Shown: piece after piece, positions 1 to 59,722 of the stretch
Layout of the letters: the number at the start of each line of letters is the position of its first letter
Numbering within the stretch: position 1 is the stretch's first letter
Program-made: the position numbers and the translations under genes
Virus record (IMG/VR): IMGVR_UViG_3300044557_000151
Location: 1-59,722 of that record
Origin: a virus
Taxonomy: Duplodnaviria > Heunggongvirae > Uroviricota > Caudoviricetes
Length of the DNA: 59,722 nucleotides
Direction: 5' to 3' (one strand)
The notes under the pieces: model-generated
Told to the model about the DNA's origin: nothing
The model's database searches: none
Seen by the model: only the letters and a program-made list of their open reading frames with translations

Positions 1-40
1 TCCATATCGTCCCCATAAAAGGTTGCGCCAATAATCACGC

Positions 41-1120
41 TTACTCACCTACTTTTTTAATGCTAATTGCGATTCTAAATTCAACGACCTTAATCGATAA
101 ATAGAACGGGCTATCTAACAGGTTCGGAATAATATTGGACCAATGACGTGATGTGAGTCCAGCATACTCCTTCTCCGCTACAACCTTGTCGTCATACTTA
201 TAGAGTTTAAGGTGAATACCCTCACCCTTCTTTGGTGCAATATCAAGAAATACCCCATTCTTGATATTCTGGCACCAAACGTTAATGACTAAGTCACTTG
301 CTGTTGACATTCCCAGGTTAGTGAAGATCAATGGCCCATTTTCCGGAACCATGACCTTATCCCCATCTAGGTACGTGTAGTTATCATCGTTGTCGTTTTC
401 TGAGTTAGGAACATAAGGCTTAACCTGTGTACCAAGGATTTGCTTAAGGTATGATTGAACCAAAGTCTGTCCCTGGTCATCCATACTCTTGGCAGATAAG
501 ACCCCGTCAAACGTCGGAACGATGTACATCGGAATGAACTTCTTCCAGTACTCGTATGACGCTCCACTATGCGTTGTGATAGAAAGCTTAAGCCAGTACG
601 TGACTCCCTTTTTGAGCAACGACATTCTTTCCGTCGCATAGTTGGGCGTTGACCCGTCCGGTGCACGAACTGGAAACGCCTCTACTGTTTGTTTTCTACT
701 ATCGGTTAATGCGAACTGATATGTCTCCATCACTTCGCCGTTTGACTGTTGGTAAACAGCCGTCATCATGAGATCGTCGTTGTATACATACCCCGCAGAG
801 TCGATAGAAGTAAAGTTAATAATTGGACGTGCCAATGTAAGGACTTTGACTTCTTCGGACCACGGGGATTTCTCCCCGCCGACGGTGACACGCACCTTTA
901 CCCAGTAACTCTTCCCATTTTGTAAGGCCTTAGGAGGGATCGTGTGATCGCCGGTAGTCACAGCGTTCGTCTCATCGTAAATTGAGGTTGAATTTCGAAC
1001 TACTTCCCGAATCGAAACTTCATTCTCTTCGGGTTTCCGTTCACCAAGATATAAGAAATGTAGTGCGTAACCTTCAGTTGCGTCAAACGTTTCAATCCTG
1101 TCGATGATTGGTTGTGTCAT
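41..1120 (-). CDS. Virion tail/baseplate-associated protein with fibronectin type III-like N-terminal region
   Basis: 359-aa ORF directly downstream of the tape measure gene. The segment LQNGKSYWVKVRV...SPWSEEV resembles an FN3 beta-sandwich. Function is inferred from position. Confidence 0.5.
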   Translation of the reverse strand: MTQPIIDRIETFDATEGYALHFLYLGERKPEENEVSIREVVRNSTSIYDETNAVTTGDHTIPPKALQNGKSYWVKVRVTVGGEKSPWSEEVKVLTLARPIINFTSIDSAGYVYNDDLMMTAVYQQSNGEVMETYQFALTDSRKQTVEAFPVRAPDGSTPNYATERMSLLKKGVTYWLKLSITTHSGASYEYWKKFIPMYIVPTFDGVLSAKSMDDQGQTLVQSYLKQILGTQVKPYVPNSENDNDDNYTYLDGDKVMVPENGPLIFTNLGMSTASDLVINVWCQNIKNGVFLDIAPKKGEGIHLKLYKYDDKVVAEKEYAGLTSRHWSNIIPNLLDSPFYLSIKVVEFRIAISIKKVGE

Positions 1121-1131
1121 TGAGTCTGTGC

Positions 1132-4100
1132 CTACTTTCCGTTGATAGCTTGATTAATTGCTTGTGGCAATTGAGTCAAAGCGTTTTGTAATTCGTTTGG
1201 ATCAGTGATGTTAGGGAACGAAAGATCCATGTTGTTGATACTGATACCGCCGCCGACTTGTGTTCCGTCAGCCAACGTACCTTTGTATAGTACATTGTTG
1301 AACGCCTTCCCAAAGATATCGCCCAATTGAGAGCTGATATTTTGGAAGGATTCCTGGAATCCATTTACAAGCGTTTGATATCCATCAGAGGACATAGTTC
1401 CAGTATCACTACCGTAAGTCCCGATGATTGCCTGATTCTTATCTAAATAATCTTGATAAACTCCCGAAATATCTGTTGCGTCTCCAAGATGCACGTCTGG
1501 AATATCGTCAAGAACAGGAGAATAGGTATCATTCAAATCTGAGATTTTACTCTTCAAATCATTGACAGATAAATCACCATTCTTTGCCGTATCCAAGATT
1601 GCGCTTAGCTTAGTAACATAATCTGTTCTCGCAGTTTCACGATACTTCGCTAAATCATTCTTGGCAGTTTCGGCCGCCTCTTCTTGAGAATCAATCGTCT
1701 TTTGATCGACAACGTATTGCCAGTCATAAGAGCCATCCTTGTTTTGCACAATCGTCTTGGTCTTGCGATCTTGAGATTGAAGCAACTCATTTTTAGCCTT
1801 CTGGTAGGCGATTTGCTTTTCTAGATATCCAGTTTCCTGAGCTGACACCTTAGATTGCGCGTCCAGAGCTCGAACCTTAGCCTGCATTGCAGTGTCTTCT
1901 GCTTCGGCAGCAGATCGACGCAACTTCTCAAGTTCAATTTCCTTCTGGACACCAGTCAACCAATACTCAGTCGATGTCTTGTATTCATCAGAGGTCATTC
2001 CGTCCAACATGCCTTTTTCAAGGCTTGCTTTCATGATATCTAACTGATTAGTAAAGACATCTTTGTTTGCTGAAAGCAAATCGTTGGTCATTGAAGATAA
2101 GCTAGTCCGAGCGGATTCAACTTGGGTTTCAAATTGCTTCCATTCGTATGAACCTTCTTCAAATTGCGATTGTTCATTCAGTAGCTTCTGGTAAACCGCA
2201 CTCATCGCATTGTATTCAGACTGTTTTCCAGCGTATACGAGAGAAGACATTTGCAGGTTCGCATCTGAGCCAAAACCCATAGTTTTTGCCATGGTCTGGA
2301 GAGATGTTAACTCAGTAGTTTGCTCTTTATATTTGTTGGTTAACTCGGCAATCAAACTAAATTCATAATCGAATCTGGATTTAATTGATGTCTTAATGCT
2401 GTTTTGAGCATCCGTAATCGACTGCTCGTAATCAGAGATTTGTGAATCCAACGTATCACGTTGAGCTGAAGTCAAAGTATCATCGTTCAACAATGCTTGT
2501 GTCTGCTTGATTGCATCCTTATAGGATTCAATGTTCGCCTCGTACATTTGTTGTTGCATGGAGAGTTGGTCCATGATGAACTGGTTGTTTACCGCTTGTT
2601 TTTCTTCATAGGAGTTGGCACTATTCATCATACTTTCATATGAAGCTTTGAGCTGATCTAGCTCTTGCTCATACTTCTTTGTAGTCTGAATCATGTTCTT
2701 CTCGTTAGCATTTAGCGTTTCAGTATTCGAACCAGTATCTGCCATCTTATAATCCAAAGTCGGAATATAATTCGTAAAGTCAGTCTTCTGTCCGTTGCTG
2801 TAAGCTTTAGCCATGTTCGTCAAGGCAGAATATTCATCGGCCTTGATGGAAAGAACAGTCTTGGCAGCGTCCTTTTCGCGTGTAACATTCTTGGACGTAA
2901 AATCAGCCATAGCCTTGTCCAAGTTTGCTTCAAGCTTTAAGCGGTCTTGTTGATACTTTTCAAGTCCAGAGGCTTGGTTGAAATCAAGTACTGTTAAATT
3001 TGACGTATTTAGATCACTGAAATCTGTGCCAGATAACAGCCCATCCTTAAGGTTGGTAATATTATTATCTAACGCAGCGATCTGAGACTTAACTTGAGTA
3101 AAGAACTTGCTAAAGTCATTTCCAAGACGCGCAACCTTGATACTGTTGATTGATTCGCGATAGGTGATAATCGCATCAGCAGCAGTAAGGATTTGAGATT
3201 GCAAACTAGACAATTCGGATTGGTACTTAGTACCTTCGTCAGTCGTCTTTGTTTGAACCTGAGATAATGCCCGGAATTGGCTAATCAGTTGCCCCATCGC
3301 GTCAGTTGCAACTTGAATTCCGTCGTAATTAGCCGCAGTCTTGAGGCCGAAGTCGGTATCAGAGATATACCCAGCCTTCTTGGAAATCAAGTCGATATTG
3401 TTGGTAATGACCTGCATCTTGGCAGTGATTTTGGCAAGATCAGAATCAATCTTAGCCAACTTCAATGTTTCATTTGCAGTCGCAATACTTTCGTTAATCG
3501 TCCATTGTTGCTGTTGCAAATCAGCAATCTTGCTGCTAATTGACGTCAAGCTGGACATCGCCGTGTTATACTTGTTCAGGATTTCTTCGGCATTCTTGGC
3601 GCTAGTCCCTTTCAGGGCACTTGCATGACTAAGGTTTGTGATTTCCCCAGAGCCGTTAGCTCTAAATCCATACTTCCTCAGTTGGTTGAGTAGGCTGGAG
3701 CGTTCACTCGTCGTAGCTTTCTGAAGCGATCTTTGAACTGAAATTTGCTGATTCAAAGAAGAGATTTGCTGTTTGTACAGAGGGATCTGTTTGGCAACAT
3801 CATCCTTAACCTTCGTTAAATCATTTGAAATCTTAGTAAACGCGGCTTCGGCTTTTGGAATGCTGTACAGATTCGTAGTCCAGTAACGCCAAACGTCTTC
3901 TGACATCTTGTAATTCTTTTCATCGTCCGTAGCTGTGGAGGCCGAGTGGACTGCCACAGGCTTATTCAGCGTTGATGAAATGCCTGTTTTAGCGTTTGAG
4001 GAAACAGAGGCAGAAGAGATAGAAGCAGAAATGGAACCGGTACCGAGTGGCTCTGTCACCATGCTTGGAGTAGCAGTTGAAATCGAGTCACTCTTATGAT

Positions 4101-7100
4101 GGGTAATCTTGGTAGTCGTCGATGTGACGCTGACGGAAACACTCTTATTTTGGAGGTGATCATATGCTCTGGTAGTCGAATTTAGTTTGGACTTATCACC
4201 TTTAACATGGACCGTAGCGCCTTTTCCGTTAAGGTTATCTAAGTCCTTTTTTGAACTCTTAATTTTGTTCTTGGCGTCCTTGTTATTCCCCTTGACTTTG
4301 ACAGTCCCACTAGCCTTATCCAGACTCTTTAAGGAGCTCTTTACGCTATCATGAGCTTTATCAAACTTCTTCTTATCACCACTAACCTTAGCAGTTGCCA
4401 TCTTTCCGTCTAAAGCTTTCAATGCGGCTTTCGCATCCTTAGTCGCCTTATTAACCTTTTTGGGGTCGGCTGACAACTCAGAATTACTTTTAACTTTATT
4501 TAAAGCCTTAACCGCGGAATTAGCCTTTTTCAAGGCGGTTGACAATCCTTTATCCTTGGCGGAAACAGATGCCACAGCCTTAGACTTATTCACAACGGCC
4601 ATTTGTTTGTTGACGTCATTTACATTCTTCTTAAAATTCTGAGTTTTAAGATTGGCGGCCATCTCAACGGTACCAGGTAACTCTTTGACGCCAGCCTTGA
4701 CATTTTGTTCCCCATTTAGGAAATTACTAATTTCCATTAACGCCTTAGTACGCTTCTCTTTAGGCATATTTTTAAGAGTCGTCATAGCCTCTTTTAAATC
4801 AATCGTACCATTCTTGTCAGTATCAACAAAATACTTTGTCTTAACATCTTTCGGAAGTGCATTGATCCCATCGAGAAGGTTAGTTACGTTATCGAAGTTG
4901 TAACTTCCATCGTTATTAACTAACGAAAACTGAGTCTTAAGGTCTTTTGGGATACCATTTAAGGCACTAAGAGTCTTTTCGGAAACGGCCCCAGTACTTT
5001 CGTCAATAAACTGGTACTTAGTTTGCTTTTCGGCAGGCAGGGCGTTAATTTCGTCGGTCATCTCCGAGACTTTTTCGCCCCAGTCATCGCCTAACAACAG
5101 GATAGATTTAGCGCTATACCCCATCAACTTGGCACCCTGGTCGCCAAACTTAGCCATTTGATCTACAAGAGCTGTCCCGCCTTTTTCATATGCTGCTACC
5201 GCCGCATCGATATCGTCTTGACTATAGCCTTGCTTATTTAAGACTTCAGACATCTTTGTTTCAGCTGTCTTCTTAGTCTCATTGTTGAGCTTTTCTTGGT
5301 CTGTAATAGCCTTCTGGACTGCCTGAGTATTCTCTTTACTCCATTGTGAAGTCGATTGACTCAGATCGGCATACGCTGGTCCAAGCTTTGCAATCACTTG
5401 TTGGTCATAAACAGTTAAATCTTGATGATTTTTAATCTTTTGATTAATCGAATCATAAATACTATTTTCTTTACTCAATTCAGTTACGGAAATTCCAGCC
5501 ATACCGACGAATGCATTCTGCTTAGCAGTTGTTGACTTCTTGGTTTTGCCCTTAATCTCGTCTGTATCAATCTCTCCGATGCTCGACATCATGGACTTTC
5601 GAACACCATGAATATCATTAACCTGTTTAGCCCACTGCGTTTCCAATTTCTTGAAGGCTTTACTATTTGCAAAGCCATCCAAATCAGAGTTGGCGGATTT
5701 AAGAGTTTCAGAGTATTCTTTGCGGAGTCTTGTTAAAGCTCCACCATCGTGGCTGAGTTGCGCATTGGCGATTTGAGTACTTAGTGATTGTAGTTGGGAA
5801 TTGTGTTGGACCCATTCTGATCTGGCAATCTTAAGTGAGTCATCCCATTTGTCTTGAAGCTTACCACTACTGAAGCTACTTACCTCGCCTAAAGCCTTAT
5901 TTACGGACTTGTTTTCAAGATAGGTTTTTGCCTCTTTGAGGGCGGCCATCTTTGACTGAACATCTTGGTAGTTGTTTACGGAAAGCTTGATATTTAGCTT
6001 CCTGTCTTTTGGAAGCTCTTTATTCAGCTCTTTAACCTGCTGATTAAATGACTTCTTCATTGACTCAAAGTTATCACCGCTGTAAGTCGCTTCTTTACCA
6101 GACTTCTTAGATGCCTCTTCAGCCTTTTTGCTCAGTGCATCGTATTGATCAAGAACTGCTTGGGCTGCATCGTAACGATTCTGTAGAAAACCGTTATTCG
6201 CAAGGCTCTTTTCTATTTTTTCCTGAGATGATGCGTATTTTTTTACTGCGGCATCGGTTTCAGTATATTTTCCTGTTAACTTGCCGAGCCAATTTGACAT
6301 TGTCGAAAATACCGGAACCCCCATTGCGTCCAAAAGACTGAGTGCAGTAATAACTCCACCGATTACTGGTATAGCTTTCGAACCAATACTCATTACCATT
6401 CCAAGTCCACTTGCAGCCTTAGATAGGAAACCCGCCTGTTTAGCTCCGGCAGCAGCTGTTTTTGCGGCGGCGGCTTCTGCTTCCTTAGTCGCCATTCTAG
6501 TGCTTACACCAGGTACATAGTCGGTAGTTGCATTTTCGAGAGCAGATGCGCCCTTCTTTAGCTTTCCGCCCCTTGTTCCAATCCCCTCATTCTTTTCTGC
6601 CGCATTCAGTTTTTCTTGTGCGGCAGTTTTCTCTTTAATGGCAATAATTCCATCCTTAACGCTCGCTAACATCGAAGCAGACGACGCGAGTGAAGATCTC
6701 ATTCCGGAAGTAATTGCTCCAAAAAGCTTACTTGCAGCCGATTGAACCGCTAAGATTGCGGCGGCCTTTAATCCAAATGTTGCAATCTTTCGAATCTTTT
6801 CGTCGCCCGCAAGTTTGGTTATCGTTTTGACTCCATTGGTAAGCGTATCAACGATGTTCCCAATATTTTTTTGTGCATTATTACCACCAGCGACAGATGT
6901 GAGGAATTTCCCCCAGGCGTTCTTCAACGCGACGATATGGAACTGCATACCTGTTTGCTGACGCGCGAATTCTTTATATGCTGAGCCATTGTCCTTATCG
7001 AATAAATCTACTTGTGCTTGGGCTTCTTTTGTAGCCTTTTCAACTCCAGTCCAGTCCTGCATAATACCTGCAAAGACGGCGGCGTGTTGCTTACCAGCAG

Positions 7101-9300
7101 CGTAGAATCCTGCGATTTGCTTATCTGAATCAGATAGCCCGTCCCATTTCTTGCTAATATCCCCAAGAATATCGTAAGTAGAACGTAAATTCCCGTTTCC
7201 ATCTTTAAGAGGGGCACCAATTCTTGTAAAGAAATCGCTCTTTGTTGCATCAGTTTTTGTCAATTTGGCTGAAATCTTACCAAAGTTAACATCCATTGCC
7301 TTTAGCGCTGTACCGATCTTTTCACCACCGGCACGAGTAGATTCCTGAGCCCCTGAGATTAAGCCCGTCAACTGAGCAAAGCTCTCACCAGAGGATGCAG
7401 CAGTTGTCGCCGCACGGGTATAAGCCTTCCCAAGATCGTCCATTTCAATGGCGTTGTCGTTTGCGACCTCGTTCATTGCGTTGACAACGTCTTTGGCGTC
7501 AAGCATATCGCTTTTAAATGCGTTCAACGGAATAGACATATAGTCAACCATGTCTTGTTCGTCAATATTACCAACGAAGCTACCCATTGATGATACCTTA
7601 GATAATTCGATAGATTCTTGGAGTGTCTTACCGGCAGTTGCCCAGCGCTCAACAGATTCAGCATATTGTGTTGCTGATTCTCCAACTGATGTTGCCGCAT
7701 CATAGATATTTGCTCTAAAGTTCTTTAAGGCTCCGTCACTAGCATCGACGACTTTAGTAACGGACATAATTGCAGCATCTACTTCAGCTAAATTATTAAC
7801 TAACTCAGTCCCTGCGCCCCACGCCTGTTGCGCCATGTTAACTGGATCAATCGTCTGATAGATTTGGCGTCCATGCTGCGAGTTCGAATCGGCATTCTTA
7901 GCATCATTAAGCTTTCGTGTATATTTTTCTTCTTGAGCGATTTGCTCGCGAACAATTTCTAGACTCTGCTTACGTGCGCTTGATACTCCACGAATCCCGT
8001 CAGCCTCACTCTCAATAGTTCGAGCTAAGCTCTTTTCGTTAGAAATTTGTTCGCGTAAGACTCTTGCCTCATTGACACCAGCAGAAGATAACCGCTTTTG
8101 CAGTGCCGCAGCGGTGCGAAGGTGAGTCTCTGCTTGGCGATACTTCTCATTCTTTTCTGCAAGCTTTCTAGCATCTGCTTCGGTGGCTTGTGCATCAGCC
8201 TTTTTCGCAGCAGTAATCTTGACTTGGAGCTCATGCTCTTTTTCAAGCTTTGTTAGGTTTTCGGCCTGTTTTGAATTAATATTACCAGTTGCAATTGCAT
8301 CCTCTTTACGACGATTATAAATCGCTTCTAGGGACTGGAGCTGAGAATCGAGAACAGCCTTTTCCTTCTCACCAGCAGACATAATCTTATTGGCGACCTG
8401 AAACATCTCATTATGAATCTGGACTAATTCTTTTGCATTCGAGCTTTGATCGCGCTCATGTTGTGCCGATTCCTTCATTGCTTTTGCAAAGTCAATAGCA
8501 GATTGTTTTGCTCTTACAAATGACGAATCATCAAAATCGATATCCTTAAAGGTATTCCGAAGGGAGTTCATTTCACCTTTAATATCAGTGATACGTTTAA
8601 TCAAAGCCTGAGATGTTGCAGCATCAGATCCCTTGATTTTGGTACTCAAGTTCGATTGCTCTTTGTATAAAGCAACATATTGCTTCATTGCTCCGAGATT
8701 ATCTTGAGTAACCTTCAAAGATTTGGAACCGTTAGCACTCATCGTTGCGACGGCCTTGGCTCCATTATTTAATTCTGCAGTGTATTGAGTTGCAGCATTT
8801 TTACCATTTTTGGTCGTTTCAACAACTTTTTGAATTGATGCAACTAACGCATTAGCCCCAATATTAGACTTGGATACAGCTCGTTGAATTGCATCAAGAG
8901 CCTGTTCCGCCTCCGCGGTCCCAGATCCAACATTAACCGGTGCTGCCTTTGAGTTCCCAGTTGAGTTTGACTCCTTAATTCCGCTCAGCTGTTGGGTATT
9001 GACCTTGATATCAATACCATTCTCCATTTCGGCCCTAAGTTCACGAAACTTCGAATAGGTCTTCGAGATATCATCCGTGACACTTTGGAGATTCGTGGTA
9101 ATTTTAATGTCGTATTTCTGCTCGCCAAGCAGATTTTTGATTCTTGTATTTAGTGATCTCAGGGAGTTCTCGTCCGCTGAAATATTTACCTTGGCATCAA
9201 GGTTAGCTTTAACACCTTTCCACTTCTCCTTAAATGCGGATTCTAATTCGCCTTGAGTTGGAAAGTCTACCTTGACTTTAATTCCAATATTACTTGCCAC
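1132..9300 (-). CDS. Tail tape measure protein
   Basis: 2722 aa, GTG start, Ala/Lys/Ser-rich coiled coil. It has a TP901-type core (NLAEVDAAIMSVTKV...NDNAIEMDDLGKAY...GEKIGTALK) and lies in the tail module. Confidence 0.92.
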   Translation of the reverse strand: MASNIGIKVKVDFPTQGELESAFKEKWKGVKANLDAKVNISADENSLRSLNTRIKNLLGEQKYDIKITTNLQSVTDDISKTYSKFRELRAEMENGIDIKVNTQQLSGIKESNSTGNSKAAPVNVGSGTAEAEQALDAIQRAVSKSNIGANALVASIQKVVETTKNGKNAATQYTAELNNGAKAVATMSANGSKSLKVTQDNLGAMKQYVALYKEQSNLSTKIKGSDAATSQALIKRITDIKGEMNSLRNTFKDIDFDDSSFVRAKQSAIDFAKAMKESAQHERDQSSNAKELVQIHNEMFQVANKIMSAGEKEKAVLDSQLQSLEAIYNRRKEDAIATGNINSKQAENLTKLEKEHELQVKITAAKKADAQATEADARKLAEKNEKYRQAETHLRTAAALQKRLSSAGVNEARVLREQISNEKSLARTIESEADGIRGVSSARKQSLEIVREQIAQEEKYTRKLNDAKNADSNSQHGRQIYQTIDPVNMAQQAWGAGTELVNNLAEVDAAIMSVTKVVDASDGALKNFRANIYDAATSVGESATQYAESVERWATAGKTLQESIELSKVSSMGSFVGNIDEQDMVDYMSIPLNAFKSDMLDAKDVVNAMNEVANDNAIEMDDLGKAYTRAATTAASSGESFAQLTGLISGAQESTRAGGEKIGTALKAMDVNFGKISAKLTKTDATKSDFFTRIGAPLKDGNGNLRSTYDILGDISKKWDGLSDSDKQIAGFYAAGKQHAAVFAGIMQDWTGVEKATKEAQAQVDLFDKDNGSAYKEFARQQTGMQFHIVALKNAWGKFLTSVAGGNNAQKNIGNIVDTLTNGVKTITKLAGDEKIRKIATFGLKAAAILAVQSAASKLFGAITSGMRSSLASSASMLASVKDGIIAIKEKTAAQEKLNAAEKNEGIGTRGGKLKKGASALENATTDYVPGVSTRMATKEAEAAAAKTAAAGAKQAGFLSKAASGLGMVMSIGSKAIPVIGGVITALSLLDAMGVPVFSTMSNWLGKLTGKYTETDAAVKKYASSQEKIEKSLANNGFLQNRYDAAQAVLDQYDALSKKAEEASKKSGKEATYSGDNFESMKKSFNQQVKELNKELPKDRKLNIKLSVNNYQDVQSKMAALKEAKTYLENKSVNKALGEVSSFSSGKLQDKWDDSLKIARSEWVQHNSQLQSLSTQIANAQLSHDGGALTRLRKEYSETLKSANSDLDGFANSKAFKKLETQWAKQVNDIHGVRKSMMSSIGEIDTDEIKGKTKKSTTAKQNAFVGMAGISVTELSKENSIYDSINQKIKNHQDLTVYDQQVIAKLGPAYADLSQSTSQWSKENTQAVQKAITDQEKLNNETKKTAETKMSEVLNKQGYSQDDIDAAVAAYEKGGTALVDQMAKFGDQGAKLMGYSAKSILLLGDDWGEKVSEMTDEINALPAEKQTKYQFIDESTGAVSEKTLSALNGIPKDLKTQFSLVNNDGSYNFDNVTNLLDGINALPKDVKTKYFVDTDKNGTIDLKEAMTTLKNMPKEKRTKALMEISNFLNGEQNVKAGVKELPGTVEMAANLKTQNFKKNVNDVNKQMAVVNKSKAVASVSAKDKGLSTALKKANSAVKALNKVKSNSELSADPKKVNKATKDAKAALKALDGKMATAKVSGDKKKFDKAHDSVKSSLKSLDKASGTVKVKGNNKDAKNKIKSSKKDLDNLNGKGATVHVKGDKSKLNSTTRAYDHLQNKSVSVSVTSTTTKITHHKSDSISTATPSMVTEPLGTGSISASISSASVSSNAKTGISSTLNKPVAVHSASTATDDEKNYKMSEDVWRYWTTNLYSIPKAEAAFTKISNDLTKVKDDVAKQIPLYKQQISSLNQQISVQRSLQKATTSERSSLLNQLRKYGFRANGSGEITNLSHASALKGTSAKNAEEILNKYNTAMSSLTSISSKIADLQQQQWTINESIATANETLKLAKIDSDLAKITAKMQVITNNIDLISKKAGYISDTDFGLKTAANYDGIQVATDAMGQLISQFRALSQVQTKTTDEGTKYQSELSSLQSQILTAADAIITYRESINSIKVARLGNDFSKFFTQVKSQIAALDNNITNLKDGLLSGTDFSDLNTSNLTVLDFNQASGLEKYQQDRLKLEANLDKAMADFTSKNVTREKDAAKTVLSIKADEYSALTNMAKAYSNGQKTDFTNYIPTLDYKMADTGSNTETLNANEKNMIQTTKKYEQELDQLKASYESMMNSANSYEEKQAVNNQFIMDQLSMQQQMYEANIESYKDAIKQTQALLNDDTLTSAQRDTLDSQISDYEQSITDAQNSIKTSIKSRFDYEFSLIAELTNKYKEQTTELTSLQTMAKTMGFGSDANLQMSSLVYAGKQSEYNAMSAVYQKLLNEQSQFEEGSYEWKQFETQVESARTSLSSMTNDLLSANKDVFTNQLDIMKASLEKGMLDGMTSDEYKTSTEYWLTGVQKEIELEKLRRSAAEAEDTAMQAKVRALDAQSKVSAQETGYLEKQIAYQKAKNELLQSQDRKTKTIVQNKDGSYDWQYVVDQKTIDSQEEAAETAKNDLAKYRETARTDYVTKLSAILDTAKNGDLSVNDLKSKISDLNDTYSPVLDDIPDVHLGDATDISGVYQDYLDKNQAIIGTYGSDTGTMSSDGYQTLVNGFQESFQNISSQLGDIFGKAFNNVLYKGTLADGTQVGGGISINNMDLSFPNITDPNELQNALTQLPQAINQAINGK

Positions 9301-9342
9301 GTAGATAGTCCCTTCTATCTACGTCTACCCTAGAAACCCTAC

Positions 9343-10374
9343 CTACATAAGCTCGTTGATTTCTTTTAATACTTCTGATTCATCTTTACGTTTCATATAG
9401 AAGCGAGATGTCGTTTCCAAGGAAGCATGATGAGCGAGCTCTTTTGCTAAGTTAATATTCTTTTGGCCGACCTGATTCAGCCGAGTCTTTCTAATACAGT
9501 GAGGACGGAAATCGCCAACACCGATAATTTCACCAATTTTACGAACACGAACGGTTAATGATTGAACAGAAAGTCCGCGCCATTCGCCCTTATATCGACT
9601 AAAGAACAGCTCATCGCAATCAACGCCCATTAATTCGCGATATTCAAAATACTTCTTCAGTCGCTCTTTCGTCTTTTCGGAGAATGGAATTGTGACCATC
9701 TTGCCACGCTTTTCACGAATATTCTTAAATCCGCGTGCCTCCATATCTAGGCTAGATAAGCTCAATCGATGCAACGCACCAATACGTGCAGCAGAGTCAT
9801 ATGCGATACTCCATAGGATCAAGTCCTGCCAGTCGTATCGAGATGGTTCGCCCTTCTCAACTTTATCCAGTTCGGCGTCAATCCGTTCGCAGTCATCTTC
9901 ATCCAAGAAGTACACAGAGATGATTTTTTCGTCTTGAGCGCCCTTCATCCGATCAAGCTTGCCATCAAACGGATGTGATCGAACCTTACCACGCTTAACG
10001 GCCCAGATATAGAATGAGCTAACAGCAGACAATTTAGTATTAATGACCTTCTTGCCATTGTGTAATTCATCTTGAAGGAAGACCATATAATCTTCCATGA
10101 TATCAATCATGTCATTTTCAAGAACGTCCGTGTCGTTGATAATATCAAAGTTATCCCACTTCTCCATGATGAAGCATAACCAAATGTTAAAATAGCTTTG
10201 ATACGTCTTGTACGTTGTTGAAGCTACATCTTTATTCTTACTAATATTTGAGCGAAGATACCGATCGTAGATAGCTAAATTCTTTGGATTTACTTTTGCC
10301 ATCCGTTCTTTTGTTGCATATCGAACCGTCTTATGACGACCAGCAGTATCGTATTTTAATTCTTGTTGTTCCAA
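9343..10374 (-). CDS. Tyrosine recombinase (XerC/D-like; positional analogue of SPbeta YomM)
   Basis: Catalytic set is visible: R (SAARIGAL), K (EKRGK), HxxR (PHCIRK), H (LAHH), Y (TSRFY). There is an N-terminal SAM-like region (TYKTY...KVINTKLSAVSSFY). Confidence 0.9.
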   Translation of the reverse strand: MEQQELKYDTAGRHKTVRYATKERMAKVNPKNLAIYDRYLRSNISKNKDVASTTYKTYQSYFNIWLCFIMEKWDNFDIINDTDVLENDMIDIMEDYMVFLQDELHNGKKVINTKLSAVSSFYIWAVKRGKVRSHPFDGKLDRMKGAQDEKIISVYFLDEDDCERIDAELDKVEKGEPSRYDWQDLILWSIAYDSAARIGALHRLSLSSLDMEARGFKNIREKRGKMVTIPFSEKTKERLKKYFEYRELMGVDCDELFFSRYKGEWRGLSVQSLTVRVRKIGEIIGVGDFRPHCIRKTRLNQVGQKNINLAKELAHHASLETTSRFYMKRKDESEVLKEINELM

Positions 10375-10386
10375 TTAGACGCCATC

Positions 10387-10893
10387 CTATACTACTTCGA
10401 CGTCATACCCCTTAGACCTGAGAGACAAAACCATTTTCGCTAAAAGCTTTCTGTCCATCCCGTTTTCATATTTCTGGATGAAGTTAGACGGTTTCATCTC
10501 GTATAGAGACCCATTACTCTTGCTTGCACCTGTGTCCATGATTTTAACAAGGAAGTCATCGTTCACAGGCTTCGGTGTACTGTGCATACTTTCATGAACA
10601 TTCCATTTTCCCCGTGACATCGTTTGCATATGAATCTTTTCAGAATCGAAAATGATCTGAAAGCTCACACTGCCACCGCTCTTGTTCATCTTATTTTGTT
10701 TTAAACTTACAGAATTCAGAAAATCACCAGTTCTCGTATACCATTGAGAATTGCCACTTCTGAGACTGTAAACATCAGTTCTGATATGCTCTTGAATTGT
10801 TTCAATGACTACCTCGACCAAGTCTTTTGCGGCAGTCTCATAAATATCGTTAGCTAAATGTTTTCCGAATGCTTCGGGCGAATCGAATTCCAT
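10387..10893 (-). CDS. Hypothetical tail/neck protein
   Basis: 168-aa ORF with SD GAGG. The YTRTGDFLNSV motif resembles HK97 gp10-like tail completion proteins. Confidence 0.4.
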   Translation of the reverse strand: MEFDSPEAFGKHLANDIYETAAKDLVEVVIETIQEHIRTDVYSLRSGNSQWYTRTGDFLNSVSLKQNKMNKSGGSVSFQIIFDSEKIHMQTMSRGKWNVHESMHSTPKPVNDDFLVKIMDTGASKSNGSLYEMKPSNFIQKYENGMDRKLLAKMVLSLRSKGYDVEVV

Positions 10894-10912
10894 AAATCAC
10901 CTCGTAGACACA

Positions 10913-10945
10913 AAAAGTAGGACATCTAAATGTCCTACCCTTTTA
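10913..10945 (-). terminator. Intrinsic terminator
   Basis: Minus strand reads GTAGGACAT-TTAG-ATGTCCTAC followed by TTTTTG, just after the stop of 10957..11673. Confidence 0.75.
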
Positions 10946-10956
10946 AATTCCCCATG

Positions 10957-11673
10957 CTAAATCTTCTTTCCAGAAGCTTCCGTATTATCGAATTGAGCCC
11001 TGAATGCGTCTGCCAACGCTTCGCTTGCTTGATCGTTTGTAATAGGTTGTGTTGCTTCCGGTTGACCTTCCTCGACTTCCTCAACTGGTGCTACGGAAGC
11101 AGACACACCGCTTGCAGATTTCTCCAACTGAGCCTGTTCTTTTTCCATAAGCTTGTTGAGAGCTTCAGTATGCTCCATAACTTGTTTCAGACCGTCTCGA
11201 CCTTCCGGAGTTTGAGATGCACGCAACATCGTCTTTTTCAAAACATCCTCACCAGCCGCCTGAATTCCGAGTAAGTTGTCCTGTTCATTCATCTTATTCC
11301 GCGCTTGTAAAATGGCAATTTTATATACGTCGGTCAAAATGGACTGTACGACGGCAAGTAGCTGGGTTAGGGCAACGGAAGGGTTTGCCACAACTTCGTC
11401 AACTTCTTCATCGGTCATATCTTCAGTTCCGGTGATATCGGTCAGCATTGGTGCAATCTTCCGCATGAAAATTCCGTTAGTGAAAAAGACCGTACCCCCA
11501 TCGTCTTCTCCATCTTCGGTTTGATCTAGCCGAAAGCTTTCTTGCAAGTCCAGAATTTCCTGTACCTGTTCTAGTGTTGGTTCGTATACAGTAATGAGAT
11601 CATTACCAACAGAGATGACCTCACGCACTCTCCGACTGTCTGCCGGATTAGCTAAATTTTTGAATTCTACCAA
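10957..11673 (-). CDS. Hypothetical protein, possible tail assembly chaperone
   Basis: 238 aa, acidic, TTG start with SD GGAG. It lies upstream of the recombinase/tape measure genes. Confidence 0.45.
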   Translation of the reverse strand: MVEFKNLANPADSRRVREVISVGNDLITVYEPTLEQVQEILDLQESFRLDQTEDGEDDGGTVFFTNGIFMRKIAPMLTDITGTEDMTDEEVDEVVANPSVALTQLLAVVQSILTDVYKIAILQARNKMNEQDNLLGIQAAGEDVLKKTMLRASQTPEGRDGLKQVMEHTEALNKLMEKEQAQLEKSASGVSASVAPVEEVEEGQPEATQPITNDQASEALADAFRAQFDNTEASGKKI

Positions 11674-11721
11674 TCTTGATCTCCGTTAACAAATATTTGC
11701 CCCCTGTTAACCTTATACTGC

Positions 11722-11750
11722 ATTATACCACACTATGGAAGCGATTACAA
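11722..11750 (-). promoter_or_regulatory. Sigma-A type promoter
   Basis: Minus strand reads TTGTAA-17 nt-TATAAT with an extended -10 (TGTGG-TATAAT), about 50 nt upstream of the 11673 start. Confidence 0.7.
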
Positions 11751-11765
11751 CACAATTCGACTAAA

Positions 11766-12227
11766 CTATTTGATTTTCTTTTCCTCTTGCTCTTCAAGCA
11801 TCTTAAGAACCGCAAGACGCTTCATTAGAAAATGCGGAACTGGGACTCCCATTCGTTGACAGTTCTCTAATAGACTTGTAATTTCATTGAAGACCCACAG
11901 TAACAATACCACGCCTTCAACTGGGGCTCCAGCCCATGGCATTAATCGATCAAGGAAGTGAGCAACGATAATGACTAACCACATTGCTCCTTTTTTGCGT
12001 AGTCCCATCGAGAAGCTGGAAGAACTAACATTGAATTTCTTACCAGCAGCCCATGTCCCTGTTAGAATGTCTGCAAAGTTCATGAATAACAACGCCGTCA
12101 TTACCCATGTCCAGTTACCGAATAGGAAACCCACAAAAGCTCCCAAAAGACCTAAAAATAGATTAAATGTTTGATCGCCTGTCACAGCGGTCGAATATCT
12201 GACAGTGCCAGAAATGAAGTTTTGCAT
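11766..12227 (-). CDS. Holin (toxin secretion/phage lysis holin type)
   Basis: Transmembrane segments plus family motifs (DILTG...GLRKKG...NEITSLLEN...GVPVP.FL) and a basic C-terminus. Confidence 0.85.
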   Translation of the reverse strand: MQNFISGTVRYSTAVTGDQTFNLFLGLLGAFVGFLFGNWTWVMTALLFMNFADILTGTWAAGKKFNVSSSSFSMGLRKKGAMWLVIIVAHFLDRLMPWAGAPVEGVVLLLWVFNEITSLLENCQRMGVPVPHFLMKRLAVLKMLEEQEEKKIK

Positions 12228-12269
12228 AACCTCACGCGCCTTTTCGTGTTATACCCCATTTCCCTACCA

Positions 12270-12737
12270 TTAGTAAATGGAATCATTCTTAGCATCGGCT
12301 TCATCCTTGGTTTCTACTTCTGGATTGTCGTCCTTTAGACCCACCGTTGGCGAAATAATCGATCTATTTAAAGCGTCATTCGCCTCTTTTGTAGCAATGT
12401 CGATTACCTGTTTCATCGTTTCGTTATCTACCACATCACCAATAGTATCGTTGGCGTTCTTCGAAAACGTCTTCCATAATCCCTGAATGGCATCGAACGC
12501 ACCAGACGCTGTTCCGCCGATTAGTAAGCCAGCAACTGCGCCACCAACGTAGTTTGAATCACCATACTTAACAACAACACCAATGCCGACGACCGTACCA
12601 ATCAATAGAGATAGCCAAGGTAGCCACGCCTTGGGAACGCCTTTAAACTTTAAAAACTGAATCACTGCTCCAATGCAAGTCGTAGCAGTTGCCAATTCTG
12701 CCGCCGACACAATATTCAAGCTTTCTAAAACTTCCAT
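12270..12737 (-). CDS. Second holin-like membrane protein
   Basis: Start reassigned to ATG 12737 (SD GAGGAG). It has hydrophobic helices, the motif WLPWLSLLIG...GLLIGGTASGAFD, and an acidic C-terminal tail. Confidence 0.7.
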   Translation of the reverse strand: MEVLESLNIVSAAELATATTCIGAVIQFLKFKGVPKAWLPWLSLLIGTVVGIGVVVKYGDSNYVGGAVAGLLIGGTASGAFDAIQGLWKTFSKNANDTIGDVVDNETMKQVIDIATKEANDALNRSIISPTVGLKDDNPEVETKDEADAKNDSIY

Positions 12738-12806
12738 TTTACCTACTCCTCTCAATTTATCATATTCGAATATGTATATGTATGGGTGGTTTCCCACCCG
12801 ATGAAG

Positions 12807-13055
12807 CTAGGCTGTTGCACCCGCCTCTTCTTTTCCATCGAACCAACCGGCGATAATCTTCCGACCGATTGCTTCGATTTGCTTCCGATTCAAATCATCG
12901 AAGGTAACACCTTCATCCAAATCGCTTTCAACGATTACCGTAGTGGCGGACAAGCTGTTGCCGTCACCAGGGTAGTTTTCAAACGATACCGGAATACCAG
13001 TAGTATTGCCATTACCATCAGTGTTGAAATTTGCACCTTTAAACATTGCTTTCAT
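12807..13055 (-). CDS. Hypothetical protein
   Basis: 82-aa ORF with SD AGGAG, contiguous in the late operon. Confidence 0.6.
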   Translation of the reverse strand: MKAMFKGANFNTDGNGNTTGIPVSFENYPGDGNSLSATTVIVESDLDEGVTFDDLNRKQIEAIGRKIIAGWFDGKEEAGATA

Positions 13056-13058
13056 AAT

Positions 13059-13184
13059 TTAAGACTCCTTTTTAAATTGTTTTCCTGTAATTTGTTCATA
13101 CTGTTCGGATGTAATTGCACCCGCCTCGACAAAAGGAATCAGGTCGATCCCTTGTGAGTTAAATAATTCACATTTTTCATACAC
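13059..13184 (-). CDS. XkdX-family small tail protein
   Basis: GTG start at 13184 with SD GGAG, 41 aa, ending GAITSEQYEQITGKQF (XkdX-type signature). The longer track ORF start is unlikely. Confidence 0.75.
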   Translation of the reverse strand: MYEKCELFNSQGIDLIPFVEAGAITSEQYEQITGKQFKKES

Positions 13185-13185
13185 T

Positions 13186-13608
13186 TTACTTTTCTCCCAA
13201 CGCTGCGATCTGTTGCTGTAGTTGATATACTTGAAGCGTGAGGTCGGCGACGTTTTGCTGTTCCGTGGTTGGTACCGGTTTACTAAATTCATCGATCTTA
13301 TCCTGATCGACGATTACGTGGTTGTTGATGATTTTCGAGGCCCTAACCACAATTTGATCCAATAATTCAACAGACATCCATTGAGATCCATTAACGTTCG
13401 TTTCCCATGCGTCAATATACCCGTCTGAATCAATGGTCATATTGACTTTGTAACTGATATTGCCGTCAGTATCGATTCTCGTACACCCAGGAATAATCTT
13501 CGAAAGGGTTAGTTGAGCAACATCAATATTGTTTGGTGAATTCAGAGTCCCTCGTTGCACTCTGATAATGACACCAGATTGGTCCTTGATTAAATTTACT
13601 TTTACCAT
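13186..13608 (-). CDS. Tail fibre-associated/chaperone protein
   Basis: 140 aa between the tail fibre and XkdX genes, with a C-terminal coiled coil (PTTEQQNVADLTLQV). Confidence 0.55.
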   Translation of the reverse strand: MVKVNLIKDQSGVIIRVQRGTLNSPNNIDVAQLTLSKIIPGCTRIDTDGNISYKVNMTIDSDGYIDAWETNVNGSQWMSVELLDQIVVRASKIINNHVIVDQDKIDEFSKPVPTTEQQNVADLTLQVYQLQQQIAALGEK

Positions 13609-16600
13609 GCGTATACCTCTGTTAGCACCTCGTTACTCCGATTTGTTTGCTGCGCATTCATTGCATTCCCATGGATGGTGTCATCAAATATATATATATA
13701 CTTCGAACTTGGGGCGTTGCCATAATTTAATAATGGCAGCGGCCAGCCAGCGCCGTTAGCTGCTGCAACTACAGCCTTGTGCACGAACACGTTTCTAACA
13801 CCTGTTCCTGTGATTGCTCTTTTTGTCGAGTCCCATTCTTTCCACACGAGCACATAGCCATTGAGACAGTTACTGATTCTCACTGAGGGGGTTATGATTT
13901 GCTTATCGTGCATCAATTGTGCGCCTTTCCATAGACAGGTTCCACTGAGATTCATCTGAGATAGATCGCTTGCACGCAATACTCCGGTAGTCGTTTTCCC
14001 ATTCTCATGTATCATTACGTTCAGGCCACCCGGCGAGATATTTGCCGTCTGAATATCACTGCTAGGCATAGCCGGATCGCCCTTATAGGTTGCCGACATC
14101 ATACCTTGCGCAACTTGAATGTGAGAATAGTAGGTTTGACCTTCTGGGTCAGCAACGGGCGAATTACTCATCAAGTCGTTCTTGTAATCAATATATAAGC
14201 CGCCGTTTTTAAACTGGGCAACACCTGTATTTACGCCATAGCTACCTAATGACGGATCGGCCTCAGCTTCTTCTTTGGTTACAACTTTTGAATATGGTGA
14301 TTTGATAACCGATCCACTGATATTCGCCCCAGTGATGTCAACCGCATTAATCGTACCGGCAATCAGCTTCCCATCGATCACAACTTTTGCCGCACTCATG
14401 TTGATCACGCCATTTGCATCAACGCTAATACCTGTCATAATACCGTTTTTCTTCGCGAACACACTCCAGTTGTTAGCAGTTTGAGTAACTTTGATCTTCG
14501 CATCACTAGCATCTTTGGCGGCTTGAGTGGCGTCCTTAGCAGCCTGACTAGCGTTGTCAGCAGCACTCTTTGCGCTTGAGGCAGACGCATTTGCGCTATT
14601 GTTGGCGGCAGCAGCATTCGTAGCTGCTTTACCTGCATTATCACTAGCCGCCTTAGCATTCATACTTGCAGAACTAGCATTATCTGCCGCACTTTTAGCA
14701 CTAGTGGCCGCTGCACTGGCACTATCGCTTGCAGCCTTAGAATCTGATGCCGCTTTTGAAGCCTGACTATTCGCCCGATTTGCTTGTGCAATTGCAGCAT
14801 CAATATCAGCCTGGAAATCTTCGGGAGCTTCATTCCACGAAATGGCTTGTGCCCCTTCGTTCACCATGACTTCTCGAACGATAGCCGTATAATTGGTGGC
14901 AACACCTTTATTCAACTGTAGAATTGGTCCAAGATATGAATAACTCTTTGCCGCGAATCCTTTTGGCGTTGTAAAGTGAATCTCTACTTTGTGTTGTTCT
15001 CCGCTTTTCCATGACACAGTTGCCGCACTAGGGGTATCTACCGAAAAGACGCCAGAGGCAACCGCTATACCATCGATCGTTACCGAAATCCCGGTTACAT
15101 CATTCCATGGGTTGTAAACAAGAACTTTGGTAGCTTGCGAATCAACGGTAAACGAAATGGTGTAGGTGGTTTCGTCTTTCAGTCCTGAGTGTGTTGCAAC
15201 GTAAATACCACCGTCAGTACCACTCTTCCGAGTGACTAGTACCGATCCCAACGAATTCCATGATGACAAATCAACAGTCGTTGAACCTGGTTCGTAGGTA
15301 GTAATCGACGCCTTTGGCATCAGGTTGCGGCCACCAGACGAGACCGTACTAGTAATTCGATCAGCCGTTTGTAGGAACTCGGAATAATGACTGGAGACCG
15401 TATCAGATAATGATTTGATATCACCATCGTTAGCGATACGTTTCCATGAAGTCCAAGAATATCCGTTCCAGATTCGTTGATATTGCCCGGCGTTGCTATC
15501 ATCTTTTTGATAGGTCTGGATAATTCTATTTGAAGTTGATGTCGCATCGACGATCAAATATCCATACCCGCCAGCGGGCGCATTAGTCAAACTGGTCGTG
15601 TTGAAGAACCACTTACCAGTCGTCTTGTAATTATTGAAATCAGCGGCCGTAGATACCGCTTGCCAGGTTGTTCTCGAATTAGTCTCCGTTAACTGACTCT
15701 TAAACGTTTCATCGGTTGATTCCAACACGCCAACACGTTTAGTCACATCAGTTATCTTTGTATCAACTTGTGTAACTTTGGTGTTGGCCGCGTCTGCTGT
15801 AGACTGAGCTTTGTTCGCATCAGTCTGCGCTTTGGCCGCATTCGTCGTAGCTGTGTTGGCTTGCGTTTGAGCTTTATTAACCGTTTCAACGGTTGCATTG
15901 CGAGTGATTCTTAATCCAGCCGCACGCCCATAACCCATATCGCTACCACTTGTTCCATTAAGCTGTAACCACGGTTGGATTTTTACGATATTTGCGGGAA
16001 TCGTAATATCCTCCTCGTGAAATTTCAGAGAATCTTTTGCGGAGTGGGAAAATGCCGTACTCCATCCTGCCGCTTCGTTATTAGCCTTTTGCATTACCAT
16101 ACCGAAAGCAACACCTACGGTCGAGTAATAGCCAGATAGCCAGCCTTCGAAATGCAACACTTCGCCAGGAGTTACCGAGATCCAATTGTCTTGTTCAACC
16201 GTGTCACGGGCAGTGAAGTTCATCAACCCGCTATGTCCATTAATTGGAATTGCAGTTGGATCTTGAGTTACCGAAACCCCAGTTCCTAGCTTAGATGAGG
16301 AACTCCAGTTGCTGGTCTTGCCATCATCAAACCAAGACGTCAAGACTAAGTTGTCGCGCGCATTCGCTAATAGGTTGGCATTATCCGCTGTACTCTGAGC
16401 AGTTGTAGCTGTCTTGTTTGCACTGTCAGCCGTGCTTTTTGCAGTGTTGGCCGTACTTAGCGCTGAACTAGCATTCGTCGCTGCGCTTCCCGCAGTATTC
16501 TTGGCATCCGTTGCAGTCTTATTGGCATTATCAGCCGCTGTTTTAGCTGAGCTTGCATTACTATTGGCGGTAGATGCAGTGGAATTTGCTGTTGTAGCCG

Positions 16601-19600
16601 TTGACTTAGCCTCACCTGCGGCCTTGTTGGCCGCGTCTGCTGTAGACTTGGCAGTGTTGGCAGTGTTTGTTGCGGAAGTAGCAGTGCTTGTTGCGGTAGT
16701 AGCCTTCTTGTCAACCGTGTCGATTTCGGCTTGGACATCTTCAGGTGCTGGTGCATATTCAGCCGCCTGCGTGCCCTCGTTAATCATCCAATTCCGGATT
16801 TCAACTGTCCAATTAGCACGATCATCAGTACCTGTTCGTTCAGGTTGAATGAAGAAACCTAGTGGGGTGTATGCCTTTGAAAAATCATCTACAGTGGTGA
16901 AGCCAACTTCAATATGATATGGCTTGTGAGTGCCAAACTGAACGTCCGAAACCCCGTCACGCCATTGCCGACTACTTAGAGCCCCATCAACTTTGACGAA
17001 GTCAGAGGATGCATTTATAAATGCACCTGAATGGCCGCCGGGCCGTGTAGTACCTTCTCCAGTTAAATAAGTCAGGTCAAAGCTCATAACATAAGACGTT
17101 GACGGTTTGATACTGTCGCTCCATGCGTAAACACCACCACTAGTGTCACCTTTAATGGCAGCTCCAAGAAAACTAGAATCTCCTGAGGAAGATGCATTCC
17201 CCCACGTCTTGATATTCTTCGATACCACATAGTTTCTCGCGGTAAAATTCAGTCCATCAATCCTGGTTTGCGTTTCGGTGATCGTACCCTTAACAGTGGT
17301 AACTTCATTAGTTAGACTGCTGGTGGTATTCTTCAAGCCTTTCGCATCAACTTCTAAAGAGTTCAAGCGAGAAGTTGCTGATGTCATCTGTGTCGTCAAA
17401 TCAGTTGTGGTCTTGTTAATCGTTATGATATCCGCATTAGCTTTGTCTGCGCCTTTTTGCGCATTAACAGCTTTTCCATCAGCTGCCTTAGCATTATTGA
17501 TCCCAGTTGTGGCATCAGTTTGTGCCTTGGCGGCGTTAGTCGTTGCGGTGTTAGCTTGCGTCTGGGCTTTGTCAGCGGAAGCTTGTGCTTTAGAAGCTGA
17601 ACCTGCCACGGTATCGATTGATGATTGGACATCTTCGGGAGCGGGACTCCAATCGGAGATTTTGTTTCCCTTGACGACAGAGAATTCTTTGAACCTGGTT
17701 GAACCAGTTGCAAAGTTATCGTGCCGCAGACTTACATTCCATTTTGTATTCTTCAGATGATTGGGCGTTGCTTTGAACGTACATGTTATCTCATGTTGTC
17801 CAGAGCCTGTCGGTATAACGTAACCTGTGCTCGGAAATGCGCCATCTGCCCAGCCGCTTACATCACCAACACCTTGAATTATGGCGCGGGCAGCCAACCC
17901 GTCAGGCGACGTAACATTCTCATAGTCGAGAACTAGGCGGTAAGTCACGTAATCATCCACGGAAAGTCCATCGGTCAACACGATTGTAACCGGCGTTAAC
18001 TGGTTTGTCGTATTTGGATTCGGAGTGTATGACTCTGACCACTCATTACTTGTGCCTTGGGCAAGATTACGTCCACCCACCTGCAAATTATCGATACTCT
18101 TCTGAGCATTGTCTGCCGCAGTTTGTGCTTTCCCAATCGCCGTATTAGCATTTGCAACCTTCGTCTGCACATCAGTCACACTCGACTTGACGGTTGCTAC
18201 TTCATTGGTCGTATTCCCGATTTGCACCTTGAATGAGTCAGCTGTCTGTTCAACCGTACTCAACCTGTTATCCGTGGTCTTCTTGTACCCGTCCAGGTTA
18301 GTCTGTACCGTGGCGATATCGCCCGACACATCAAGTGGTGCTGGAGACCAATCAGTTGCAATGGTGCCACGTTCAACCTTGATCTTAATAGATTCATCGA
18401 TTTCGCCATTGCTCGGCCCTTGAATGAACGCGAGCCTAACGGATGCTGCATTTGCTGGAACAGTAACTGTAAATCGCTGAACTGGTTCTCCAGTTAACAA
18501 ATCTATCTGAATCAATGGTAGTAATAGCTTTCCGCTTGCATCATAGAATCCCCATCGGTTACTGGACAAATTATTTATGACTTTGTTAGGGTTGTAAATT
18601 GACGCTATGAGTTTTTCACCAGCAGTAACAGGCACTGTAGTTTTCATTGTGCGATGAATGGGTGCATTCGCATGGATGACAGCCTCACCATCATTTACTG
18701 ATACTCCAAAATACCCACTGACAGAATCAAGCTGTTGCCACAGGTTTGTCCCGCCCACTTGGAGATTCTCAACTGCGGATTGTGCAGCGCTCACGGTAGT
18801 TTTGATACCGTCAGCCGTTTGCTCAAGTGTTGTAATCCGTGAGGTGGCAGAGACAATGTCATTTTGCGCTTTGTCAGCGGAAGCTTGTGCTTTAGAAGCT
18901 GAACCTGCCACGGTATCGATTGATGATTGGACATCTTCGGGAGCGGGACTCCAATCGGAGATTTTGTTTCCCTTGACGACAGAGAATTCTTTGAACCTGG
19001 TTGAACCAGTTGCAAAGTTATCGTGCCGCAGACTTACATTCCATTTTGTATTCTTCAGATGATTGGGCGTTGCTTTGAACGTACATGTTATCTCATGTTG
19101 TCCAGAGCCTGTCGGTATAACGTAACCTGTGCTCGGAAATGCGCCATCTGCCCAGCCGCTTACATCACCAACACCTTGAATTATGGCGCGGGCAGCCAAC
19201 CCGTCAGGCGACGTAACATTCTCATAGTCGAGAACTAGGCGGTAAGTCACGTAATCATCCACGGAAAGTCCATCGGTCAACACGATTGTAACCGGCGTTA
19301 ACTGGTTTGTCGTATTTGGATTCGGAGTGTATGACTCTGACCACTCATTACTTGTGCCTTGGGCAAGATTACGTCCACCCACCTGCAAATTATCGATACT
19401 CTTCTGAGCATTGTCTGCCGCAGTTTGTGCTTTCCCAATCGCCGTATTAGCATTTGCAACCTTCGTCTGCACATCAGTCACACTCGACTTGACGGTTGCT
19501 ACTTCATTGGTCGTATTCCCGATTTGCACCTTGAATGAGTCAGCTGTCTGTTCAACCGTACTCAACCTGTTATCCGTGGTCTTCTTGTACCCGTCCAGGT

Positions 19601-22600
19601 TAGTCTGTACCGTGGCGATATCGCCCGACACATCAAGTGGTGCTGGAGACCAATCAGTTGCAATGGTGCCACGTTCAACCTTGATCTTAATAGATTCATC
19701 GATTTCGCCATTGCTCGGCCCTTGAATGAACGCGAGCCTAACGGATGCTGCATTTGCTGGAACAGTAACTGTAAATCGCTGAACTGGTTCTCCAGTTAAC
19801 AAATCTATCTGAATCAATGGTAGTAATAGCTTTCCGCTTGCATCATAGAATCCCCATCGGTTACTGGACAAATTATTTATGACTTTGTTAGGGTTGTAAA
19901 TTGACGCTATGAGTTTTTCACCAGCAGTAACAGGCACTGTAGTTTTCATTGTGCGATGAATGGGTGCATTCGCATGGATGACAGCCTCACCATCATTTAC
20001 TGATACTCCAAAATACCCACTGACAGAATCAAGCTGTTGCCACAGGTTTGTCCCGCCCACTTGGAGATTCTCAACTGCGGATTGTGCAGCGCTCACGGTA
20101 GTTTTGATACCGTCAGCCGTTTGCTCAAGTGTTGTAATCCGTGAGGTGGCAGAGACAATGTCATTTTGCGCTTTGTCAGCAGTAGATTGTGCTTTTCCGG
20201 CCGCTGTATTGGCTACACTTGCCAGGTCGTTTGCCGACTTGACTGTGCCCTTAACTTCACCAACGCTAGTGGTAATCGAATCTGCGGTCTGTTTAATTTC
20301 ACTAAATTTCTTGGTGTAGTCATCCGACAGCGTTTTGAGGTCACTGTCATTGGCGATACGCTTCCAAGGTGACCAGGTAATCTCATTCCAGACGCGTTGA
20401 TACGTCAAGGCGTTGTCATTGTCGCGCTGAACCGTTTGAATAGTACGAGCTCCTGACAATGCGGCGTCTACCATAAGATATAACCACGGAGAGATTGGTG
20501 AATTCTTAGTCTCAATACTGAAGAACCACTTGCCGGTAGTCTTGTAATTATTGAGATCTGGGTCGGTTGCATTTTGCCACTGAATAGGCTTCACATCGGT
20601 CTGTAAATTACTTACCGTAGTCTTGAATCCTTCAGCAGTCTGTTCGAGTGTACTTACCCGCTCTGTCGTTTTGACAATTTCATCATTTGCCTTATCTGCT
20701 GCCCCTTGTGCTTTGGCAGCGGCGTCTGAAACTGATGCAATGCCGGCGTCTACATCTTCAGGTGCTGGTGCATATTCAGCCGCCTGCGTGCCCTCGTTAA
20801 TCATCCAATTCTCAATGGTGACAAGATATGGTGTCGTTGCCGTCCCTGTCCGTATCGGTTGGATGAAGAATCCGAGATCAGTGTTATTGAACGAGGTCCG
20901 CGTTTTTGCATGGACTTCGACGTGATACTTGATAGCAGTGGTTGGCTTAAAACTTGTCCCAATGTTGTTCCATCGATCACTAATTTTCTTTCCATCAACA
21001 TATACACTCGTGCTCTGGAACTGAGAATCATCGCCACCTAAATAGACCTGTCCCGCACCACCTTTTGTATAAGTGATATCAAATGACATTGTATAATCAG
21101 TATTTGTTTTAAACGTTGTACTAATCGGAACACATACACCAGTGAACATTCCAGATGGTGTAAACGTGAGCTTCTGTGAGTCCCCAGAAAAGACAATGCC
21201 TTCCCAACCTTTAATATTCTTCGATACCACATAATTTCGAGCGGTAAAATTCAGATTCTGCAAAGCTGAATTCGTGCTTTCTAGATCGGTAGTGACCTTG
21301 CTTACATTGGTTTTGATACCGTCAGCCGTTTGCTCAAGTGTGGTAAGACGGGTTGTTGCGGAGACAATGTCATTTTGCGCTTTGTCGGCAGAAGATTGAG
21401 CAGCTTTGGCTTTCCCATCGACAGTGTCGATTGAAGATTGCACATCCTCTGGCGCTGGACTCCAATCTGTTGCCTTATTGCCTTGCTCGATTTTAACTAA
21501 ATCAATGTAAAACGGTTGAATATCGTTTCCAGTGGTCCCATTGACAAAAACTGCCACCCCAGCATTAGCAACTGAGATTTCGGTCGTAAAATGATATTCA
21601 ATTTTAGTCCAAGTCTTGGCCTGTAACACAACTGGTAGGCGGCTAAGAGATGTCCAATTAGAACTATAGCTGCTGATAACCAAAGTGCGGGCCACGGTCG
21701 AGTATAACCATCCTGTTGCTGTATAAGTGCTGTTTGGCTGCGGATTACTAAATCTAACAATGACACCAGAATCATTATTTGAGATGGCCGGATCAAGCGA
21801 TACCTTAAGCGAACGACTCCCCTGATAGCTGTAGTCTACTGACGCACCACCGCGGCCACTGTTTACGTTGGCTACATTTGATATAGGATTCTCAAAGTCG
21901 CTATTAAGAACTAAATTTCGACCACCGACCTGAATAGCACCGACCAATTCTGTCCACTTGTATTGCTTTGGGTCTTTACTATCATCGACTACATAATCGG
22001 TGTACGTACCGAGATATTTCTTACCAATTGAGATAGTTGTAGAGAAGTTAGCTTTGCCATCAGAACTATCAGCCCACGCTTGGTGGAAGTAAGGCGTTTT
22101 ACCGTCAGTACCAGCTTTACCTGCTCTGCCATCCTTGCCGTCATCACCTTTAATTTGTGACCAGAGATAGGCTGTCGGGTCTAAACTATCGGCTTGGGTG
22201 AAGTCTGTGTAGGTTCCCATGTAGATAGGATGTGATTCTGATGGTGCTGGTGACCATGGAGTAGCTACACTACCTTTTTCTAATTTATACCGATGGGCGC
22301 TTAGCCAATCAGATAGTTCCCCAGCAGTACCACCTTCGTTCGTAAAATTAATAGAGAATCTAATATATGCAACATTAGATTTGCTTAACGTTTGTGTTGC
22401 TGAAGTTATAGGTTGCCAACCAAGAAATTTTTTGTCACTATCATACATTGCCAGAGTGTGATTATAAGCGCCTTTGAACACATAATCTGGCGAACTGAAT
22501 GTAAATACAGTTTCTCCATTAGTGGCTATAAAATTATCTGAATGAAAATCACCGTCACCGCCGGCAATACCACCAGCACCTCTATCAAGATACCCAGTTT

Positions 22601-22748
22601 TTAAGTCGGATTGGATGATTAAGTTAGTTCCACCACCACCAACATAGAATCCATCCTTGCCGTCTGCACTATTGGCATAGGCTATATGAACTATTGTCCC
22701 ATCATTAATGTTACTTACGGTAATGCTATTGCTTGCTACTATCATCAT
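13602..22748 (-). CDS. Giant modular tail fibre / host-specificity (receptor-binding) protein
   Basis: 3048 aa. It has repeated GGxNL...W(S/A)PAPED carbohydrate-binding-like modules, Ala/Thr-rich coiled-coil spacers, two knob-like NNYKTTGKWFF modules, a collagen-like GDDGKDGRAGKAGTDGK stretch and a HIAYANSADG motif. Confidence 0.85.
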   Translation of the reverse strand: MMIVASNSITVSNINDGTIVHIAYANSADGKDGFYVGGGGTNLIIQSDLKTGYLDRGAGGIAGGDGDFHSDNFIATNGETVFTFSSPDYVFKGAYNHTLAMYDSDKKFLGWQPITSATQTLSKSNVAYIRFSINFTNEGGTAGELSDWLSAHRYKLEKGSVATPWSPAPSESHPIYMGTYTDFTQADSLDPTAYLWSQIKGDDGKDGRAGKAGTDGKTPYFHQAWADSSDGKANFSTTISIGKKYLGTYTDYVVDDSKDPKQYKWTELVGAIQVGGRNLVLNSDFENPISNVANVNSGRGGASVDYSYQGSRSLKVSLDPAISNNDSGVIVRFSNPQPNSTYTATGWLYSTVARTLVISSYSSNWTSLSRLPVVLQAKTWTKIEYHFTTEISVANAGVAVFVNGTTGNDIQPFYIDLVKIEQGNKATDWSPAPEDVQSSIDTVDGKAKAAQSSADKAQNDIVSATTRLTTLEQTADGIKTNVSKVTTDLESTNSALQNLNFTARNYVVSKNIKGWEGIVFSGDSQKLTFTPSGMFTGVCVPISTTFKTNTDYTMSFDITYTKGGAGQVYLGGDDSQFQSTSVYVDGKKISDRWNNIGTSFKPTTAIKYHVEVHAKTRTSFNNTDLGFFIQPIRTGTATTPYLVTIENWMINEGTQAAEYAPAPEDVDAGIASVSDAAAKAQGAADKANDEIVKTTERVSTLEQTAEGFKTTVSNLQTDVKPIQWQNATDPDLNNYKTTGKWFFSIETKNSPISPWLYLMVDAALSGARTIQTVQRDNDNALTYQRVWNEITWSPWKRIANDSDLKTLSDDYTKKFSEIKQTADSITTSVGEVKGTVKSANDLASVANTAAGKAQSTADKAQNDIVSATSRITTLEQTADGIKTTVSAAQSAVENLQVGGTNLWQQLDSVSGYFGVSVNDGEAVIHANAPIHRTMKTTVPVTAGEKLIASIYNPNKVINNLSSNRWGFYDASGKLLLPLIQIDLLTGEPVQRFTVTVPANAASVRLAFIQGPSNGEIDESIKIKVERGTIATDWSPAPLDVSGDIATVQTNLDGYKKTTDNRLSTVEQTADSFKVQIGNTTNEVATVKSSVTDVQTKVANANTAIGKAQTAADNAQKSIDNLQVGGRNLAQGTSNEWSESYTPNPNTTNQLTPVTIVLTDGLSVDDYVTYRLVLDYENVTSPDGLAARAIIQGVGDVSGWADGAFPSTGYVIPTGSGQHEITCTFKATPNHLKNTKWNVSLRHDNFATGSTRFKEFSVVKGNKISDWSPAPEDVQSSIDTVAGSASKAQASADKAQNDIVSATSRITTLEQTADGIKTTVSAAQSAVENLQVGGTNLWQQLDSVSGYFGVSVNDGEAVIHANAPIHRTMKTTVPVTAGEKLIASIYNPNKVINNLSSNRWGFYDASGKLLLPLIQIDLLTGEPVQRFTVTVPANAASVRLAFIQGPSNGEIDESIKIKVERGTIATDWSPAPLDVSGDIATVQTNLDGYKKTTDNRLSTVEQTADSFKVQIGNTTNEVATVKSSVTDVQTKVANANTAIGKAQTAADNAQKSIDNLQVGGRNLAQGTSNEWSESYTPNPNTTNQLTPVTIVLTDGLSVDDYVTYRLVLDYENVTSPDGLAARAIIQGVGDVSGWADGAFPSTGYVIPTGSGQHEITCTFKATPNHLKNTKWNVSLRHDNFATGSTRFKEFSVVKGNKISDWSPAPEDVQSSIDTVAGSASKAQASADKAQTQANTATTNAAKAQTDATTGINNAKAADGKAVNAQKGADKANADIITINKTTTDLTTQMTSATSRLNSLEVDAKGLKNTTSSLTNEVTTVKGTITETQTRIDGLNFTARNYVVSKNIKTWGNASSSGDSSFLGAAIKGDTSGGVYAWSDSIKPSTSYVMSFDLTYLTGEGTTRPGGHSGAFINASSDFVKVDGALSSRQWRDGVSDVQFGTHKPYHIEVGFTTVDDFSKAYTPLGFFIQPERTGTDDRANWTVEIRNWMINEGTQAAEYAPAPEDVQAEIDTVDKKATTATSTATSATNTANTAKSTADAANKAAGEAKSTATTANSTASTANSNASSAKTAADNANKTATDAKNTAGSAATNASSALSTANTAKSTADSANKTATTAQSTADNANLLANARDNLVLTSWFDDGKTSNWSSSSKLGTGVSVTQDPTAIPINGHSGLMNFTARDTVEQDNWISVTPGEVLHFEGWLSGYYSTVGVAFGMVMQKANNEAAGWSTAFSHSAKDSLKFHEEDITIPANIVKIQPWLQLNGTSGSDMGYGRAAGLRITRNATVETVNKAQTQANTATTNAAKAQTDANKAQSTADAANTKVTQVDTKITDVTKRVGVLESTDETFKSQLTETNSRTTWQAVSTAADFNNYKTTGKWFFNTTSLTNAPAGGYGYLIVDATSTSNRIIQTYQKDDSNAGQYQRIWNGYSWTSWKRIANDGDIKSLSDTVSSHYSEFLQTADRITSTVSSGGRNLMPKASITTYEPGSTTVDLSSWNSLGSVLVTRKSGTDGGIYVATHSGLKDETTYTISFTVDSQATKVLVYNPWNDVTGISVTIDGIAVASGVFSVDTPSAATVSWKSGEQHKVEIHFTTPKGFAAKSYSYLGPILQLNKGVATNYTAIVREVMVNEGAQAISWNEAPEDFQADIDAAIAQANRANSQASKAASDSKAASDSASAAATSAKSAADNASSASMNAKAASDNAGKAATNAAAANNSANASASSAKSAADNASQAAKDATQAAKDASDAKIKVTQTANNWSVFAKKNGIMTGISVDANGVINMSAAKVVIDGKLIAGTINAVDITGANISGSVIKSPYSKVVTKEEAEADPSLGSYGVNTGVAQFKNGGLYIDYKNDLMSNSPVADPEGQTYYSHIQVAQGMMSATYKGDPAMPSSDIQTANISPGGLNVMIHENGKTTTGVLRASDLSQMNLSGTCLWKGAQLMHDKQIITPSVRISNCLNGYVLVWKEWDSTKRAITGTGVRNVFVHKAVVAAANGAGWPLPLLNYGNAPSSKYIYIFDDTIHGNAMNAQQTNRSNEVLTEVYAW
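17566..20180. repeat. Tandem direct duplication, period 1302 bp (434 aa), inside the tail fibre gene
   Basis: 17566-18867 matches 18868-20169, plus an 11-bp overhang. Identical shadow ORFs recur at +1302 (17721/19023, 18109/19411, 18260/19562). No mismatch was found in the spots compared. Confidence 0.95.
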
Positions 22749-22899
22749 TAGTTACCTCCGCCCAAATTTCAATAATTGGGGTGGAGATACCATAAGTCCG
22801 CCAGATTTGTTCAATCACATCACTTGCGCTTGTGGCTTCAAAGCTAACTTGTGTGAATTCTCCCCCAAGTTCAACGTTTGCATAAAATGTACTTTTCAT
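22726..22899 (-). CDS. Small hypothetical protein (57 aa) missed by the ORF track
   Basis: The ATG overlaps the upstream stop (TAATG). Translation is MKSTFYANVELGGEFTQVSFEATSASDVIEQIWRTYGISTPIIEIWAEVTNDDSSKQ, and it overlaps the tail fibre start. Confidence 0.7.
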   Translation of the reverse strand: MKSTFYANVELGGEFTQVSFEATSASDVIEQIWRTYGISTPIIEIWAEVTNDDSSKQ

Positions 22900-24020
22900 T
22901 ATTGATTCACCTCGCAGGTATATTGAGCTTTGACATTGATATCAGTCGCTGTAACACTAATTTTTTTACCAGTTTTATATTGATTGCCTGTACCGCCAAA
23001 GTTGGCATTTAATACGCCATTCTGGTCACGTTGAGACCATTTATAAGTATAATCTTTCCCTGCTACATCAATTTCAGCACCAGATTGAAATACTCGGCAA
23101 GTAAGCGTTGTTGTACCAGAACCGTTTTTAAAAATACTACCTGCTGTACTATCAATTGTACAAGTTAATGGATCTGAATAATCAAGAAGTGTAATGATGC
23201 CACTTACGGCAGTCCCTGCTGTACCGCCTTCTTTGTCAATAATTACTGCCTTAAAGCTTTGTGAGTTCGTAATAGCCGTTGGTAGAACTGTTAGTATTCC
23301 TTGAGAAGTTGTAGTTGTTCCTGCTGTTACATTAGGAGTTTGACCAGTTGTATCTGAAGTAGCTAAATGCCAGCCTAATCCAAGGTTTGAGTTATAGCCA
23401 ACTGAGCTAGTTGCAGTTACAGAGCTGTCTGAATAGCCGAAGAATATTTGCTTGTTTCCTGCGGAGAGTTGTCCTCCTTTATATAAATCGGCATTAATTG
23501 TTAAGCTTGCGGGCATAGAATTGTAGAACGCTCCACCATTCCCAGCATAAACATTTGCAAGAACAGCTGATTTGGCAAGTTGTACAACAGTTAAATCTAA
23601 AGTAGCTGAAAACGGAACATTTAAACCTGTGTTAGGGTCAATCCATAATCCAGAAGCGGTGAATCGTGATGCTGAGTTAACAATTGGGACATTGACTTTT
23701 GTTGTCAATACACTATTTGCACTTCCACTTATATATTGATTCTCAGTATTAGTAGTTGATGTGACAGTTGTTGTTGTCGTTCCATCTGAACGTGTCCAAG
23801 TAATTTTTCCTGAAATACCACTAACAACGGAAGTGGCACTCCCTGCTTTGGTAAGATTAAGCGTTAAAACTTGTGGAGTAGTTGCATAACTTGGTGACCA
23901 TGTTTGAGCTGTTGCATCATAGGTTTGAGTAGTCGCCCCACTCGCTGTGATGAAAGCATTGAGTTGCATACCATCTGATAAATCTGTGATTGTGATTTGT
24001 CCACTTGAGACAATTGACAT
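22899..24020 (-). CDS. Tail/adsorption-complex protein (Thr/Ser/Gly-rich, Ig-like folds likely)
   Basis: 373 aa, SD GGAGG. The MSIVSSGQITITDLSDG start resembles receptor-binding-module genes of lactobacillus temperate siphophages (from recall, not searched). Confidence 0.6.
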   Translation of the reverse strand: MSIVSSGQITITDLSDGMQLNAFITASGATTQTYDATAQTWSPSYATTPQVLTLNLTKAGSATSVVSGISGKITWTRSDGTTTTTVTSTTNTENQYISGSANSVLTTKVNVPIVNSASRFTASGLWIDPNTGLNVPFSATLDLTVVQLAKSAVLANVYAGNGGAFYNSMPASLTINADLYKGGQLSAGNKQIFFGYSDSSVTATSSVGYNSNLGLGWHLATSDTTGQTPNVTAGTTTTSQGILTVLPTAITNSQSFKAVIIDKEGGTAGTAVSGIITLLDYSDPLTCTIDSTAGSIFKNGSGTTTLTCRVFQSGAEIDVAGKDYTYKWSQRDQNGVLNANFGGTGNQYKTGKKISVTATDINVKAQYTCEVNQ

Positions 24021-24035
24021 ATTTTATTCCTCCTA

Positions 24036-26996
24036 TTAATTAAGTGATTCTGCGGTGCAATCAAATGTAGCTCTCCGCAAAACGTCACTATTTGTAATTG
24101 TAATTGATTTCTGACTTGTTTGATGAGCAAGATCCCAAGCGGTATCTGCTGTTCCGTCAGCATTAGTTTTAGACCATACATAAGCAAATTTTGTTCCATC
24201 ACTATCAATTTCTTTATTATTTTGATAAAGTATCGCAGTGAAAGTTGTATTAATGATATTATTTTTAAATTGATAGCCATTAGATGAATCAATGACTAGA
24301 TTAATTGGGCTAATCCCGTCTTCTCCATCATGACCTTTAATCAACGACCAAGCATACTTGCTTGGGTCAGTGCTTTCTGTAGCTGTAAAGTCAACATACA
24401 CACCGATATAAGTTCGATTAGAGTCACTCACAGAAAAATCTGTTTTACCATCAGCTGAATTAGCATAAGCAATATGCGTATACGGAATAAGATTGTTGAC
24501 TGCATTTTGAGCGTCAATAGCTTTTTTGTTTACTGCACCTACCTGATCAGCAATGTTCTTAACCAACTCAGTTTTGGTATCGCTGACGCTAAATTTGATC
24601 TTATCTGCCGTCTGTTCGAGTGTGGATACTTTTTCCTTTTGGCTGTTTAACTCATCAGTGTTTTCGTCCATTTCGCCTTGTAGACTAGTCACCTTAGCCG
24701 TAATGCTGTCTGGTCCTTGAGTCAACTCTGAGTAATCGCTCTTGATCGATTTAATATCACCAGTTAAATCATCAATTGACCCTTCGGTCTTCTCGACTCT
24801 ACCTTTGATAGCGTCATTGGCTAATGTAAACTCAGAATGATTATCATCAACCTTGTCTTCCAGGCCCTTGAGTTTTGTATCATCGGCTTTTAAAGTGATT
24901 TTCTCATTGGTTTGGTCGATTTCTGTCTTTAACGCCAGTTGAGTTGTAATCAAGTCGTCGGGCGACATCTGCCATGAACTATCAATGAATGAGGTCAGTC
25001 TTGCATAGAACTTCGTAAAGTAGACTTCACCATCACGATGAAGAATTGGCAACACACGCGCCTTTGCGACATCGTCACGCGTTACTGTGGTCTTGTATGC
25101 AATATTCTTAGCCGACATGGAGGCGATACTGTCAGTAACACCTAAGTCAGTTAACGACAGTTCTGTGAAGTCTACCCGGATATTATCTGCGTCATAAAAC
25201 TCGATTTTTACAACTCGCTTATCCGCTAATTTAGCGAAGTCTTTGACCATAAATTGTGCCGTGACGGCCAGACTATCGCTTTTCTGAACTGGGAAGTAGT
25301 TGGAATACGCCGTAAGGATATTCTCGGCCTTTGTCCCGGTTTGAGCCAACTTGAGCCATGCGGTTTTATTCTTATCGGTGTAGATCGTATCTTGGGAAGA
25401 CATTCCAGTCCAGCTAACATCTTTACCTTGTGAAAAATCACTGTTGTTAATCAGGTTAGATGATCCAGCCTGTAATGCTGCAAGTTTATCGGACGTTTCT
25501 TTTGATACTGTTTGTTTAATTTCGGTAGAAGTTTGTTCAATCGAAGACTTGGTAGCAGTAATATCTTCACCTTGTTTTTCGATCGTTTCCGCTTGGGAAG
25601 TTAACTTCTCTTCAGTTTGCGTTCGGAAAGCCTCTTCCGTGACCTGCTTTTCGCCGATTTCTTTTTGACGTTTTACGAGATCTTCAATCTTGCCAGCGGT
25701 TTGAATTCGTTCCGCCTTTAAGATATCAACACTCGCAAACACATCATTACTGTTCGGTTCCCAAGTGGTTGGCTTGTCACCCGTTTCTAGTTTAGCCTTA
25801 GCAAGATATACGATATTCTTATCAGTATTGCCAGTCGCGTAGATGTCTACGATTGCTGTAACAGATTGGGCAACAAAGGTAGTAAAGAACCGCTGCATGG
25901 ACTCGTTACCAATGTACGTATCATTAGATGAGTTCTTGAACGCGCTCTTGCTCAGACTGCTGTGAATTTCTACTTTTCCTGAAGCTATTTGCTCTCGGGC
26001 AAAAACACTGAGTGTGTAGGTTTTACCAACAGTTAGTCCGGAAACTGATGCAGAAACCTTGCCAGTCTCATTGTCAAGTGTCAAGATCGTGGCAGATTGG
26101 TATTTGTCGCCAGTAATCGTAACCGCGGCATCATTAGAAGCTTTCCATGTTTCGTTATCCCATGTACGAGAATCAGATAACAGGTTGGCCTTTTGCATAT
26201 CCCAAGCGTCTAGTTCGCCTGCTAAATCTTCTCGGCTTACAGTCTGCGCAATTTTGTCGTTTGCAAGGTCGATACTTGCTTGAGCCTTAGAAACATCGTT
26301 CGTTAATAGGTCAAGCTCCTCTTTGGTCGCGGCAAGTTCAACCTTGTCTTTGGTTTGCTTAATTTCCGTCTTGTTATTCTCGACAGAGTTATTCAACAAG
26401 TCAAAATCGGTTGAGTCAACCTTCTGGTCAATTACACCGTTAATCTTGTCAATATCCTGAGAAACCTTTGTTGAAGCTTCTGTTACTTTTTGTAATTCGG
26501 CTTTGGTATCTTCAAGGTCGTCTTTTGCATCTTTAAGGGACTGATCGGTTGCATCAGCCTGAGCTGTAACTGTTCGGAGATTCTCGGCCGCCTCATCTTG
26601 TGCGGCTTTCAAATTGGCGGAGAGTTCATCTTTGGCAGCCTTAATATCCGTAGTCATTTGCGTGTTGAGTTCAGCAACTTTATCCAAGGCATCTTGGAGC
26701 ATTTTGTTAGCTAGTACTTCAGCTGCTTTACGAGCTGCCTCAAGATCAGAAGCAGACTGATTTCCAATCATACCTTGCAGATCAGATTTCGATTGACTTA
26801 CGGCTGTATCGATTATAGAATTTACCTCGTCAGACGTCATCCCGCCCAAACCAGTGATTCCGCCATCGATTAATCCGTTAATTGCCGCTACAAGATCGGT
26901 TTTAATATTTGTTTTAAGTTGATCTAGGTCCCCAACGTCTTTAACGGTGACGTACTCGTAAACACCATTTTGGAGAGCTTTGACGATTGGCTTCAA
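24036..26996 (-). CDS. Minor tail / adsorption protein (coiled coil plus carbohydrate-binding-like modules)
   Basis: 986 aa, TTG start with SD GAGGT. It has a long coiled coil, two NL...W.P modules and a C-terminal YTHIAYANSADG...DPSKYAWSLIKG motif. Confidence 0.7.
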   Translation of the reverse strand: MKPIVKALQNGVYEYVTVKDVGDLDQLKTNIKTDLVAAINGLIDGGITGLGGMTSDEVNSIIDTAVSQSKSDLQGMIGNQSASDLEAARKAAEVLANKMLQDALDKVAELNTQMTTDIKAAKDELSANLKAAQDEAAENLRTVTAQADATDQSLKDAKDDLEDTKAELQKVTEASTKVSQDIDKINGVIDQKVDSTDFDLLNNSVENNKTEIKQTKDKVELAATKEELDLLTNDVSKAQASIDLANDKIAQTVSREDLAGELDAWDMQKANLLSDSRTWDNETWKASNDAAVTITGDKYQSATILTLDNETGKVSASVSGLTVGKTYTLSVFAREQIASGKVEIHSSLSKSAFKNSSNDTYIGNESMQRFFTTFVAQSVTAIVDIYATGNTDKNIVYLAKAKLETGDKPTTWEPNSNDVFASVDILKAERIQTAGKIEDLVKRQKEIGEKQVTEEAFRTQTEEKLTSQAETIEKQGEDITATKSSIEQTSTEIKQTVSKETSDKLAALQAGSSNLINNSDFSQGKDVSWTGMSSQDTIYTDKNKTAWLKLAQTGTKAENILTAYSNYFPVQKSDSLAVTAQFMVKDFAKLADKRVVKIEFYDADNIRVDFTELSLTDLGVTDSIASMSAKNIAYKTTVTRDDVAKARVLPILHRDGEVYFTKFYARLTSFIDSSWQMSPDDLITTQLALKTEIDQTNEKITLKADDTKLKGLEDKVDDNHSEFTLANDAIKGRVEKTEGSIDDLTGDIKSIKSDYSELTQGPDSITAKVTSLQGEMDENTDELNSQKEKVSTLEQTADKIKFSVSDTKTELVKNIADQVGAVNKKAIDAQNAVNNLIPYTHIAYANSADGKTDFSVSDSNRTYIGVYVDFTATESTDPSKYAWSLIKGHDGEDGISPINLVIDSSNGYQFKNNIINTTFTAILYQNNKEIDSDGTKFAYVWSKTNADGTADTAWDLAHQTSQKSITITNSDVLRRATFDCTAESLN

Positions 26997-27040
26997 TAAA
27001 TGGCCACCTCTTTGATAAAAATTTTGGTACTTATGTATAT

Positions 27041-27070
27041 GAAAGGGCGGGACGTTAACCCCGCCCTTTC
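27041..27070. terminator. Terminator-like hairpin after the tail tube gene
   Basis: GAAAGGGCGGG-8 nt-CCCGCCCTTTC, an 11-bp perfect stem with only a short U tract. Confidence 0.55.
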
Positions 27071-27082
27071 ATGGCTTTGCGA

Positions 27083-28192
27083 TTATTCCACTACTTTGTA
27101 TTCGCAGAGGACATCTTTGCCTTCATCGTTCTTGGCCGGGAACAAGTCGAAGACAAGAGATAAGGAGGTTGGTTCCTTTGCACTTTGGTTCATAGTGAAG
27201 TTTGCTTGTGGTTTTGCGTTCAAGTAGTGAATTTGAACGAATTCATCTTCGGAAGTTTCTTCATTACGCAAGAATGCGTCAGCAAAAATTTCGAAGTTAC
27301 CAGCAAACTTGTCGCTGTAGATGGATAAGGTGCGCGCTTCTGGGACTTCTTCCAAGAAGTAAACTACATATGCGTCGCCAACTTGAGCATTGTCAGATAA
27401 GGTAATGTTTGCACCATTTACAGTGAAAGTAACGGAGCCCGCAGCCAGACCTTCTTCTGCGGCCTTCGCAGCAGAAATGGCAGCTGCGGTCGCCTTAACA
27501 GCAGTAGCAGCAGTACCGCCTTCTTTAACAGTGGTTGCCGCAACAACAGCAGAAGGAGCGGATTGCCCAGCACTGTTGATTGCCACAACGGTGTACTTGT
27601 AATCCTTTTCAGGAGTCAAGCCGGCATCCTCGTAAGAAGCGTCAACGACGTTACCAACTTGTGCACCATCACGCATTACTAAGTAGCCAGTTGCACCAGC
27701 GGAAGCGTCCCAACTAATAGATGCAGTAACATCCTTGGCGGTAACGCTTACATTTTCTGGCATCTTAGGAATAGAGCCAGAGCCACCGATGTTTGCACGA
27801 AGCAATTGAGAGCCATCGTGTTCACGACGATCAGATTTCAACTTGAAGACGGAAATAGAATCAGCTTCCGGAACTGCGGATAAAGTTAAAATCTTGCTTG
27901 CGTCAACAACATAATCTTCGTGACGGAAGATTTGTTGTGCCCCTTCTTTGACTTCAGTACCGTTCATTAAAGCAAGCAGTTGCAAGTCGAACAATTCTGC
28001 TTCAACGGTAAGCTTACCAGTACGAGCGCCGTCCCACGCAATTGCGTTAGCACCCTTCTTGGTAGCATAAGTGGTTTCAGACGTAAACTCTGCGTTAGTA
28101 GAGTTGGCGTAGTCGATATAGGTTGCGACCTTGTTGGTTTGCTTATTAATTAAAACCAAGTTGGCGGCATCCTTCATACCATAAGTTGCCAT
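27083..28192 (-). CDS. Major tail tube protein with internal FN3 domain
   Basis: 369 aa. The N-terminus YGMKDAANL...TYATKKG...IAWD is tube-like, and there is an FN3 insert (PENVSVT...SISWDAS.GATGY.V.RDG...YEDAGLTPEKDYKYTV.A). Confidence 0.75.
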   Translation of the reverse strand: MATYGMKDAANLVLINKQTNKVATYIDYANSTNAEFTSETTYATKKGANAIAWDGARTGKLTVEAELFDLQLLALMNGTEVKEGAQQIFRHEDYVVDASKILTLSAVPEADSISVFKLKSDRREHDGSQLLRANIGGSGSIPKMPENVSVTAKDVTASISWDASAGATGYLVMRDGAQVGNVVDASYEDAGLTPEKDYKYTVVAINSAGQSAPSAVVAATTVKEGGTAATAVKATAAAISAAKAAEEGLAAGSVTFTVNGANITLSDNAQVGDAYVVYFLEEVPEARTLSIYSDKFAGNFEIFADAFLRNEETSEDEFVQIHYLNAKPQANFTMNQSAKEPTSLSLVFDLFPAKNDEGKDVLCEYKVVE

Positions 28193-28216
28193 TTAGTAAC
28201 TTCCTTTCACGACTTG

Positions 28217-28984
28217 TCAAAGTCGTTTAATCGATGTAATAGCTCGCCAATCCTTCATCTTCATATCCTTCGTATCGAATTTGTATGAAGTGTAGATGGC
28301 GAATTGTTTTTCAGTTGCTTCTCTTATCTCGTATGCATCATATAAGTTGAGGAATTGGTAATAATTCAGGGCACTTACCTCGGCAAGAGACTTGCCAGAA
28401 GTAACGGATAAAATGAGGATTTTATCTGCCAGAGTCATTCCAATCGAGTGTTCAGCTCTACGTTTTCTACCTTTATATAAGGAGTTCCACATCTTACGTT
28501 GTTTAGGAGACATACCTCTGGGCGGAATCAGGTCCTTGTTGGCATGGTAATCAACAAGCATCTTTATAATTCGTCCAAAGTCTGAAAGCTTAGCGGCATC
28601 GAATACGGTGTCGTGAGTTTCAGAAATGATCTTGCCGTTACTAAGCAATTGATAATCTTCAATATTCGTTTGAGTCCAATATGCGATACTTGCAATCATT
28701 GCTTCAGATACCGTCTTTGTGTCGAACACAGGTCCTAGGGAGGCATCAACCTGTGGATCTTTCATACAAACCCACAAAGTCGGGAACTGTTTTTCTAACT
28801 CATCGATTTCTGGTGATTCAGCAAAGATTTCACGAGTTGAGATCACAAACGGTCTGAACAAACGTGCAAATTTGCTTTCTGAAACGTCTGCAATATCTTT
28901 AATTGTTGGAACGTGAATATTGAGATTATCGTTAAATGGGATATCCTCACCAAGTAACAGGCGTGTATAATCCAGTTCGGACAT
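28217..28984 (-). CDS. Hypothetical tail protein
   Basis: 255-aa ORF coupled to its neighbours between the head-tail and tail tube genes. Confidence 0.5.
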   Translation of the reverse strand: MSELDYTRLLLGEDIPFNDNLNIHVPTIKDIADVSESKFARLFRPFVISTREIFAESPEIDELEKQFPTLWVCMKDPQVDASLGPVFDTKTVSEAMIASIAYWTQTNIEDYQLLSNGKIISETHDTVFDAAKLSDFGRIIKMLVDYHANKDLIPPRGMSPKQRKMWNSLYKGRKRRAEHSIGMTLADKILILSVTSGKSLAEVSALNYYQFLNLYDAYEIREATEKQFAIYTSYKFDTKDMKMKDWRAITSIKRL

Positions 28985-29538
28985 TACTTCGGACCCATTA
29001 CTTCATAACCAATCACTGCTCCACCAAACTTGTTGTTTTGCGTCCACAGTTCGTTGTATGAGCCGAGTTGCATCGAACCTAATCCAAAGTCCTTACCTTG
29101 GAAGATGCGCTGTAGACGGCCTACAATTTCGTCCTGACGGATGCCACTGTCGGTGTGCATAATGTCGCGATCGGTTAGAACATAAAAGTAGATATATCCC
29201 ATGACGTTAAGATAAGAGAATTGACGAAATGATTCTTGGGGAACGAACCCGGAAATTCCTAACGAGATGAATGTCTTCTTTTCGACGACAACATCATCGT
29301 TATACATGATCTTTAGCAACTGATCGTCAACCAGCGCAATTCGATCTTCCATAGGAACGTCTGGGCGTCTAGCCCAATCTGTAACCGGATAAGCGACGAG
29401 CTTCATCAGTTGGTCGTCTTGAATCATCATTTCCATGATTCGCTGTTTCCACTGAGTTAGATGTAGCAATGGGGAGTCATTACTTCCCTGTTGCTTATTC
29501 ATTTGCTGTTCCTTAATCCGTTCTGTAAAGCTGGACAC
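28984..29538 (-). CDS. Hypothetical, probable tail terminator/completion protein
   Basis: 184 aa, SD GAGGTG, positioned in the neck module. Confidence 0.45.
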   Translation of the reverse strand: MSSFTERIKEQQMNKQQGSNDSPLLHLTQWKQRIMEMMIQDDQLMKLVAYPVTDWARRPDVPMEDRIALVDDQLLKIMYNDDVVVEKKTFISLGISGFVPQESFRQFSYLNVMGYIYFYVLTDRDIMHTDSGIRQDEIVGRLQRIFQGKDFGLGSMQLGSYNELWTQNNKFGGAVIGYEVMGPK

Positions 29539-29552
29539 TCGCTCACCTCAAA

Positions 29553-30551
29553 TCAATATTTCGTCCTAATGTTTAGTGTCTGTGAGTAAATCTGATCGCC
29601 TTTCTTGGCAATTAGATTGATGATCTGCCCGACACAACGGTAATCATCCTTAATCCGTAACGTGATTGAATGAGTGTCCTTTTCTTGAATTACGAATGAC
29701 GTTCCGTCTACACAGCTTACAGTCCATTCATCGATGTCGTAATCACTTACGTCATCTCCGATTGCCTGAGTGGTCTTGTAAACATATGTCATTCCTAGAC
29801 GTGGATGAAGGTCTCCTTCAATCTGAATTGTTCCTGCTACTGGCGTTTCAACCTGAGCAGGCGTACCATCATTGAGCTTAACACCCGCAATGCGTTTCTC
29901 ACGGTCGTCGGTTTCTGGATTGAAAGTATCTTCTTCCATCAGAAGGTTAATTAACCCGATGCGAGAAACGTCATCTTTAAACATGCAGCGATACACATCA
30001 TATCCAATGAAGAACCGTTGCCCGATGGCAATCTTTTGTGTTTCTTCATTATTTTGTACATAAAGCATCATCTTCGCATTTGCTACATCAAGGTAATTCC
30101 CTAAGTTGGAAACCCCTAATGTATACAAGGTTTGGTTCTGCACATAAGCTCCCCAACCCTTGCCATTATTAGAAACCTTGCCATCAATAAGCCAAAACAT
30201 TTGTTGATTCACATGTTTGACTTTTAACTGTTGGTGCGATGGGATAGTCTTAACTTCTTCGGTAAAGACAAGCCATTGCTCATCTCTCCAACCAATATAA
30301 GAACCGATTCCTACTGTTACGGTATTAGGTGCAATAACGTACTTATCATCTGATAAATCCTTGTTGTTAGACTGAGAATGATCTTGAAAAATTAACATCT
30401 CATCTCGTCCATCAACAGTCACAGGCTCTTTATTAAGCGCATCGGCATAATAGCGATTAAACTCGCGTCCGAGACGTTTTGTCCTGCGTTCGTATGGAGA
30501 AGCGCCGACTCTCTTCATACGAGATACGAACGACGATGAATAGTCAACCAT
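29553..30551 (-). CDS. Probable head closure/stopper protein
   Basis: 332 aa following the adaptor gene; synteny with SPbeta-like neck modules. Confidence 0.45.
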   Translation of the reverse strand: MVDYSSSFVSRMKRVGASPYERRTKRLGREFNRYYADALNKEPVTVDGRDEMLIFQDHSQSNNKDLSDDKYVIAPNTVTVGIGSYIGWRDEQWLVFTEEVKTIPSHQQLKVKHVNQQMFWLIDGKVSNNGKGWGAYVQNQTLYTLGVSNLGNYLDVANAKMMLYVQNNEETQKIAIGQRFFIGYDVYRCMFKDDVSRIGLINLLMEEDTFNPETDDREKRIAGVKLNDGTPAQVETPVAGTIQIEGDLHPRLGMTYVYKTTQAIGDDVSDYDIDEWTVSCVDGTSFVIQEKDTHSITLRIKDDYRCVGQIINLIAKKGDQIYSQTLNIRTKY

Positions 30552-30990
30552 TCAGCATCGTCCCGAAATGGTCAGGGTCGTTGTATTCGCTTTGGTAGAT
30601 CAATCGGCGGATCTCGCTCTGAAGCCCAACAACTTGATTATTAATCTCTTTAAGGTAGGAAGTTCCCTGTACAACTGTGAAGTCTCTGTCGCCATATGCT
30701 GGTTGATATAACTCAGCAGACGTCTTCTTAAGTTGTGTCCAGGTCAGCTTCATACCCAAGGCCATGATTTGTTTCTCAAGGCCGCTCAATTCGAAATTGA
30801 ACTGATGTGACTCAAGGTCAAAGTCAGTAAAATCGTTCTCCTCATAATTGAAAAGCTCTTTCGTTGCCGAAATTAGATAGCCTTGTAAGACTTCATCACG
30901 CTCTTCTTTTTCAATTTGAACAAGATCGTAATCATCTACTTGAGTCAGAAACAGCTCATAAATCTCATCAAAACTAGTCCCTGCACTCAT
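30544..30990 (-). CDS. Probable head-tail adaptor
   Basis: 148 aa, helical and acidic (TSFDEIYELFL...FNFELSGLE.QI.A.GM), in the usual post-capsid position. Confidence 0.5.
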   Translation of the reverse strand: MSAGTSFDEIYELFLTQVDDYDLVQIEKEERDEVLQGYLISATKELFNYEENDFTDFDLESHQFNFELSGLEKQIMALGMKLTWTQLKKTSAELYQPAYGDRDFTVVQGTSYLKEINNQVVGLQSEIRRLIYQSEYNDPDHFGTMLNG

Positions 30991-31001
30991 AGATCAATCT
31001 C

Positions 31002-31559
31002 CTATTTCGATTCGACAGCGAGTGATACATCGATATCTCGCCAGAAATCAGGGTCTGGTTCTTCCGCGTTCAGGTACTTTTCCACGAGTCCCATTTTGTT
31101 GGTGTCGTGCATTTTACCAGAACGCTTCAGACCTACGATTCGCCCAATAACCATCGTGCGAAGGTAGTTACTCTTTAATGCCTTTTCAAGTTGTTCAGTT
31201 GACAGCTTTAAAATGGCATTGTCGATCCAGTCCGTAGTCATTTCGAACTTGGTGTTAAGGTACTTCAACTTTTCTTGCAGTTCCTTTAACGCGTCAGTTG
31301 CTAGTAATGCCGCATAAATATCTTCTGTTGTGATGTCGTCTTCATAGGCAGCGCCAGCAATCAAGATTTGGAATCCTTTGAAGAACTTGCGATACTTGGT
31401 GTACATCGCTTGTAAATCACGGAACGTGATGTATGCGATATCCCCTCGTTGTTCAAAGTCAATTTCTGCATCTTGGTTTTTGGACAGGTAGTAAAAACCG
31501 CCTTCAAAATTACTAACAAGCACAATTTCTAGATCTTTATCTAATTTCTTTCTCAACAT
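31002..31559 (-). CDS. Hypothetical protein
   Basis: 185-aa ORF immediately after the major capsid gene. Confidence 0.55.
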   Translation of the reverse strand: MLRKKLDKDLEIVLVSNFEGGFYYLSKNQDAEIDFEQRGDIAYITFRDLQAMYTKYRKFFKGFQILIAGAAYEDDITTEDIYAALLATDALKELQEKLKYLNTKFEMTTDWIDNAILKLSTEQLEKALKSNYLRTMVIGRIVGLKRSGKMHDTNKMGLVEKYLNAEEPDPDFWRDIDVSLAVESK

Positions 31560-31587
31560 CTCTCACTCACTCTCTAAAATCAGATGG

Positions 31588-32568
31588 CTAGGCCATCTTG
31601 TACATGCCGTATACGGCCATCTTCAACACGGACAAGCCATACTTCTTCAGAGTTTCGAAACTCATTTGCATATCGTTGCGAAGCATGTTGTCTGGTTCGT
31701 CGGTAATTGCGTCGCCTTCCATAGCGATTGCAATGATCTTTTCGCCTTGCGGCAGAACCAACAAAGTGTTGTCATCCATTGCAAATTCGTTAGTGTTTGG
31801 CTTGTATGCTTGTGGTAAGCAGATCAACGGAACACCATCAATGCGGCCCAAGAAGCCAACGGAATTCTTTTCATCACGCATAGCGTCGGAAAGGTCAGCC
31901 TTTTTGCTTACTTTTGCCAATGCAGCACGAGTACCATAAACGGCAACTTCTTTACCGCCAGCAGCAATACCGACATGTTGTGCTAATTGTGCAAGCTTTT
32001 CAGTATCGAATTCGCCTTCTTGCTTACGAGTAGCGGTTAACAAACTGTAGGACGTTACGATTGAATCGTAAATTTGACTACCCATCTTGTTAACAAACGC
32101 GTCAGCAACCTTGTTAACCAACTTGGTCCAGTCAATGTTACCGGTTACAAATTGTTGGAATTCAGTATAAACAGCTGCACCATACCAGTCAGTTTCAACA
32201 CTGAACTTACGGCCGGTGATCGTTTGACGACGGATATCAGTATTACCGGCGGAGACCAGGCCGACAGTAATCATGCGGCTGTCTTCAACTTCAAATACGT
32301 TCTTATCGCCAAGAGCCAAGTTCTTAACATCAGCAAGGGTGTCGAATTGGTTGGTGATTAAAGTAGGTAAGACGGCGTCAATTGCTACAGAGATTAATTG
32401 GAACACTTCGTCTTTGTGTTCTTTCCATGCGTAGTAGCTGTATTCGCCACCAAGCTTTTCAAGTACAAGCTTGCGCATTGCTTCGGAACCACTTACGCCG
32501 TTTTGAGAGAAGTTACGGTTGAAGTAGACTTCTCTAGCTAAGTGTTCCAAATCTTGTTTGTTTTCCAT
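31588..32568 (-). CDS. Major capsid protein
   Basis: Start reassigned to ATG 32568 (SD AAGGAG), about 326 aa. It follows the protease and a small decoration gene; order and size match SPbeta-like capsids. Confidence 0.75.
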   Translation of the reverse strand: MENKQDLEHLAREVYFNRNFSQNGVSGSEAMRKLVLEKLGGEYSYYAWKEHKDEVFQLISVAIDAVLPTLITNQFDTLADVKNLALGDKNVFEVEDSRMITVGLVSAGNTDIRRQTITGRKFSVETDWYGAAVYTEFQQFVTGNIDWTKLVNKVADAFVNKMGSQIYDSIVTSYSLLTATRKQEGEFDTEKLAQLAQHVGIAAGGKEVAVYGTRAALAKVSKKADLSDAMRDEKNSVGFLGRIDGVPLICLPQAYKPNTNEFAMDDNTLLVLPQGEKIIAIAMEGDAITDEPDNMLRNDMQMSFETLKKYGLSVLKMAVYGMYKMA

Positions 32569-32593
32569 ATTTCTAGAGCTCCTTTTGAGGATA

Positions 32594-33052
32594 TTATTCA
32601 AATACGATGACCGTTACAGGGCCGTCATATTCACCGTGATATTCGTTATCAGCAATTGCTAAACCGATACCGTCATCACCTTCTGCCGCTTTTGCGAAAC
32701 CTAAACCGCCTGCACCGACCGTTACACGATCACCGGCAACGATTTTGGGCGCAAGATCAGCAGTCACAGAGATAGTCATGCCGGGTTCAGCGATGCGGTA
32801 AGCGCGGCCGACCTTGCCGGCCTTAAGGGTTTCTTTGGAAGGGTCGTAATCTGCATACCCATAGTCCAAAAGTGGGTTGGCAAGTAATACTTGCGCATCA
32901 GCCGCACCAGTTGCTTTTGTAGCTACACGGGATTCGCCATCTTTACCCGCTACACCCAAATGCAAGAATTGGCCGTTTTGAAGTTCTTCGCTTGCCACGA
33001 CACTTGCGATGTGGTTGTTAGCGGAGACCTTGTCTAAGAACACTAAAGTCAT
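32594..33052 (-). CDS. Probable capsid decoration/cement protein
   Basis: 152 aa, Gly/Ala-rich beta protein (ELQNGQF..LG), between the protease and capsid genes. Confidence 0.55.
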   Translation of the reverse strand: MTLVFLDKVSANNHIASVVASEELQNGQFLHLGVAGKDGESRVATKATGAADAQVLLANPLLDYGYADYDPSKETLKAGKVGRAYRIAEPGMTISVTADLAPKIVAGDRVTVGAGGLGFAKAAEGDDGIGLAIADNEYHGEYDGPVTVIVFE

Positions 33053-33069
33053 AGTTCTTTACTCCTTTA

Positions 33070-34623
33070 TTAGTGGAAGAGTCTGCTAAGCGAGCCGAAT
33101 TGACCGCCAGACTTTTCCGTTTGTTTGAAATTAAATGCTTGTACGCCGCTTACTTGTGGCGTATCTTCGTCCATAAGAGCTAACGCGATATCCTGTTTAA
33201 CTGCCGCAAAAGTCTTGGTTGCCAAATCAGTTTTGATTTCGGCCAACTTATCTTCAGACAGACGGGCTTCATAGGATTCGATTAATTGATTCTTTTCAGC
33301 TTCCTGAGTAGTTGCTTGGAATTCACGGAGTTCCGTGTTTTCAGCAGTCAGGGATTGAACAGATGCTTGTAAAGTTTGAAGTTGATCCCGTTGTTCTGCG
33401 GTAATGAATTGTAAAAAGACTTCTGTTGGTTCACCCAATTTCACATTTCCGGAATCAACGGAATAAGGAGCTTCAAAGAATTTGCTTTCTCCATTCTTTT
33501 CATAGCTACGGTAAATCACGCGATCCTTATATAGTTCTGTAACGAACGCATAACCATCTGCGGAATTCTCAAATGATTCTTCGATCTTCTCTCGAATTTC
33601 GTTATAAGATAATTCACCATTAATCAATGCAAACTTCTTGCACTTCTTTTTGAACTTGTCGTCTTCAGATGGTTTCGGATCTTCCTTATCGTCAGACTTA
33701 GACTTGTCGTTAACCTTCTTAGGATCATCCTTTTGGTCGTCGGCTTTTGGATCTTTGTCCTTATCTTCAGAATCAGTAGACTTGGGATCTTCTGTTTTTG
33801 GTTCTTCAACCTTCTTGTCGCCTGACGCATCATCAGATTTCTTTGCTTTATCTTCCTCGGATGCGTCGGTCTTCTTGGACTTATCATCTTCAGGCTTTTT
33901 AGCAAAATCATCTTTTTCTTTTTCGTCTTCGGGTTTGAAATCCTTAGACTTTGGTTCTTTTTCTGCCACGTTTTCACTTCCTTTTTCTTTGGCATATTCG
34001 GAATACATCTCACGCAATTGTTGTTTGAGTTCCGAAGCCTCAAATTGAGTGCTAATGGTGCTTCCTGCCATTCCAGGCAGAACATCATCGCCAAGGATTG
34101 TGAGTCCTTCAAAGCGACCTGTTTCGATATGGAACACACCACGGTTATCTACATTTCCGCCGATATCTGCGATTTCCATTGACTGGGACTTAGAGCCACC
34201 AGACTCATCGAAGATATCGATTGCCTTGGTAAATCTCGTCCAGAGATTACCGTATGCAACGAGCCATTCTTTTCCGTCTGAGGCGGTTTGAATTGACCAC
34301 TCGTTGTCTTCACCTACGAAACCAAATGCAACAGTTTGCATCTCGATAGAGACGTTCCCATCCTTGATGGTTACAACCTCTTCGTGGCTGCCAAAATCAC
34401 TGTCTCCGTCTTCGTTCGTTCTGATCTTCCCAAGAATTGGAATTCCTGTGAGGGTTTCCGCAAAACCTTCAAGAGATTTGCGGGAGAATGCACTTCCATT
34501 CAGGTTTTCACCTGTATGGGCAATCCAGATTTTTACCTTTTGGAATCTGGAATCCGCATTGGAAGCGCTTTCATATTTTTCGAAACGAATAGGAATGGTT
34601 TGGTTGCTTGCAGTAATTGCCAT
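33070..34623 (-). CDS. Prohead protease / scaffold fusion
   Basis: N-terminal protease-like region (KVKIWIAHTGENLNGS...QSMEI...FEGLTILG), a Lys/Asp/Glu low-complexity linker and a C-terminal coiled coil. Confidence 0.7.
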   Translation of the reverse strand: MAITASNQTIPIRFEKYESASNADSRFQKVKIWIAHTGENLNGSAFSRKSLEGFAETLTGIPILGKIRTNEDGDSDFGSHEEVVTIKDGNVSIEMQTVAFGFVGEDNEWSIQTASDGKEWLVAYGNLWTRFTKAIDIFDESGGSKSQSMEIADIGGNVDNRGVFHIETGRFEGLTILGDDVLPGMAGSTISTQFEASELKQQLREMYSEYAKEKGSENVAEKEPKSKDFKPEDEKEKDDFAKKPEDDKSKKTDASEEDKAKKSDDASGDKKVEEPKTEDPKSTDSEDKDKDPKADDQKDDPKKVNDKSKSDDKEDPKPSEDDKFKKKCKKFALINGELSYNEIREKIEESFENSADGYAFVTELYKDRVIYRSYEKNGESKFFEAPYSVDSGNVKLGEPTEVFLQFITAEQRDQLQTLQASVQSLTAENTELREFQATTQEAEKNQLIESYEARLSEDKLAEIKTDLATKTFAAVKQDIALALMDEDTPQVSGVQAFNFKQTEKSGGQFGSLSRLFH

Positions 34624-36068
34624 TACGCATTACCCTCGATTCTGTCAGTATCATCACTCGGGTTATCCGTTTTAGGCCGTCCAGCACCATTAGATGTAGG
34701 ATCACCACCAGCCCCCACGTTGTTCGCAGTAGGCTTAACAATCATCAGATCATCGATCTTCAATTGTTCTTGTTCAAACTTCAACTTGCTGTAGATTTCA
34801 ATTGGTGACATTCCCGCAGCAGCTAGGATGTCAGTTCTCGAACCACCATAAGTTAAAGCGTCTTTTAGATTCTTCATATCGTCTTGAGCTGTATAATAAC
34901 TTTGATTGAGGAATCTAATATTCCAACGCATCTTCTTGTTTTGCCGTTTAACACCATTGTTCAACTTGTAATTGTAGTAGTTAGTTAAGGCTGGCAAAAC
35001 AATCGTATACAACCAATTTGCATCCTTTTGGATAGACAGTTTTACGATGTTGGCCGAGGTTGTACTTCCACCAAACAATGGTTGCGCCACACCAAATCCT
35101 GTGAAGAGAAGGTTATTAGCTTTTTCAACCATTTCGTAACTCTTTGAGTTACCCGATCCACTCAACGGAATATTTTGCAGATCGGTTGCACTGGTAACGG
35201 CAACGACACCACTTGGGAGACTATTCTTCAACTGAGTATCGTAGGCTCTCGCCGTCTTGATACTCATAAGTGGAGTACCCTCTTTATCAGTAGGAATCTT
35301 CGAATGAACTAAACGAATAGTATCAATCTTGTCCTTGACCAAGACATTCCCTTTAGCTGTGTCTAAGTCAGATTCGTCCATCAACATAGATGCGAATGGA
35401 GAAACTGCAATACCGCCATTATTGAGAACCGTTTGGTCAAAACAGAATGCGACGGCTTTATCCGAAAGGATGTACCATTTATTGTCATACCAATCGGGAT
35501 CATCAGAAGGCACACCATTTCGATAAGTGTCGTATGCTGTCTGAATTTCCTTTGGCATAATGTTGTAGATATCAGTTTTCAATTTACTAATATCTAAACG
35601 CCATCTATATACGCCCTGATCCTGCCTAACAATACGACACCAGCTATATGGGAACTGCATGTATGCCAAGCCTTTCGTATCGGAAACTTCGTACCAATAC
35701 GAAACACCTGAGATAAATGTCTGTTCGATAAATGCTGGCGCATAGTATCGAAGGTTCAAGTTGTCTAAAACTGTGGATGTTGCTATGAAGTCATCTAAGG
35801 TTGAATCTGGAAATTCCAAGTTCTTACTCTTGTCCGACCCAATTACGGGATAAATGTTGTGATTATAAGTTAGATGCGAAAGGAAGTAGTTAATAACCCG
35901 TGATACAACACCATCTTTGTGATAAACGGCATACATGATATCGTTCAGCATCGTAGCGTTTTGAACTGGGTTATTAAGATAGGTTGAGAGTATTGCGCGA
36001 GTAGTCGAAGAAGTTTGTGAACTTAGCTTGATGTTTGATTTTGGATCAGCCATCGCTGCCGCGAACAT
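34623..36068 (-). CDS. Portal protein (true start may be further upstream, about 36122)
   Basis: About 481-499 aa, between terminase and protease. The frame stays open upstream to an ATA codon preceded by AAAGGAGGT. Confidence 0.7.
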   Translation of the reverse strand: MFAAAMADPKSNIKLSSQTSSTTRAILSTYLNNPVQNATMLNDIMYAVYHKDGVVSRVINYFLSHLTYNHNIYPVIGSDKSKNLEFPDSTLDDFIATSTVLDNLNLRYYAPAFIEQTFISGVSYWYEVSDTKGLAYMQFPYSWCRIVRQDQGVYRWRLDISKLKTDIYNIMPKEIQTAYDTYRNGVPSDDPDWYDNKWYILSDKAVAFCFDQTVLNNGGIAVSPFASMLMDESDLDTAKGNVLVKDKIDTIRLVHSKIPTDKEGTPLMSIKTARAYDTQLKNSLPSGVVAVTSATDLQNIPLSGSGNSKSYEMVEKANNLLFTGFGVAQPLFGGSTTSANIVKLSIQKDANWLYTIVLPALTNYYNYKLNNGVKRQNKKMRWNIRFLNQSYYTAQDDMKNLKDALTYGGSRTDILAAAGMSPIEIYSKLKFEQEQLKIDDLMIVKPTANNVGAGGDPTSNGAGRPKTDNPSDDTDRIEGNA

Positions 36069-36139
36069 TTCCGCTGCTTTGTTATTAAAGCGTTCAACTT
36101 CTGATTGATTCTCTGGGTTTATGACTCCTAACCTCCTTT

Positions 36140-37705
36140 CTACATGCTTCCGTTAGAGATAAACAGGAAGCCAAGCAAATCGTCGGGACCATCCGACTTA
36201 AGTTCTTTTTCCATCTCATTTGCATAGTAGTTACCATACGCAAGAGAGGAGTACCTATCCTTCGTTGCCTTCCCGACTTCCTTGATACGAACACCACTTT
36301 GGCGAACGTCATACTCAAGGTTAACTAGTTCAGTGACTAGCGCGGTTGCTTGAAGGTATGGATACATTAAACGCATTTGTTCTTCAGGCGTCTTCTTTAC
36401 AAAGCCGCCTTCATTCACCAGTTCTTCTCGCTTTTCAATATCTGAAATAGGAAGTCGAAGCTTGCCATTTTCGATATTTGCTTTGAGAGAAACGGCAATC
36501 ATGTTGTTAAAGTCAGCTGTGGCTTTAACTGAGTAGATTACCTTAGTCCCTTTCGAACCGGTTCGATTGTTTGCTTCTTCACTGTTGATTGATGCCCACG
36601 GAGGATATTCCATATCGCGATCCTTATCATACAGGATGTCGCATAATTCATCGAAAACACCAAGACCGTTCCCATTGGCGTCCATTACAACGTAGTCGGC
36701 TTCAAAGTCGTAATACAATTGTTTCAGGCGAATTGCCAAATCTTTAGTTGTGATGTTCCGTGAAATCGATTCAAGGTATAAGATATCTCTTGTATATCCA
36801 TCACCACTAGGATGGAGTCGCATCAACGTAAATGCACTCGTATCGTTTTTAACCTGTTTATTACCACCGGCCAAGGCGACGTCAAGTGCCACAAGACGAA
36901 TTTCGTTCTTTGTATCAATGCGTGGAATGTTGGACAGTACTTTCGGCTTTGATCGTTGCTTATTTGCTACGAACTCTACATCGGTTGGAGGTAGGAATGT
37001 CTTGTTTACTGTCCGAATTTTGTTCAATGGTTGGAGTTTGAAGAACGACTTATCGTTTTCTCCGACGAAGATCGCCTCGTATTCCATATTGAAAGTGGTT
37101 GGATCAAAGTTATCGGCTGTCTTAACGTCGCTAATGAGCTTTTTCGATAAAAGTCCATGGAACACAGATAATTGATATGGAAGTACGGCTACAAAGTAGC
37201 TACCACCATCCAACATTCCGTGTAGATACGTTACAAAGTAATCCCAGATCCAATGGGATTTATACCACGCCGACGAAATATAAATTTCTTTGTTCTCTTC
37301 TGTTGGGTAATTTGCATACTCAGGTTTATTCTTGAAGGCCGGAACGCGATTAACGTTCATCATTGGCTTTAGGACTTCGTCGATCATCTTTTTGTTAACA
37401 AGTCTAAATTCGTCAACAATCAAGATGTTGCAACGGAGTCCACGACTTGAATCTGTAGATGTTTCTGCTGAGATTTTTGATCCGTTTGGGAACTGAACAT
37501 ACGTTTCGTTTTGACTAACCTTAATGTTCTTGATATCCCCAATCTCATCTCTAATACGTGGATAGGTGTTATATAAGGAAACTATCTTCTCAGTGATAAT
37601 TTTCTTTGCCTGCCCCTTCGTACCAGACGCAAGCACAATTCTTGTTCCGGGATATAAGATACAGCGGATCACACAATATATGGCGATGAGGAAGCTTTTT
37701 CCTTG
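36140..37705 (-). CDS. terL: Terminase large subunit, exon 2
   Basis: Begins QGKSFLIAIYC (second half of Walker A), then SGTKGQA, Walker B ILIVDEF, the ISSAW motif and the nuclease acidic motifs LDVA and KDRYSS. Confidence 0.9.
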   Translation of the reverse strand, partial: QGKSFLIAIYCVIRCILYPGTRIVLASGTKGQAKKIITEKIVSLYNTYPRIRDEIGDIKNIKVSQNETYVQFPNGSKISAETSTDSSRGLRCNILIVDEFRLVNKKMIDEVLKPMMNVNRVPAFKNKPEYANYPTEENKEIYISSAWYKSHWIWDYFVTYLHGMLDGGSYFVAVLPYQLSVFHGLLSKKLISDVKTADNFDPTTFNMEYEAIFVGENDKSFFKLQPLNKIRTVNKTFLPPTDVEFVANKQRSKPKVLSNIPRIDTKNEIRLVALDVALAGGNKQVKNDTSAFTLMRLHPSGDGYTRDILYLESISRNITTKDLAIRLKQLYYDFEADYVVMDANGNGLGVFDELCDILYDKDRDMEYPPWASINSEEANNRTGSKGTKVIYSVKATADFNNMIAVSLKANIENGKLRLPISDIEKREELVNEGGFVKKTPEEQMRLMYPYLQATALVTELVNLEYDVRQSGVRIKEVGKATKDRYSSLAYGNYYANEMEKELKSDGPDDLLGFLFISNGSM

Positions 37706-38772
37706 CAGTTGTTATCCTGCTGGCTTTTTATCCAACAGTTCTTACGGTTTCCCGCAAGCTCGGCATATCTTTCCATCTCATTGAGATGACGCGGCCTCGT
37801 GGTAGGATTATATTCTCACAAGAGTTTCACCTACTATGCTCTGCACCTGTTAACCGTTTTACCGATTAACTTCAGCTCTGATTGGCAGTAAAGCCTTCCA
37901 GATGTTTTCCGCGTTTACGGTCTAATGTCACCACTAGACTAGGCCACTGTATTATTAATTTGAATTGCCTGGTTAAATTTACGCTCAAGATAAACCGGAG
38001 AATTCTTATATAACAGCTTTGTAAGAATTGGTGTGCTAGATACATTAGTCGCATATCTGCACTTCCATTTCTTTTCACAGTAAATATTTCCCCACACTGC
38101 GTAATTGACTAAGCTCTCTCGAATCCAATTCAGACATTCATAATTCGGATTTGTTATGGCGATACCCTTACTATCAATATGTCCATCGCCATCCACGAAA
38201 CCTCTCAAGAAGTCAAGAAAGAACTCGTCATTCACTTTTGGGTATTCTGTTTTATAAGTCTTGTTAGGAACAACATTTAACGCAATTAGGTCTTCTGCCA
38301 TTGGACGTGAATATATTCGAATAACTGAATTAGGAACTCCACCTTTAACGAATACTCCATCAATCAAGCGATCCTTCGAAATACGAGTTGCAATTTCAAT
38401 ATCTCCACCAATTGCTCTATTAAACTTTTCAAGGTGTTCACGATCAATTGAGTTTAATTCAATCGAAACTTCATAATTTCTACGTTTTGGATTAAACACC
38501 ACATATCCGTCAGCAAAGATAAATCCCAGCCAATATGCTTTTTCACGCGTGTTAATTTCCTTGAAATATCTATTATTAAAATGTTGCTTCTTCTTATCAA
38601 CACCAAGAGCCCGTCCCTTAGCACGAACCTGGCGTTCGGTTTTCTTAATTGTGTTGAATTTATTTAATTCATCTGCGATTTCTGAATACGTCATCATTGC
38701 TGCATTTTCTTTGATGTACTTCAACTCTGATTGTTCAAAAATCGTTTTAACCATGTATTCTCCTCAAACGTA
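37706..38772 (-). ncRNA. Group I intron (IA-like) in terL
   Basis: The 5' exon ends in U (CGCGGU) and the intron ends in G (ACAACUG/CAAGGA). Visible elements: P2 UCUAGUG-GUGA-CAUUAGA, P3 ACGCGG/CCGCGU, Q AAUCAGAGC, P7 GCAUA/UAUGC, P8 CAUCUCA-A-UGAGAUG, P9 CUUGCGG-GAAA-CCGUAAG. Removal restores IAARG-QGKS in frame. Confidence 0.88.
37939..38754 (-). CDS. Intron-encoded LAGLIDADG homing endonuclease
   Basis: 271 aa with two LAGLIDADG-type helices (AYWLGFIFADG and FLRGFVDGDG) and its own SD GAGGAG. Confidence 0.88.
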   Translation of the reverse strand: MVKTIFEQSELKYIKENAAMMTYSEIADELNKFNTIKKTERQVRAKGRALGVDKKKQHFNNRYFKEINTREKAYWLGFIFADGYVVFNPKRRNYEVSIELNSIDREHLEKFNRAIGGDIEIATRISKDRLIDGVFVKGGVPNSVIRIYSRPMAEDLIALNVVPNKTYKTEYPKVNDEFFLDFLRGFVDGDGHIDSKGIAITNPNYECLNWIRESLVNYAVWGNIYCEKKWKCRYATNVSSTPILTKLLYKNSPVYLERKFNQAIQINNTVA

Positions 38773-38955
38773 ACCGCGCGCTGCAATATACATAAAATGC
38801 GATACGCGTTCGATCATATATAGTAAAATCTTCTGATACAGGAACAGCTTCAAGCCTAGATACTCGGATGCAAATCGTTGTGGATTCGCTCTCCAGTACG
38901 CAACCCAGCTACGAAGGTTTGATTCACGCTTTTCAAAAACGCTAGACGTCCTCAT
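38773..38955 (-). CDS. terL: Terminase large subunit, exon 1
   Basis: YWRANPQRFASEYLGLKLFLYQKILL...IAARG is a typical TerL N-terminus. The spliced product is about 582 aa from ATG 38955. Confidence 0.85.
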
Positions 38956-39751
38956 ATAAGGATGCCACCTCCTCATCAGTTGCCTGTGAGAACAGACGCT
39001 TGATTGGAATAATGAACCACTTCTTTACGTAGGTCATAATGTTGTCTGGGTCTTCTAGGGTTGGATCTACAGTTTCAATGGGGCCGACTTCTTCAAGATG
39101 CTTGATTTTCATGCCAAGCGGCTCTTCATCGGTATCTCCCCCACTCAGAACTTGATCTAAGCCAATTTCCTTCAAATCGTCAGAGTAACTCTTTCGAAGT
39201 TGGGGGATTGACTTGTCCTTTTCTTGAATTGCTGCATCTAGTGCGTCTTTTAATTTGACATTCTGTATGTAGCGTAATTCTTCAAGACCGTTCTGAGGTG
39301 TCTTCAAGGTGGTAAGGAGATCGTAAGCTCCTTCTAATCGTTCATAGTCGATTTCTTCCAGTCCTGGACCCCATCGACGAATCATCTTTTTAGAGACTTC
39401 TTCGGGAGTTTGCTCAGGTTGGGCTACTTTTTCTTGGTTTGTCTTAGCTGTTTGAACTTGTCCAAATGCACTGTCACTAAACGTTTCGTACTCTTTCAAT
39501 CTGCTGATTGATTGTGTATATCGCCCAAATGACGGCGATTCCGAATCAAGAAGCTGTTGATACTTCTCTTCTACAAAAGGAAGATTAAGCATCGACAGTA
39601 CACGAATTACGGAATTTCTATCAGTCATGTCCGTTTTTCCTGTACAACTTCGACAAATACCAAAGCGGGAATCTAGCGATCCAGCCATCGACTTTGTGAA
39701 TTGATTATTACGTTTGCTCTGACCACAGATCACACAAGTTTTATTCGTCAT
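38942..39751 (-). CDS. Probable terminase small subunit (N-terminal CxxC...CxxC zinc motif)
   Basis: 269 aa overlapping the terL start, with CVIC and CRSC motifs. Function is inferred from position. Confidence 0.5.
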   Translation of the reverse strand: MTNKTCVICGQSKRNNQFTKSMAGSLDSRFGICRSCTGKTDMTDRNSVIRVLSMLNLPFVEEKYQQLLDSESPSFGRYTQSISRLKEYETFSDSAFGQVQTAKTNQEKVAQPEQTPEEVSKKMIRRWGPGLEEIDYERLEGAYDLLTTLKTPQNGLEELRYIQNVKLKDALDAAIQEKDKSIPQLRKSYSDDLKEIGLDQVLSGGDTDEEPLGMKIKHLEEVGPIETVDPTLEDPDNIMTYVKKWFIIPIKRLFSQATDEEVASLYEDV

Positions 39752-39950
39752 GAGCTTCCACCCGATCGGGAAATCTCTTCATATTCAACATTGCTTGAGT
39801 GATGTTCTCTTGTGTTTGTGTGTAACGTTCCAAATCGGCCATATCTTTAATGTCCCATTTGTCTTGTCTGTTAGTCAGTTCCTGAATATGGTTCATTACG
39901 AAGATAAGTTGGTTTTCCAACTTTTCCATTGGCGATTGTTGCATTACCAT
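39741..39950 (-). CDS. Hypothetical protein
   Basis: 69 aa, SD AAGGAG, overlaps the next gene. Confidence 0.6.
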   Translation of the reverse strand: MVMQQSPMEKLENQLIFVMNHIQELTNRQDKWDIKDMADLERYTQTQENITQAMLNMKRFPDRVEAHDE

Positions 39951-40261
39951 ATGAATTCTCCTTCGTTATGATGAATGGTTGTCTTGTCGAATCGAGAAGT
40001 TAGCGCAGGGGGCATACACGCTTCTCGACTGGACAAGACAACCATTCGAAATGTAATTGTCTTGTTGTGGGTTAAACCAGCCCTGCCACACCATAAGGTT
40101 TTTTGGGACGCTTACCACCAAATAATCTAAATGTTCGGGATGGTAGGTCCGTGGCTGTAAAGGAGAACTTCATAAGATCCTGATTCATACTCCGCTTCAA
40201 TTTGTAAGACTTGAGTGCTCTGGATGGTTTATGAAATTCACATTTTACTTAAATTCTTGTG

Positions 40262-40570
40262 TTAGGCTTCCTTCAGCACAGCTGGGGAAACGGTTGCTTT
40301 AACAACTGTCTTAGCTTCAACGTTGATGACGCGGCGCTTGGCTGGGTCTGCGTAGAAGGATAATTGTTTCGTATGAGCAGGAACTTCGTTCGGAGTCAAA
40401 GTTAATAAACCAACTTTTTGAACCGTGTTGCCCGCTGCCAATTCATTCTTGATTGCTTGATCATGCCAATCGATGAATTGTTCGATTGCAGTCTTGGTAA
40501 TCTTTTCACCTTCTGCGGTTGCGATTGCCTTGATACTGTCTACTAATTCTTGTTTGCCAATTTTAGTCAT
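40262..40570 (-). CDS. HU/IHF-family DNA-binding protein (TF1/YonN-like)
   Basis: KQELVDSI...ITKTAIEQFID.....I.NELAAGNTVQ..GL.TL...EVPA....V.V.A...VKA.V.PA.LKEA matches the HU fold pattern. Confidence 0.85.
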   Translation of the reverse strand: MTKIGKQELVDSIKAIATAEGEKITKTAIEQFIDWHDQAIKNELAAGNTVQKVGLLTLTPNEVPAHTKQLSFYADPAKRRVINVEAKTVVKATVSPAVLKEA

Positions 40571-40908
40571 AATATTCTCTCACTCTCTGTTGTGTGTATT
40601 GGTTTAATTTCGTTCACTACTTTTTGCAGCGTCGTTATAACGAAGGCCGATGTCCGGGGTCGAACCGGAAGATTCCGTCCTGCTTGGATACGATTTTTGA
40701 GGTGTACCAATGGAATATTCTAAGGAGGATGAATGCAGGATAATCACCGACAGGGGAAGTCCGAGCATCGCTCGAACTTATTAGGTAGGGTCTCTATGTA
40801 GGGGTAGACATAGAGGTTTATTTTTTGTCATGGGCAATCATTATTTACCCTTACACTTATATAGGTGGGAGAAGTCCATTTTGAAACCCTTTTATGAGAA
40901 TATTCTAA

Positions 40909-41544
40909 TCAGAATGAGAGAACTTTAATCTTTCTCGCTAATTTTTTCAAGCGGTTGAAGGCGGCCTGCCTCGTGATTCCTAATGATTTCGCTGAATCCT
41001 CGATTGTATGCCCTGTAATTAACGAAATGATCAGTTCAAACTCTTTTTCGCTTGAGTTAGCAATCATTGATTCGATCAGCTCGTTCCATAGAGTTAAATC
41101 CACCTCGTCAGACAATCGATCACGAATCTCTCTCCAATGAATCAATAACTCGCGAAAGTTTGAAACGCCCATTCGCCCAAGAATCTTCCGGAAGTTCTCT
41201 GGCGTTGTAATTGCAATTACATCTTCGGGCTCATACATACCAAATAGTTCACTGTCCTCGATTGGATCGACTGACATCGAGTTTTTCCCGATTGCGTAAT
41301 GACTGCGATAGTCACGTTCATCAAGGTAGTAGGTGTATTCCCCTTCTCGATTACTTTCTATATCTTTCGATGTGAGTAAGTATGTTCCGATTCGTTCTAA
41401 TTCTGCTTGTGTGATTTCGGCGTCGTAATCTGCTAGACAGGACCCTGACTGTTCTTCCATTTGAGCGATCATGTCTTCTACATGAGATGACCGGGTTTTT
41501 ACATCGTTGATTTCGTTGTCATATACGTTGTTATCAATTAACAT
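40909..41544 (-). CDS. Sigma-70 region 4-like HTH protein, candidate late transcription regulator
   Basis: C-terminal ELIISLITGHTIEDSAKSLGITRQAAFNRLKK; located at the head of the late region. Confidence 0.6.
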   Translation of the reverse strand: MLIDNNVYDNEINDVKTRSSHVEDMIAQMEEQSGSCLADYDAEITQAELERIGTYLLTSKDIESNREGEYTYYLDERDYRSHYAIGKNSMSVDPIEDSELFGMYEPEDVIAITTPENFRKILGRMGVSNFRELLIHWREIRDRLSDEVDLTLWNELIESMIANSSEKEFELIISLITGHTIEDSAKSLGITRQAAFNRLKKLARKIKVLSF

Positions 41545-41553
41545 TCATTATTC

Positions 41554-42318
41554 CTATGCGTAACTCATTACGCGTCCTTCATTTACAATTCTTGTGCAAT
41601 ACCTGTTTAACTGCGAATCGTCTCCGCCTCGTGCGTAGACGTAATAGCAGTCACCATCGAACTTTCTAACTTTTCGACGGGTGATAACATCCATTTCTAT
41701 CAACTTATCCACATCTTTTGAGATGGTAGGACGACTTATATTAAGCTCTGTTGCCAGCTTTGCTTGTGATACATAACATACCAAGTCGTGGCTTGTCTTC
41801 GAATAATAGGGAATTCGATTCCATAGATTCAAGCACAATGTAACCAAACGCCACCGAACTGACTCAGTCTTAAACTCGCTGTACAGTAGATTCTCAATCA
41901 CGTCTAGATCGATTCCAACGTATCGTTGGGTAAATTCCTGCTCATATAGCCGCCGATTACTTTTATCGGTGAGCCATGTACACTTCATGTTCAGCGTCGA
42001 TCCAATCCTTATAAGGGATTCCTCAACACGACTAAGACCCTTTTTCCCTTTTAGGGACAAGTCGGTTGCAATTTGTTTCGGCTCAATCATATTAGTTTTA
42101 TATTTCCTCTCAGCTATACAAATATGACTATTCATCAAAAGCCAAATTTCAACCATTCGATCCAAATCCGGATCAGCGGATTTGTAGTCCACAATTAATC
42201 TGGCTGGATATCGAATCCACGAGTCATAAATTTGTTCACCCGACTCCTTACGTTTGATTTCATTTTTTAATTTTGGTTCAAAAATTTCCCTCATAACCCA
42301 CCCATTCCTCAAATACAA
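41554..42318 (-). CDS. Winged-HTH DNA-binding protein (Rep-like)
   Basis: C-terminal YVSQAKLATELNISRPTISKDVDKLIEMDVI wHTH. The start may be ATG 42297. Confidence 0.55.
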   Translation of the reverse strand: MYLRNGWVMREIFEPKLKNEIKRKESGEQIYDSWIRYPARLIVDYKSADPDLDRMVEIWLLMNSHICIAERKYKTNMIEPKQIATDLSLKGKKGLSRVEESLIRIGSTLNMKCTWLTDKSNRRLYEQEFTQRYVGIDLDVIENLLYSEFKTESVRWRLVTLCLNLWNRIPYYSKTSHDLVCYVSQAKLATELNISRPTISKDVDKLIEMDVITRRKVRKFDGDCYYVYARGGDDSQLNRYCTRIVNEGRVMSYA

Positions 42319-42328
42319 TTTCTAAGTT

Positions 42329-42374
42329 CAGGGGGGTATATACACCCGCGGCCGCGGGTGTATATACCCCCCTG
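42329..42374. repeat. Perfect 46-bp palindrome without spacer
   Basis: CAGGGGGGTATATACACCCGCGG|CCGCGGGTGTATATACCCCCCTG, checked base by base. Confidence 0.97.
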
Positions 42375-42540
42375 TTCTAATCTTTACGTTTAATCGTGTG
42401 TGTTGTATTAGTGATTTCTACAATTTGACCATTTTTTTGAAAATTCCTGACGGGGGTAGTCAGAAATTCAACGTTTTTTTGAAAATTTTGTATTTTTGAC
42501 CCTTGTACATTTTGGGCTAAAAATAAGGGGTGACAATTCA

Positions 42541-42617
42541 CCAAATAAACACATTAGTGTTTGACTACATTATATTAGTTTGCTACACTACAGTCAAACA
42601 CTAATGTGTTTATTTGG
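42541..42617 (+). promoter_or_regulatory. Sigma-A promoter nested in a 26-bp perfect inverted repeat
   Basis: Arms are 42541-42566 and 42592-42617. TTGACT (42561-66)-17 nt-TACACT lies upstream of the helicase SD GGAGGT. Confidence 0.75.
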
Positions 42618-42627
42618 AGGTATACAT

Positions 42628-44544
42628 TTGGAATATTCAGAACAACAACTTACCATTATCAATTCGAACGAGGATTGTATCCTTGTAAATGCCGCGGCTG
42701 GTTCTGGCAAGACGGCAACTTTTGTAGGCCGAGTCGTCAAACTGATCGAAGAGGACAATGTTTCCCCTACTGATATTTTGGCAATTACATTTAGTCGTGA
42801 CGCAGCAGACAACCTACGAAACCGCCTATCGCTTGCCCTTAGCGAATTGACTGCCGGAGACATTCGTATCACAACTTTCCACGCTTTTGCTCTATGGGCA
42901 ATGAAGCGAGCATTCCCTCAAGTCTACGCTGAACCTATGCGCTTAGTTGCTGACTGGTGGAAGTTCAAACAGGCAACTGATATTGTCGGTGTCCAGGACT
43001 ACTATCATCCTAACGGTATGGGACTCGGTATTCGCGCCGGCGAACTCTTATCCCACATCTCTCGTATGAAGTCGCACGGTGTCCTGACCTCTTCCGATCT
43101 GAGCCAACACCCCGAGCTTTCCTCAATCGCAATGTATGGGCCTGCATTTGATGTCTACAACGATCTAGCAACAAAAGCCCATTATTACGACTTTGACGAT
43201 ATCCTACTTCACTTCAAACACGCTCTTGAAGTTAACGATCAGTTTCAAGAGCGTATGAGTCAGTTATTCCCCTATATCATGGTCGATGAAGTTCAAGATA
43301 CTTCTATGATCAACTTAGACATCTTGCAACTTCTACAACCCAAGCATTTGTTTGCTGTCGGAGATTTCCGCCAAGGCATCTATGGGTTTATCAATGCCGA
43401 CATCAACAACATTTTGCATTTCGACAAGCACTTCCCTGATGCTAAATTCATCGACTTGTCTACAAACTACCGATCAACTCGCAACATCGTTGATTTCTCT
43501 AACCGTATTATCAAGGCTGCAAAGAATCCAGACTACGACAAATTTGCTCCAGCCAAGTCAAATAGCTCTCAGGATGGCTCCAGAGTTAAATTTACGGCCT
43601 ATGACAGCGTTGAAAATCAGTCCGAGGGTATTTGTACCCAGATAGAAGATGACGTCTCTGAGGGGGCAAAATATTGCGAATACGCTATCATTGTTCGAAC
43701 TAACTCTGACGTAGGATTATTTCAATCGCTATTAACACAAGAATCTATTCCTGTCAAGGTAAATTCAAAAGCTTCTTTCTTCGATAAGCGTTTTGTCTCC
43801 TGTCTTCTGGCATACATTCGCCTTGCAATTTCTAAGGATGACGATGATGCCTTTCGACAAGCAATCAACACTCCGAATCGATATATCTCAAATGCCTTCC
43901 AAGGAGATCTCGATGATTATGCCTACTCAAACGAAATGACCCTTTTCGATGCTGCACATGAAATGACTGGCAAGGTCCCAAAAGGTCTTAAATCATATCT
44001 CGACCTGATCGACAAACTACAAGAAGTTGATTCTGCCGCTGGAGTTCTTGATTTCGTTCAGCGTAAGACTCACCTATTCGATGAAATCAACAAGTCTGCA
44101 AAGTCTCCCGAACAAGCTGTCGATCAGATTTCTTCATTTAACGTACTGCGTCGCATCGCATCGAACCATAAGTCACCTGAATCGCTTATCAAACACGTTG
44201 AAGCTTCGACTGCAAATAACAAAGTTGACGAACGTGCCGATGGCGTATATCTAACAACTGCACACGGCTCAAAAGGACTCGAATATAAGCACGTGTTTGC
44301 TCCTAACTTCGATGAGTCCAACTACCCCCACTCTATGTCAGATGATCCAGAGGAAGAACGCCGCCTCTTCTATGTGATTGCATCTCGTGCGATGAAGTCA
44401 CTTGAGATCAGTTACTGTATTCAATCCGATTTGGCAGGAAAAATCACTATGCCTAGTCCGTTTCTGGTTGATATTAACAAGGAAGCTTCTCGATTGGGCA
44501 ATTCCGTCATGCGTGGCATCGCAAGTAAGTCAATGTACCTCTAA
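42628..44544 (+). CDS. UvrD/PcrA/Rep-family (SF1A) DNA helicase
   Basis: TTG start with SD GGAGGT. Motifs: AAAGSGKT, ITFSRDAA, TFHAF, VDEVQD, VGDFRQGIYGF, TNYRS, IIVRTN, TTAHGSKGLEY, EERRLFYVIASRA. Confidence 0.95.
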   Translation: MEYSEQQLTIINSNEDCILVNAAAGSGKTATFVGRVVKLIEEDNVSPTDILAITFSRDAADNLRNRLSLALSELTAGDIRITTFHAFALWAMKRAFPQVYAEPMRLVADWWKFKQATDIVGVQDYYHPNGMGLGIRAGELLSHISRMKSHGVLTSSDLSQHPELSSIAMYGPAFDVYNDLATKAHYYDFDDILLHFKHALEVNDQFQERMSQLFPYIMVDEVQDTSMINLDILQLLQPKHLFAVGDFRQGIYGFINADINNILHFDKHFPDAKFIDLSTNYRSTRNIVDFSNRIIKAAKNPDYDKFAPAKSNSSQDGSRVKFTAYDSVENQSEGICTQIEDDVSEGAKYCEYAIIVRTNSDVGLFQSLLTQESIPVKVNSKASFFDKRFVSCLLAYIRLAISKDDDDAFRQAINTPNRYISNAFQGDLDDYAYSNEMTLFDAAHEMTGKVPKGLKSYLDLIDKLQEVDSAAGVLDFVQRKTHLFDEINKSAKSPEQAVDQISSFNVLRRIASNHKSPESLIKHVEASTANNKVDERADGVYLTTAHGSKGLEYKHVFAPNFDESNYPHSMSDDPEEERRLFYVIASRAMKSLEISYCIQSDLAGKITMPSPFLVDINKEASRLGNSVMRGIASKSMYL

Positions 44545-44677
44545 ATCAACGTTTTGCGCCATTTTCGCCTATTATTGAGTATTTTGCTCAATTTTCGGCG
44601 AAAATGGCGCATTTTTGTCTGATTTTGATCTATTTTTAGCAATTTTCGTACCAAAATTGGAATCGATTAATGTTCCC

Positions 44678-44930
44678 GATGTGTACATCATGTGCATATC
44701 GGACACCTTCTAACCAATTTCAACCCAATCATCTCCCCTATCATCATTTCTGATGTGTACATGGGAGTTATTGCTAACGCATTTATATTTTTCATTTACC
44801 TTAGTCCCGAAATTACTCTCCAAAAAGTGCACTTCAAGTGCACTTTTCTGCCGGTAATTAACCAACTATTTACGTTGTACAAAAATGTAAGCGAAATTTT
44901 CAGTCAATAAAGTGCACTTCGAGTGCACTT
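44678..44930. repeat. Centromere/operator-like GTGCAC/GTGTAC palindromic repeats
   Basis: AAGTGCACTT-C-AAGTGCACTT (44825-44845), AAGTGCACTT-C-GAGTGCACTT (44910-44930), and ATGTGTACAT/ATGTGCATAT variants at 44679-44699 and 44753-44762, upstream of the ATPase gene. Confidence 0.65.
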
Positions 44931-44992
44931 TGCGTTGCGCAAACGACTAAAAAGTGGGATACTAAGACCATAAACGAATGGAGGGTTCAAAT

Positions 44993-46126
44993 ATGGTAGC
45001 AAAAAGCAGGAATCGCCGTGTAATGGGCGTTGATATTGGTAACGGGAAAGCAAAAATCTATACCGCCGTCGCAACAGGCGAAAAGGATGAGCAGGGAAAC
45101 GATATCTATAAAGGATATGCAATTCTAGCGCCATCCGTATATGCTCGTGAAGACGAAATTGGTAGCCAGGTAATTGAAACCGAAGCAACGAAGAAACAAG
45201 CAGAAAATCAGAAGCTGGATCGCTTCGTAATTGATGGTGTCCCATATTTGTGGGGACCTGACGTAGCGCGCCTAAACAGCACCATCGCATCATATGGTAT
45301 GGATAATCGATACACAAATAGCGCTTATCGCACAATGGTAAAACTAGCACTGGCAAAAGCTTTCTATTACTATAGTAAAGAACTTGGCTGGAAACCATCC
45401 GATCCTGTTCTGGTAATTACCGGTGTTCCTACCGAGGACATTGACGACAAATTTGGTAAATCTCAAACAACAAAAGTGCTTGAGGACTTATTCAAAGGAA
45501 CTGGAAGCGCAGAAGTAAATGGGCAAGAGGTATCATGGAATATCGATAAGATTGGTATTTTCCCTCAGCCTGAAGGGACCGCTGCCAAATACTGGATGGA
45601 TAACGGTGGATATGTAATTGAAGATGCTGAAGGGGATCACTCAGCATTAAATCATGCTGTTATCGACGTAGGTTCTGGCACAACTGATATTGACATTAAC
45701 GAAGGTGTCATCCGCGTAGCTCACGTAACTTTACGCCAAGGGTTCCATGATGTATATCAGGCAATTCGAAACGAAATCGCTCGTGTCGCTGGAATCCAGG
45801 ATGCAAGCTTCGCTACGGACGACCGTCTCCTTGAACTTCTGGAAGAGGGTAAATATGTGTACAGCGTCCCATCATACCCGAAACCTATTGTGTTTAAAGA
45901 CGCAATGGATGAAGCTGTTGATAATTTAGCAAGTGCCACAGCTCGGGCATTTGATGAAATTCAAAAGTCAAGCACTAATTTGCAACATATTTTTTTGACA
46001 GGCGGTCCGGCCGAACGTATCTTTGAACAATTCAAACAAACAATGCCACGGATCGAAAAAGAAGACGAGCATGAATTGTCAGATGTAATTGGATTCTATC
46101 GCATTGGAATGCAAGTTCCAGAATAG
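44993..46126 (+). CDS. parM: Actin-like plasmid partition ATPase (ParM/StbA/Alp type)
   Basis: Phosphate 1 motif VDIGNGKAK, connect motif PQPEGT, phosphate 2 motif IDVGSGTTD, adenosine motif LTGGPA. Start reassigned to ATG 44993 (SD GGAGG). Confidence 0.88.
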   Translation: MVAKSRNRRVMGVDIGNGKAKIYTAVATGEKDEQGNDIYKGYAILAPSVYAREDEIGSQVIETEATKKQAENQKLDRFVIDGVPYLWGPDVARLNSTIASYGMDNRYTNSAYRTMVKLALAKAFYYYSKELGWKPSDPVLVITGVPTEDIDDKFGKSQTTKVLEDLFKGTGSAEVNGQEVSWNIDKIGIFPQPEGTAAKYWMDNGGYVIEDAEGDHSALNHAVIDVGSGTTDIDINEGVIRVAHVTLRQGFHDVYQAIRNEIARVAGIQDASFATDDRLLELLEEGKYVYSVPSYPKPIVFKDAMDEAVDNLASATARAFDEIQKSSTNLQHIFLTGGPAERIFEQFKQTMPRIEKEDEHELSDVIGFYRIGMQVPE

Positions 46127-46138
46127 AGGTGATCGTCT

Positions 46139-46426
46139 ATGCCGCAGCATCGCAGCGGAAAAGGGTATCCACGTCAAGCCTTCGCACTTGTTGAGGGCAG
46201 AGACGATGATATCATTGAATTCATCGAAACAAACCCAGATGTACAAGAAATGGGCCAAGCAAAGTTTACGAGAAATTTGTATCGCACTTATATACAAGCA
46301 AAGGCAACTGGCGATATGGGTCTGTTTAAGAATATGGAATCAGTCAAGGCCATGCCAAAGCCAAAGAAGAAACCGAAAAAGAAGCTCGGGATCGGCCTTG
46401 GTGGGCAAGGTATGTTTAAGAGATAG
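46139..46426 (+). CDS. Probable ParR-like ribbon-helix-helix adaptor
   Basis: 95 aa directly after the ATPase, with pattern AFALVEGRDDDIIEFIE...AKFTRNLYRTYI and a Lys-rich tail. Confidence 0.6.
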   Translation: MPQHRSGKGYPRQAFALVEGRDDDIIEFIETNPDVQEMGQAKFTRNLYRTYIQAKATGDMGLFKNMESVKAMPKPKKKPKKKLGIGLGGQGMFKR

Positions 46427-46430
46427 ATCA

Positions 46431-46460
46431 AACAGTCACTCGAAAGGGTGGCTGTTTTTG
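46431..46460 (+). terminator. Intrinsic terminator
   Basis: AACAGTCACT-CGAAA-GGGTGGCTGTT followed by TTT. Confidence 0.7.
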
Positions 46461-46509
46461 TGTACATAAATAGGATATGATAGATATAACTATGATCGGA
46501 GGGGTATTC

Positions 46510-46965
46510 ATGAGCGAATCGAAAGGTGCTAGATACAAAGGAGTAACATTCCGACTCGACAAACAAGCCGATCGTGAAGTAATCGAATGGCTTGAAGATC
46601 TCACGAAAGGTAAAAATGGCAACAAATACGCCCGGGGTGCGATGAGGCTCGCCATGGCGATGGCTAAGACAGGTCTAGTCACCACAGATCAAATATACGA
46701 AGCGGGGGAGCGAACCGATGCTGCACGCGTGTTTGACTACCTTGTCGATAGCAAATATATTGTCATCGGCGAGAAGTCTGATGGTGGTGTCCGGATCAAT
46801 ATGATGGACCCCGACAAAGAACCATGGCCTCCTAAAGCCCCAGATCGTCCTGCAAGCGAATTGTTGGCAGACATTGCTGCCGATAAGAAGGCTGCTGAAG
46901 ATAAACGTATAGCTGAAGAAGCCGCTAAAATTGAGAAGGGCGAGATCCCAGGCATAGACTTCTAG
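46510..46965 (+). CDS. Second RHH-like DNA-binding protein
   Basis: Start ATG 46510 (SD GGAGG). Pattern GVTFRLDKQADREVIEWLE...KYARGAMRLAM, with a Pro/Ala/Lys-rich C-terminal tail. Confidence 0.55.
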   Translation: MSESKGARYKGVTFRLDKQADREVIEWLEDLTKGKNGNKYARGAMRLAMAMAKTGLVTTDQIYEAGERTDAARVFDYLVDSKYIVIGEKSDGGVRINMMDPDKEPWPPKAPDRPASELLADIAADKKAAEDKRIAEEAAKIEKGEIPGIDF

Positions 46966-48065
46966 GCGTATTGCTTGTTGTAGTAGTTAGAGTATTCGAT
47001 ATTACGTGTGTATGCAGACTCAGCCAGGGCGTAATCAAAGAAGTTGCCAAGAGTCTTTCGGATAAAGGCTTCAGGCTTACGAATCTTGCGTCCATATTGT
47101 TGGAATCCACTGAAGCATTCACGCACACAGAAGATGACCTTATCACGGAGTTGATCTTGCATGATAGTGTTCGTTTCGATGCAGGAGTCTTCAGAGGTGA
47201 TAGGGTATTTTGGCTGAATAGAGTTATTCAAATCGACCTTGTAACGAGATACAGCAGTGGATTTAGTCGTATAGATTAGATCAATAACCTGGTGAAGCAT
47301 CTTGTAATTATGACCGATGAGAGACTTCAATTCGTCAGCAAGTCCCATTGGCAAGCCTTTAACTGATGATGATTGCATATAGTTTTCAATCAAGAGACGG
47401 TTAGAGTCAGAATTCTCTTGGATTTTCATACCCTTGAAATCAAAAGCGGTATATGTATTTCCGTTTTTGACCTGTTCGTTAGATGATTCAGAAGTATGAG
47501 AGTTATCTACAATGGATGCAGATGCAGGAGAATCAGCCTGGGGGAGTGCAACTGGTGTATCTGGTGATAAGTTCTTAGAGTCAAGTACACTTGTAGGCAA
47601 ATTTTGCTTACCGTCTTGAGCGCGAAAAAGAACTAAACGTGGATATAAGTCGAATTGGTAAGCAGATTTTGCTTTCGAAGCTTGAGCAGTGAAGTAAGAT
47701 TTGGGCAACAGATACTTAATCTTAGTTGAACGCTTAGCTGTGATTGGATCAGAAGGTAAAGGCATAGCATCACCAAGGAAGATACGACATGCACCTTTGC
47801 CAATTTGCTCATAGGAAATCAAGTGTACTGCACGAAGATCACGCATTACACTGGATGCGGTCCGCAAGGAACAGTGAAGAGATTCAGCCATTTCAGCTTG
47901 AGTGAACCACACGTAAGGGATATCGTTTTCCATGATCCCGTTTACCTTTGATAGTTCGATTCGATTGCTGATGAGGCCGTAGGCAATCATATGATTAGGC
48001 TTGAGAGATTGGAAAGTCTTGGATTTGAGTAGAGACATTGGAACTTTAATGTATGGAGTAGTCAT
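46962..48065 (-). CDS. repA: Plasmid replication initiator, RepA_N-like
   Basis: YIKVPMSLL....FQSL...HMIAYGLISNRIELS..NG.....PYVWFTQAEMAE.LHCS fits the RepA_N pattern. Likely start is ATG 48065 (track start 48107). Confidence 0.7.
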   Translation of the reverse strand: MTTPYIKVPMSLLKSKTFQSLKPNHMIAYGLISNRIELSKVNGIMENDIPYVWFTQAEMAESLHCSLRTASSVMRDLRAVHLISYEQIGKGACRIFLGDAMPLPSDPITAKRSTKIKYLLPKSYFTAQASKAKSAYQFDLYPRLVLFRAQDGKQNLPTSVLDSKNLSPDTPVALPQADSPASASIVDNSHTSESSNEQVKNGNTYTAFDFKGMKIQENSDSNRLLIENYMQSSSVKGLPMGLADELKSLIGHNYKMLHQVIDLIYTTKSTAVSRYKVDLNNSIQPKYPITSEDSCIETNTIMQDQLRDKVIFCVRECFSGFQQYGRKIRKPEAFIRKTLGNFFDYALAESAYTRNIEYSNYYNKQYA

Positions 48066-48205
48066 AGTATGTGTCTTCCTTCCGGGAAGGCAATCAAAAA
48101 GGCTCACAAGAGATCTCCAGAAAATAAACTTCTGAATGTCCTAACTTGCGAGCCTTTAACCTGATTCATCGTTATTTTACAACTGTAAAAAGTTGCTCAT
48201 AAGAC

Positions 48206-48381
48206 TTGCTGAAACAGGGTGATCTGGGTTATAATATTGTATGTAATGAGGTGGGATATATCACTCCTACTCATAAATCACACAACTTCCAGATCGTTAA
48301 AGGATTGCAAGAGGGTCGCTTCCTCTTGATAATCTGATTATGATGCTTCGCCAAAAGCCTCATAATCAACGGTCTTTTCTT
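48206..48381 (+). ncRNA. Putative antisense copy-control RNA opposite the repA leader
   Basis: Promoter TTGCTG-18 nt-TATAAT, then three hairpins (ATGAG..CTCAT, CAAGAGG/CCTCTTG, TGATTATGA/TCATAATCA) and a T-rich end. Confidence 0.5.
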
Positions 48382-48412
48382 ATGCCGTCAAATTGAATTT
48401 GTTTACTCCTTT

Positions 48413-48441
48413 ACTATAAACGGCCTGTGGAAAAAGTGCAA
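48413..48441 (-). promoter_or_regulatory. Putative repA promoter
   Basis: Minus strand reads TTGCAC-17 nt-TATAGT. Confidence 0.6.
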
Positions 48442-48469
48442 TATTAAGTTTTAATCACATGGATCATGG

Positions 48470-48478
48470 TGTGGATAA
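48470..48478 (-). promoter_or_regulatory. DnaA box
   Basis: TGTGGATAA is a perfect TTATCCACA on the minus strand; a 1-mismatch copy TGTGGAAAA is at 48426-48434. Confidence 0.55.
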
Positions 48479-48882
48479 CTTGTTTACGATACATATAACG
48501 GAAAATAAAGATCGGGCCTCATGCAGCAGGAAATGGAAAGGCCGAAATGTTGATTTCACAATGTCTGTACAAAGGATAGTGTGTTGACAATGTCCATGAA
48601 TCATGGAACGCGATCTTTGTCGCCAAATAGTTGGTTATTTTGGACAAAAGATTACCTGGTGCATGAAGCGCGATCTTTGACGCGGTAAGTTTAAAAACAG
48701 CCCAAAAAGTTAGTGAAAAAATATAGCGGATAAAGTTCACTGAAAGTTAATTAAAACGTGAGTGAAACCTGAGTAAAATATTGAGATCAAAATTTGGATT
48801 GAAATGGAAAAATGGGATCATATTCAACCTGTGAAATACTAAACTATTGTTATTTAATAACACTCAAATTGGACACAAATAT

Positions 48883-48919
48883 CGAAGGCTAGGAGAGAAA
48901 TCTCCCAGCCTTATTTTTA
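48883..48919 (+). terminator. Intrinsic terminator
   Basis: AAGGCTAGGAGA-GAAA-TCTCCCAGCCTT followed by ATTTTTT. Confidence 0.65.
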
Positions 48920-49567
48920 TGCAGTGAAGATGAATGTCAAGATGCAGGGTGATTCGAGTGAATATACCCCCGGAGGGACACGGAGTGGAATTAGATAAGA
49001 CATAGCTAATATAGGGTAAAGTGGATGGAAAATGTAAATAGAAGGATGCAGCCTCCGGCTCATGCTACGCATGAAACAGGGAGATGAAGGCAGAAATGGA
49101 TCAGGAAAAATGGGAGAAAATTTGGGATAAGTGTGGGGAGCAACTACCCAACAAAATGTAAAAAATCAAGGGCTTTTTTGAGAAAATTTACCCCGGGGTT
49201 ATACCTAAAAAATTCTAGTTTTTTGGGTATAGAATTAAATGGGGGTGTATATACACAAAAAACTTAGTACTATCTAAAAATAAGTATAAGTAGTATGTGG
49301 TTTTAAAAGTATAGTCTTTTAAATTTAAAAGGTATATTCTAAAAATTTAAAAGTATAGTGTTAGTATCTGCTACCACTATACTTATATTTTAAATAATAT
49401 GTGTTTTATTTTTCAACTTATACTTTTAAATTTTAAACGTGTATTTTTATATTATTTTTAAAACTTGCTTAATTTTTTAATTTTCCACTTGACATTAATA
49501 TTATTCTATGTTATTTACGCGTGCACGCATACGCGTTTTTCGCGCATTAATAGGATATGTTTTTTTG

Positions 49568-49673
49568 AAATCGTGTATCCCTTGCGGCTGTAAGGCTCAA
49601 CTTAATTATGTCATTTAATTTTTATCAATCCAAAAATATTTTAAAATCGTGTAACCCTTGCGGCTGTAAGGCT
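49568..49673. repeat. 30-bp direct repeat pair (period 76 bp)
   Basis: AAATCGTGTA(T/A)CCCTTGCGGCTGTAAGGCT at 49568-49597 and 49644-49673, one mismatch. Confidence 0.9.
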
Positions 49674-49720
49674 TAGACCACTTCAAACAACTTAAATCAA
49701 AATTAAATCAAAAATAGGTG

Positions 49721-49748
49721 TTGCAATCCAATTTCAGCATGTTATGAT
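49721..49748 (+). promoter_or_regulatory. Early sigma-A promoter P1
   Basis: TTGCAA-16 nt-TATGAT with TG extension and an upstream A-tract (UP-like). Confidence 0.6.
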
Positions 49749-49844
49749 TGTCTACGTTGAAAGGGAACGACAGCAAGGGCGCAAGCCTAAGCGGTCACGC
49801 CTTACAACCGCATCACTCAAAGGGTGAGCGTAGTTGAAAGAGTT

Positions 49845-49973
49845 TCAAATTAAGGTGTTGACAACTGATAGCAACACTGGTAAGGTTGTCACATACCAAC
49901 GCAACACGGTTTCAAAATTAAATCAAATTAAGGTGTTGACAACTGATAGCAACACTGGTAAGGTTGTCACATA
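49845..49973 (+). repeat. Two identical 51-bp promoter units (early P2 and P3)
   Basis: 49845-49895 equals 49923-49973. Each contains TTGACA-17 nt-TAAGGT with TG extension. Confidence 0.85.
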
Positions 49974-50618
49974 AGCAATAAGGGAAGCGGGTTTAAATGG
50001 TAAGCTTCCCGGCGTAAGGGCACACTAAAACGGCGCTAGATTCTACCATACAACGTAATGCCACATGTAAGGCTTACAATGTTGTCGTCGCATGGTGTTA
50101 TAGGTTTTGTTTAAACCGCTTTTCGTTCCTTGAAAATTGAATAAGCATATATGTCAGTAGCTATAAAGGTTGGCCTAACTTGAAACAGCGTTGTGATAAC
50201 GGGGTATAGTCAACATGACTGTGGTGTGAGGGCAGCGGTGTATTATGCGCATCCGAGCATTCAGAAAACACTGAGTGATACTAGATTCAACGGTGGCACA
50301 ACCGTGCCTTGCGTAGCCTTAACATGGGCTAGTGCGGGTGTTAGTTTACTTGATATTGCGGCATGACAACGGCCTGATTCTAGGCGTGACACGTTGTTGT
50401 GAGTATAGGGTTTCACCGTGTGAAATGACGCAAGTAGGGAAGCGCGGGCTTTCGGAACGGCTGTAAAAGGTCAATAAACCGCTATACGTAAACTAAAATC
50501 AATCTATATCGGTTGTAGCTAACCGGTATTTTATAGGGTATCAAATTGACGCCTTATAATATGCCATTAGCTAAACAAACACTATCTAGCGGATAGTGTT
50601 TGACAATGGGGGGAAATT

Positions 50619-50762
50619 ATGAAAGACTTGTTTTTAACAGTTTTCTTTTGGCCGTTGTTTCACCCGCTAACGGTGGGGGCTTTAGTATTAACCGCCCTTG
50701 CTACCGCGACGTGGTGTGAGTCTGATTCATGGCACGACTTTGTTTCTGGATTTTTCAAATAA
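50619..50762 (+). CDS. Small membrane protein (47 aa), not in the ORF track
   Basis: ATG after GGGGGG. Translation is MKDLFLTVFFWPLFHPLTVGALVLTALATATWCESDSWHDFVSGFFK. Confidence 0.55.
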   Translation: MKDLFLTVFFWPLFHPLTVGALVLTALATATWCESDSWHDFVSGFFK

Positions 50763-50780
50763 CGAAAAGGGGTTTATATC

Positions 50781-51125
50781 ATGAAAAAATCAATTTTTGC
50801 CATTGCTATCATTGCTTCTACTTTGTTCGCTGGTCACACCACGGTTTCGGCTGCTACCGCCGTCGCTGGTGATGCTTCTACTTACTTGCCGGCCTATGGT
50901 ATTACAACTAGCCCGCTTGTCACTATTCAAGGTTATACGGGCGAAAGTATGCCACTTGTCAATGCGGCGGGCGATTATGTTGGTGATATTGACGCCGGTG
51001 TTACTATCCAAACACACGGCGAATGGGTTATCAATGGCAATGCCTATTACGCAATTGGTGACGGGTATTTTGTGCCCCGCGCTGTTACCAACTTTGGGCA
51101 TGGCGAATACGCTGTTAAATTCTAG
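50781..51125 (+). CDS. Secreted protein with SLAP-like C-terminal domain
   Basis: Signal peptide MKKSIFAIAIIASTLFAGHTTVSAA. The C-terminus TIQTHGEWVINGNAYYAIGDGYFVP resembles the lactobacillus SLAP repeat. Confidence 0.6.
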   Translation: MKKSIFAIAIIASTLFAGHTTVSAATAVAGDASTYLPAYGITTSPLVTIQGYTGESMPLVNAAGDYVGDIDAGVTIQTHGEWVINGNAYYAIGDGYFVPRAVTNFGHGEYAVKF

Positions 51126-51148
51126 GGATCAGAAAAGGGGAAAATATC

Positions 51149-51373
51149 ATGACACACAACTATCGGATTATGTACCACAGATATTACGACGAACGCGGCG
51201 AAAACCGTGTTTTAAAAGACATGGTGGCCTATACGCTTTTCGATGCTATCGACGAATGGAAAACGACGTCAAGTGATTTTCTGATGGCTGACAAAATCTG
51301 GCTTGAGGTTCAACATGCCGACGACTTGAGTTGTGGCGAATGGCAAACGCTAGACATGCGATACGACGGCTAA
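51149..51373 (+). CDS. Hypothetical early protein
   Basis: 74 aa, SD GGGG. Confidence 0.65.
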   Translation: MTHNYRIMYHRYYDERGENRVLKDMVAYTLFDAIDEWKTTSSDFLMADKIWLEVQHADDLSCGEWQTLDMRYDG

Positions 51374-51398
51374 AGAATTTTTACTAGGGGGTAGCACT

Positions 51399-51713
51399 AT
51401 GCTTAAAATCAAGAAATTTTCCGCACTTGACTATTTTGATGCTGACGACTTGACAACTGACGTAAGTACCGCCATTGCCATCTTTCCTGACGGTTCAATG
51501 GTTAATGGGTGTTTTTGTTGTGGTATACGTGGCAATGACCACAACTTGGTTATTGGGTGTCTAGATTGCGATTGGCAACAAGCGCATGACGTGTACGGTG
51601 TTGTTCGCCTTGTACCGGAAACCGGTGTCGCTTTAATTGACACTAAACAAACACTATCGTGTCAACAAGAACTTTTGGTTAAGCGCGGCGGCTATTCAGT
51701 TGAGCGTTACTAG
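51399..51713 (+). CDS. Hypothetical early protein (Cys-rich)
   Basis: 104 aa, SD GGGGGT, contains FPDG...GCFCCGIRGNDH. Confidence 0.7.
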   Translation: MLKIKKFSALDYFDADDLTTDVSTAIAIFPDGSMVNGCFCCGIRGNDHNLVIGCLDCDWQQAHDVYGVVRLVPETGVALIDTKQTLSCQQELLVKRGGYSVERY

Positions 51714-51722
51714 TGAGTTATT

Positions 51723-51779
51723 GACGGGCTATGGCGTGTGTCGCATTGCGACATAGGGTGTTCGATTCACCCGCCCGCC
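51723..51779 (+). ncRNA. Miniature tRNA-like element 1
   Basis: Acceptor-like GACGGGC/GCCCGCC, T-arm GGGTG-TTCGATT-CACCC, middle hairpin TGTGTCGC-ATT-GCGACATA. There is no D-arm and no CCA. Confidence 0.6.
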
Positions 51780-51832
51780 TTATTGAGCGCCACTATTAGG
51801 CGTATCAAGAAATTTTAAGGAGGTCTTTCAAA

Positions 51833-52303
51833 ATGAAAGAACAAAACATGACTTTAGATGAAAAACTGGCATACGTGGCAAACTATCCCGTTCAGTCAAA
51901 ACTATGGGACTATGCCACGGCTGACTTTTCAAAAGTTGAAGAAACTTTTCTGGGTTCTGCTATGGATGGGGTGGACTTGTTTGTAGAGACCGGCGTATCG
52001 CTTGACGCGCAAGGTGTTACCACCATGTATGGGCACGACAAACTTATTAAAAACGCCTTGTATGTATGCGATACGCAAGCGTATATCGACAAGAAGAACG
52101 TGTTAGGCATGACGTACAGTGAATTAACCAATGATGCCGTTATTGCAGGGCCTTTTTCGTCAATTGAAGAAATTTTAACAGACCTTGCTTGCCGTTATCA
52201 AGAAAGCGAGGGTGACGACTTATGGGGCGGTGACGACTGGCGTCATGACTTATCTATGAAACAATACGACGCTGATTTTCCAGAAACGGTAGCGGCCGAC
52301 TAG
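51833..52303 (+). CDS. Hypothetical acidic early protein
   Basis: 156 aa, SD AAGGAGGT. Confidence 0.75.
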   Translation: MKEQNMTLDEKLAYVANYPVQSKLWDYATADFSKVEETFLGSAMDGVDLFVETGVSLDAQGVTTMYGHDKLIKNALYVCDTQAYIDKKNVLGMTYSELTNDAVIAGPFSSIEEILTDLACRYQESEGDDLWGGDDWRHDLSMKQYDADFPETVAAD

Positions 52304-52391
52304 TTTTTACATTAGGCACACGATGAATTTTTCCATGGCGTGCCTTGTTGTGATAAATAGTCACGAAAACAAAGAAAATGGGGGCTTCATT

Positions 52392-52544
52392 ATGGATAAC
52401 GTAGTATACGAAAACATTGCAATCGACGGGGCGAAAGTACCGTTTAACAAGATAACGTCATGGCTTGCGCCGTATATCGAGCGTGGGGAATACGTGGTAT
52501 CTGGCGGGTTTGTGAAGTATCTTAATGCGCAAGGTGTCGAATAA
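52392..52544 (+). CDS. Hypothetical early protein (50 aa)
   Basis: ATG 52392 after GGGGG; the track start at 52323 has no SD. Confidence 0.5.
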   Translation: MDNVVYENIAIDGAKVPFNKITSWLAPYIERGEYVVSGGFVKYLNAQGVE

Positions 52545-52668
52545 ACAATCGCATTGGATAAGGATTCGCAATCATGGCAATACGCGTTTATCGTTCGTGA
52601 GTTGTCATTCTATTGTCCCAAAATCGGCCGTGAGCAAGTGCCCGGTATCGACTTCTAAAGAACTTTTA

Positions 52669-52722
52669 CCCCGCAATGGGTGTCACTTGACACGATACGG
52701 CTGTTCGATTCAGTCGGCGGGG
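52669..52722 (+). ncRNA. Miniature tRNA-like element 2
   Basis: CCCCGC/GCGGGG, T-arm CGGCTG-TTCGATT-CAGTCG, middle hairpin GTGTCA-CT-TGACAC. Confidence 0.6.
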
Positions 52723-52767
52723 ATATGCACTATTAATAATTTAAAGAATTTTTAGGAGGTATTCATT

Positions 52768-53085
52768 ATGTTTACAGCAATTAAGCAATGCGAATTATCC
52801 ATGACGGCAATTAACCGTGTCGTGCGTGGCGTCAATGCCAACGTAGAAGAACTGGACATATATTTTGATCGTAGCGGGCGTATTGTCGGAACAATCGGCT
52901 TTGGTAACTGGTACGAAAAGGGAGGCAAAACGTGGTACCCAGAAGGCGCTGTACTAGTGGCACGCGGAAGAAAATTTTCACCCATTGGCAAAGTTGACTT
53001 TGAGGAAGCAAGTGACGGTATCGACTACGCGATGGAACAACTAGAGTTTGCACAAAAGTACAGCGATTATGATTTTGAATATTAG
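52768..53085 (+). CDS. Hypothetical early protein
   Basis: 105 aa, SD AGGAGGT. Confidence 0.75.
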   Translation: MFTAIKQCELSMTAINRVVRGVNANVEELDIYFDRSGRIVGTIGFGNWYEKGGKTWYPEGAVLVARGRKFSPIGKVDFEEASDGIDYAMEQLEFAQKYSDYDFEY

Positions 53086-53116
53086 TGTAGGGAAGAATTT
53101 TTAGGAGGTTATTATC

Positions 53117-53389
53117 ATGAATAAACGTGAATTTAATAAGGCTTTAGCATTGGAATTGTCATTCTTGAAAGTACCACGCAATGCAATTTATGTACAGAAT
53201 GCCGGCAAGTTAGAAGGTGTTTCGGTACGCAAAGAAAATTTAGTCAACGCGTCAATTAATCGCAACGTTGTGACAATCGAGTGGACTACTCCGCAAGGTG
53301 TAAAGCGCGATGTTATCGACTGGAATAAGGCGTTCACACCGAACATGATCGCACTAACGGCGGATAAGTTTGTTGAAGTGTTGCGTTAA
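53117..53389 (+). CDS. Hypothetical basic early protein
   Basis: 90 aa, SD AGGAGGT. Confidence 0.75.
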   Translation: MNKREFNKALALELSFLKVPRNAIYVQNAGKLEGVSVRKENLVNASINRNVVTIEWTTPQGVKRDVIDWNKAFTPNMIALTADKFVEVLR

Positions 53390-53398
53390 AGAAAGTTT

Positions 53399-53453
53399 TG
53401 CCACGCTGGACACGTCATATCATGGCGGCCGCTGTTCGAGCCAACGGGTGGCA
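53399..53453 (+). ncRNA. Miniature tRNA-like element 3
   Basis: TGCCAC/GTGGCA, T-arm CCGCTG-TTCGAGC-CAACGG (one mismatch), middle hairpin GTCAT-ATC-ATGGC. Confidence 0.55.
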
Positions 53454-53497
53454 GTTAGCACTAGTAATAATATAAAGAAAATTTGGAGGTATACGCA

Positions 53498-53749
53498 ATG
53501 GCGACACAATCAATTCAGTTATACAACGCACAAGGTCAAGAAATTTTAGGTGGTACTGATACCATGGTATTCACGTCACGATATACGCCTTATGTTAGCG
53601 TGGCGGCGTTCCTGAAAGGTGGCTGGATCGAACGGGCTGTTAGTGTAGCGCGTAATATCAAACACCAACAACCGGTTCGGGTGAAAGTTATCACTAGTCC
53701 AGATTATGATACCGCGCATGATTCAGTATTCTATGAAGCCACAATCTAA
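53498..53749 (+). CDS. Hypothetical early protein
   Basis: ATG 53498 after SD GGAGGT, 83 aa. Confidence 0.7.
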   Translation: MATQSIQLYNAQGQEILGGTDTMVFTSRYTPYVSVAAFLKGGWIERAVSVARNIKHQQPVRVKVITSPDYDTAHDSVFYEATI

Positions 53750-53772
53750 AGAAATTTTGGAGGTATTACATT

Positions 53773-54213
53773 ATGAAAGCACATTTGGACATTGAATTTG
53801 GCAAGGACACTTACGAATCCGGCTGGCAAGATATTTTATGGACTGATTACGATACACCTATCACTGGTGAGTATTACGACAACCCCGTTATCGAAGCGTT
53901 AGCAAGTATTGTGGACTTTCCGTTCATCTCACACTATTACGATCATGACGCCGCCCGTGAGCAGGCCGCAAAAGAATTTTTTGATCGTGTTCTGGAAAAT
54001 TGTGTACTTGATGAAGATGGAGACAACGACCCGTACGTTGATGCAACAGTGTACGTCAACAAGAAGCAAGATGATTATACCGGACAATTCAAGTATCGCA
54101 AGCAAGGCACGACACGTGCCGTGCCGAGCTATTACGTCAATGTTAAAATTCGCTTCACTGTTGAACAAGATGTTACTAGCAACATTGTAAAGAACTTTTT
54201 GCCCGTCGCATAG
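53773..54213 (+). CDS. Hypothetical acidic early protein
   Basis: 146 aa, SD GGAGGT. Confidence 0.75.
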   Translation: MKAHLDIEFGKDTYESGWQDILWTDYDTPITGEYYDNPVIEALASIVDFPFISHYYDHDAAREQAAKEFFDRVLENCVLDEDGDNDPYVDATVYVNKKQDDYTGQFKYRKQGTTRAVPSYYVNVKIRFTVEQDVTSNIVKNFLPVA

Positions 54214-54319
54214 TCGCTAAAATAAATATTTTATCTTTAGTAGCAGTATCTGGCGATTAAGAAATTAACCGCTGGACTAGTACCACTAATTAAACAAACA
54301 CTATATGGAGGTTATTATC

Positions 54320-54778
54320 ATGCAAGAACGTACAAAATTGGAACATCTTGACCACACTTTGGGTTATTACAAGTACTCAAATGACGCAAAGGCGGTCAAG
54401 ATTGCGGAGGCCGGGCTTGAGGCCGTCAAGCTGATGCAATTAAAGTTAAAACGGCAAGAAATTTTAACCGAACATGTAGCAGGAACTTCACCTGACGCAT
54501 GGCCGTTAAATATCTACAATCGCGAACTGGAAACACAAGAGTTTGACGTTGAAGATAACGATAACCAATATCATTGCGTGCGCAAAATTTACACGTATTA
54601 CAAAGAAGAAAACGTTGTGGGGTCTAACGGTGAATGGACAAAACGCAATGGCGAGATCGTGGCGCAAGTTGCAGAACAAAATTGGTTCGCAGGTTATGGT
54701 GTGCAAGTTGAGGGTAAAGGTTACGTGTTCTTATGGAATGAAAACAAACGCGAAGACAATAAGGTAGTTGATGATTAG
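54320..54778 (+). CDS. Hypothetical early protein
   Basis: ATG 54320 after SD GGAGGT, 152 aa. Confidence 0.72.
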   Translation: MQERTKLEHLDHTLGYYKYSNDAKAVKIAEAGLEAVKLMQLKLKRQEILTEHVAGTSPDAWPLNIYNRELETQEFDVEDNDNQYHCVRKIYTYYKEENVVGSNGEWTKRNGEIVAQVAEQNWFAGYGVQVEGKGYVFLWNENKREDNKVVDD

Positions 54779-54864
54779 ATGCTGTTACTATCTGGCGGGC
54801 AAAGAATTTTTTGACCGCTGGTCGTGAGTACCTAATACATATCAATAAATGGAGGTTGTGAACT

Positions 54865-55101
54865 ATGCAAGAAATTATCAAAGAACTACACAACGGCGGT
54901 CGGCTTTGGGTTTTGTATCCAGAAGGCGAGTTTGGCTTTGCCGATGAAAAGAATGGCATGGCCGGATTATTTGATCGCTGGGGCAAAGCGTTGCATGAAG
55001 TGCGAACAAGTACAGTTACCAAGTTAATCGAGCAAGGGTATATCGAACGGCCTAGTTACCAATGCCAACGCGACTATGAAGCAAAGAATTTGTTGAAGTA
55101 A
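54865..55101 (+). CDS. Hypothetical early protein
   Basis: 78 aa, SD GGAGGT. Confidence 0.7.
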   Translation: MQEIIKELHNGGRLWVLYPEGEFGFADEKNGMAGLFDRWGKALHEVRTSTVTKLIEQGYIERPSYQCQRDYEAKNLLK

Positions 55102-55153
55102 AAATGACTGTTTTATGTAGCAAACAAATAAAGAAATTTTGGAGGAAACAAAC

Positions 55154-55756
55154 ATGACACCACAAAAATTAATGGAAGCATTCATCAATGACACAAAGAA
55201 GACACACACTTACGACGTTCACCCAACGGGTTTAATTTGTGGCAAGAATACAATTGGGGGCGGGGCGCATGGGCTTGTCGCCTTGTATGGAGATCAAAGC
55301 GGAGAAACATTCACCGGCGAACGTAACGCCTATCAGAAGCTGTTTGAGCAAGAAGATGCCTTGACGACGCCAATGGTCAAGATTGAGTATTCAGAATGTA
55401 AAGAAATTATTGCCGTTATCAAAGACTGGTCGAAAAATTGGAAGTCGCTTGGGCTGGAAAATGCCCGGAAGTTTCCGGTTCGGCTAGAAAATATTGATGG
55501 CAAACTATCCGTTAACCCACAACGGGTAATAGATAACGACGAGATGAAACACTTCGAGGCGCAGACCGTAGATAATGACGTAAGTATCTATTTTCGGGCA
55601 GATTTATTGAAAAAGACGCTTGAAACAGTAAAGCGCGGTAGCTCAATCACGATGAACGTTGACAATAATTGCAACGTCAAACGCCCGCTACTACGCCCCG
55701 CAGTATTTAAGTCTGACAACTGGGCGGCCTTGATCGCGCCATTGCGAGTTTGGTAA
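55154..55756 (+). CDS. Protein with DNA sliding clamp (DnaN) C-terminal-like region
   Basis: ATG 55154 (SD GGAGG). The C-terminus SIYFRADLLKKTLE...ITMNV...RPAVFKSDNWAALIAPLRV resembles the last domain of the beta clamp. Confidence 0.45.
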   Translation: MTPQKLMEAFINDTKKTHTYDVHPTGLICGKNTIGGGAHGLVALYGDQSGETFTGERNAYQKLFEQEDALTTPMVKIEYSECKEIIAVIKDWSKNWKSLGLENARKFPVRLENIDGKLSVNPQRVIDNDEMKHFEAQTVDNDVSIYFRADLLKKTLETVKRGSSITMNVDNNCNVKRPLLRPAVFKSDNWAALIAPLRVW

Positions 55757-55846
55757 CAAAGAAATTTTTGATATACGGGTGTGGCCACCATTAATGGTGG
55801 CTAGTCTTGTGTACCAAAACTAATAAATTTTTGAGGAGAAAACATT

Positions 55847-56275
55847 ATGACATTTACAATTAGAGATAGTTTTACTACAACTATGAATGATGCTGGGCAA
55901 TTGGTCGTAACAATGGACGAGATCGGAATTACGCGTGATGCGGCGATTGCCATTGACGAAAGTTTCCAGTCTTGGGTGGAGCAAGAAGTTTTCCCGCTTA
56001 TCCCCGGCGATGATGAACAAGTGATTTTAGATGACGTGTTAGAAGATTCAACCTATACAAAGGTCGATCAATGGAATGATGAAGACCCAAGCGAAGACAA
56101 TCTGTTATGGCAGAACACTGTTCGTGACAACCCGAAAATGCTGGTCGATGCAATCTGTGTAACGGCTGAAAAATGGTACAACTTACCGGACGATGTGCAA
56201 GTATATGCGTTACCACGAGAATTTTTCTGGGATTGCTGGAATGCTGAAATGGAAGCAAGCCTTATCGAAGATTAG
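55847..56275 (+). CDS. Hypothetical highly acidic early protein
   Basis: 142 aa, SD GAGGAG, rich in Asp/Glu and Trp. Confidence 0.75.
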   Translation: MTFTIRDSFTTTMNDAGQLVVTMDEIGITRDAAIAIDESFQSWVEQEVFPLIPGDDEQVILDDVLEDSTYTKVDQWNDEDPSEDNLLWQNTVRDNPKMLVDAICVTAEKWYNLPDDVQVYALPREFFWDCWNAEMEASLIED

Positions 56276-56362
56276 TTAGTTGCGGTTGTGGTCGCGAGTT
56301 TAAAGAAATTCACGGCCATTCTGGAGCCAATTAAAAATATTTGAAATATGGAGGTAATTAAC

Positions 56363-56719
56363 ATGACCGAATTTATTACAGTATCGAAGCGTGAGGAATT
56401 TTTGGAAGGTTTACGGAGGGCCGCAAGGATTGTTGAAATTGAAACAAGTAAGCCAGCAGATCAATGGGAAGTTGATGACAGTAACATGCTAACCGCAGTT
56501 GAATTTTACGATGGATATAGCGCAGTACAATTTCGCATGTGGCCAGCAACAGTGGCAACTGAAGCAAAAATCCAGATTATCGGTGAATATGATGGTGGCG
56601 ACGACGAGCGAGGTTCTATCTGGTTAGATATGAACGGTTCAACGAGCGAAAAACTAGAGCTCGCGGCGCTCAAGTATGTGTTGCTTAATAAAGAATATTT
56701 AATTGGCGATGAAGCATAG
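56363..56719 (+). CDS. Hypothetical acidic early protein
   Basis: ATG 56363 after SD GGAGGT, 118 aa. Confidence 0.72.
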   Translation: MTEFITVSKREEFLEGLRRAARIVEIETSKPADQWEVDDSNMLTAVEFYDGYSAVQFRMWPATVATEAKIQIIGEYDGGDDERGSIWLDMNGSTSEKLELAALKYVLLNKEYLIGDEA

Positions 56720-56764
56720 ATAAAACACGTCTTTTAGAAAGTCAATCAAAAGGAGAAATTAATC

Positions 56765-56980
56765 ATGAAAAATCAAATTATCGTTACAAATGCAATGGGC
56801 GAACGCGAAGAAACTTTAGGCACATTTGATACACCGCAGCAGGCATGGGACACGGCGCAAGAAGATTGGAATAAGCGCGGTCTAGATATTTCGTACTGGA
56901 GCTATTATTTCTACAACGCCCGGACGAAAGAAGAAATTGATATGGTGTCGCTGATTGATGAAGGCGTTGTTGCCGCATAA
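56765..56980 (+). CDS. Hypothetical early protein
   Basis: 71 aa, SD AAGGAG. Confidence 0.72.
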   Translation: MKNQIIVTNAMGEREETLGTFDTPQQAWDTAQEDWNKRGLDISYWSYYFYNARTKEEIDMVSLIDEGVVAA

Positions 56981-56994
56981 AGGAGAAATTAATC

Positions 56995-57225
56995 ATGAAA
57001 ACATTCAAATTTGCTGGTGTCACTGATATGGAAAATGCTTGGCTGAACGTAACTATCAAGTCGGTTGCAAAAATTTACGTTCGAGGTCTAATTACGATGA
57101 GTGAAGCGCGCTACGAGATCACACGCAGGATTCAAGAACGGTTTGGTTGGTCCGAAATCACCTTTAATACAGTTACTAATATCACTGATAACGACATTAA
57201 GATGGTAGGACAACGGGTAGCTTAG
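56995..57225 (+). CDS. Hypothetical early protein
   Basis: 76 aa. It shares a 23-bp leader (AAAGGAGAAATTAATCATGAAAA) with the preceding gene. Confidence 0.72.
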   Translation: MKTFKFAGVTDMENAWLNVTIKSVAKIYVRGLITMSEARYEITRRIQERFGWSEITFNTVTNITDNDIKMVGQRVA

Positions 57226-57308
57226 TAGTTGGCTGATTCTGGTAGGCAAGAAATTGTCTGCTAGACTTGAACCAACTATTATGAGAACACAAAACGGAGG
57301 AAATTATC

Positions 57309-57653
57309 ATGAGTGAACAACAATATATTATGGACTATCGTGCAATCTGGGAAGCGCGCGACTTACAACGTTGGTTTGATAGTGTCACAGATGCTGGCAT
57401 GAATGTGTATGTACGTGCTCAACAATTCCATAAGCCAGAAGGATATGGCGCTGGAGAATTTATTCAATACAGACTTGAATTTACATTCGGTGAGGAAAAT
57501 TTTGACGATCTGGAAGAAGATAATTTCGACTTCTGGTTTAGTCATGAAGATACTGGATCAGACTTCTGGCGCTTCCTTGCGGTTGCTGAAGATCAGGGTG
57601 AGAAAAACGACTTAGTGAAGTACGATGACCAACTGTTATTAGATTTTGATTAG
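57309..57653 (+). CDS. Hypothetical highly acidic early protein
   Basis: 114 aa, SD GGAGG, contains EENFDDLEEDNFDFWFSHEDTGSDFW. Confidence 0.75.
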   Translation: MSEQQYIMDYRAIWEARDLQRWFDSVTDAGMNVYVRAQQFHKPEGYGAGEFIQYRLEFTFGEENFDDLEEDNFDFWFSHEDTGSDFWRFLAVAEDQGEKNDLVKYDDQLLLDFD

Positions 57654-57732
57654 TTAGCTGATTCTGATCGGTAAGAAATTATCGGTCGGGCTTGAGCCAA
57701 CTAATAGCAGTCAAAAATAGGAGGAAATTATC

Positions 57733-57978
57733 ATGAATACAACAGTTATTGAAAAGTCAGTCGCAGTTACTAAATTCAGTCGAAAGGCGTTTAAAGAACG
57801 TTTTGGTGGTGAGTATGACGATAACGAATGGTTTGCCACTTCTGATCTTGAAGAAATTTTCTACATGGATGGCGACTTGGAAACCGTAATGCAGGAATTG
57901 GTCGATGAGGGACGTAACAGTTACGACTACATGATCGGGTTGGTAGATGGCGCGACGTATTTCGCAAGTCGCTTGTAG
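57733..57978 (+). CDS. Hypothetical acidic early protein
   Basis: 81 aa, SD AGGAGG. Confidence 0.72.
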   Translation: MNTTVIEKSVAVTKFSRKAFKERFGGEYDDNEWFATSDLEEIFYMDGDLETVMQELVDEGRNSYDYMIGLVDGATYFASRL

Positions 57979-58007
57979 AAGAAGAATTTTAGCAGGAGGG
58001 TATAGAA

Positions 58008-58226
58008 ATGAAGAAATTTTCAAAGGTAGTACTATTATTAATCGTTTTGGTAGTAATTGTTGGAACTTTCCACTTTCAAATTGGCAATGCAATTCAACAA
58101 TGTGGTGGTTGGATATATTGGCACGCAGGAATGCACAAAACTGGTTCAATGATAATCGCAAGTGGTGTTTCACTTATGGATTTTGAAAATATGATTACGC
58201 CGGTTGCAGAATTGGTATTCAAATAA
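58008..58226 (+). CDS. Small membrane/exported protein
   Basis: 72 aa with N-terminal hydrophobic helix VVLLLIVLVVIVG, SD GGAGG. Confidence 0.6.
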   Translation: MKKFSKVVLLLIVLVVIVGTFHFQIGNAIQQCGGWIYWHAGMHKTGSMIIASGVSLMDFENMITPVAELVFK

Positions 58227-58238
58227 GGAGGGTATACC

Positions 58239-58508
58239 ATGTTTCCATTTAACGAAGATGTAAATGTTGCGCTTGGTAAAGAATTTTTGAATGAGGAGAA
58301 CGCTGATGCGTTTAACGTGGAGTTTTACGAACAGATTAATCGGCAATTTGATGCAGTTGATTTTGTCGATAACTGGGGCGGAAGCGTCAAAGTTGAAGTG
58401 TGGGGAGAACTTATCCCTGTCACGTTTAGTGTGGAACGTGAAGATGACCCCGACGGCGTATACAACTTTAGTGACATTATCGTCAGCCTTGATCTGGTTG
58501 CGGCATAA
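58239..58508 (+). CDS. Hypothetical acidic early protein
   Basis: 89 aa, SD AAGGAGG. Confidence 0.72.
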   Translation: MFPFNEDVNVALGKEFLNEENADAFNVEFYEQINRQFDAVDFVDNWGGSVKVEVWGELIPVTFSVEREDDPDGVYNFSDIIVSLDLVAA

Positions 58509-58537
58509 AAAATAATTTTTAACAGGAGGATATTATT

Positions 58538-58720
58538 ATGTTTAATATTGGAGACATTGTAACAATTCATGACGTGGAGCAACAATTTGATGGCTTAAAC
58601 GCCCGTGTGATCGACTATGACCGTGATATGGAACGAACACAGGTAGATATTTTCGATCCAATGTATGAGAGCGATGATTCAACCACAGAATTTAACGACG
58701 ACGAACTGGAGTTGGCATAA
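58538..58720 (+). CDS. Hypothetical acidic protein, possible KOW/SH3-like fold
   Basis: 60 aa, SD GGAGG. The start FNIGDIVTI...G..ARVI is KOW-like. Confidence 0.6.
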   Translation: MFNIGDIVTIHDVEQQFDGLNARVIDYDRDMERTQVDIFDPMYESDDSTTEFNDDELELA

Positions 58721-58722
58721 TT

Positions 58723-58926
58723 ATGAAACAAACAACAAAGAAATTTCGGTTAGCAACTTTTGAGGAAGCGGCGCGGGAGGCAGAGGCTACAATTCAACTA
58801 ATTCAGGATAGTACATATTCTGATAATACCAATCTAGAAATTAACCCGTACCGTCAGCAGGCCGAAGATGCCTTACTTATTGCTTGGCACGCACTTGAGA
58901 ATGCGGCGCAGTACGAAAAGCACTAG
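58723..58926 (+). CDS. Hypothetical protein
   Basis: 67 aa, coupled to the preceding stop. Confidence 0.55.
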   Translation: MKQTTKKFRLATFEEAAREAEATIQLIQDSTYSDNTNLEINPYRQQAEDALLIAWHALENAAQYEKH

Positions 58927-58976
58927 ATAAAATCAGGCTTTCAACAAATTAAAGAATTTTTTCGTTCATTGACAGT

Positions 58977-59005
58977 TGAACAATTGTACAGCATATTGTA
59001 CAATA
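58977..59005 (+). promoter_or_regulatory. TA operon promoter with TGTACA operator pair
   Basis: TTGAAC-17 nt-TACAAT, with TGTACA at 58985 and 58997 (12-bp spacing, as in yefM-yoeB operators). Confidence 0.75.
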
Positions 59006-59028
59006 TATCTGAAAGGGTGGTGATTGCT

Positions 59029-59298
59029 ATGGATGCAGTCAGTTATAGTAACTTTCGGCAGAACCTTAAAAGTTACATGCAGCGATTGAAAGATGATGCA
59101 GACACTGTAATCGTTACAGCAAAAGACCCAGAAGACAATATGGTTATCATGAACCAACGTGATTATGATTCGATGCAGGAAACCATGCGGATCATGAGCA
59201 ATCCATATCTAGTTGATAAGATTCGTCGTGGGCAGAAAGAATTTGAAGCTGGTAAAGGAACCATTCATGATCTAGTCGAGGTTCCAGAAGATGATTAG
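59029..59298 (+). CDS. yefM: YefM/Phd-family antitoxin
   Basis: MDAVSYSNFRQNLKSYM...VIVT...NMVIM...DYDSMQETM..MSNP; ATG 59029. Confidence 0.92.
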   Translation: MDAVSYSNFRQNLKSYMQRLKDDADTVIVTAKDPEDNMVIMNQRDYDSMQETMRIMSNPYLVDKIRRGQKEFEAGKGTIHDLVEVPEDD

Positions 59299-59566
59299 GT
59301 CATGGACGGAAGACGCCTGGTCGGATTATGAAGACTGGATTGCACTTCGCAGATGGAAGACAGTCAAAAGAATTAATAAGCTGATCGACGATATTAACCG
59401 AACCCCGTTTGAGGGTCTGGGAAAGCCAGAGCCACTGAAACATGAATTTGCGGGTTTGTGGTCACGGCGTATCACAAAAGAGCATCGCCTGATCTATGAC
59501 GTGGCGAGCATAAACAAGAAACAAACAATTCGGCTATATTCGTGTCGAGATCATTATGAATCGTAG
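59291..59566 (+). CDS. yoeB: YoeB/Txe-family mRNA interferase toxin
   Basis: WTEDAW.DY..W...KRINKLI.DI.R.PFEGLGKPEPLKHE.AGLWSRRITKEHRLIY; overlaps the antitoxin stop. Confidence 0.93.
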   Translation: MIRSWTEDAWSDYEDWIALRRWKTVKRINKLIDDINRTPFEGLGKPEPLKHEFAGLWSRRITKEHRLIYDVASINKKQTIRLYSCRDHYES

Positions 59567-59626
59567 TTGGAGCGGGCAGAATTTTTCTACCCGTTTTATT
59601 GTGGAGAAATTTTGGAGGGCGTGGTT

Positions 59627-59722
59627 ATGAAAAAGATTGAATTTAAACTTACTGGAATGTACGCATGGGGCGTTAACGAATACTCACTATTCGTTGATGG
59701 TGTATTTGTTAAAAGCTGGACA
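59627..59722 (+). CDS. Partial hypothetical ORF (runs off the window)
   Basis: ATG after GGAGG; MKKIEFKLTGMYAWGVNEY... stays open to the window end. Confidence 0.5.
   Translation, partial: MKKIEFKLTGMYAWGVNEYSLFVDGVFVKSWT

Follow-up and report, generated by a model that had tools for sequence, protein, structure and literature searches.

A boxA-like element behind predicted rRNA-type promoters in the untranslated early leader of a lactic acid bacterium phage: a candidate mimic of rRNA operon leaders

Genomic Setting of the Early Leader

The window, the whole 59.7-kb stretch of DNA analysed here, is the left part of a 123.7-kb virus record with a completeness estimate of 99%. The terminase of the phage record shows 42% identity to an SPbeta-type Bacillus phage terminase. 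A RepA_N initiator is encoded on the minus strand of the window (46962-48107), together with an actin-like (ParM-like) partition ATPase and a UvrD helicase, and this combination gives the genome the look of a phage-plasmid. Distant relatives of the RepA protein are located on Lactobacillus and Limosilactobacillus plasmids. No credible ORF lies between repA and the first gene that points rightward (48107-50619). The part of this interval that adjoins repA consists of 1.1 kb of non-coding DNA (48107-49200) that is 94-99% conserved across all siblings, more conserved than many nearby genes, and is strongly skewed towards G over C on its plus strand.

Close relatives of the locus are found among metagenomic sequences. 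Exact-protein look-ups led to metagenomic sibling loci, a pattern scan of metagenomes added one short contig (L008), and protein searches returned a handful of siblings only, all at least 52% identical. The DNA of the leader region has no match among GenBank phages or PLSDB plasmids, and searches of IMG/VR viral contigs with RepA, the ParM-like protein, a 104-aa early protein and three DNA patterns gave no relatives. Three matches to the promoter pattern in GTDB genomes were judged to be due to chance. Outside about nine near-identical metagenomic siblings no relatives were found, and with so small a set no deep covariation alignment could be built.

The untranslated leader of the early operon spans the distance from the promoters to the Shine-Dalgarno sequence and ATG of a 47-aa ORF (Table 1). 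No Pfam family was found for this ORF, and the peptide resembles a small membrane peptide or the product of a type I toxin-like gene. Farther to the right, the early region is a mosaic of cassettes: early genes are present, absent or replaced (51700-52300 and 52700-53700) in comparison with L003, L004 and L006, which are otherwise 95-99% identical, and L003 and L006 lack a 156-aa gene at 51833-52303.

Table 1. Features of the early leader and its surroundings, in window coordinates
Feature	Positions	Strand	Remarks
Promoter P1 (predicted)	49721-49748	+	TTGCAA, 16-nt spacer, TG-extended TATGAT; consensus scan
Small structured element between P1 and P2	49752-49850	+	GCAA-capped hairpin, UCACUC/GGGUGA hairpin, possible closing stem CUACG/CGUAG
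Promoter P2 (predicted)	49858-49886	+	TGTTGACA, 17-nt spacer, TGG-TAAGGT; within perfect 51-nt repeat
Promoter P3 (predicted)	49936-49964	+	Second copy of 51-nt repeat; predicted start near 49969-49972
Untranslated leader of early operon	49971-50618	+	Length about 650 nt if started at P3, greater from P1 or P2; no ORF; presumed transcribed
Variable cassette	49975-50491	+	Type A in the window; delimited with blastn and MAFFT
5'-proximal hairpin	49983-50011	+	GGGAAGC/GCUUCCC with 15-nt loop; loop complementary to 50109-50119 and 50473-50483
Small hairpin	50103-50117	+	GGUUU/AAACC; boxB-like position, 7-10 nt upstream of boxA
boxA-like island	50125-50144	+	GTTCCTTGAAAATTGAATAA; sole conserved sequence inside the cassette; in all siblings
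Right flank, nearly invariant	50495-50618	+	92-98% identical across types A and B; z -6.05 (50495-50625)
Weak terminator-like hairpin	50506-50534	+	AUAUCGGUU/AACCGGUAU, then UUUAU; not called by terminator scan
Long hairpin	50517-50572	+	Overlaps 3' arm of terminator-like hairpin
Perfect 11-12-bp hairpin	50576-50602	+	Variable loop; 5 nt before GGGGGG ribosome-binding site
First early ORF	50619-50762	+	Very hydrophobic 47-aa peptide; open in all siblings, three amino-acid changes

Predicted Promoter Array

The interval 49700-49975 is predicted to contain three tandem promoters of the sigma-70 (sigma-A) type. P1 is retained in siblings L003, L004, L006 and L010. P2 and P3 lie within a perfect 51-nt direct repeat (49845-49895 and 49923-49973), each copy of which contains TTGACA-17-TAAGGT. 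Among siblings and between copies, the -35 element, the TAAGGTTGTCAC block and the spacing of this promoter type are invariant, whereas the sequence of the spacer varies, and the number of repeats is variable as well, with one extra copy in L003. Because the promoter elements and their spacing are fixed while the spacer sequence and the copy number are free to change, the 51-nt repeats behave as promoters rather than as RNA helices. The region had originally been predicted to give rise to a large structured RNA of about 600-850 nt; its first 220 nt or so (49750-49970) are instead largely promoter array.

P2 resembles the rrn promoters of Limosilactobacillus fermentum, Limosilactobacillus oris and Priestia megaterium. 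The rrn operons of L. fermentum and L. oris are preceded by two to three tandem promoters of the form GTTGTTGACA-17-TG-extended -10; in the phage there are three, which take the form GGTGTTGACA. In addition, the 12-mer upstream of the promoter in L004, TTTCAAAAAAGT, is identical to the one upstream of P. megaterium rrn P2.

The element between P1 and P2 is both conserved and folded. Across five siblings it shows one compensatory pair, several switches between G-C and G-U, and few breaks. Within the possible closing stem, CUACG has become CUGUG in L004 and L010, and pairing with CGUAG is kept through G-U, which is possible on the plus strand only. This 85-100-nt element is a genuine small fold with mild covariation.

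Two further elements lie in the neighbourhood of the array. A 35-nt unit, TTTTGAAATCGTGTATCCCTTGCGGCTGTAAGGCT, occurs upstream of P1 in two copies that are 94% identical and 76 nt apart (49563-49597 and 49639-49673). Each contains a CCUU/AAGG mini-hairpin and a TGTAAGG block that resembles the -10 region of P2 and P3, here at a spacing of 20 nt; the units are retained in siblings and may be operators or weak promoters. In the AT-rich DNA to the left of the promoters, the type B siblings carry a palindrome, TTATCTAGTTTTGAAAACTAGATAA (L006 2843-2875; L004 about 2900-2930), of which the minus-strand reading resembles a Bacillaceae spacer boxA. The AT-rich counterpart in the window is 57-82% identical, and the palindrome is probably an origin or operator rather than a boxA.

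A Leader Body Exchanged Between Siblings

Most of the leader downstream of P3 is a cassette whose flanks are 92-98% identical across the sibling phages. Type A is found in the window, in L009 (identical) and in L003 (97-98% identical). Type B, found in L006, L007 and L008, has 565 nt and is unalignable with type A, and type B', found in L004, is type B with a different first 150 nt. Homology of A and B was considered and rejected, given that the 7-mers they share barely exceed those of shuffled sequences and are not colinear. The sibling cassettes have no ORF, no Rfam match and no six-frame protein similarity. Judged by their sequences, such leaders are exchangeable as cassettes between sibling phages.

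The absence of a credible ORF from 49750-50610, noted in the original prediction, holds up, as the longest frames (57, 51, 46 and 44 aa) are without ribosome-binding sites and are not kept in siblings. The 57-aa frame (50193-50366), which differs from L003 by two synonymous and two non-synonymous changes, was rejected as a gene since it lacks a ribosome-binding site and is absent from type B. A pseudogene origin of the cassettes was rejected as well, their six-frame translations (A, B and B') matching nothing but themselves, and so was an origin from an insertion sequence or omega RNA, the body being without similarity to the rest of the genome.

The complementary segments from which a large fold had been drawn by eye are all present at about the expected places. 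They include CTACG 49752/CGTAG 49829, GGGAAGC 49983/GCTTCCC 50005, AGCGGGTTTAAA 49987/TTTAAACCGCT 50109 and TAGTTTAC 50342/GTAAACTA 50488, as well as the 11-bp hairpin at 50576-50602. It had further been claimed that nearly the whole region folds. The interval taken as one piece does fold better than shuffled sequences (49750-50610, z -4.1), but the excess comes only from the two flanks, 49752-49850 (z -3.8) and 50495-50625 (Table 1). For the body itself (49971-50500, about 520-530 nt) the MFE is -155.2, and shuffled versions average -151.9 (z -0.53). An equally low or lower energy is reached by 32 of 100 shuffles, so that the folding energy of the body equals that of the shuffled controls. 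The two halves of the type A body give z -1.2 each, and the type B body gives -1.26 and -0.46. The fold had been drawn on the plus strand; by z the minus strand scores equally well (-3.3 vs -2.9 for the plus strand). The type A substitutions, described below, spare plus-strand pairing only.

Rfam offers no match to the window at the gathering thresholds, and at E<=10 the window and the sibling loci L006 and L004 gave nothing relevant. Phages this close to one another would not swap a member of an ornate RNA class for unrelated sequence. The proposal of a new ornate RNA of the GOLLD or ROOL kind is not supported, the region having no Rfam match and a body that folds like shuffled sequence and is not conserved.

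Local RNA Structure

Selection acts on local RNA elements, but no fold is conserved over the body as a whole. The sibling types have bodies that cannot be aligned with one another, and covariation in the body is limited to one 7-bp hairpin (49983-50011). Compared with L003, the window differs in this 5' hairpin by two compensatory pairs (G-C to C-G and G-C to A-U), and the rest of the body is 97% identical. The constraint was evaluated with a substitution test on a small sample and on the predicted MFE structure, in which the 23 substitutions between the window and L003 were re-placed at random on matching bases and the energies of the plus-strand structure were compared. For the plus strand of type A, random placement was worse in all but 0.5% of trials (P 0.005), and with the 5' hairpin left out (13 substitutions) P was 0.007-0.03. 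The minus strand of type A gave no signal (P 0.37-0.94), and the test was not significant for type B. On these predicted structures, some local RNA structure appears to be selected, most clearly the 5' hairpin.

Hairpins close to the 5' end protect Firmicutes RNAs from 5' decay. The rrn transcripts of B. subtilis also begin with a 5'-proximal hairpin (PMC13753749). A separate long-range complementarity joins 50112-50127 (UAAACCGCUUUUCGUU, just before boxA) to 50761-50776 (AACGAAAAGGGGUUUA, in the ribosome-binding region of a 114-aa gene), with 15 of 16 positions complementary. It is specific to type A, and may reflect long-range translational control or chance.

A boxA-Like Island in Unrelated Cassettes

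The island is the only block common to the unalignable cassettes A, B and B', and in type B it reads GTACTTTGAAAACTGAATAA. In blastn-short comparisons with Limosilactobacillus, the type B island matches the 16S-23S spacer boxA at 21/22 positions and the 16S leader boxA at 18/18. The type A island matches Limosilactobacillus rrn boxA at 14/15 and departs from the boxA core, with CCUUGAAAAU instead of CUUUGAAAAC. For these comparisons the rRNA genes of rrn operons on plasmid-collection sequences were located with Rfam, and the operons are those of Lactobacillaceae other than the host genus (L. fermentum and L. oris) and of a Bacillaceae (P. megaterium). In L. fermentum and L. oris, GACCTTTGAAAACTGAATAAT lies about 127 nt before 16S, and GTACTTTGAAAACTAAATAAT follows the spacer tRNAs at a distance of about 105 nt from 23S. 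On P. megaterium pBM400, which the island also matches, GAACTTTGAAAACTGAACAA precedes 16S by 61-71 nt, and the spacer contains GTTCTTTGAAAACTAGATAA. There are likewise matches to the B. subtilis rrn boxA consensus AUGAUCUUUGAAA, which is bound by NusB (PMC13753749), and to the mycoplasma 16S-23S spacer primer GTTCTTTGAAAACTGAAT (PMC3019172).

Within the 123.7-kb phage genome the exact 14-mer of the island is unique. The boxA is on the plus strand, in untranslated DNA after the predicted promoters, and lies about 155 nt from the start of the leader in type A and 195 nt in type B. It follows a small hairpin that ends 5-10 nt before boxA in A, B and B', compared with 7 nt in the leaders of L. fermentum and L. 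oris; the phage hairpins in this boxB position are weak (5 bp). Two other readings of the island were rejected, that of a mini-ORF for want of a Shine-Dalgarno sequence, and that of a promoter for want of a -10 element at the right spacing. At the level of sequence comparison, then, the island matches rrn boxA, has a defined position and strand relative to the consensus promoters, and survives in cassettes that have otherwise been replaced.

The boxA 20-mer also occurs in non-coding DNA in phages of Leuconostoc and Liquorilactobacillus, and phages of C. difficile, Streptococcus and Enterococcus have near matches. These occurrences, all at the level of sequence, hint at wider use of the element.

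Individual cases have settings of their own. In Leuconostoc phage LN34 (KC013027; L017 1501-1520), the exact type B boxA 20-mer lies near the genome end, in unannotated DNA after the last gene, and is followed by about 230 nt without an annotated gene, in which no tRNA or Rfam family was found. The relatives of LN34 and the Liquorilactobacillus phage UCMA21115 likewise have the exact type B 20-mer. C. difficile phage phiCD211 (LN681537; L018 2001-2024), a 131-kb phage-plasmid-like phage, has the boxA-like sequence GTACATTGAAAACTGAATAT between genes in the region of its repressor/Cro-type switch.

Proposed Role of the Leader

boxA-dependent antitermination is textbook knowledge for E. coli rRNA operons and for lambda, and lambda is the classical case of boxA use by a phage. 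With moderate confidence, we regard the early leader as a mimic of an rRNA operon, in which boxA would load Nus factors for read-through of the leader and the early operon. The mechanism is modelled on rRNA operons and on the nut sites of lambda, and it is from this analogy that we infer transcription, Nus-factor binding and read-through. Three tandem sigma-A promoters of the TGTTGACA form would fire rightward into a long untranslated leader, and the nascent leader RNA would carry its copy of boxA just after a small hairpin. This boxA would bind NusB-S10 and, together with NusG and NusA, would give rise to a termination-resistant RNA polymerase. The modified polymerase could then transcribe through an untranslated stretch of 650 nt, past the terminator-like hairpin and along a long early operon. 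The rest of the leader is a swappable cassette with some selected local hairpins.

In the terminator-like hairpin, U509 is replaced by C in siblings, which turns a U-G pair into C-G. A terminator scan of the early operon scored few strong terminators and did not call this hairpin either, so the need for antitermination is presumed. As a fallback, the original prediction had suggested a put-like antitermination or processing leader. In kind, an antitermination leader is what the present reading retains; the type would be that of a host boxA rather than of a put-like, factor-independent RNA.

Searches of the literature found no bare rrn-type boxA with rrn-like promoters reported for phages of lactic acid bacteria. 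Direct demonstration of rrn antitermination in Firmicutes is still absent, and biochemical support for the Firmicutes rRNA case, namely the binding of NusB to boxA, is only recent (PMC13753749). If the proposed reading is true, a phage-plasmid that copies rrn promoters and boxA would be independent natural evidence that boxA works in lactic acid bacteria, and would offer a compact reporter system for testing the signal. For annotation, it would mean that a 20-nt signal, and not a giant RNA, can account for a long leader that looks "empty".

Alternative Explanations

The cassette downstream of boxA could itself be the product. It would then specify a separate non-coding RNA, about 350-560 nt long and abundantly produced in the manner of rRNA, whose alleles A, B and B' act in trans in regulation, in immunity or as a decoy against host defence. 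We consider this rather unlikely, and it is compatible with the boxA reading. In rRNA operons, too, boxA comes before structural RNA. The three alleles are similar in length (515, 534 and 565 nt), none has an ORF, and the GC content of the cassette is like that of coding DNA and unlike that of the AT-rich spacers nearby. The 97% conservation of the type A body between the window and L003, with substitutions that are structure-sparing and strand-specific, also fits a functional RNA. However, such an RNA would have a folding energy like that of shuffles in all three sub-windows and in both types, A and B would have neither structure nor sequence in common, and type B has no covariation signal. 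Furthermore, no defined 3' end is seen except the weak hairpin, and an RNA of this kind would have no relatives beyond the near-identical siblings.

A broader version of the same idea holds that Firmicutes phages widely borrow the rrn boxA together with rrn-like tandem promoters, and that the first cargo here is an allelic non-coding RNA (A, B, B') of about 350-560 nt with a function in trans, for example in immunity or counter-defence. This combined claim is likewise doubtful. If the wide borrowing is true, the exact 20-mers in Leuconostoc and Liquorilactobacillus phages and the near matches in C. difficile, Streptococcus and Enterococcus phages would be further cases.

It is more doubtful still that the leader is a non-functional spacer. 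On this account it would be mosaic filler acquired by recombination, and the island would be a fragment captured from host rrn DNA, or else a site acting at the DNA level, retained solely as a point of crossover. The early region is indeed a strong mosaic in which entire genes come and go from sibling to sibling; the folding of the body is that of random sequence; and L004 shows a crossover about 35 nt upstream of the island. Nevertheless, a captured fragment would not have been retained on the correct strand and at the correct site in three unrelated cassettes, each time preceded by a hairpin and by rrn-like tandem promoters. The flanks are also more conserved than neighbouring genes, and the 5' hairpin has compensatory changes, neither of which suits filler.

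Least probable is RNA immunity of the P4 CI or P1 c4 kind, in which the loop of the 5' hairpin (49987-49998) would pair in cis or in trans with two copies of UAAACCGC (50109-50119 and 50473-50483), causing or relieving termination ahead of the early genes, and the allelic cassettes would confer different specificities of immunity. The 11-bp complementarity with one bulge is present twice in type A, only 25 nt separate the second target from the terminator-like hairpin that follows it, siblings carry different alleles of the cassette, and 50112-50127 and 50761-50776 are complementary as described above, but type B has no clear equivalent of the triple, the changes between the window and L003 fall in the stem and not in the loop or the targets, no processing signals are known, and a G+U-rich 500-mer with a chance-level MFE offers many candidate pairings.

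Comparison With Known Systems

Like the GOLLD (RF01998) and ROOL (RF03087) RNAs, the region is about 500-800 nt long, belongs to a phage of lactic acid bacteria and has no ORF. It differs from them in having no covariance-model match at E<=10, no conserved core and no excess folding energy, and in having siblings with unrelated sequence at the same place.

The put RNAs of HK022, which form two conserved stem-loops directly behind the promoter, act without Nus factors and contain no boxA. In the phage leader no conserved two-hairpin module is common to A and B after P3, and Rfam searches gave no put match; the element that follows P1 (49752-49850) is conserved and folded. The lambda nutL and nutR sites are closer, in that a phage early leader would by analogy modify RNA polymerase so as to pass terminators, and boxA is part of nut. 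In contrast to lambda, no N-like protein or N-type boxB was identified in the phage. The order of the parts differs too, as boxA comes first in lambda nut, whereas in both the phage leader and rrn a hairpin is followed by boxA.

The closest comparison is with the leader and spacer signals of Firmicutes rrn operons, and with the Nus-factor complex on E. coli rrn. Unlike these, the phage boxA precedes protein-coding early genes, with no rRNA downstream, and lies 155-195 nt from the start, as opposed to about 30-50 nt in the rrn leaders compared, in surroundings that are a swappable cassette. No recognisable boxC was found in the phage leader. The likenesses lie in the parts on which the signal is built: the boxA is the same (up to 21/22), a hairpin precedes boxA in the same order, tandem strong promoters with TGTTGACA stand upstream, and boxA is placed in untranslated RNA, on the strand predicted to be transcribed.

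Follow-up and report, generated by a model that had tools for sequence, protein, structure and literature searches.

The motif block

The stretch of DNA analysed here (the window, 59,722 nucleotides) belongs to the 123.7-kb genome of a large Firmicutes phage (G000), in which a block of ~32 small plus-strand genes forms the domain of a short repeated word. An earlier note on this DNA had counted about 19 copies of AAGAAWTTT, all on the plus strand, and had thought the motif scarce in the first 48 kb; all 19 are present between 51373 and 58952, every one on the plus strand, and the first 51 kb hold three matches (one plus, two minus). The window as a whole has 22 matches to this 9-mer compared with 4.2±2.1 after dinucleotide-preserving shuffles (maximum 12), and there are none from 61.3 to 123.7 kb of the genome.

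The effect is larger than that account suggested, as the core word is the 8-mer AAGAAWTT, which occurs 36 times on the plus strand and never on the minus strand within 50.7-62.0 kb (11.3 kb), against 15 copies across the remaining 112 kb. This is ~30-fold over expectation, on the coding strand every time, and the edges are sharp, with 2-4 copies per kb over 51-61 kb and 0 per kb at both flanks; the cluster spans 51.4-61.9 kb and so runs 2.2 kb beyond the end of the window. When the 8-mers of the block are compared with the sense strand elsewhere in the genome, enrichment is highest for GAATTTTT, AAGAAATT, AGAAATTT, AGAATTTT and AAGAATTT (P values between 1e-16 and 1e-24). The extended consensus is R-AAGAAWTT-W-T (~10-11 nt), and a logo pooled from 145 copies carries no information past ~11 nt. 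The word is strict, with almost no enriched single-base variants in G000, and its central GAA is invariant both there and in G001, a distantly related 127-kb phage. The domain and its promoters are as follows.

49854..49973, plus strand: two exact 42-bp promoter-plus-inverted-repeat units, starting at 49854 and 49932
51373..59722, plus strand: motif domain in the window, 28 of the 36 AAGAAWTT copies, continuing to ~61944 outside it
58952..59004, plus strand: motif copy directly upstream of a σA-type promoter (TTGACA at 58969, TACAAT ending at 59004)

The 42-bp units precede the first motif copy by ~1.4 kb and are probably the regulated promoters of the block, within which the yefM/yoeB promoter (58969-59004) is the only good one of σA type. 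The motif domain of G001 contains perfect σA promoters, and a description of such blocks as one operon is therefore not general.

Placement of the motif relative to genes

Copies are found in three settings, namely in the gap from a stop codon to the following SD, at or near the apex of an intergenic hairpin, and within ORFs, and the earlier note was right in describing them as 5' of SDs, as AA-GAAA-UU hairpin apices and as codons for KKF, EEIL, QEIL and KEF. Those of the first and third settings in the window are listed here.

51373..51380, plus strand: RBS-class copy overlapping the upstream TAA stop, 18 nt to the ATG at 51399
51807..51814, plus strand: RBS-class copy abutting AAGGAGG on its 5' side (gene 51833)
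52744..52751, plus strand: RBS-class copy, AAAGAATTTTTAGGAGG (gene 52768)
53093..53100, plus strand: RBS-class copy, AAGAATTTTTAGGAGG (gene 53117)
53749..53756, plus strand: RBS-class copy, AAAGAAATTTTGGAGG, overlapping the upstream TAA (gene 53773)
55131..55138, plus strand: RBS-class copy, AAAGAAATTTTGGAGG (gene 55154)
57982..57989, plus strand: RBS-class copy, upstream stop 4 nt before, AGGAGG on the 3' side (gene 58008)
51411..51418, plus strand: in-ORF copy, codon 5, frame 0, KKF
52167..52174, plus strand: in-ORF copy, codon 112/156, frame 1, EEIL
53538..53545, plus strand: in-ORF copy, codon 14, frame 1, QEIL
53972..53979, plus strand: in-ORF copy, codon 67/146, frame 1, KEFF
54456..54463, plus strand: in-ORF copy, codon 46/152, frame 1, QEIL
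54869..54876, plus strand: in-ORF copy, codon 2, frame 1, QEII
55084..55091, plus strand: in-ORF copy, codon 74/78, frame 0, KNLL
55401..55408, plus strand: in-ORF copy, codon 83/200, frame 1, KEII
56931..56938, plus strand: in-ORF copy, codon 56/71, frame 1, EEID
57851..57858, plus strand: in-ORF copy, codon 40/81, frame 1, EEIF
58011..58018, plus strand: in-ORF copy, codon 2, frame 0, KKFS
58279..58286, plus strand: in-ORF copy, codon 14, frame 1, KEFL, then GAGGAG and an ATG at 58306 that is out of frame
58738..58745, plus strand: in-ORF copy, codon 6, frame 0, KKFR
59237..59244, plus strand: in-ORF copy in yefM, codon 70/89, frame 1, KEFE

In the RBS class the 8-mer starts 23-26 nt ahead of the ATG, and this is one of three peaks relative to start codons: -23 to -26 (7 copies, 1.0 expected), -54 to -70 (9, 2.3 expected) and +3 to +43 (8, 4.1 expected). 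Altogether 24 of the 36 copies fall between -70 and +45, eight lie inside the first 15 codons and six start 0-8 nt past a stop codon. Linkage to start codons is weaker in G001, where two thirds of copies are deep in ORFs. Copies in G000 score as more unpaired than composition-matched 8-mers (0.62 vs 0.55, p=0.009), a difference that falls short of significance in G001 (p=0.12).

Selection at the nucleotide level

Within ORFs there are 19 copies, compared with 8.2±2.1 in synonymous shuffles and 2.0±1.4 when codon order is shuffled. The excess is seen in every usable frame, both in G000 (4 vs 0.44 in frame 0 and 15 vs 1.5 in frame 1) and in G001 (6 vs 1.1, 18 vs 4.3 and 4 vs 0.5), and since these frames encode different peptides selection acts on the nucleotides themselves, in all reading frames. 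The earlier note had proposed checks by codon-preserving shuffle and by region; the enrichment survives the former (19 vs 8.2) and is confined to the block in the latter, with no excess of AAGAAWTT in G000 genes outside it. It is an artefact neither of composition nor of codon usage. Outside the block, depletion of the motif amounts to no more than a trend (10 vs 15.5, P=0.05; 27 vs 34, P=0.08). Among three siblings that are ~89% identical, motif 8-mers are kept in 61-76% of cases against 47% for background 8-mers.

It would seem very unlikely that the motif is simply a translation-initiation element, that is, an A/U-rich enhancer or standby site that keeps starts unstructured, the in-ORF copies being by-products of A-rich early codons and codon bias. 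Seven copies do lie at a fixed distance 5' of strong SDs, eight are within the first 15 codons and those of G000 are relatively unpaired. However, a need for A/U-rich sequence would allow variants, of which almost none are enriched in G000, the copies past codon 15 (11 in G000 and 23 in G001) still exceed the shuffles, five copies are ~53 nt upstream in hairpins, and genes with strong SDs elsewhere in the genome do without the motif.

Hairpins that carry the motif

Five intergenic hairpins hold a copy of the motif, and a further hairpin follows a copy placed just after a stop codon.

54232..54290, plus strand: intergenic hairpin hpA, apex AA-GAAA-UU, motif at 54259, next ATG 53 nt on
54779..54836, plus strand: intergenic hairpin hpB, apex AAAGAAUUUUUU, motif at 54802, next ATG 55 nt on
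56276..56334, plus strand: intergenic hairpin hpD, motif at 56303, partly in the upper stem, next ATG 52 nt on, folding z = -2.6
57226..57280, plus strand: intergenic hairpin hpE, motif at 57248, folding z = -4.4
57651..57705, plus strand: intergenic hairpin hpF, homologue of hpE with compensatory stem changes, motif at 57673
55759..55803, plus strand: post-stop copy (3 nt past the stop) with a strong hairpin 9 nt later, folding z = -4.2

The five covary and are rich in G·U pairs, with AA-GAAA-UU apical in four and partly in the upper stem of the fifth; hpE, for example, is built of a 12-bp inner stem, a GAAA tetraloop with A-U closing pairs and a 7-bp outer stem. Pairing across the family holds in 78% of cells, compared with 23-46% in slid controls; both partners have changed in seven pairs, G·U pairing is frequent and the closing AA/UU pairs never vary. 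The excess of copies at hairpin apices is in part intrinsic to the AA...UU word, which is self-complementary. The compensatory and G·U changes preserve pairing on the plus sense strand only, while the motif itself, at the apex or beside it, stays the same throughout; a reading at the RNA level is therefore favoured, and the hairpins point to the transcript as the molecule on which the motif is read. The hairpin after copy 55759 (55766-55819) has a 9-bp GC-rich core (55782-55803) and is without a U-tract.

Hairpins processed by RNase III in the early polycistronic mRNA of T7 are likewise intergenic, irregular, ~20 bp long and recurrent between small early genes of a long transcript. The RNase III sites in the early mRNA of the Bacillus phage SP82 (Panganiban & Whiteley 1983, cited by PMC4838370, refs 19 and 20) resemble the five hairpins in the same respects and provide a precedent for the processing of early phage mRNA. 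Here, however, it is the apical AA-GAAA-UU that is conserved whilst the stems vary, most motif copies lie outside hairpins, and cleavage is putative.

Conservation in related phages

The same 8-mers top the block enrichment in G001 (P about 1e-24), and G005/G006, G007, G008 and G009 likewise have co-oriented clusters in their syntenic block. No proteins of the G000 block are shared with those of its relatives, with the exception of a marginal MazF-like match in G008; a phage MazF has been excluded as the reader of the motif. Because the same motif marks equivalent blocks whose genes differ completely, AAGAAWTT is a conserved signal, found in such blocks of at least four distant relatives. The earlier note had interpreted the motif as a dedicated recognition code, either in RNA or as polar DNA sites used during ejection or silencing. 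A dedicated, strand-specific code confined to one region is supported by selection in all frames, by the strictness of the motif and by its conservation in syntenic blocks of differing gene content, and the RNA option is favoured; sites for ejection gained no support, the G001 block lying at least 23 kb from both ends of its record.

A conserved YopP-like gene comes just after the end of the block in all lineages, and in G000 it is followed by an MrpR/YopR homologue (E=7e-8) that is also kept in G007 and G009. Either protein might bind the motif as an array of half-site-like DNA elements, coating the block and silencing it in lysogeny, an expanded form of the MrpR-SPBRE system of SPβ, and the motif would fit the 8-11 bp asymmetric site of a tyrosine-recombinase monomer. 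The master repressor MrpR of SPβ recognises a repeated element (PMC10516654), and SPβ resembles the present phage in being a large temperate Firmicutes phage that has repeated elements and encodes YopP-like and MrpR-like proteins. We nevertheless consider DNA-level recognition unlikely. Reconstruction from seven promoters bound by MrpR gives the SPBRE as an inverted repeat of 17-21 bp (ATACA-A5-6-TATGTAT), with ~10 copies located 29-97 nt upstream of start codons (PMC10516654). The motif, by contrast, is asymmetric, and its 36 copies are co-oriented and lie mostly at RBSs or within ORFs; the analogy fails, as the two elements differ in sequence, in symmetry, in the number of copies and in where these lie. 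No AAGAAWTT cluster is present in SPβ or in a Staphylococcus SPβ-like phage, even though both carry both kinds of protein, and the motif is unchanged across lineages whose recombinase-fold proteins share only 20-35% identity. Furthermore, the G000 block promoters have an operator-like inverted repeat of their own, binding to double-stranded DNA needs no 36:0 co-orientation with transcription, and G·U-dependent hairpins that display the motif are left unexplained.

A possible role in mRNA processing

Our best guess in broad terms is that AAGAAWTT is a sequence-specific mark on RNA through which a class of genes is controlled by cleavage or at translation. More specifically, and tentatively, it may be a cis-acting signal on the sense transcript, recognised by a sequence-specific factor and most likely marking mRNAs for endonucleolytic cutting; we infer the RNA as the molecule read, cleavage as the outcome and the identity of the enzyme alike. 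On the assumption that the region is early, the motif may mark early mRNA, as the earlier note had it. A host enzyme with an RNase Y-like or RNase E-like preference, or else a conserved nuclease, would cleave exposed A/U-rich RNA at the single G of the motif (AAG|AAAUU). Cuts at the stop-SD and hairpin copies would split the long polycistronic RNA into units, each with its 5' end a few nucleotides ahead of a strong SD, and cuts within ORFs would keep the lifetime of the whole gene class short and coordinated.

The preferred cleavage site of RNase Y is 3' of a G, at G|A, where the RNA is GC-poor and weakly structured, much as the motif offers a lone G followed by A in such a context. Its consensus is weak and delocalised over tens of nucleotides, with U rather than A at -2/-3 in B. 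subtilis (PMC4608709; bioRxiv 10.1101/2023.03.12.532304), so RNase Y alone does not predict a strict 8-mer with A at those positions. A precedent for the inactivation of sequence-marked early phage mRNA is T4 RegB, which has an 11-nt single-stranded target (PMC1702504) and whose sites inactivate their mRNA class together (PMC1702504, PMC3014915). RegB sites (GGAG with an A-rich tail) resemble the motif in being ~11 nt of single-stranded RNA, concentrated at RBSs in one temporal class of mRNA. The sequences are unrelated, however, the RegB target lies inside the SD and the motif beside it, many motif copies are within ORFs and hairpin loops, and the Firmicutes hosts are without the S1-dependent mechanism. 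No RegB-like nuclease was recognised, and a search for a conserved phage nuclease or RNA-binding protein found none.

Somewhat unlikely, to our minds, is a trans-acting regulator that binds the motif in RNA and does not cleave it, be it a translational repressor or activator or an antisense RNA with an AAWUUCUU seed. Docking beside SDs, in hairpin loops and on first codons would then switch the gene class jointly in the manner of T4 RegA, whose class-wide type of repression is reviewed in PMC3014915. The motif is strict, ~10 nt long and strand-specific, 24 of the 36 copies lie where access of the ribosome could be controlled (-70 to +45), and exposure in hairpin loops is how proteins and antisense RNAs classically dock. 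However, searches gave no conserved, recognisable candidate protein, no non-coding anti-motif transcript was found (anti-motifs outside the block are in ORFs except for an isolated intergenic one at 40251), and initiation could not be blocked from the two thirds of G001 copies that are deep in ORFs.

Turnover of the block

The block is hyperplastic, with zero genes common to the lineages apart from the marginal G008 match. The motif could be a recombination linker at cassette boundaries that allows small genes to be shuffled between co-infecting phages, in-ORF copies being scars of joins. One replacement junction between G001 and G005/G006 is exactly on a motif in all three genomes and a second is on a variant. 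The PeSL cassettes of T4-type phages provide precedents, as they too are repeated, regulatory and flank ORFan genes in hyperplastic regions of turnover (PMC2839356, PMC4122927). A PeSL, however, is a promoter-plus-stem-loop composite of tens of bp between genes, and the motif is 8-11 nt, without promoter hexamers, and saturates ORFs also. We regard the linker as quite improbable, as the association with breakpoints is not significant (9 of 38 at ≤30 nt from a motif vs 6.3 expected, P=0.17), 8-11 nt is very short for homologous exchange, and neither the synonymous-site excess in ORFs nor the covarying hairpins would be explained. A linker role and a regulatory role can coexist.

Distribution of the motif

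The core of the repeated element, as defined by k-mer counting, is the 8-mer AAGAAWTT, and its extended form AAGAAWTTT is matched 22 times in the window against 4.2±2.1 expected from dinucleotide-preserving shuffles. The 19 strict copies that an earlier note had listed were all recovered exactly, in position and on the plus strand. Across the plus strand of 50.7-62.0 kb AAGAAATT occurs 23 times and AAGAATTT 13 times, and the minus strand has none of either. The cluster extends past the end of the window and stops at ~61.9 kb of the 123.7-kb genome (G000), whose first 59.7 kb make up the window, with a density of 2-4 copies/kb between 51 and 61 kb and of zero in the flanking kilobases, and AAGAAWTTT is absent from the remaining 62 kb (61.3-123.7 kb) although the genes there likewise all lie on the plus strand. 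Relative to the sense strand elsewhere in the genome, the 8-mers most enriched in the block of small genes that carries the cluster are GAATTTTT, AAGAAATT, AGAAATTT, AGAATTTT and AAGAATTT (P 1e-16 to 1e-24); single-base variants of the motif are almost never enriched in the block of G000, the central G-A-A being essentially invariant. In a logo built from 145 pooled copies, information is confined to position -1 (a purine), the eight core positions and +8 and +9 (T or A, then T).

Polar DNA motifs such as Chi and KOPS/SRS are skewed along whole replichores or genomes, whereas AAGAAWTT is confined to one gene block, and since the 9-mer is missing from 61.3-123.7 kb despite the same gene orientation it does not belong to that class. 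The only intergenic plus strand copy of the reverse complement of the motif, at 40251, lies in a ~950-nt gap (39951-40908) in the minus strand late region that has no ORF of 60 aa or more.

Genome context and organisation of the block

The genome is that of a large temperate-type phage, and its minus strand encodes a tape measure of 2722 aa and a tail protein of 3048 aa. A UvrD helicase, an actin-like ParM-type partition ATPase (ALP_N) and a RepA_N initiator together form a plasmid-type maintenance set at 42580-48107, and the downstream replication genes encode Pol III alpha, DnaB, RecD2 and a Sak4-like AAA_24 protein. The block is flanked by the origin region on one side and by two recombinase-fold genes on the other, and the features that frame or interrupt it are as follows.

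49854-49895 and 49932-49973, exact 42-bp promoter-plus-inverted-repeat unit GGTGTTGACAACTGATAGCAACACTGGTAAGGTTGTCACATA, two copies 78 bp apart and nowhere else in the genome
59029-59566, YefM/YoeB-like pair inside the block, identified by eye
60813-61473, MazEF pair inside the block, MazF identified by Pfam (PF02452)
65170-66231, plus strand, YopP-like recombinase-fold gene, matching SPβ YopP (E=7e-11) but not MrpR; the box II arginine is replaced by K
66344-67606, plus strand, MrpR-like gene, matching SPβ YopR, which is the master repressor MrpR (E=7e-8), and PHROG integrase phrog_5830

The 42-bp units contain a -35-like TTGACA inside a TGACAAC...GTTGTCA inverted repeat, are followed by a leader of ~600 nt without an ORF, and are probably the tandem regulated promoters of the block. 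The block contains a single good σA promoter, which drives yefM/yoeB from 58969, and no convincing terminator precedes the strong one at 63258-63288; with promoters and terminators nearly absent inside it, the block of G000 therefore looks like one unit of ~12-13 kb. Almost all of its proteins are ORFans by comparison with PHROGs, and it is plausible that this is an "early" region. The maintenance set, taken with the YefM/YoeB-like and MazEF pairs, suggests a phage-plasmid lifestyle, and the tandem YopP-like and MrpR/YopR genes suggest, on their similarity to SPβ, that an SPβ-type lysogeny control operates in this lineage.

Going by its predicted genes the phage is also rich in selfish nucleases, with a LAGLIDADG-type homing endonuclease gene in the structural module (37939-38754) and HNH/homing-endonuclease-like genes at 104643-105776 and 121057-122502.

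Selection on the nucleotide word

The ~32 small plus strand genes of the block were called by the presence of an SD plus a start codon; an independent public contig is 100% identical to the window and its gene caller agrees with these genes where the two overlap. Inside these ORFs the motif occurs 19 times, compared with 8.2±2.1 copies in within-gene synonymous shuffles (maximum 17 in 1000), 6.8 when synonymous codons are drawn from pooled usage and 2.0±1.4 when codon order is shuffled, so the enrichment survives codon-preserving shuffles. It is also specific to the block, as the minus strand structural genes of G000 have 7 copies against 7.1 expected and its other plus strand genes have 3 against 8.7; motif avoidance outside the block is a weak trend. 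Beyond codon 15 there are still 11 copies, where codon-order shuffling gives 1.7 and synonymous shuffling 4.7. An origin by chance or composition is thus rejected by the dinucleotide, synonymous and codon-order shuffles and by the controls within the genome.

A shared peptide motif is likewise rejected, since frames encoding different peptides share the excess: frame 0 (AAG AAW TTx) has 4 copies against 0.44 expected and frame 1 (xAA GAA WTT) has 15 against 1.5. As shuffled sequences fall short of the observed count whilst the controls show no excess, selection acts on the nucleotide word itself and shapes amino-acid order as well as codon choice. The motif is real, strongly non-random, strand- and domain-specific and under nucleotide-level selection, and in small phage genes such signals can bias the protein sequence, here towards (K/E/Q)-E-(F/I).

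Conservation in related phages

Searches for close relatives with the block proteins, RepA and a flanking gene found none, two scans of genome contigs returned nothing, and GenBank phages yielded no blastn match. The composite AAGAATTTTTAGGAGGT, used as a scan pattern, did lead to a relative, G001, a 127-kb phage with terminal repeats and ~30% GC, in which 36 copies of AAGAAWTT lie on the plus strand at 93.0-103.9 kb and two on the reverse strand. The two phages are related genome-wide, with structural and replication proteins of 25-62% identity, and share the order RepA, block, YopP-like gene and replication genes, without any match between block proteins. The most block-enriched 8-mers of G001 are again AAGAATTT and AAAGAATT (P ~1e-24), and in its genes, called here on the basis of SDs, there are 28 in-ORF copies against 19.8 in synonymous shuffles (P=0.002) and 5.8 in codon-order shuffles, the latter excess being present in all three frames.

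Two siblings of G001 (G005 and G006), ~89% identical to it in the block, both have the cluster. Among the three, motif 8-mers are identical in 61-76% of cases and background 8-mers in 47%; several motifs are unchanged with changed flanks, and there are also clear cases of motif gain and loss. Three further lineages were found with the best-conserved shared protein as bait, and in each a cluster of 8-12 kb ends just upstream of the YopP-like gene.

Table. Further phages that carry the cluster
Phage, genome size, GC content, motif
G007, 122 kb, 30%, co-oriented cluster
G008, 117 kb, 35%, co-oriented cluster
G009, 108 kb, 35.5%, co-oriented cluster

In comparisons with the relatives no block protein of G000 matches the relatives' blocks, save for a marginal MazF-like match in G008. 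The cluster has been kept without shared block proteins and is therefore an old conserved feature of the variable block, independent of the genes that reside there. SPβ and an annotated Staphylococcus SPβ-like phage have no motif cluster. The correspondence of one operon to one domain holds for G000 and fails for G001, whose block contains perfect σA promoters and most of whose copies lie deep in ORFs; these two features link the motif with a class of genes or a region, and not with a single transcript or solely with initiation sites.

Placement of the copies and a family of hairpins

The positions recorded in the earlier note, 5' of SDs, inside ORFs and at the apex of intergenic hairpins, are all found: 7 copies are SD-adjacent, 19 lie in ORFs and 5 in intergenic hairpins, at the apex in four. 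The 7 SD-adjacent copies start 23-26 nt before the ATG and directly 5' of GGAGG (1.0 expected), and in several cases the motif overlaps or adjoins the TAA stop of the preceding gene, leaving an intercistronic gap made up of stop, motif, SD and spacer and nothing more. A further 9 copies start 54-70 nt before the ATG (2.3 expected), five of them in long intergenic hairpins, and 8 fall in the first 15 codons (4.1 expected); of the other 12, 11 are deeper in ORFs and one is upstream of the yefM/yoeB promoter. A translation enhancer is one rival reading of the motif, and it has to accommodate the copies deep in ORFs; contiguous pairing with the 3' tail of 16S rRNA is, we take it, impossible as UUUU(A) separates AGAAA from GGAGG. 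Within the gene at 58239-58508 a motif copy, GAGGAG and an ATG precede an alternative 69-aa ORF in another frame (58306-58515), which is either an overlapping gene or a coincidence.

The intergenic hairpins form an alignable family of five members, folded in the plus sense.

54232-54290, plus sense, motif hairpin
54779-54836, plus sense, motif hairpin
56276-56334, plus sense, motif hairpin
57226-57280, plus sense, motif hairpin
57651-57705, plus sense, motif hairpin

In four of the five AA-GAAA-UU (or AAAGAAUUUU) stands at the apex, as a GAAA tetraloop closed by A-U pairs, and in the best fold of the remaining one (56276-56334) half of the motif lies within the upper stem. Across the family 78% of cells are paired, compared with 23-46% when the partners are slid, and 7 pairs are changed on both sides whilst the two A-U closing pairs are invariant. 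Three of the five fold well beyond shuffles (z -2.6 to -4.4). G·U pairs are numerous; on the opposite strand they would become A·C, and the fold therefore belongs to the plus sense strand, as transcript or as plus ssDNA. Among all pooled copies 33 of 145 are at a hairpin apex where ~16 are expected, an excess that is partly intrinsic to a self-complementary word. No match to a known RNA family was found in Rfam at gathering scores, and none that is relevant at E≤5 (one chance-level snoRNA); ARAGORN found no tRNA.

Comparison with known systems

A DNA-level array for the adjacent recombinase-fold proteins is a second rival, and it would have a parallel in SPβ, with which G000 shares an MrpR-type protein (66344-67606). 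SPBRE, the MrpR operator, is however a 15-21 bp inverted repeat, ATACA-A5-6-TATGTAT (rebuilt here from seven MrpR-bound promoters; PMC10516654), found in promoter regions at ~10 copies per genome, whereas the motif is an asymmetric 8-11-mer with 36 copies, 19 in ORFs, 7 abutting SDs and one by a promoter. As symmetry, sequence, copy number and placement all differ, the motif is rejected as an SPBRE homologue or analogue, and the block promoters carry a separate operator-like repeat distinct from it. The attC sites of integrons resemble the present arrangement in having a recombinase-fold gene adjacent, but their conserved cores are at the base of imperfect hairpins that follow each cassette, whilst here the apex is conserved, the base varies and hairpins are present at only 5 of ~32 gene junctions.

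That the motif is a recombination linker between exchangeable cassettes is a third rival. In the comparison of G001 with its siblings one replacement junction coincides exactly with a motif copy, but the full set of breakpoints is not significantly enriched near the motif, with 9 of 38 lying within 30 nt against 6.3 expected (P=0.17). At that junction homology resumes exactly at the copy AAAGAAWTTTTAGGTAG in the three block stretches (L029:4389 in G001, L035:4297 in G005 and L036:4511 in G006), after a replaced non-homologous segment of ~1.4 kb (3.6 kb versus G005), and it is the single clear case of a cassette boundary on the motif.

Phages label classes of transcript for joint control, as in T4 RegB/RegA and the RNase III sites of T7 and SP82, with examples that come from few model phages. 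The target of RegB has a GGA/GGAG core within the SD and an A-rich tail, while the core AAGAAWTT sits 1-3 nt 5' of GGAGG; none of the phage proteins that were scanned gave a match to a nuclease of this kind. The five motif hairpins fit in form the T7/SP82 type of RNase III site, an irregular hairpin that lies between genes of a polycistronic early RNA and spans about two helical turns, with 15-20 paired positions and covariation, a likeness that is limited to this subclass and known here from sequence folds. PeSL cassettes combine an early promoter with a stem-loop terminator, whereas the motif has no -35/-10 hexamers and σA promoters and terminators are nearly absent from the block. When the literature was searched for the literal motif, only primers and incidental matches came up, and no description of it. 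The kind of element, a cis tag on a phage transcript class, has precedents, and this instance and its anatomy are new.

Proposed function and candidate readers

A tentative reading, which we hold to be possible rather than likely, is that Firmicutes phages of 108-129 kb, with a distant likeness to SPβ and with RepA_N (and a ParM-like protein in G000), form an undescribed lineage that uses an 8-11 nt RNA "class tag", which has stayed the same in hosts whose GC content is 30-43% even as the genes carrying it turned over fully; a conserved sequence-specific reader, of the host or the phage, would process, time or shield the accessory block, and the tag would be strong enough to reshape the encoded amino-acid sequences. 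The motif would be read on the sense RNA. Were it cut at the junction copies and in the hairpin loops, the polycistronic RNA would be divided immediately upstream of strong SDs, and copies inside ORFs would make the transcripts of the class short-lived to a similar degree. In Bacillus an SD close to the 5' end is known to be stabilising, as described for leaders derived from SP82.

The motif does not differ between phages with protein identities of 20-60% and GC contents of 30-43%, and this constancy seems to favour a highly conserved reader, probably from the core machinery of the host, over a fast-evolving phage DNA-binding protein. Phage MazF is excluded as a family-wide reader, since the PemK family (PF02452) is found only in G000 and G008, two of the five cluster-bearing phages compared. 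Conserved proteins of unknown function were metabolic or had no informative match, and no homologue of the YonO RNA polymerase was detected, an empty result that does not prove absence. NusG TTNTTT pause sites, UP elements and CodY/ComK boxes presumably do not match so strict a core. A further rival is a regulator, either an RNA-binding one or an sRNA, that would read the same tag without cutting it; a search for an antisense sRNA found no non-coding RNA with an anti-motif.

RNase Y is the main decay-initiating endonuclease of Firmicutes and cuts preferentially after G, often G|A, in GC-poor weakly structured RNA, with a consensus that is weak and delocalised (PMC4608709; bioRxiv 10.1101/2023.03.12.532304). 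Its preference for G at -1 and A at +1 in an A/U-rich, weakly structured setting is matched by AAG|AAWUU, for which the mean predicted unpaired probability in G000 is 0.62 against 0.55 for composition-matched 8-mers (p=0.009), the difference in G001 not being significant. With so weak a consensus, RNase Y alone does not predict a strict 8-mer.

A strict, strand-specific word that is conserved across relatives in a hyperplastic ORFan block offers a clean, testable handle on how accessory or anti-host genes are coordinated in large temperate phages of Firmicutes. If a host enzyme reads the motif, its recognition sequence would be unusually sharply defined; a phage factor in this role would be a new regulator. 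The motif is also a simple marker for such blocks, and for the phage family, in metagenomes.

Other structures near motif copies

Three consecutive intergenic spacers (51714-51800, 52660-52740 and 53390-53460) contain tRNA T-arm-like hairpins, GGGTGTTCGATTCACCC, GGCTGTTCGATTCAGTC and CCGCTGTTCGAGCCAACGG, each with an acceptor-like stem around it and ~20-35 nt upstream of a motif or motif variant followed by an SD. These spacers gave no match by ARAGORN or Rfam, and in G007 a similar hairpin, GTGGGTTCGATTCTCAC, adjoins a motif hairpin; they may be tRNA-like processing signals or decayed tRNA genes. A very stable hairpin without a U-tract (55766-55819, -27 kcal/mol, z=-4.2) begins 9 nt past the motif copy at 55759, and it resembles the downstream structure that reportedly directs RNase Y cleavage in the sae operon of S. 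aureus (PMC5449607).

Follow-up and report, generated by a model that had tools for sequence, protein, structure and literature searches.

In a large SPbeta-like phage with a Gram-positive (Firmicute) host, the early operon contains three short tRNA-like elements, here called el1, el2 and el3, which share one structure, do not occur at random, all lie on the sense strand between genes and are conserved as modules. We give about even odds (roughly 50%) to the reading that they are cut signals of the t-element type, which would direct the RNase P and RNase Z of the host to the early polycistron; this estimate is made from the sequence.

The phage genome is 123.7 kb long. Unless genome coordinates are indicated, positions are those of the window, i.e. 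the whole stretch of 59,722 nucleotides that was analysed. All three elements are intergenic and on the plus strand, between co-oriented early ORFs. A check of the sequence found them at the positions, and with the common architecture, given in a preliminary description of this DNA:

51723..51779, plus strand: el1, 57 nt
51723-51729 / 51773-51779, plus strand: el1 acceptor, 7 bp, A.C mismatch at pair 2
51730-51736, plus strand: el1 linker UAUGGCG
51737-51755, plus strand: el1 hairpin, 8 bp, 3-nt loop AUU
51756-51760 / 51768-51772, plus strand: el1 T-stem, 5 bp
51761-51767, plus strand: el1 T-loop UUCGAUU
52669..52722, plus strand: el2, 54 nt
52669-52674 / 52717-52722, plus strand: el2 acceptor, 6 bp
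52675-52679, plus strand: el2 linker AAUGG
52680-52693, plus strand: el2 hairpin, 5 bp, 4-nt loop ACUU
52694-52697, plus strand: el2 junction GAUA
52698-52703 / 52711-52716, plus strand: el2 T-stem, 6 bp, one G.U
52704-52710, plus strand: el2 T-loop UUCGAUU
53399..53453, plus strand: el3, 55 nt, the weakest copy
53399-53404 / 53448-53453, plus strand: el3 acceptor, 6 bp
53405-53412, plus strand: el3 linker GCUGGACA
53413-53427, plus strand: el3 hairpin, 6 bp including U.G, 3-nt loop AUC
53429-53434 / 53442-53447, plus strand: el3 T-stem, 6 bp, one C.A mismatch
53435-53441, plus strand: el3 T-loop UUCGAGC

The acceptor and T-stems are stacked, with 12 continuous paired positions on the 3' strand of each copy. 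The T-loop is canonical, and the block UG-UUCGA-NN-CA, with U54, A58 and the G53-C61 pair, is invariant in 3/3. An NNUGG linker takes the place of the D-arm, its GG falling at linker positions 4-5 every time (UAUGG, AAUGG, GCUGG). There is a single middle hairpin per element, with a loop of 3-4 nt and no anticodon loop, and CCA is not encoded 3' of el1, el2 or el3. Of these traits, the acceptor-like stem stacked on a T-arm, the TGG linker replacing the D-arm, the one middle hairpin and the missing CCA had been described before and are borne out here. Pair 3-70 is C-G in the three copies, and the 5' ends of el2 (C) and el3 (U) are unusual for tRNAs.

RNAfold reproduces the tRNA-like fold of el1 (z -2.55) and el2 (z -3.64), and the pair probabilities of el2 are 0.99 with flanks of 0-80 nt. 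For el3 (z -0.43) the T-arm is missed; because the T-stem is interrupted, the tRNA-like fold (-15.9 kcal/mol) is not the MFE structure (-19.6 kcal/mol). The plus strand, using G.U pairs, folds better than the minus strand. On both strands of the 123.7 kb, a strict descriptor matches only el1-el3, plus a sub-match in an odd tRNA. On 100 dinucleotide-shuffled genomes the same descriptor averages 0.33 matches and never exceeds 2.

The common alignment was made with a covariance model from a single sequence (el2) and re-alignment, as MAFFT misplaced the 5' strands. This el2-only model finds el1 (E 0.11) and el3 (E 3.6), with 4 matches in the window. The model of the three copies, R2, describes the acceptor and T helices only, the middle hairpins not being placeable in shared columns. 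In the helix alignment, 94% of the cells are paired and 7/12 pairs differ on both sides. Such pairing combined with two-sided change was reached in 0/500 shuffles, and slid controls pair at 31-54%. The internal covariation claimed earlier is real as a count, but the basis of this count is three paralogues, aligned to a model that was itself made from one of these copies. No compensatory changes come from the relatives, because these are too close (2-10% divergence).

Neither ARAGORN (0 genes) nor Rfam (0 matches at the gathering threshold) calls a tRNA at el1-el3, and the only sub-threshold Rfam match is to tRNA-Sec, 19 bits, for an extended el1. Among the canonical tRNA traits, the cloverleaf with a D-arm is absent, with a 5-8-nt linker instead, and so is the 7-nt anticodon loop with U33 (the loops are AUU, ACUU and AUC). 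The UUCRANY T-loop, the G53-C61 closure and the 12-bp acceptor/T stack are present, with mismatches in the el3 T-stem (C.A) and the el1 acceptor (A.C). Extended "tRNA" versions of 76-94 nt appear at relaxed ARAGORN thresholds only and were treated as noise; the extended pairing of el3 is unconserved, since the context upstream of el3 differs in the relative L002. The phage's own genes, 6 tRNAs and a tmRNA (genome 77803-78155), are all CCA-less, and U follows the discriminator in 6/7. One aberrant tRNA-like gene lies in the tRNA cluster at genome 77070-77144.

In the window each element is followed, as the preliminary description stated, by CACTA(T/G)TA and then by an AAGAA-type motif and SD. 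An AAGAA(C/A)(T/G)TT motif is also found upstream of each element, which that description had missed. The flanking features are:

51667..51675, plus strand: AAGAACTTT motif upstream of el1, within the 3' end of the 104-aa ORF
51780..51832, plus strand: el1 trailer, discriminator U, then U74; starts UUAU
51791-51798, plus strand: el1 trailer box CACTATTA
51807-51815, plus strand: el1 trailer motif AAGAAATTT
51817-51823, plus strand: el1 trailer SD AAGGAGG; 156-aa ORF starts at 51833
52655..52668, plus strand: TAA fused to AAGAACTTTTA, adjoining el2; the TAA is the stop of the full-length upstream ORF in relatives
52723..52767, plus strand: el2 trailer, discriminator A, then U74; starts AUAU
52728-52735, plus strand: el2 trailer box CACTATTA
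52744-52752, plus strand: el2 trailer motif AAGAATTTT
52754-52759, plus strand: el2 trailer SD AGGAGG; 105-aa ORF starts at 52768
53387..53398, plus strand: TAA of the 90-aa ORF fused to AAGAAAGTTT, adjoining el3
53454..53497, plus strand: el3 trailer, discriminator G, then U74; starts GUUA
53459-53466, plus strand: el3 trailer box CACTAGTA
53475-53484, plus strand: el3 trailer motif AAGAAAATTT
53485-53489, plus strand: el3 trailer SD GGAGG; 83-aa ORF starts at 53498

Genome-wide, 3/4 of the plus-strand CACTAKTA sites are the trailers of el1-el3. The box is no fixed part of the element, because trailers are exchanged or different in the relative L008, where el1 has a different trailer and the el2 trailer is replaced by an el3-type one (the variant trailers start UUUA and GUUG). 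AAGAA-type motifs are present at nearly all gene junctions of the early region, 24 on the plus strand versus 2 on the minus strand, and a tRNA-like element at 3 of roughly 25 junctions. Other junctions hold a second family, consisting of plain hairpins (54237-57704 of the window).

No terminator-like site is predicted at el1-el3 or between el1 and el3; the nearest predictions are inside the ORFs upstream of el1 and at 55782. An intrinsic terminator was rejected, as the trailers are not U-runs and no terminator-like prediction falls at any element. A phage RNase P RNA was likewise rejected for the structured region at 49750-50610, upstream of the elements, which has no Rfam match even at E 10. 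The CACTAKTA box may be read as a promoter, but no sigma-70-like site was predicted at the elements.

The comparison set consists of near relatives from metagenomes (L002, L003, L005, L006, L008, L009, runs X3 and X23), 2-10% divergent. El1 and the 156-aa ORF are both missing from L002, L003 and L005, and el1 is kept in L008 with one linker substitution. El2 is kept in L002, L003, L005, L008 and runs X3 and X23 amid different gene contexts, into which the TAA-AAGAACTTTTA motif accompanies it. In the metatranscriptome run X23 it is 100% identical, on contigs whose presence there is no proof of transcription or processing. El3 is identical in 7 relative contigs, and its neighbouring ORFs vary at 3-10% of columns. 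Substitutions in el1 and el2 among the relatives number 3, all at unpaired bases.

Mosaic breakpoints, where genes are swapped, inserted or deleted, lie at element ends (51781, 52656) or in the AAGAA motif. L002 has two additional ORFs inserted directly after the TAA-AAGAAAGTTT motif upstream of el3, and in L005, L006 and L009 the ORF downstream of el3 is replaced by recombination in the motif/SD. Since gene exchange respects precisely these borders, each element is a discrete module. ACTAGT borders the el1 cassette at both joints. Most breakpoints fall within the AAGAA/SD motif of junctions that hold no element. Toxin-antitoxin and Fic genes abound in the early region of the relatives.

Searching with the flanking proteins or DNA brought up no relatives among the INPHARED phages, the PLSDB plasmids, IMG/VR or the GTDB genomes. 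The exact-pattern scan for el2 gave no match in IMG/VR or JGI metagenomes, and that for the 3' half of el1 no copy in 185,579 species genomes (GTDB). R2 has no match in SPbeta, LC76P1, MT835469 or an SPbeta-like phage of Staphylococcus, and the trait is therefore lineage-specific with respect to these phages; its single match in phage 949, 76 nt long, is probably a true tRNA. A scan of IMG/VR for ATGG-N12-30-TGTTCGATTCA returned 119 loci, mostly ordinary tRNAs. Two short ARAGORN-negative candidates, L040 and L041, also came from the IMG/VR scan.

Everything tested (structure, strand, position, modularity) fits the RNase P/RNase Z punctuation suggested in the preliminary description; cleavage itself we infer, as we do transcription within the polycistron and an effect on mRNA stability. 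The elements would belong to a polycistronic transcript because the ORFs are co-oriented and there are no terminators. The minimal determinants of both enzymes are present, i.e. the 12-bp acceptor/T stack, the canonical T-loop with G53-C61 and the linker GG, and so is the t-element trait of a non-canonical fold with a T-arm motif and acceptor stem on the sense strand. RNase Z prefers U74, which is found in the trailers of el1-el3 and in the variant trailers, as in 6/7 of the phage's own CCA-less tRNA and tmRNA genes. The 3' context is also compatible with RNase Z in having no C at 74-75, in el1-el3 as well as in the L008 variants.

The RNase Z of B. subtilis touches only the acceptor stem and T-arm; RNase Z is inhibited by CC or CCA, and the bacterial enzyme may tolerate truncated tRNAs less than archaeal ones do (PMC7479834). 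In B. subtilis, CCA-less precursors are cleaved by RNase P in vivo; where the 5' leader is long, this enzyme precedes RNase Z, and an example with U74/A75 is described in the same work (PMC1874595). No CCA-adding enzyme, RNase Z-type or RnpA family was found in the phage genome, and therefore host enzymes would be used.

In the model, each element folds like the upper part of a tRNA: the 12-bp stack of acceptor and T-stem ends in a genuine T-loop, and a short hairpin occupies the place of the anticodon stem. The linker GG can stand in for G18-G19 of the D-loop and in this role would form the elbow. Host RNase P would cut first, immediately 5' of the acceptor stem, and host RNase Z second, after the discriminator, where there is no CCA and U at 74. 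The message would thereby be split, with a downstream unit whose start lies about 30-45 nt ahead of a strong ribosome site of the AAGAA-SD kind, and a tRNA-like RNA of roughly 55 nt would be released that may receive CCA. Against punctuation speak the small number of copies (three, el3 having an interrupted T-stem), the lack of matches in the other phages searched with R2, the possibly lower tolerance of bacterial RNase Z for truncated tRNAs, and the unprotected 3' end that an RNase P cut would leave on the upstream mRNA, of doubtful benefit to the phage.

The strongest of the alternatives, itself unlikely, is that the released RNAs of ~55 nt would be the functional product, small tRNA mimics that are possibly CCA-tagged, with the cutting of the mRNA a mere means of release. 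A host or phage factor that reads the elbow or acceptor end might then be bound or titrated, possibly RNase P, the CCA-adding enzyme, a tRNA-modifying enzyme, an acceptor-end toxin or a defence sensor. The elements do behave as ORF-less cassettes bounded by the TAA-AGAA motif, as protein-coding cassettes do, and not only their structure but also their sequence is strongly kept, as in the 7 contigs with el3; the abundance of toxin-antitoxin and Fic genes in the relatives would also agree. However, there is no G3.U70 or other recognisable identity set, 3-70 being C-G in 3/3, and nearly all stem positions differ, so that outside the T-loop and GG the copies share no sequence that a specific ligand could read. 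Anticodon nucleases, for which the preliminary description had proposed the elements as decoys, are excluded as targets, since there is no 7-nt anticodon loop and the middle hairpin loops have only 3-4 nt.

Next in order, and likewise unlikely, are generic stable RNA structures that would block exonucleases or bind a phage protein, leaving tRNA enzymes uninvolved and making AAGAA the real cleavage or regulatory site. They might serve the upstream cistron as a barrier at its 3' end, or protect the 5' end of the downstream cistron from RNase J1. The AAGAA-type motif, which flanks every element on both sides and is at nearly all early junctions, agrees with this, as does the plain-hairpin family at other junctions. 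A barrier needs no invariant T-loop with G53-C61, fixed 12-bp stack, GG at a fixed offset or U74, and those exact tRNA features recur in an unrelated phage (Send513, below).

A combined, two-tier punctuation of the early operon is more doubtful. AAGAA-SD would be at every junction, and a subset would add plain hairpins or mini tRNA mimics; the mimics might be excised by RNase P/Z, CCA-tagged and accumulate as a new class of phage small RNAs that occupy or divert a host factor of the elbow or acceptor end (a tRNA-directed defence, a toxin or RNase P). If true, tRNA-like minihelices would be a widespread, undescribed class of phage RNA with a function beyond cutting.

We consider it improbable that the elements are functionless remnants, whether tRNA genes that decayed or were truncated or tRNA 3' halves copied during recombination or integration. 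Decay on three separate occasions would not arrive at a single architecture of 54-57 nt in which the 5' acceptor strands match. Moreover, the elements are unchanged in relatives whose neighbouring genes vary and are replaced, no exact copy of the 3' half of el1 occurs in the 185,579 species genomes, and the 5' C and U of el2 and el3 are unusual for tRNAs. The tRNA cluster with its aberrant gene, the defective T-stem of el3 and the weak tRNA-Sec match of el1 point the other way. Very improbable, finally, are attC-like folded DNA sites of recombination or cassette boundaries that would drive gene shuffling in the relatives: the breakpoints 51781 and 52656 and the ACTAGT borders are as such sites would have them, but edge breakpoints are shown by any conserved module between variable genes, most breakpoints are at junctions without an element, the T-loop identity and strand-specific G.U pairs indicate RNA, and no recombinase association was seen.

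Textbook processing of phage mRNA is by RNase III (T7, SP82) or phage nucleases such as RegB, and we found no publication on tRNA-like punctuation or such elements in phages. In the early mRNA of T7 and the B. subtilis phage SP82, RNase III processing hairpins cut the message into stable units. Like el1-el3 as read here, they are intercistronic structured RNAs in a phage early polycistron for a host endonuclease, but the enzyme is another one and the hairpins are long and irregular; the plain hairpins at 54237-57704 are closer to them than el1-el3.

Punctuation by tRNA-like structures is known from mitochondria, haloarchaea and MALAT1. In animal mitochondria and in the release of the MALAT1 mascRNA, tRNAs or tRNA-like folds are RNase P/RNase Z cut sites that define their neighbours. 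These are full tRNAs or a cloverleaf mimic, in eukaryotes, whereas el1-el3 are truncated phage mimics. The tRNA-like domain of tmRNA shares with el1-el3 an acceptor stem and T-arm, an unpaired D-loop analogue and a helix replacing the anticodon stem. Unlike it, el1-el3 have C-G instead of G3.U70, lack the tmRNA-type linker with its conserved D-loop analogue and have no Rfam tmRNA match.

In plant mitochondria, RNase P and RNase Z generate mRNA termini at the very ends of t-elements, to which C or CA that is not encoded can be added (Forner et al. 2007, PMC1920247). Like el1-el3, these t-elements have a non-canonical fold with a conserved T-arm and acceptor stem inside longer transcripts. The plant mitochondrial and archaeal t-elements are often 70+ nt and cloverleaf-like, with cleavage experimentally shown, whereas el1-el3, which are putative cut sites, have 54-57 nt, lie in a phage early operon and carry NNUGG for the D-arm and a loop-less "anticodon" hairpin. 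In Haloferax a t-element has reportedly been put to use.

A close likeness is in mycobacteriophage Send513 (JF704112), which has at least 11 tRNA-like 42-nt minihelices between small genes. The linkers that were checked start ACUGG, AAUGG and AAAGG, and the T-loop is UUCGANU. Shared with el1-el3 are the 12-bp stack, the T-loop, GG at linker positions 4-5, the sense strand, the intergenic position and the lack of an encoded CCA. The Send513 copies are near-uniform, with an 11-nt linker straight into the T-stem (about 40-42 nt, a two-helix design); el1-el3, in contrast, number three, their stems are unrelated, and a further hairpin of 5-8 bp is set into the linker. Because of this inserted hairpin, they are a variant of the Send513 type and not the same family by sequence. 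The hosts are Actinobacteria for Send513 and Firmicutes for the phage described here. Should RNase P/Z cut these elements, host tRNA maturation would be borrowed for early transcripts by phages from at least two bacterial phyla, and compact processing modules of 42-57 nt would be available for multiplexed expression in Gram-positive bacteria. To the Send513 type, el1-el3 add a distinct three-way design, and they show single elements travelling as separate cassettes within an early region that is a mosaic.

The window covers the initial 59.7 kb of a virus record of 123.7 kb. The terminase is ~42% identical to those of SPbeta-group phages of Bacillus and Lysinibacillus, and the phage genes include a RepA_N initiator, a ParM-like actin and a UvrD helicase. 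From ~50.6 kb on, every credible gene is small, lies on the plus strand after a short spacer and has a strong AGGAGG-type ribosome site. All three tRNA-like elements of the preliminary description were found at their coordinates, with one common design.

51723-51779, + strand, tRNA-like element el1
52669-52722, + strand, tRNA-like element el2
53399-53453, + strand, tRNA-like element el3
75558-78286 of the genome (outside the window), tRNA cluster: Arg-TCT, Leu-TAG, Asn-GTT, Asp-GTC, Ser-GCT, tmRNA and an aberrant tRNA-like gene

In each element the 3' strand is paired without interruption over 12 positions, its first part with a T-stem strand of 5-6 nt and the rest with an acceptor strand of 6-7 nt; the acceptor/T stack of a tRNA is equally long. 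The T-loops are UUCGAUU (el1, el2) and UUCGAGC (el3); the loop is closed by G-C, with U-A before that pair, in all three, which gives an invariant UG-UUCGA-NN-CA block. The linker 3' of the 5' acceptor strand begins UAUGG, AAUGG and GCUGG in el1, el2 and el3, and the middle hairpin has 8, 5 and 6 bp with a loop of 3-4 nt, followed by 0-4 nt to the T-stem. As had been described, no CCA follows any element. RNAfold gives the tRNA-like fold for el1 (z -2.55) and el2 (z -3.64), and the el2 pair probabilities stay at 0.99 with flanks of up to 80 nt. For el3 it predicts the acceptor and middle hairpin, not the T-stem, which contains a central C.A mismatch; the tRNA-like fold is at -15.9 vs -19.6 kcal/mol for the MFE. 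Folding the reverse strand brings no improvement for el1 and gives poorer structures for el2 and el3.

The three elements are real and non-random. A strict descriptor (a T-loop, 11 or all 12 of the stack pairs formed, an interior of 14-31 nt that includes a hairpin of at least 5 bp, and an early GG) matches only el1-el3, plus a sub-match in an odd tRNA-like gene, on both strands of the 123.7 kb, while 100 dinucleotide shuffles give a mean of 0.33 and a maximum of 2. A covariance model built from el2 alone finds el1 and el3 among four matches in the whole window, and the three-sequence model has no further match anywhere in the genome. The model-fitted alignment contains the three paralogues, and its model comes from a single copy; 94% of its cells pair, and at 7 of the 12 pairs both sides differ among the copies. 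No shuffle does as well, and slid partners pair at 31-54%. The proposed internal covariation holds as far as these two-sided differences go, but they represent shared architecture rather than evolutionary covariation.

ARAGORN, in bacterial and mitochondrial modes, finds no tRNA in the window. Rfam has no match at gathering thresholds, the best below them being tRNA-Sec on an extended el1 (19 bits, E 1.5). An exact copy of the el1 3' half is absent among 185,579 species genomes, so this half was not borrowed from a host tRNA. The idea of decoys for anticodon nucleases is unsupported, as the elements have no anticodon loop. A terminator was rejected, with neither a U-tract nor a terminator prediction at any element. 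The mechanical list has ORFs across el2 and el3, but these are spurious; the true upstream gene in relatives ends, in another frame, at a TAA abutting el2.

Enzymes that process tRNA ends recognise the very features that the elements retain. We therefore favour t-elements, tRNA-like processing signals embedded in a longer transcript, as sites of RNase P/Z punctuation. This is plausible, with a probability of roughly one half, and we infer the step from structure to cleavage. RNase P would cut at the 5' boundary of the acceptor, RNase Z would cut after the discriminator, and the downstream unit would start 30-45 nt 5' of a strong ribosome site. The RNase Z of B. subtilis touches its substrate at the acceptor stem and T-arm only, and CC/CCA behind the discriminator blocks it (PMC7479834); the RNase P of this species cuts precursors that lack CCA in vivo and presumably precedes RNase Z where the 5' leader is long (PMC1874595). 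A U follows the discriminator in all three elements and in both variant trailers (the sequence 3' of an element) of L008, a metagenomic contig of a near relative. No phage-encoded CCA-adding enzyme, RNase Z-type or RnpA family was found, so host enzymes would act. The phage's own six tRNA genes and tmRNA (75.5-78.3 kb of the genome) encode no CCA, and 6 of 7 have U after the discriminator. The tmRNA tag is AKQNDLVAA*, and the aberrant gene (genome 77070-77144) has a malformed anticodon loop. The genes of this cluster are separated by structured spacers and an HNH-like ORF.

The CACTA(T/G)TA box reported 3' of the elements follows all three in this genome, where it has four plus-strand occurrences, but it is not constant in relatives. 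An AAGAA-type motif lies upstream as well as downstream of each element, and at el2 and el3 the upstream one is fused to the preceding gene's stop codon. AAGAA(A/T)TTT has 24 plus-strand vs 2 minus-strand copies, from 51373 to 59000 in the window and on to ~61.3 kb of the genome; it usually adjoins the TAA stop upstream, fused to it, and lies 0-3 nt 5' of the SD. Position 52542 is in a TAA here vs CAA in relatives; the gene before el2 is thus truncated (50 aa vs 88 aa in relatives L003 and L005), leaving an apparent 124-nt non-coding stretch upstream of el2.

Positions 49750-50610 are ORF-free and GC-balanced, 3' of two repeated TTGACA-containing units (49856, 49934), with no Rfam family match even at E 10. 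The 12-mer AAACAAACACTA, a candidate phage-specific promoter or operator, has seven plus-strand copies and no minus-strand copy (window 50573, 51645, 54292; genome 68723, 75521, 86167, 111757), several within an inverted repeat (AAACACTA...GTGTTT). Long hairpins at other junctions (54237-57704), with the AAGAAATT motif as apical loop and plus-strand G.U pairs in their stems, are possibly RNase III-type sites, and would then be a second kind of punctuation.

With flanking proteins or DNA as query, no relatives were found in phage, plasmid, IMG/VR or GTDB collections; exact-protein look-up gave nine relative contigs from public runs and assemblies. El3 is identical in seven, with the adjacent 90-aa and 105-aa ORFs varying at ~3% and ~10% of columns. 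Relatives have two substitutions in el2 and one in el1, all in unpaired linker or junction bases. Given the little divergence, this conservation is only suggestive. Neighbouring genes are shuffled, with joints at element edges or the AAGAA motif, the latter being the commonest joint between cassettes. Three relatives lack el1 and the 156-aa ORF (51709-52298), an insertion/deletion cassette flanked by ACTAGT on either side; among 5.8 billion proteins, none is homologous to the 156-aa product. L008 has new genes after el1 (from 51781) and before el2 (up to 52656), and its el2 bears an el3-type trailer. Another relative has two additional ORFs directly 3' of TAAAGAAA, ahead of el3, and the 83-aa ORF 3' of el3 is missing in three contigs. 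With AAGAA-type motifs before and after it, each element therefore behaves like an ORF-less cassette within a cassette-built operon. In one relative an IS605 OrfB/TnpB insertion lies near the ParM-like gene (L003:1692-2945); Phd/YoeB, MazE-like and two Fic genes are present in the early region of relatives (L006:6973-10075).

No publication on such elements in phages turned up in a full-text literature search. The covariance model has no comparable match in SPbeta, LC76P1, a staphylococcal SPbeta-like phage or a gut phage; its one 76-nt match in Lactococcus phage 949 is probably a genuine tRNA. Two unrelated IMG/VR contigs, L040 (minus strand 6308-6370 of its reverse complement) and L041 (3826-3880), contain ARAGORN-negative tRNA-like folds of 55-63 nt with a TGTTCGATTCA T-arm and a 12-bp stack. 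In mycobacteriophage Send513, 11 or more intergenic 42-nt minihelices lie on the sense strand; they share with el1-el3 the 12-bp stack, the T-loop and GG at linker positions 4-5. El1-el3 differ from them in having unrelated stem sequences and an extra hairpin in the linker. The resulting three-way design resembles a tRNA that lacks both the D-arm and the anticodon loop. Among published systems the plant mitochondrial t-element comes closest; its ends map to RNase P/Z sites, and non-encoded C/CA is present (PMC1920247).
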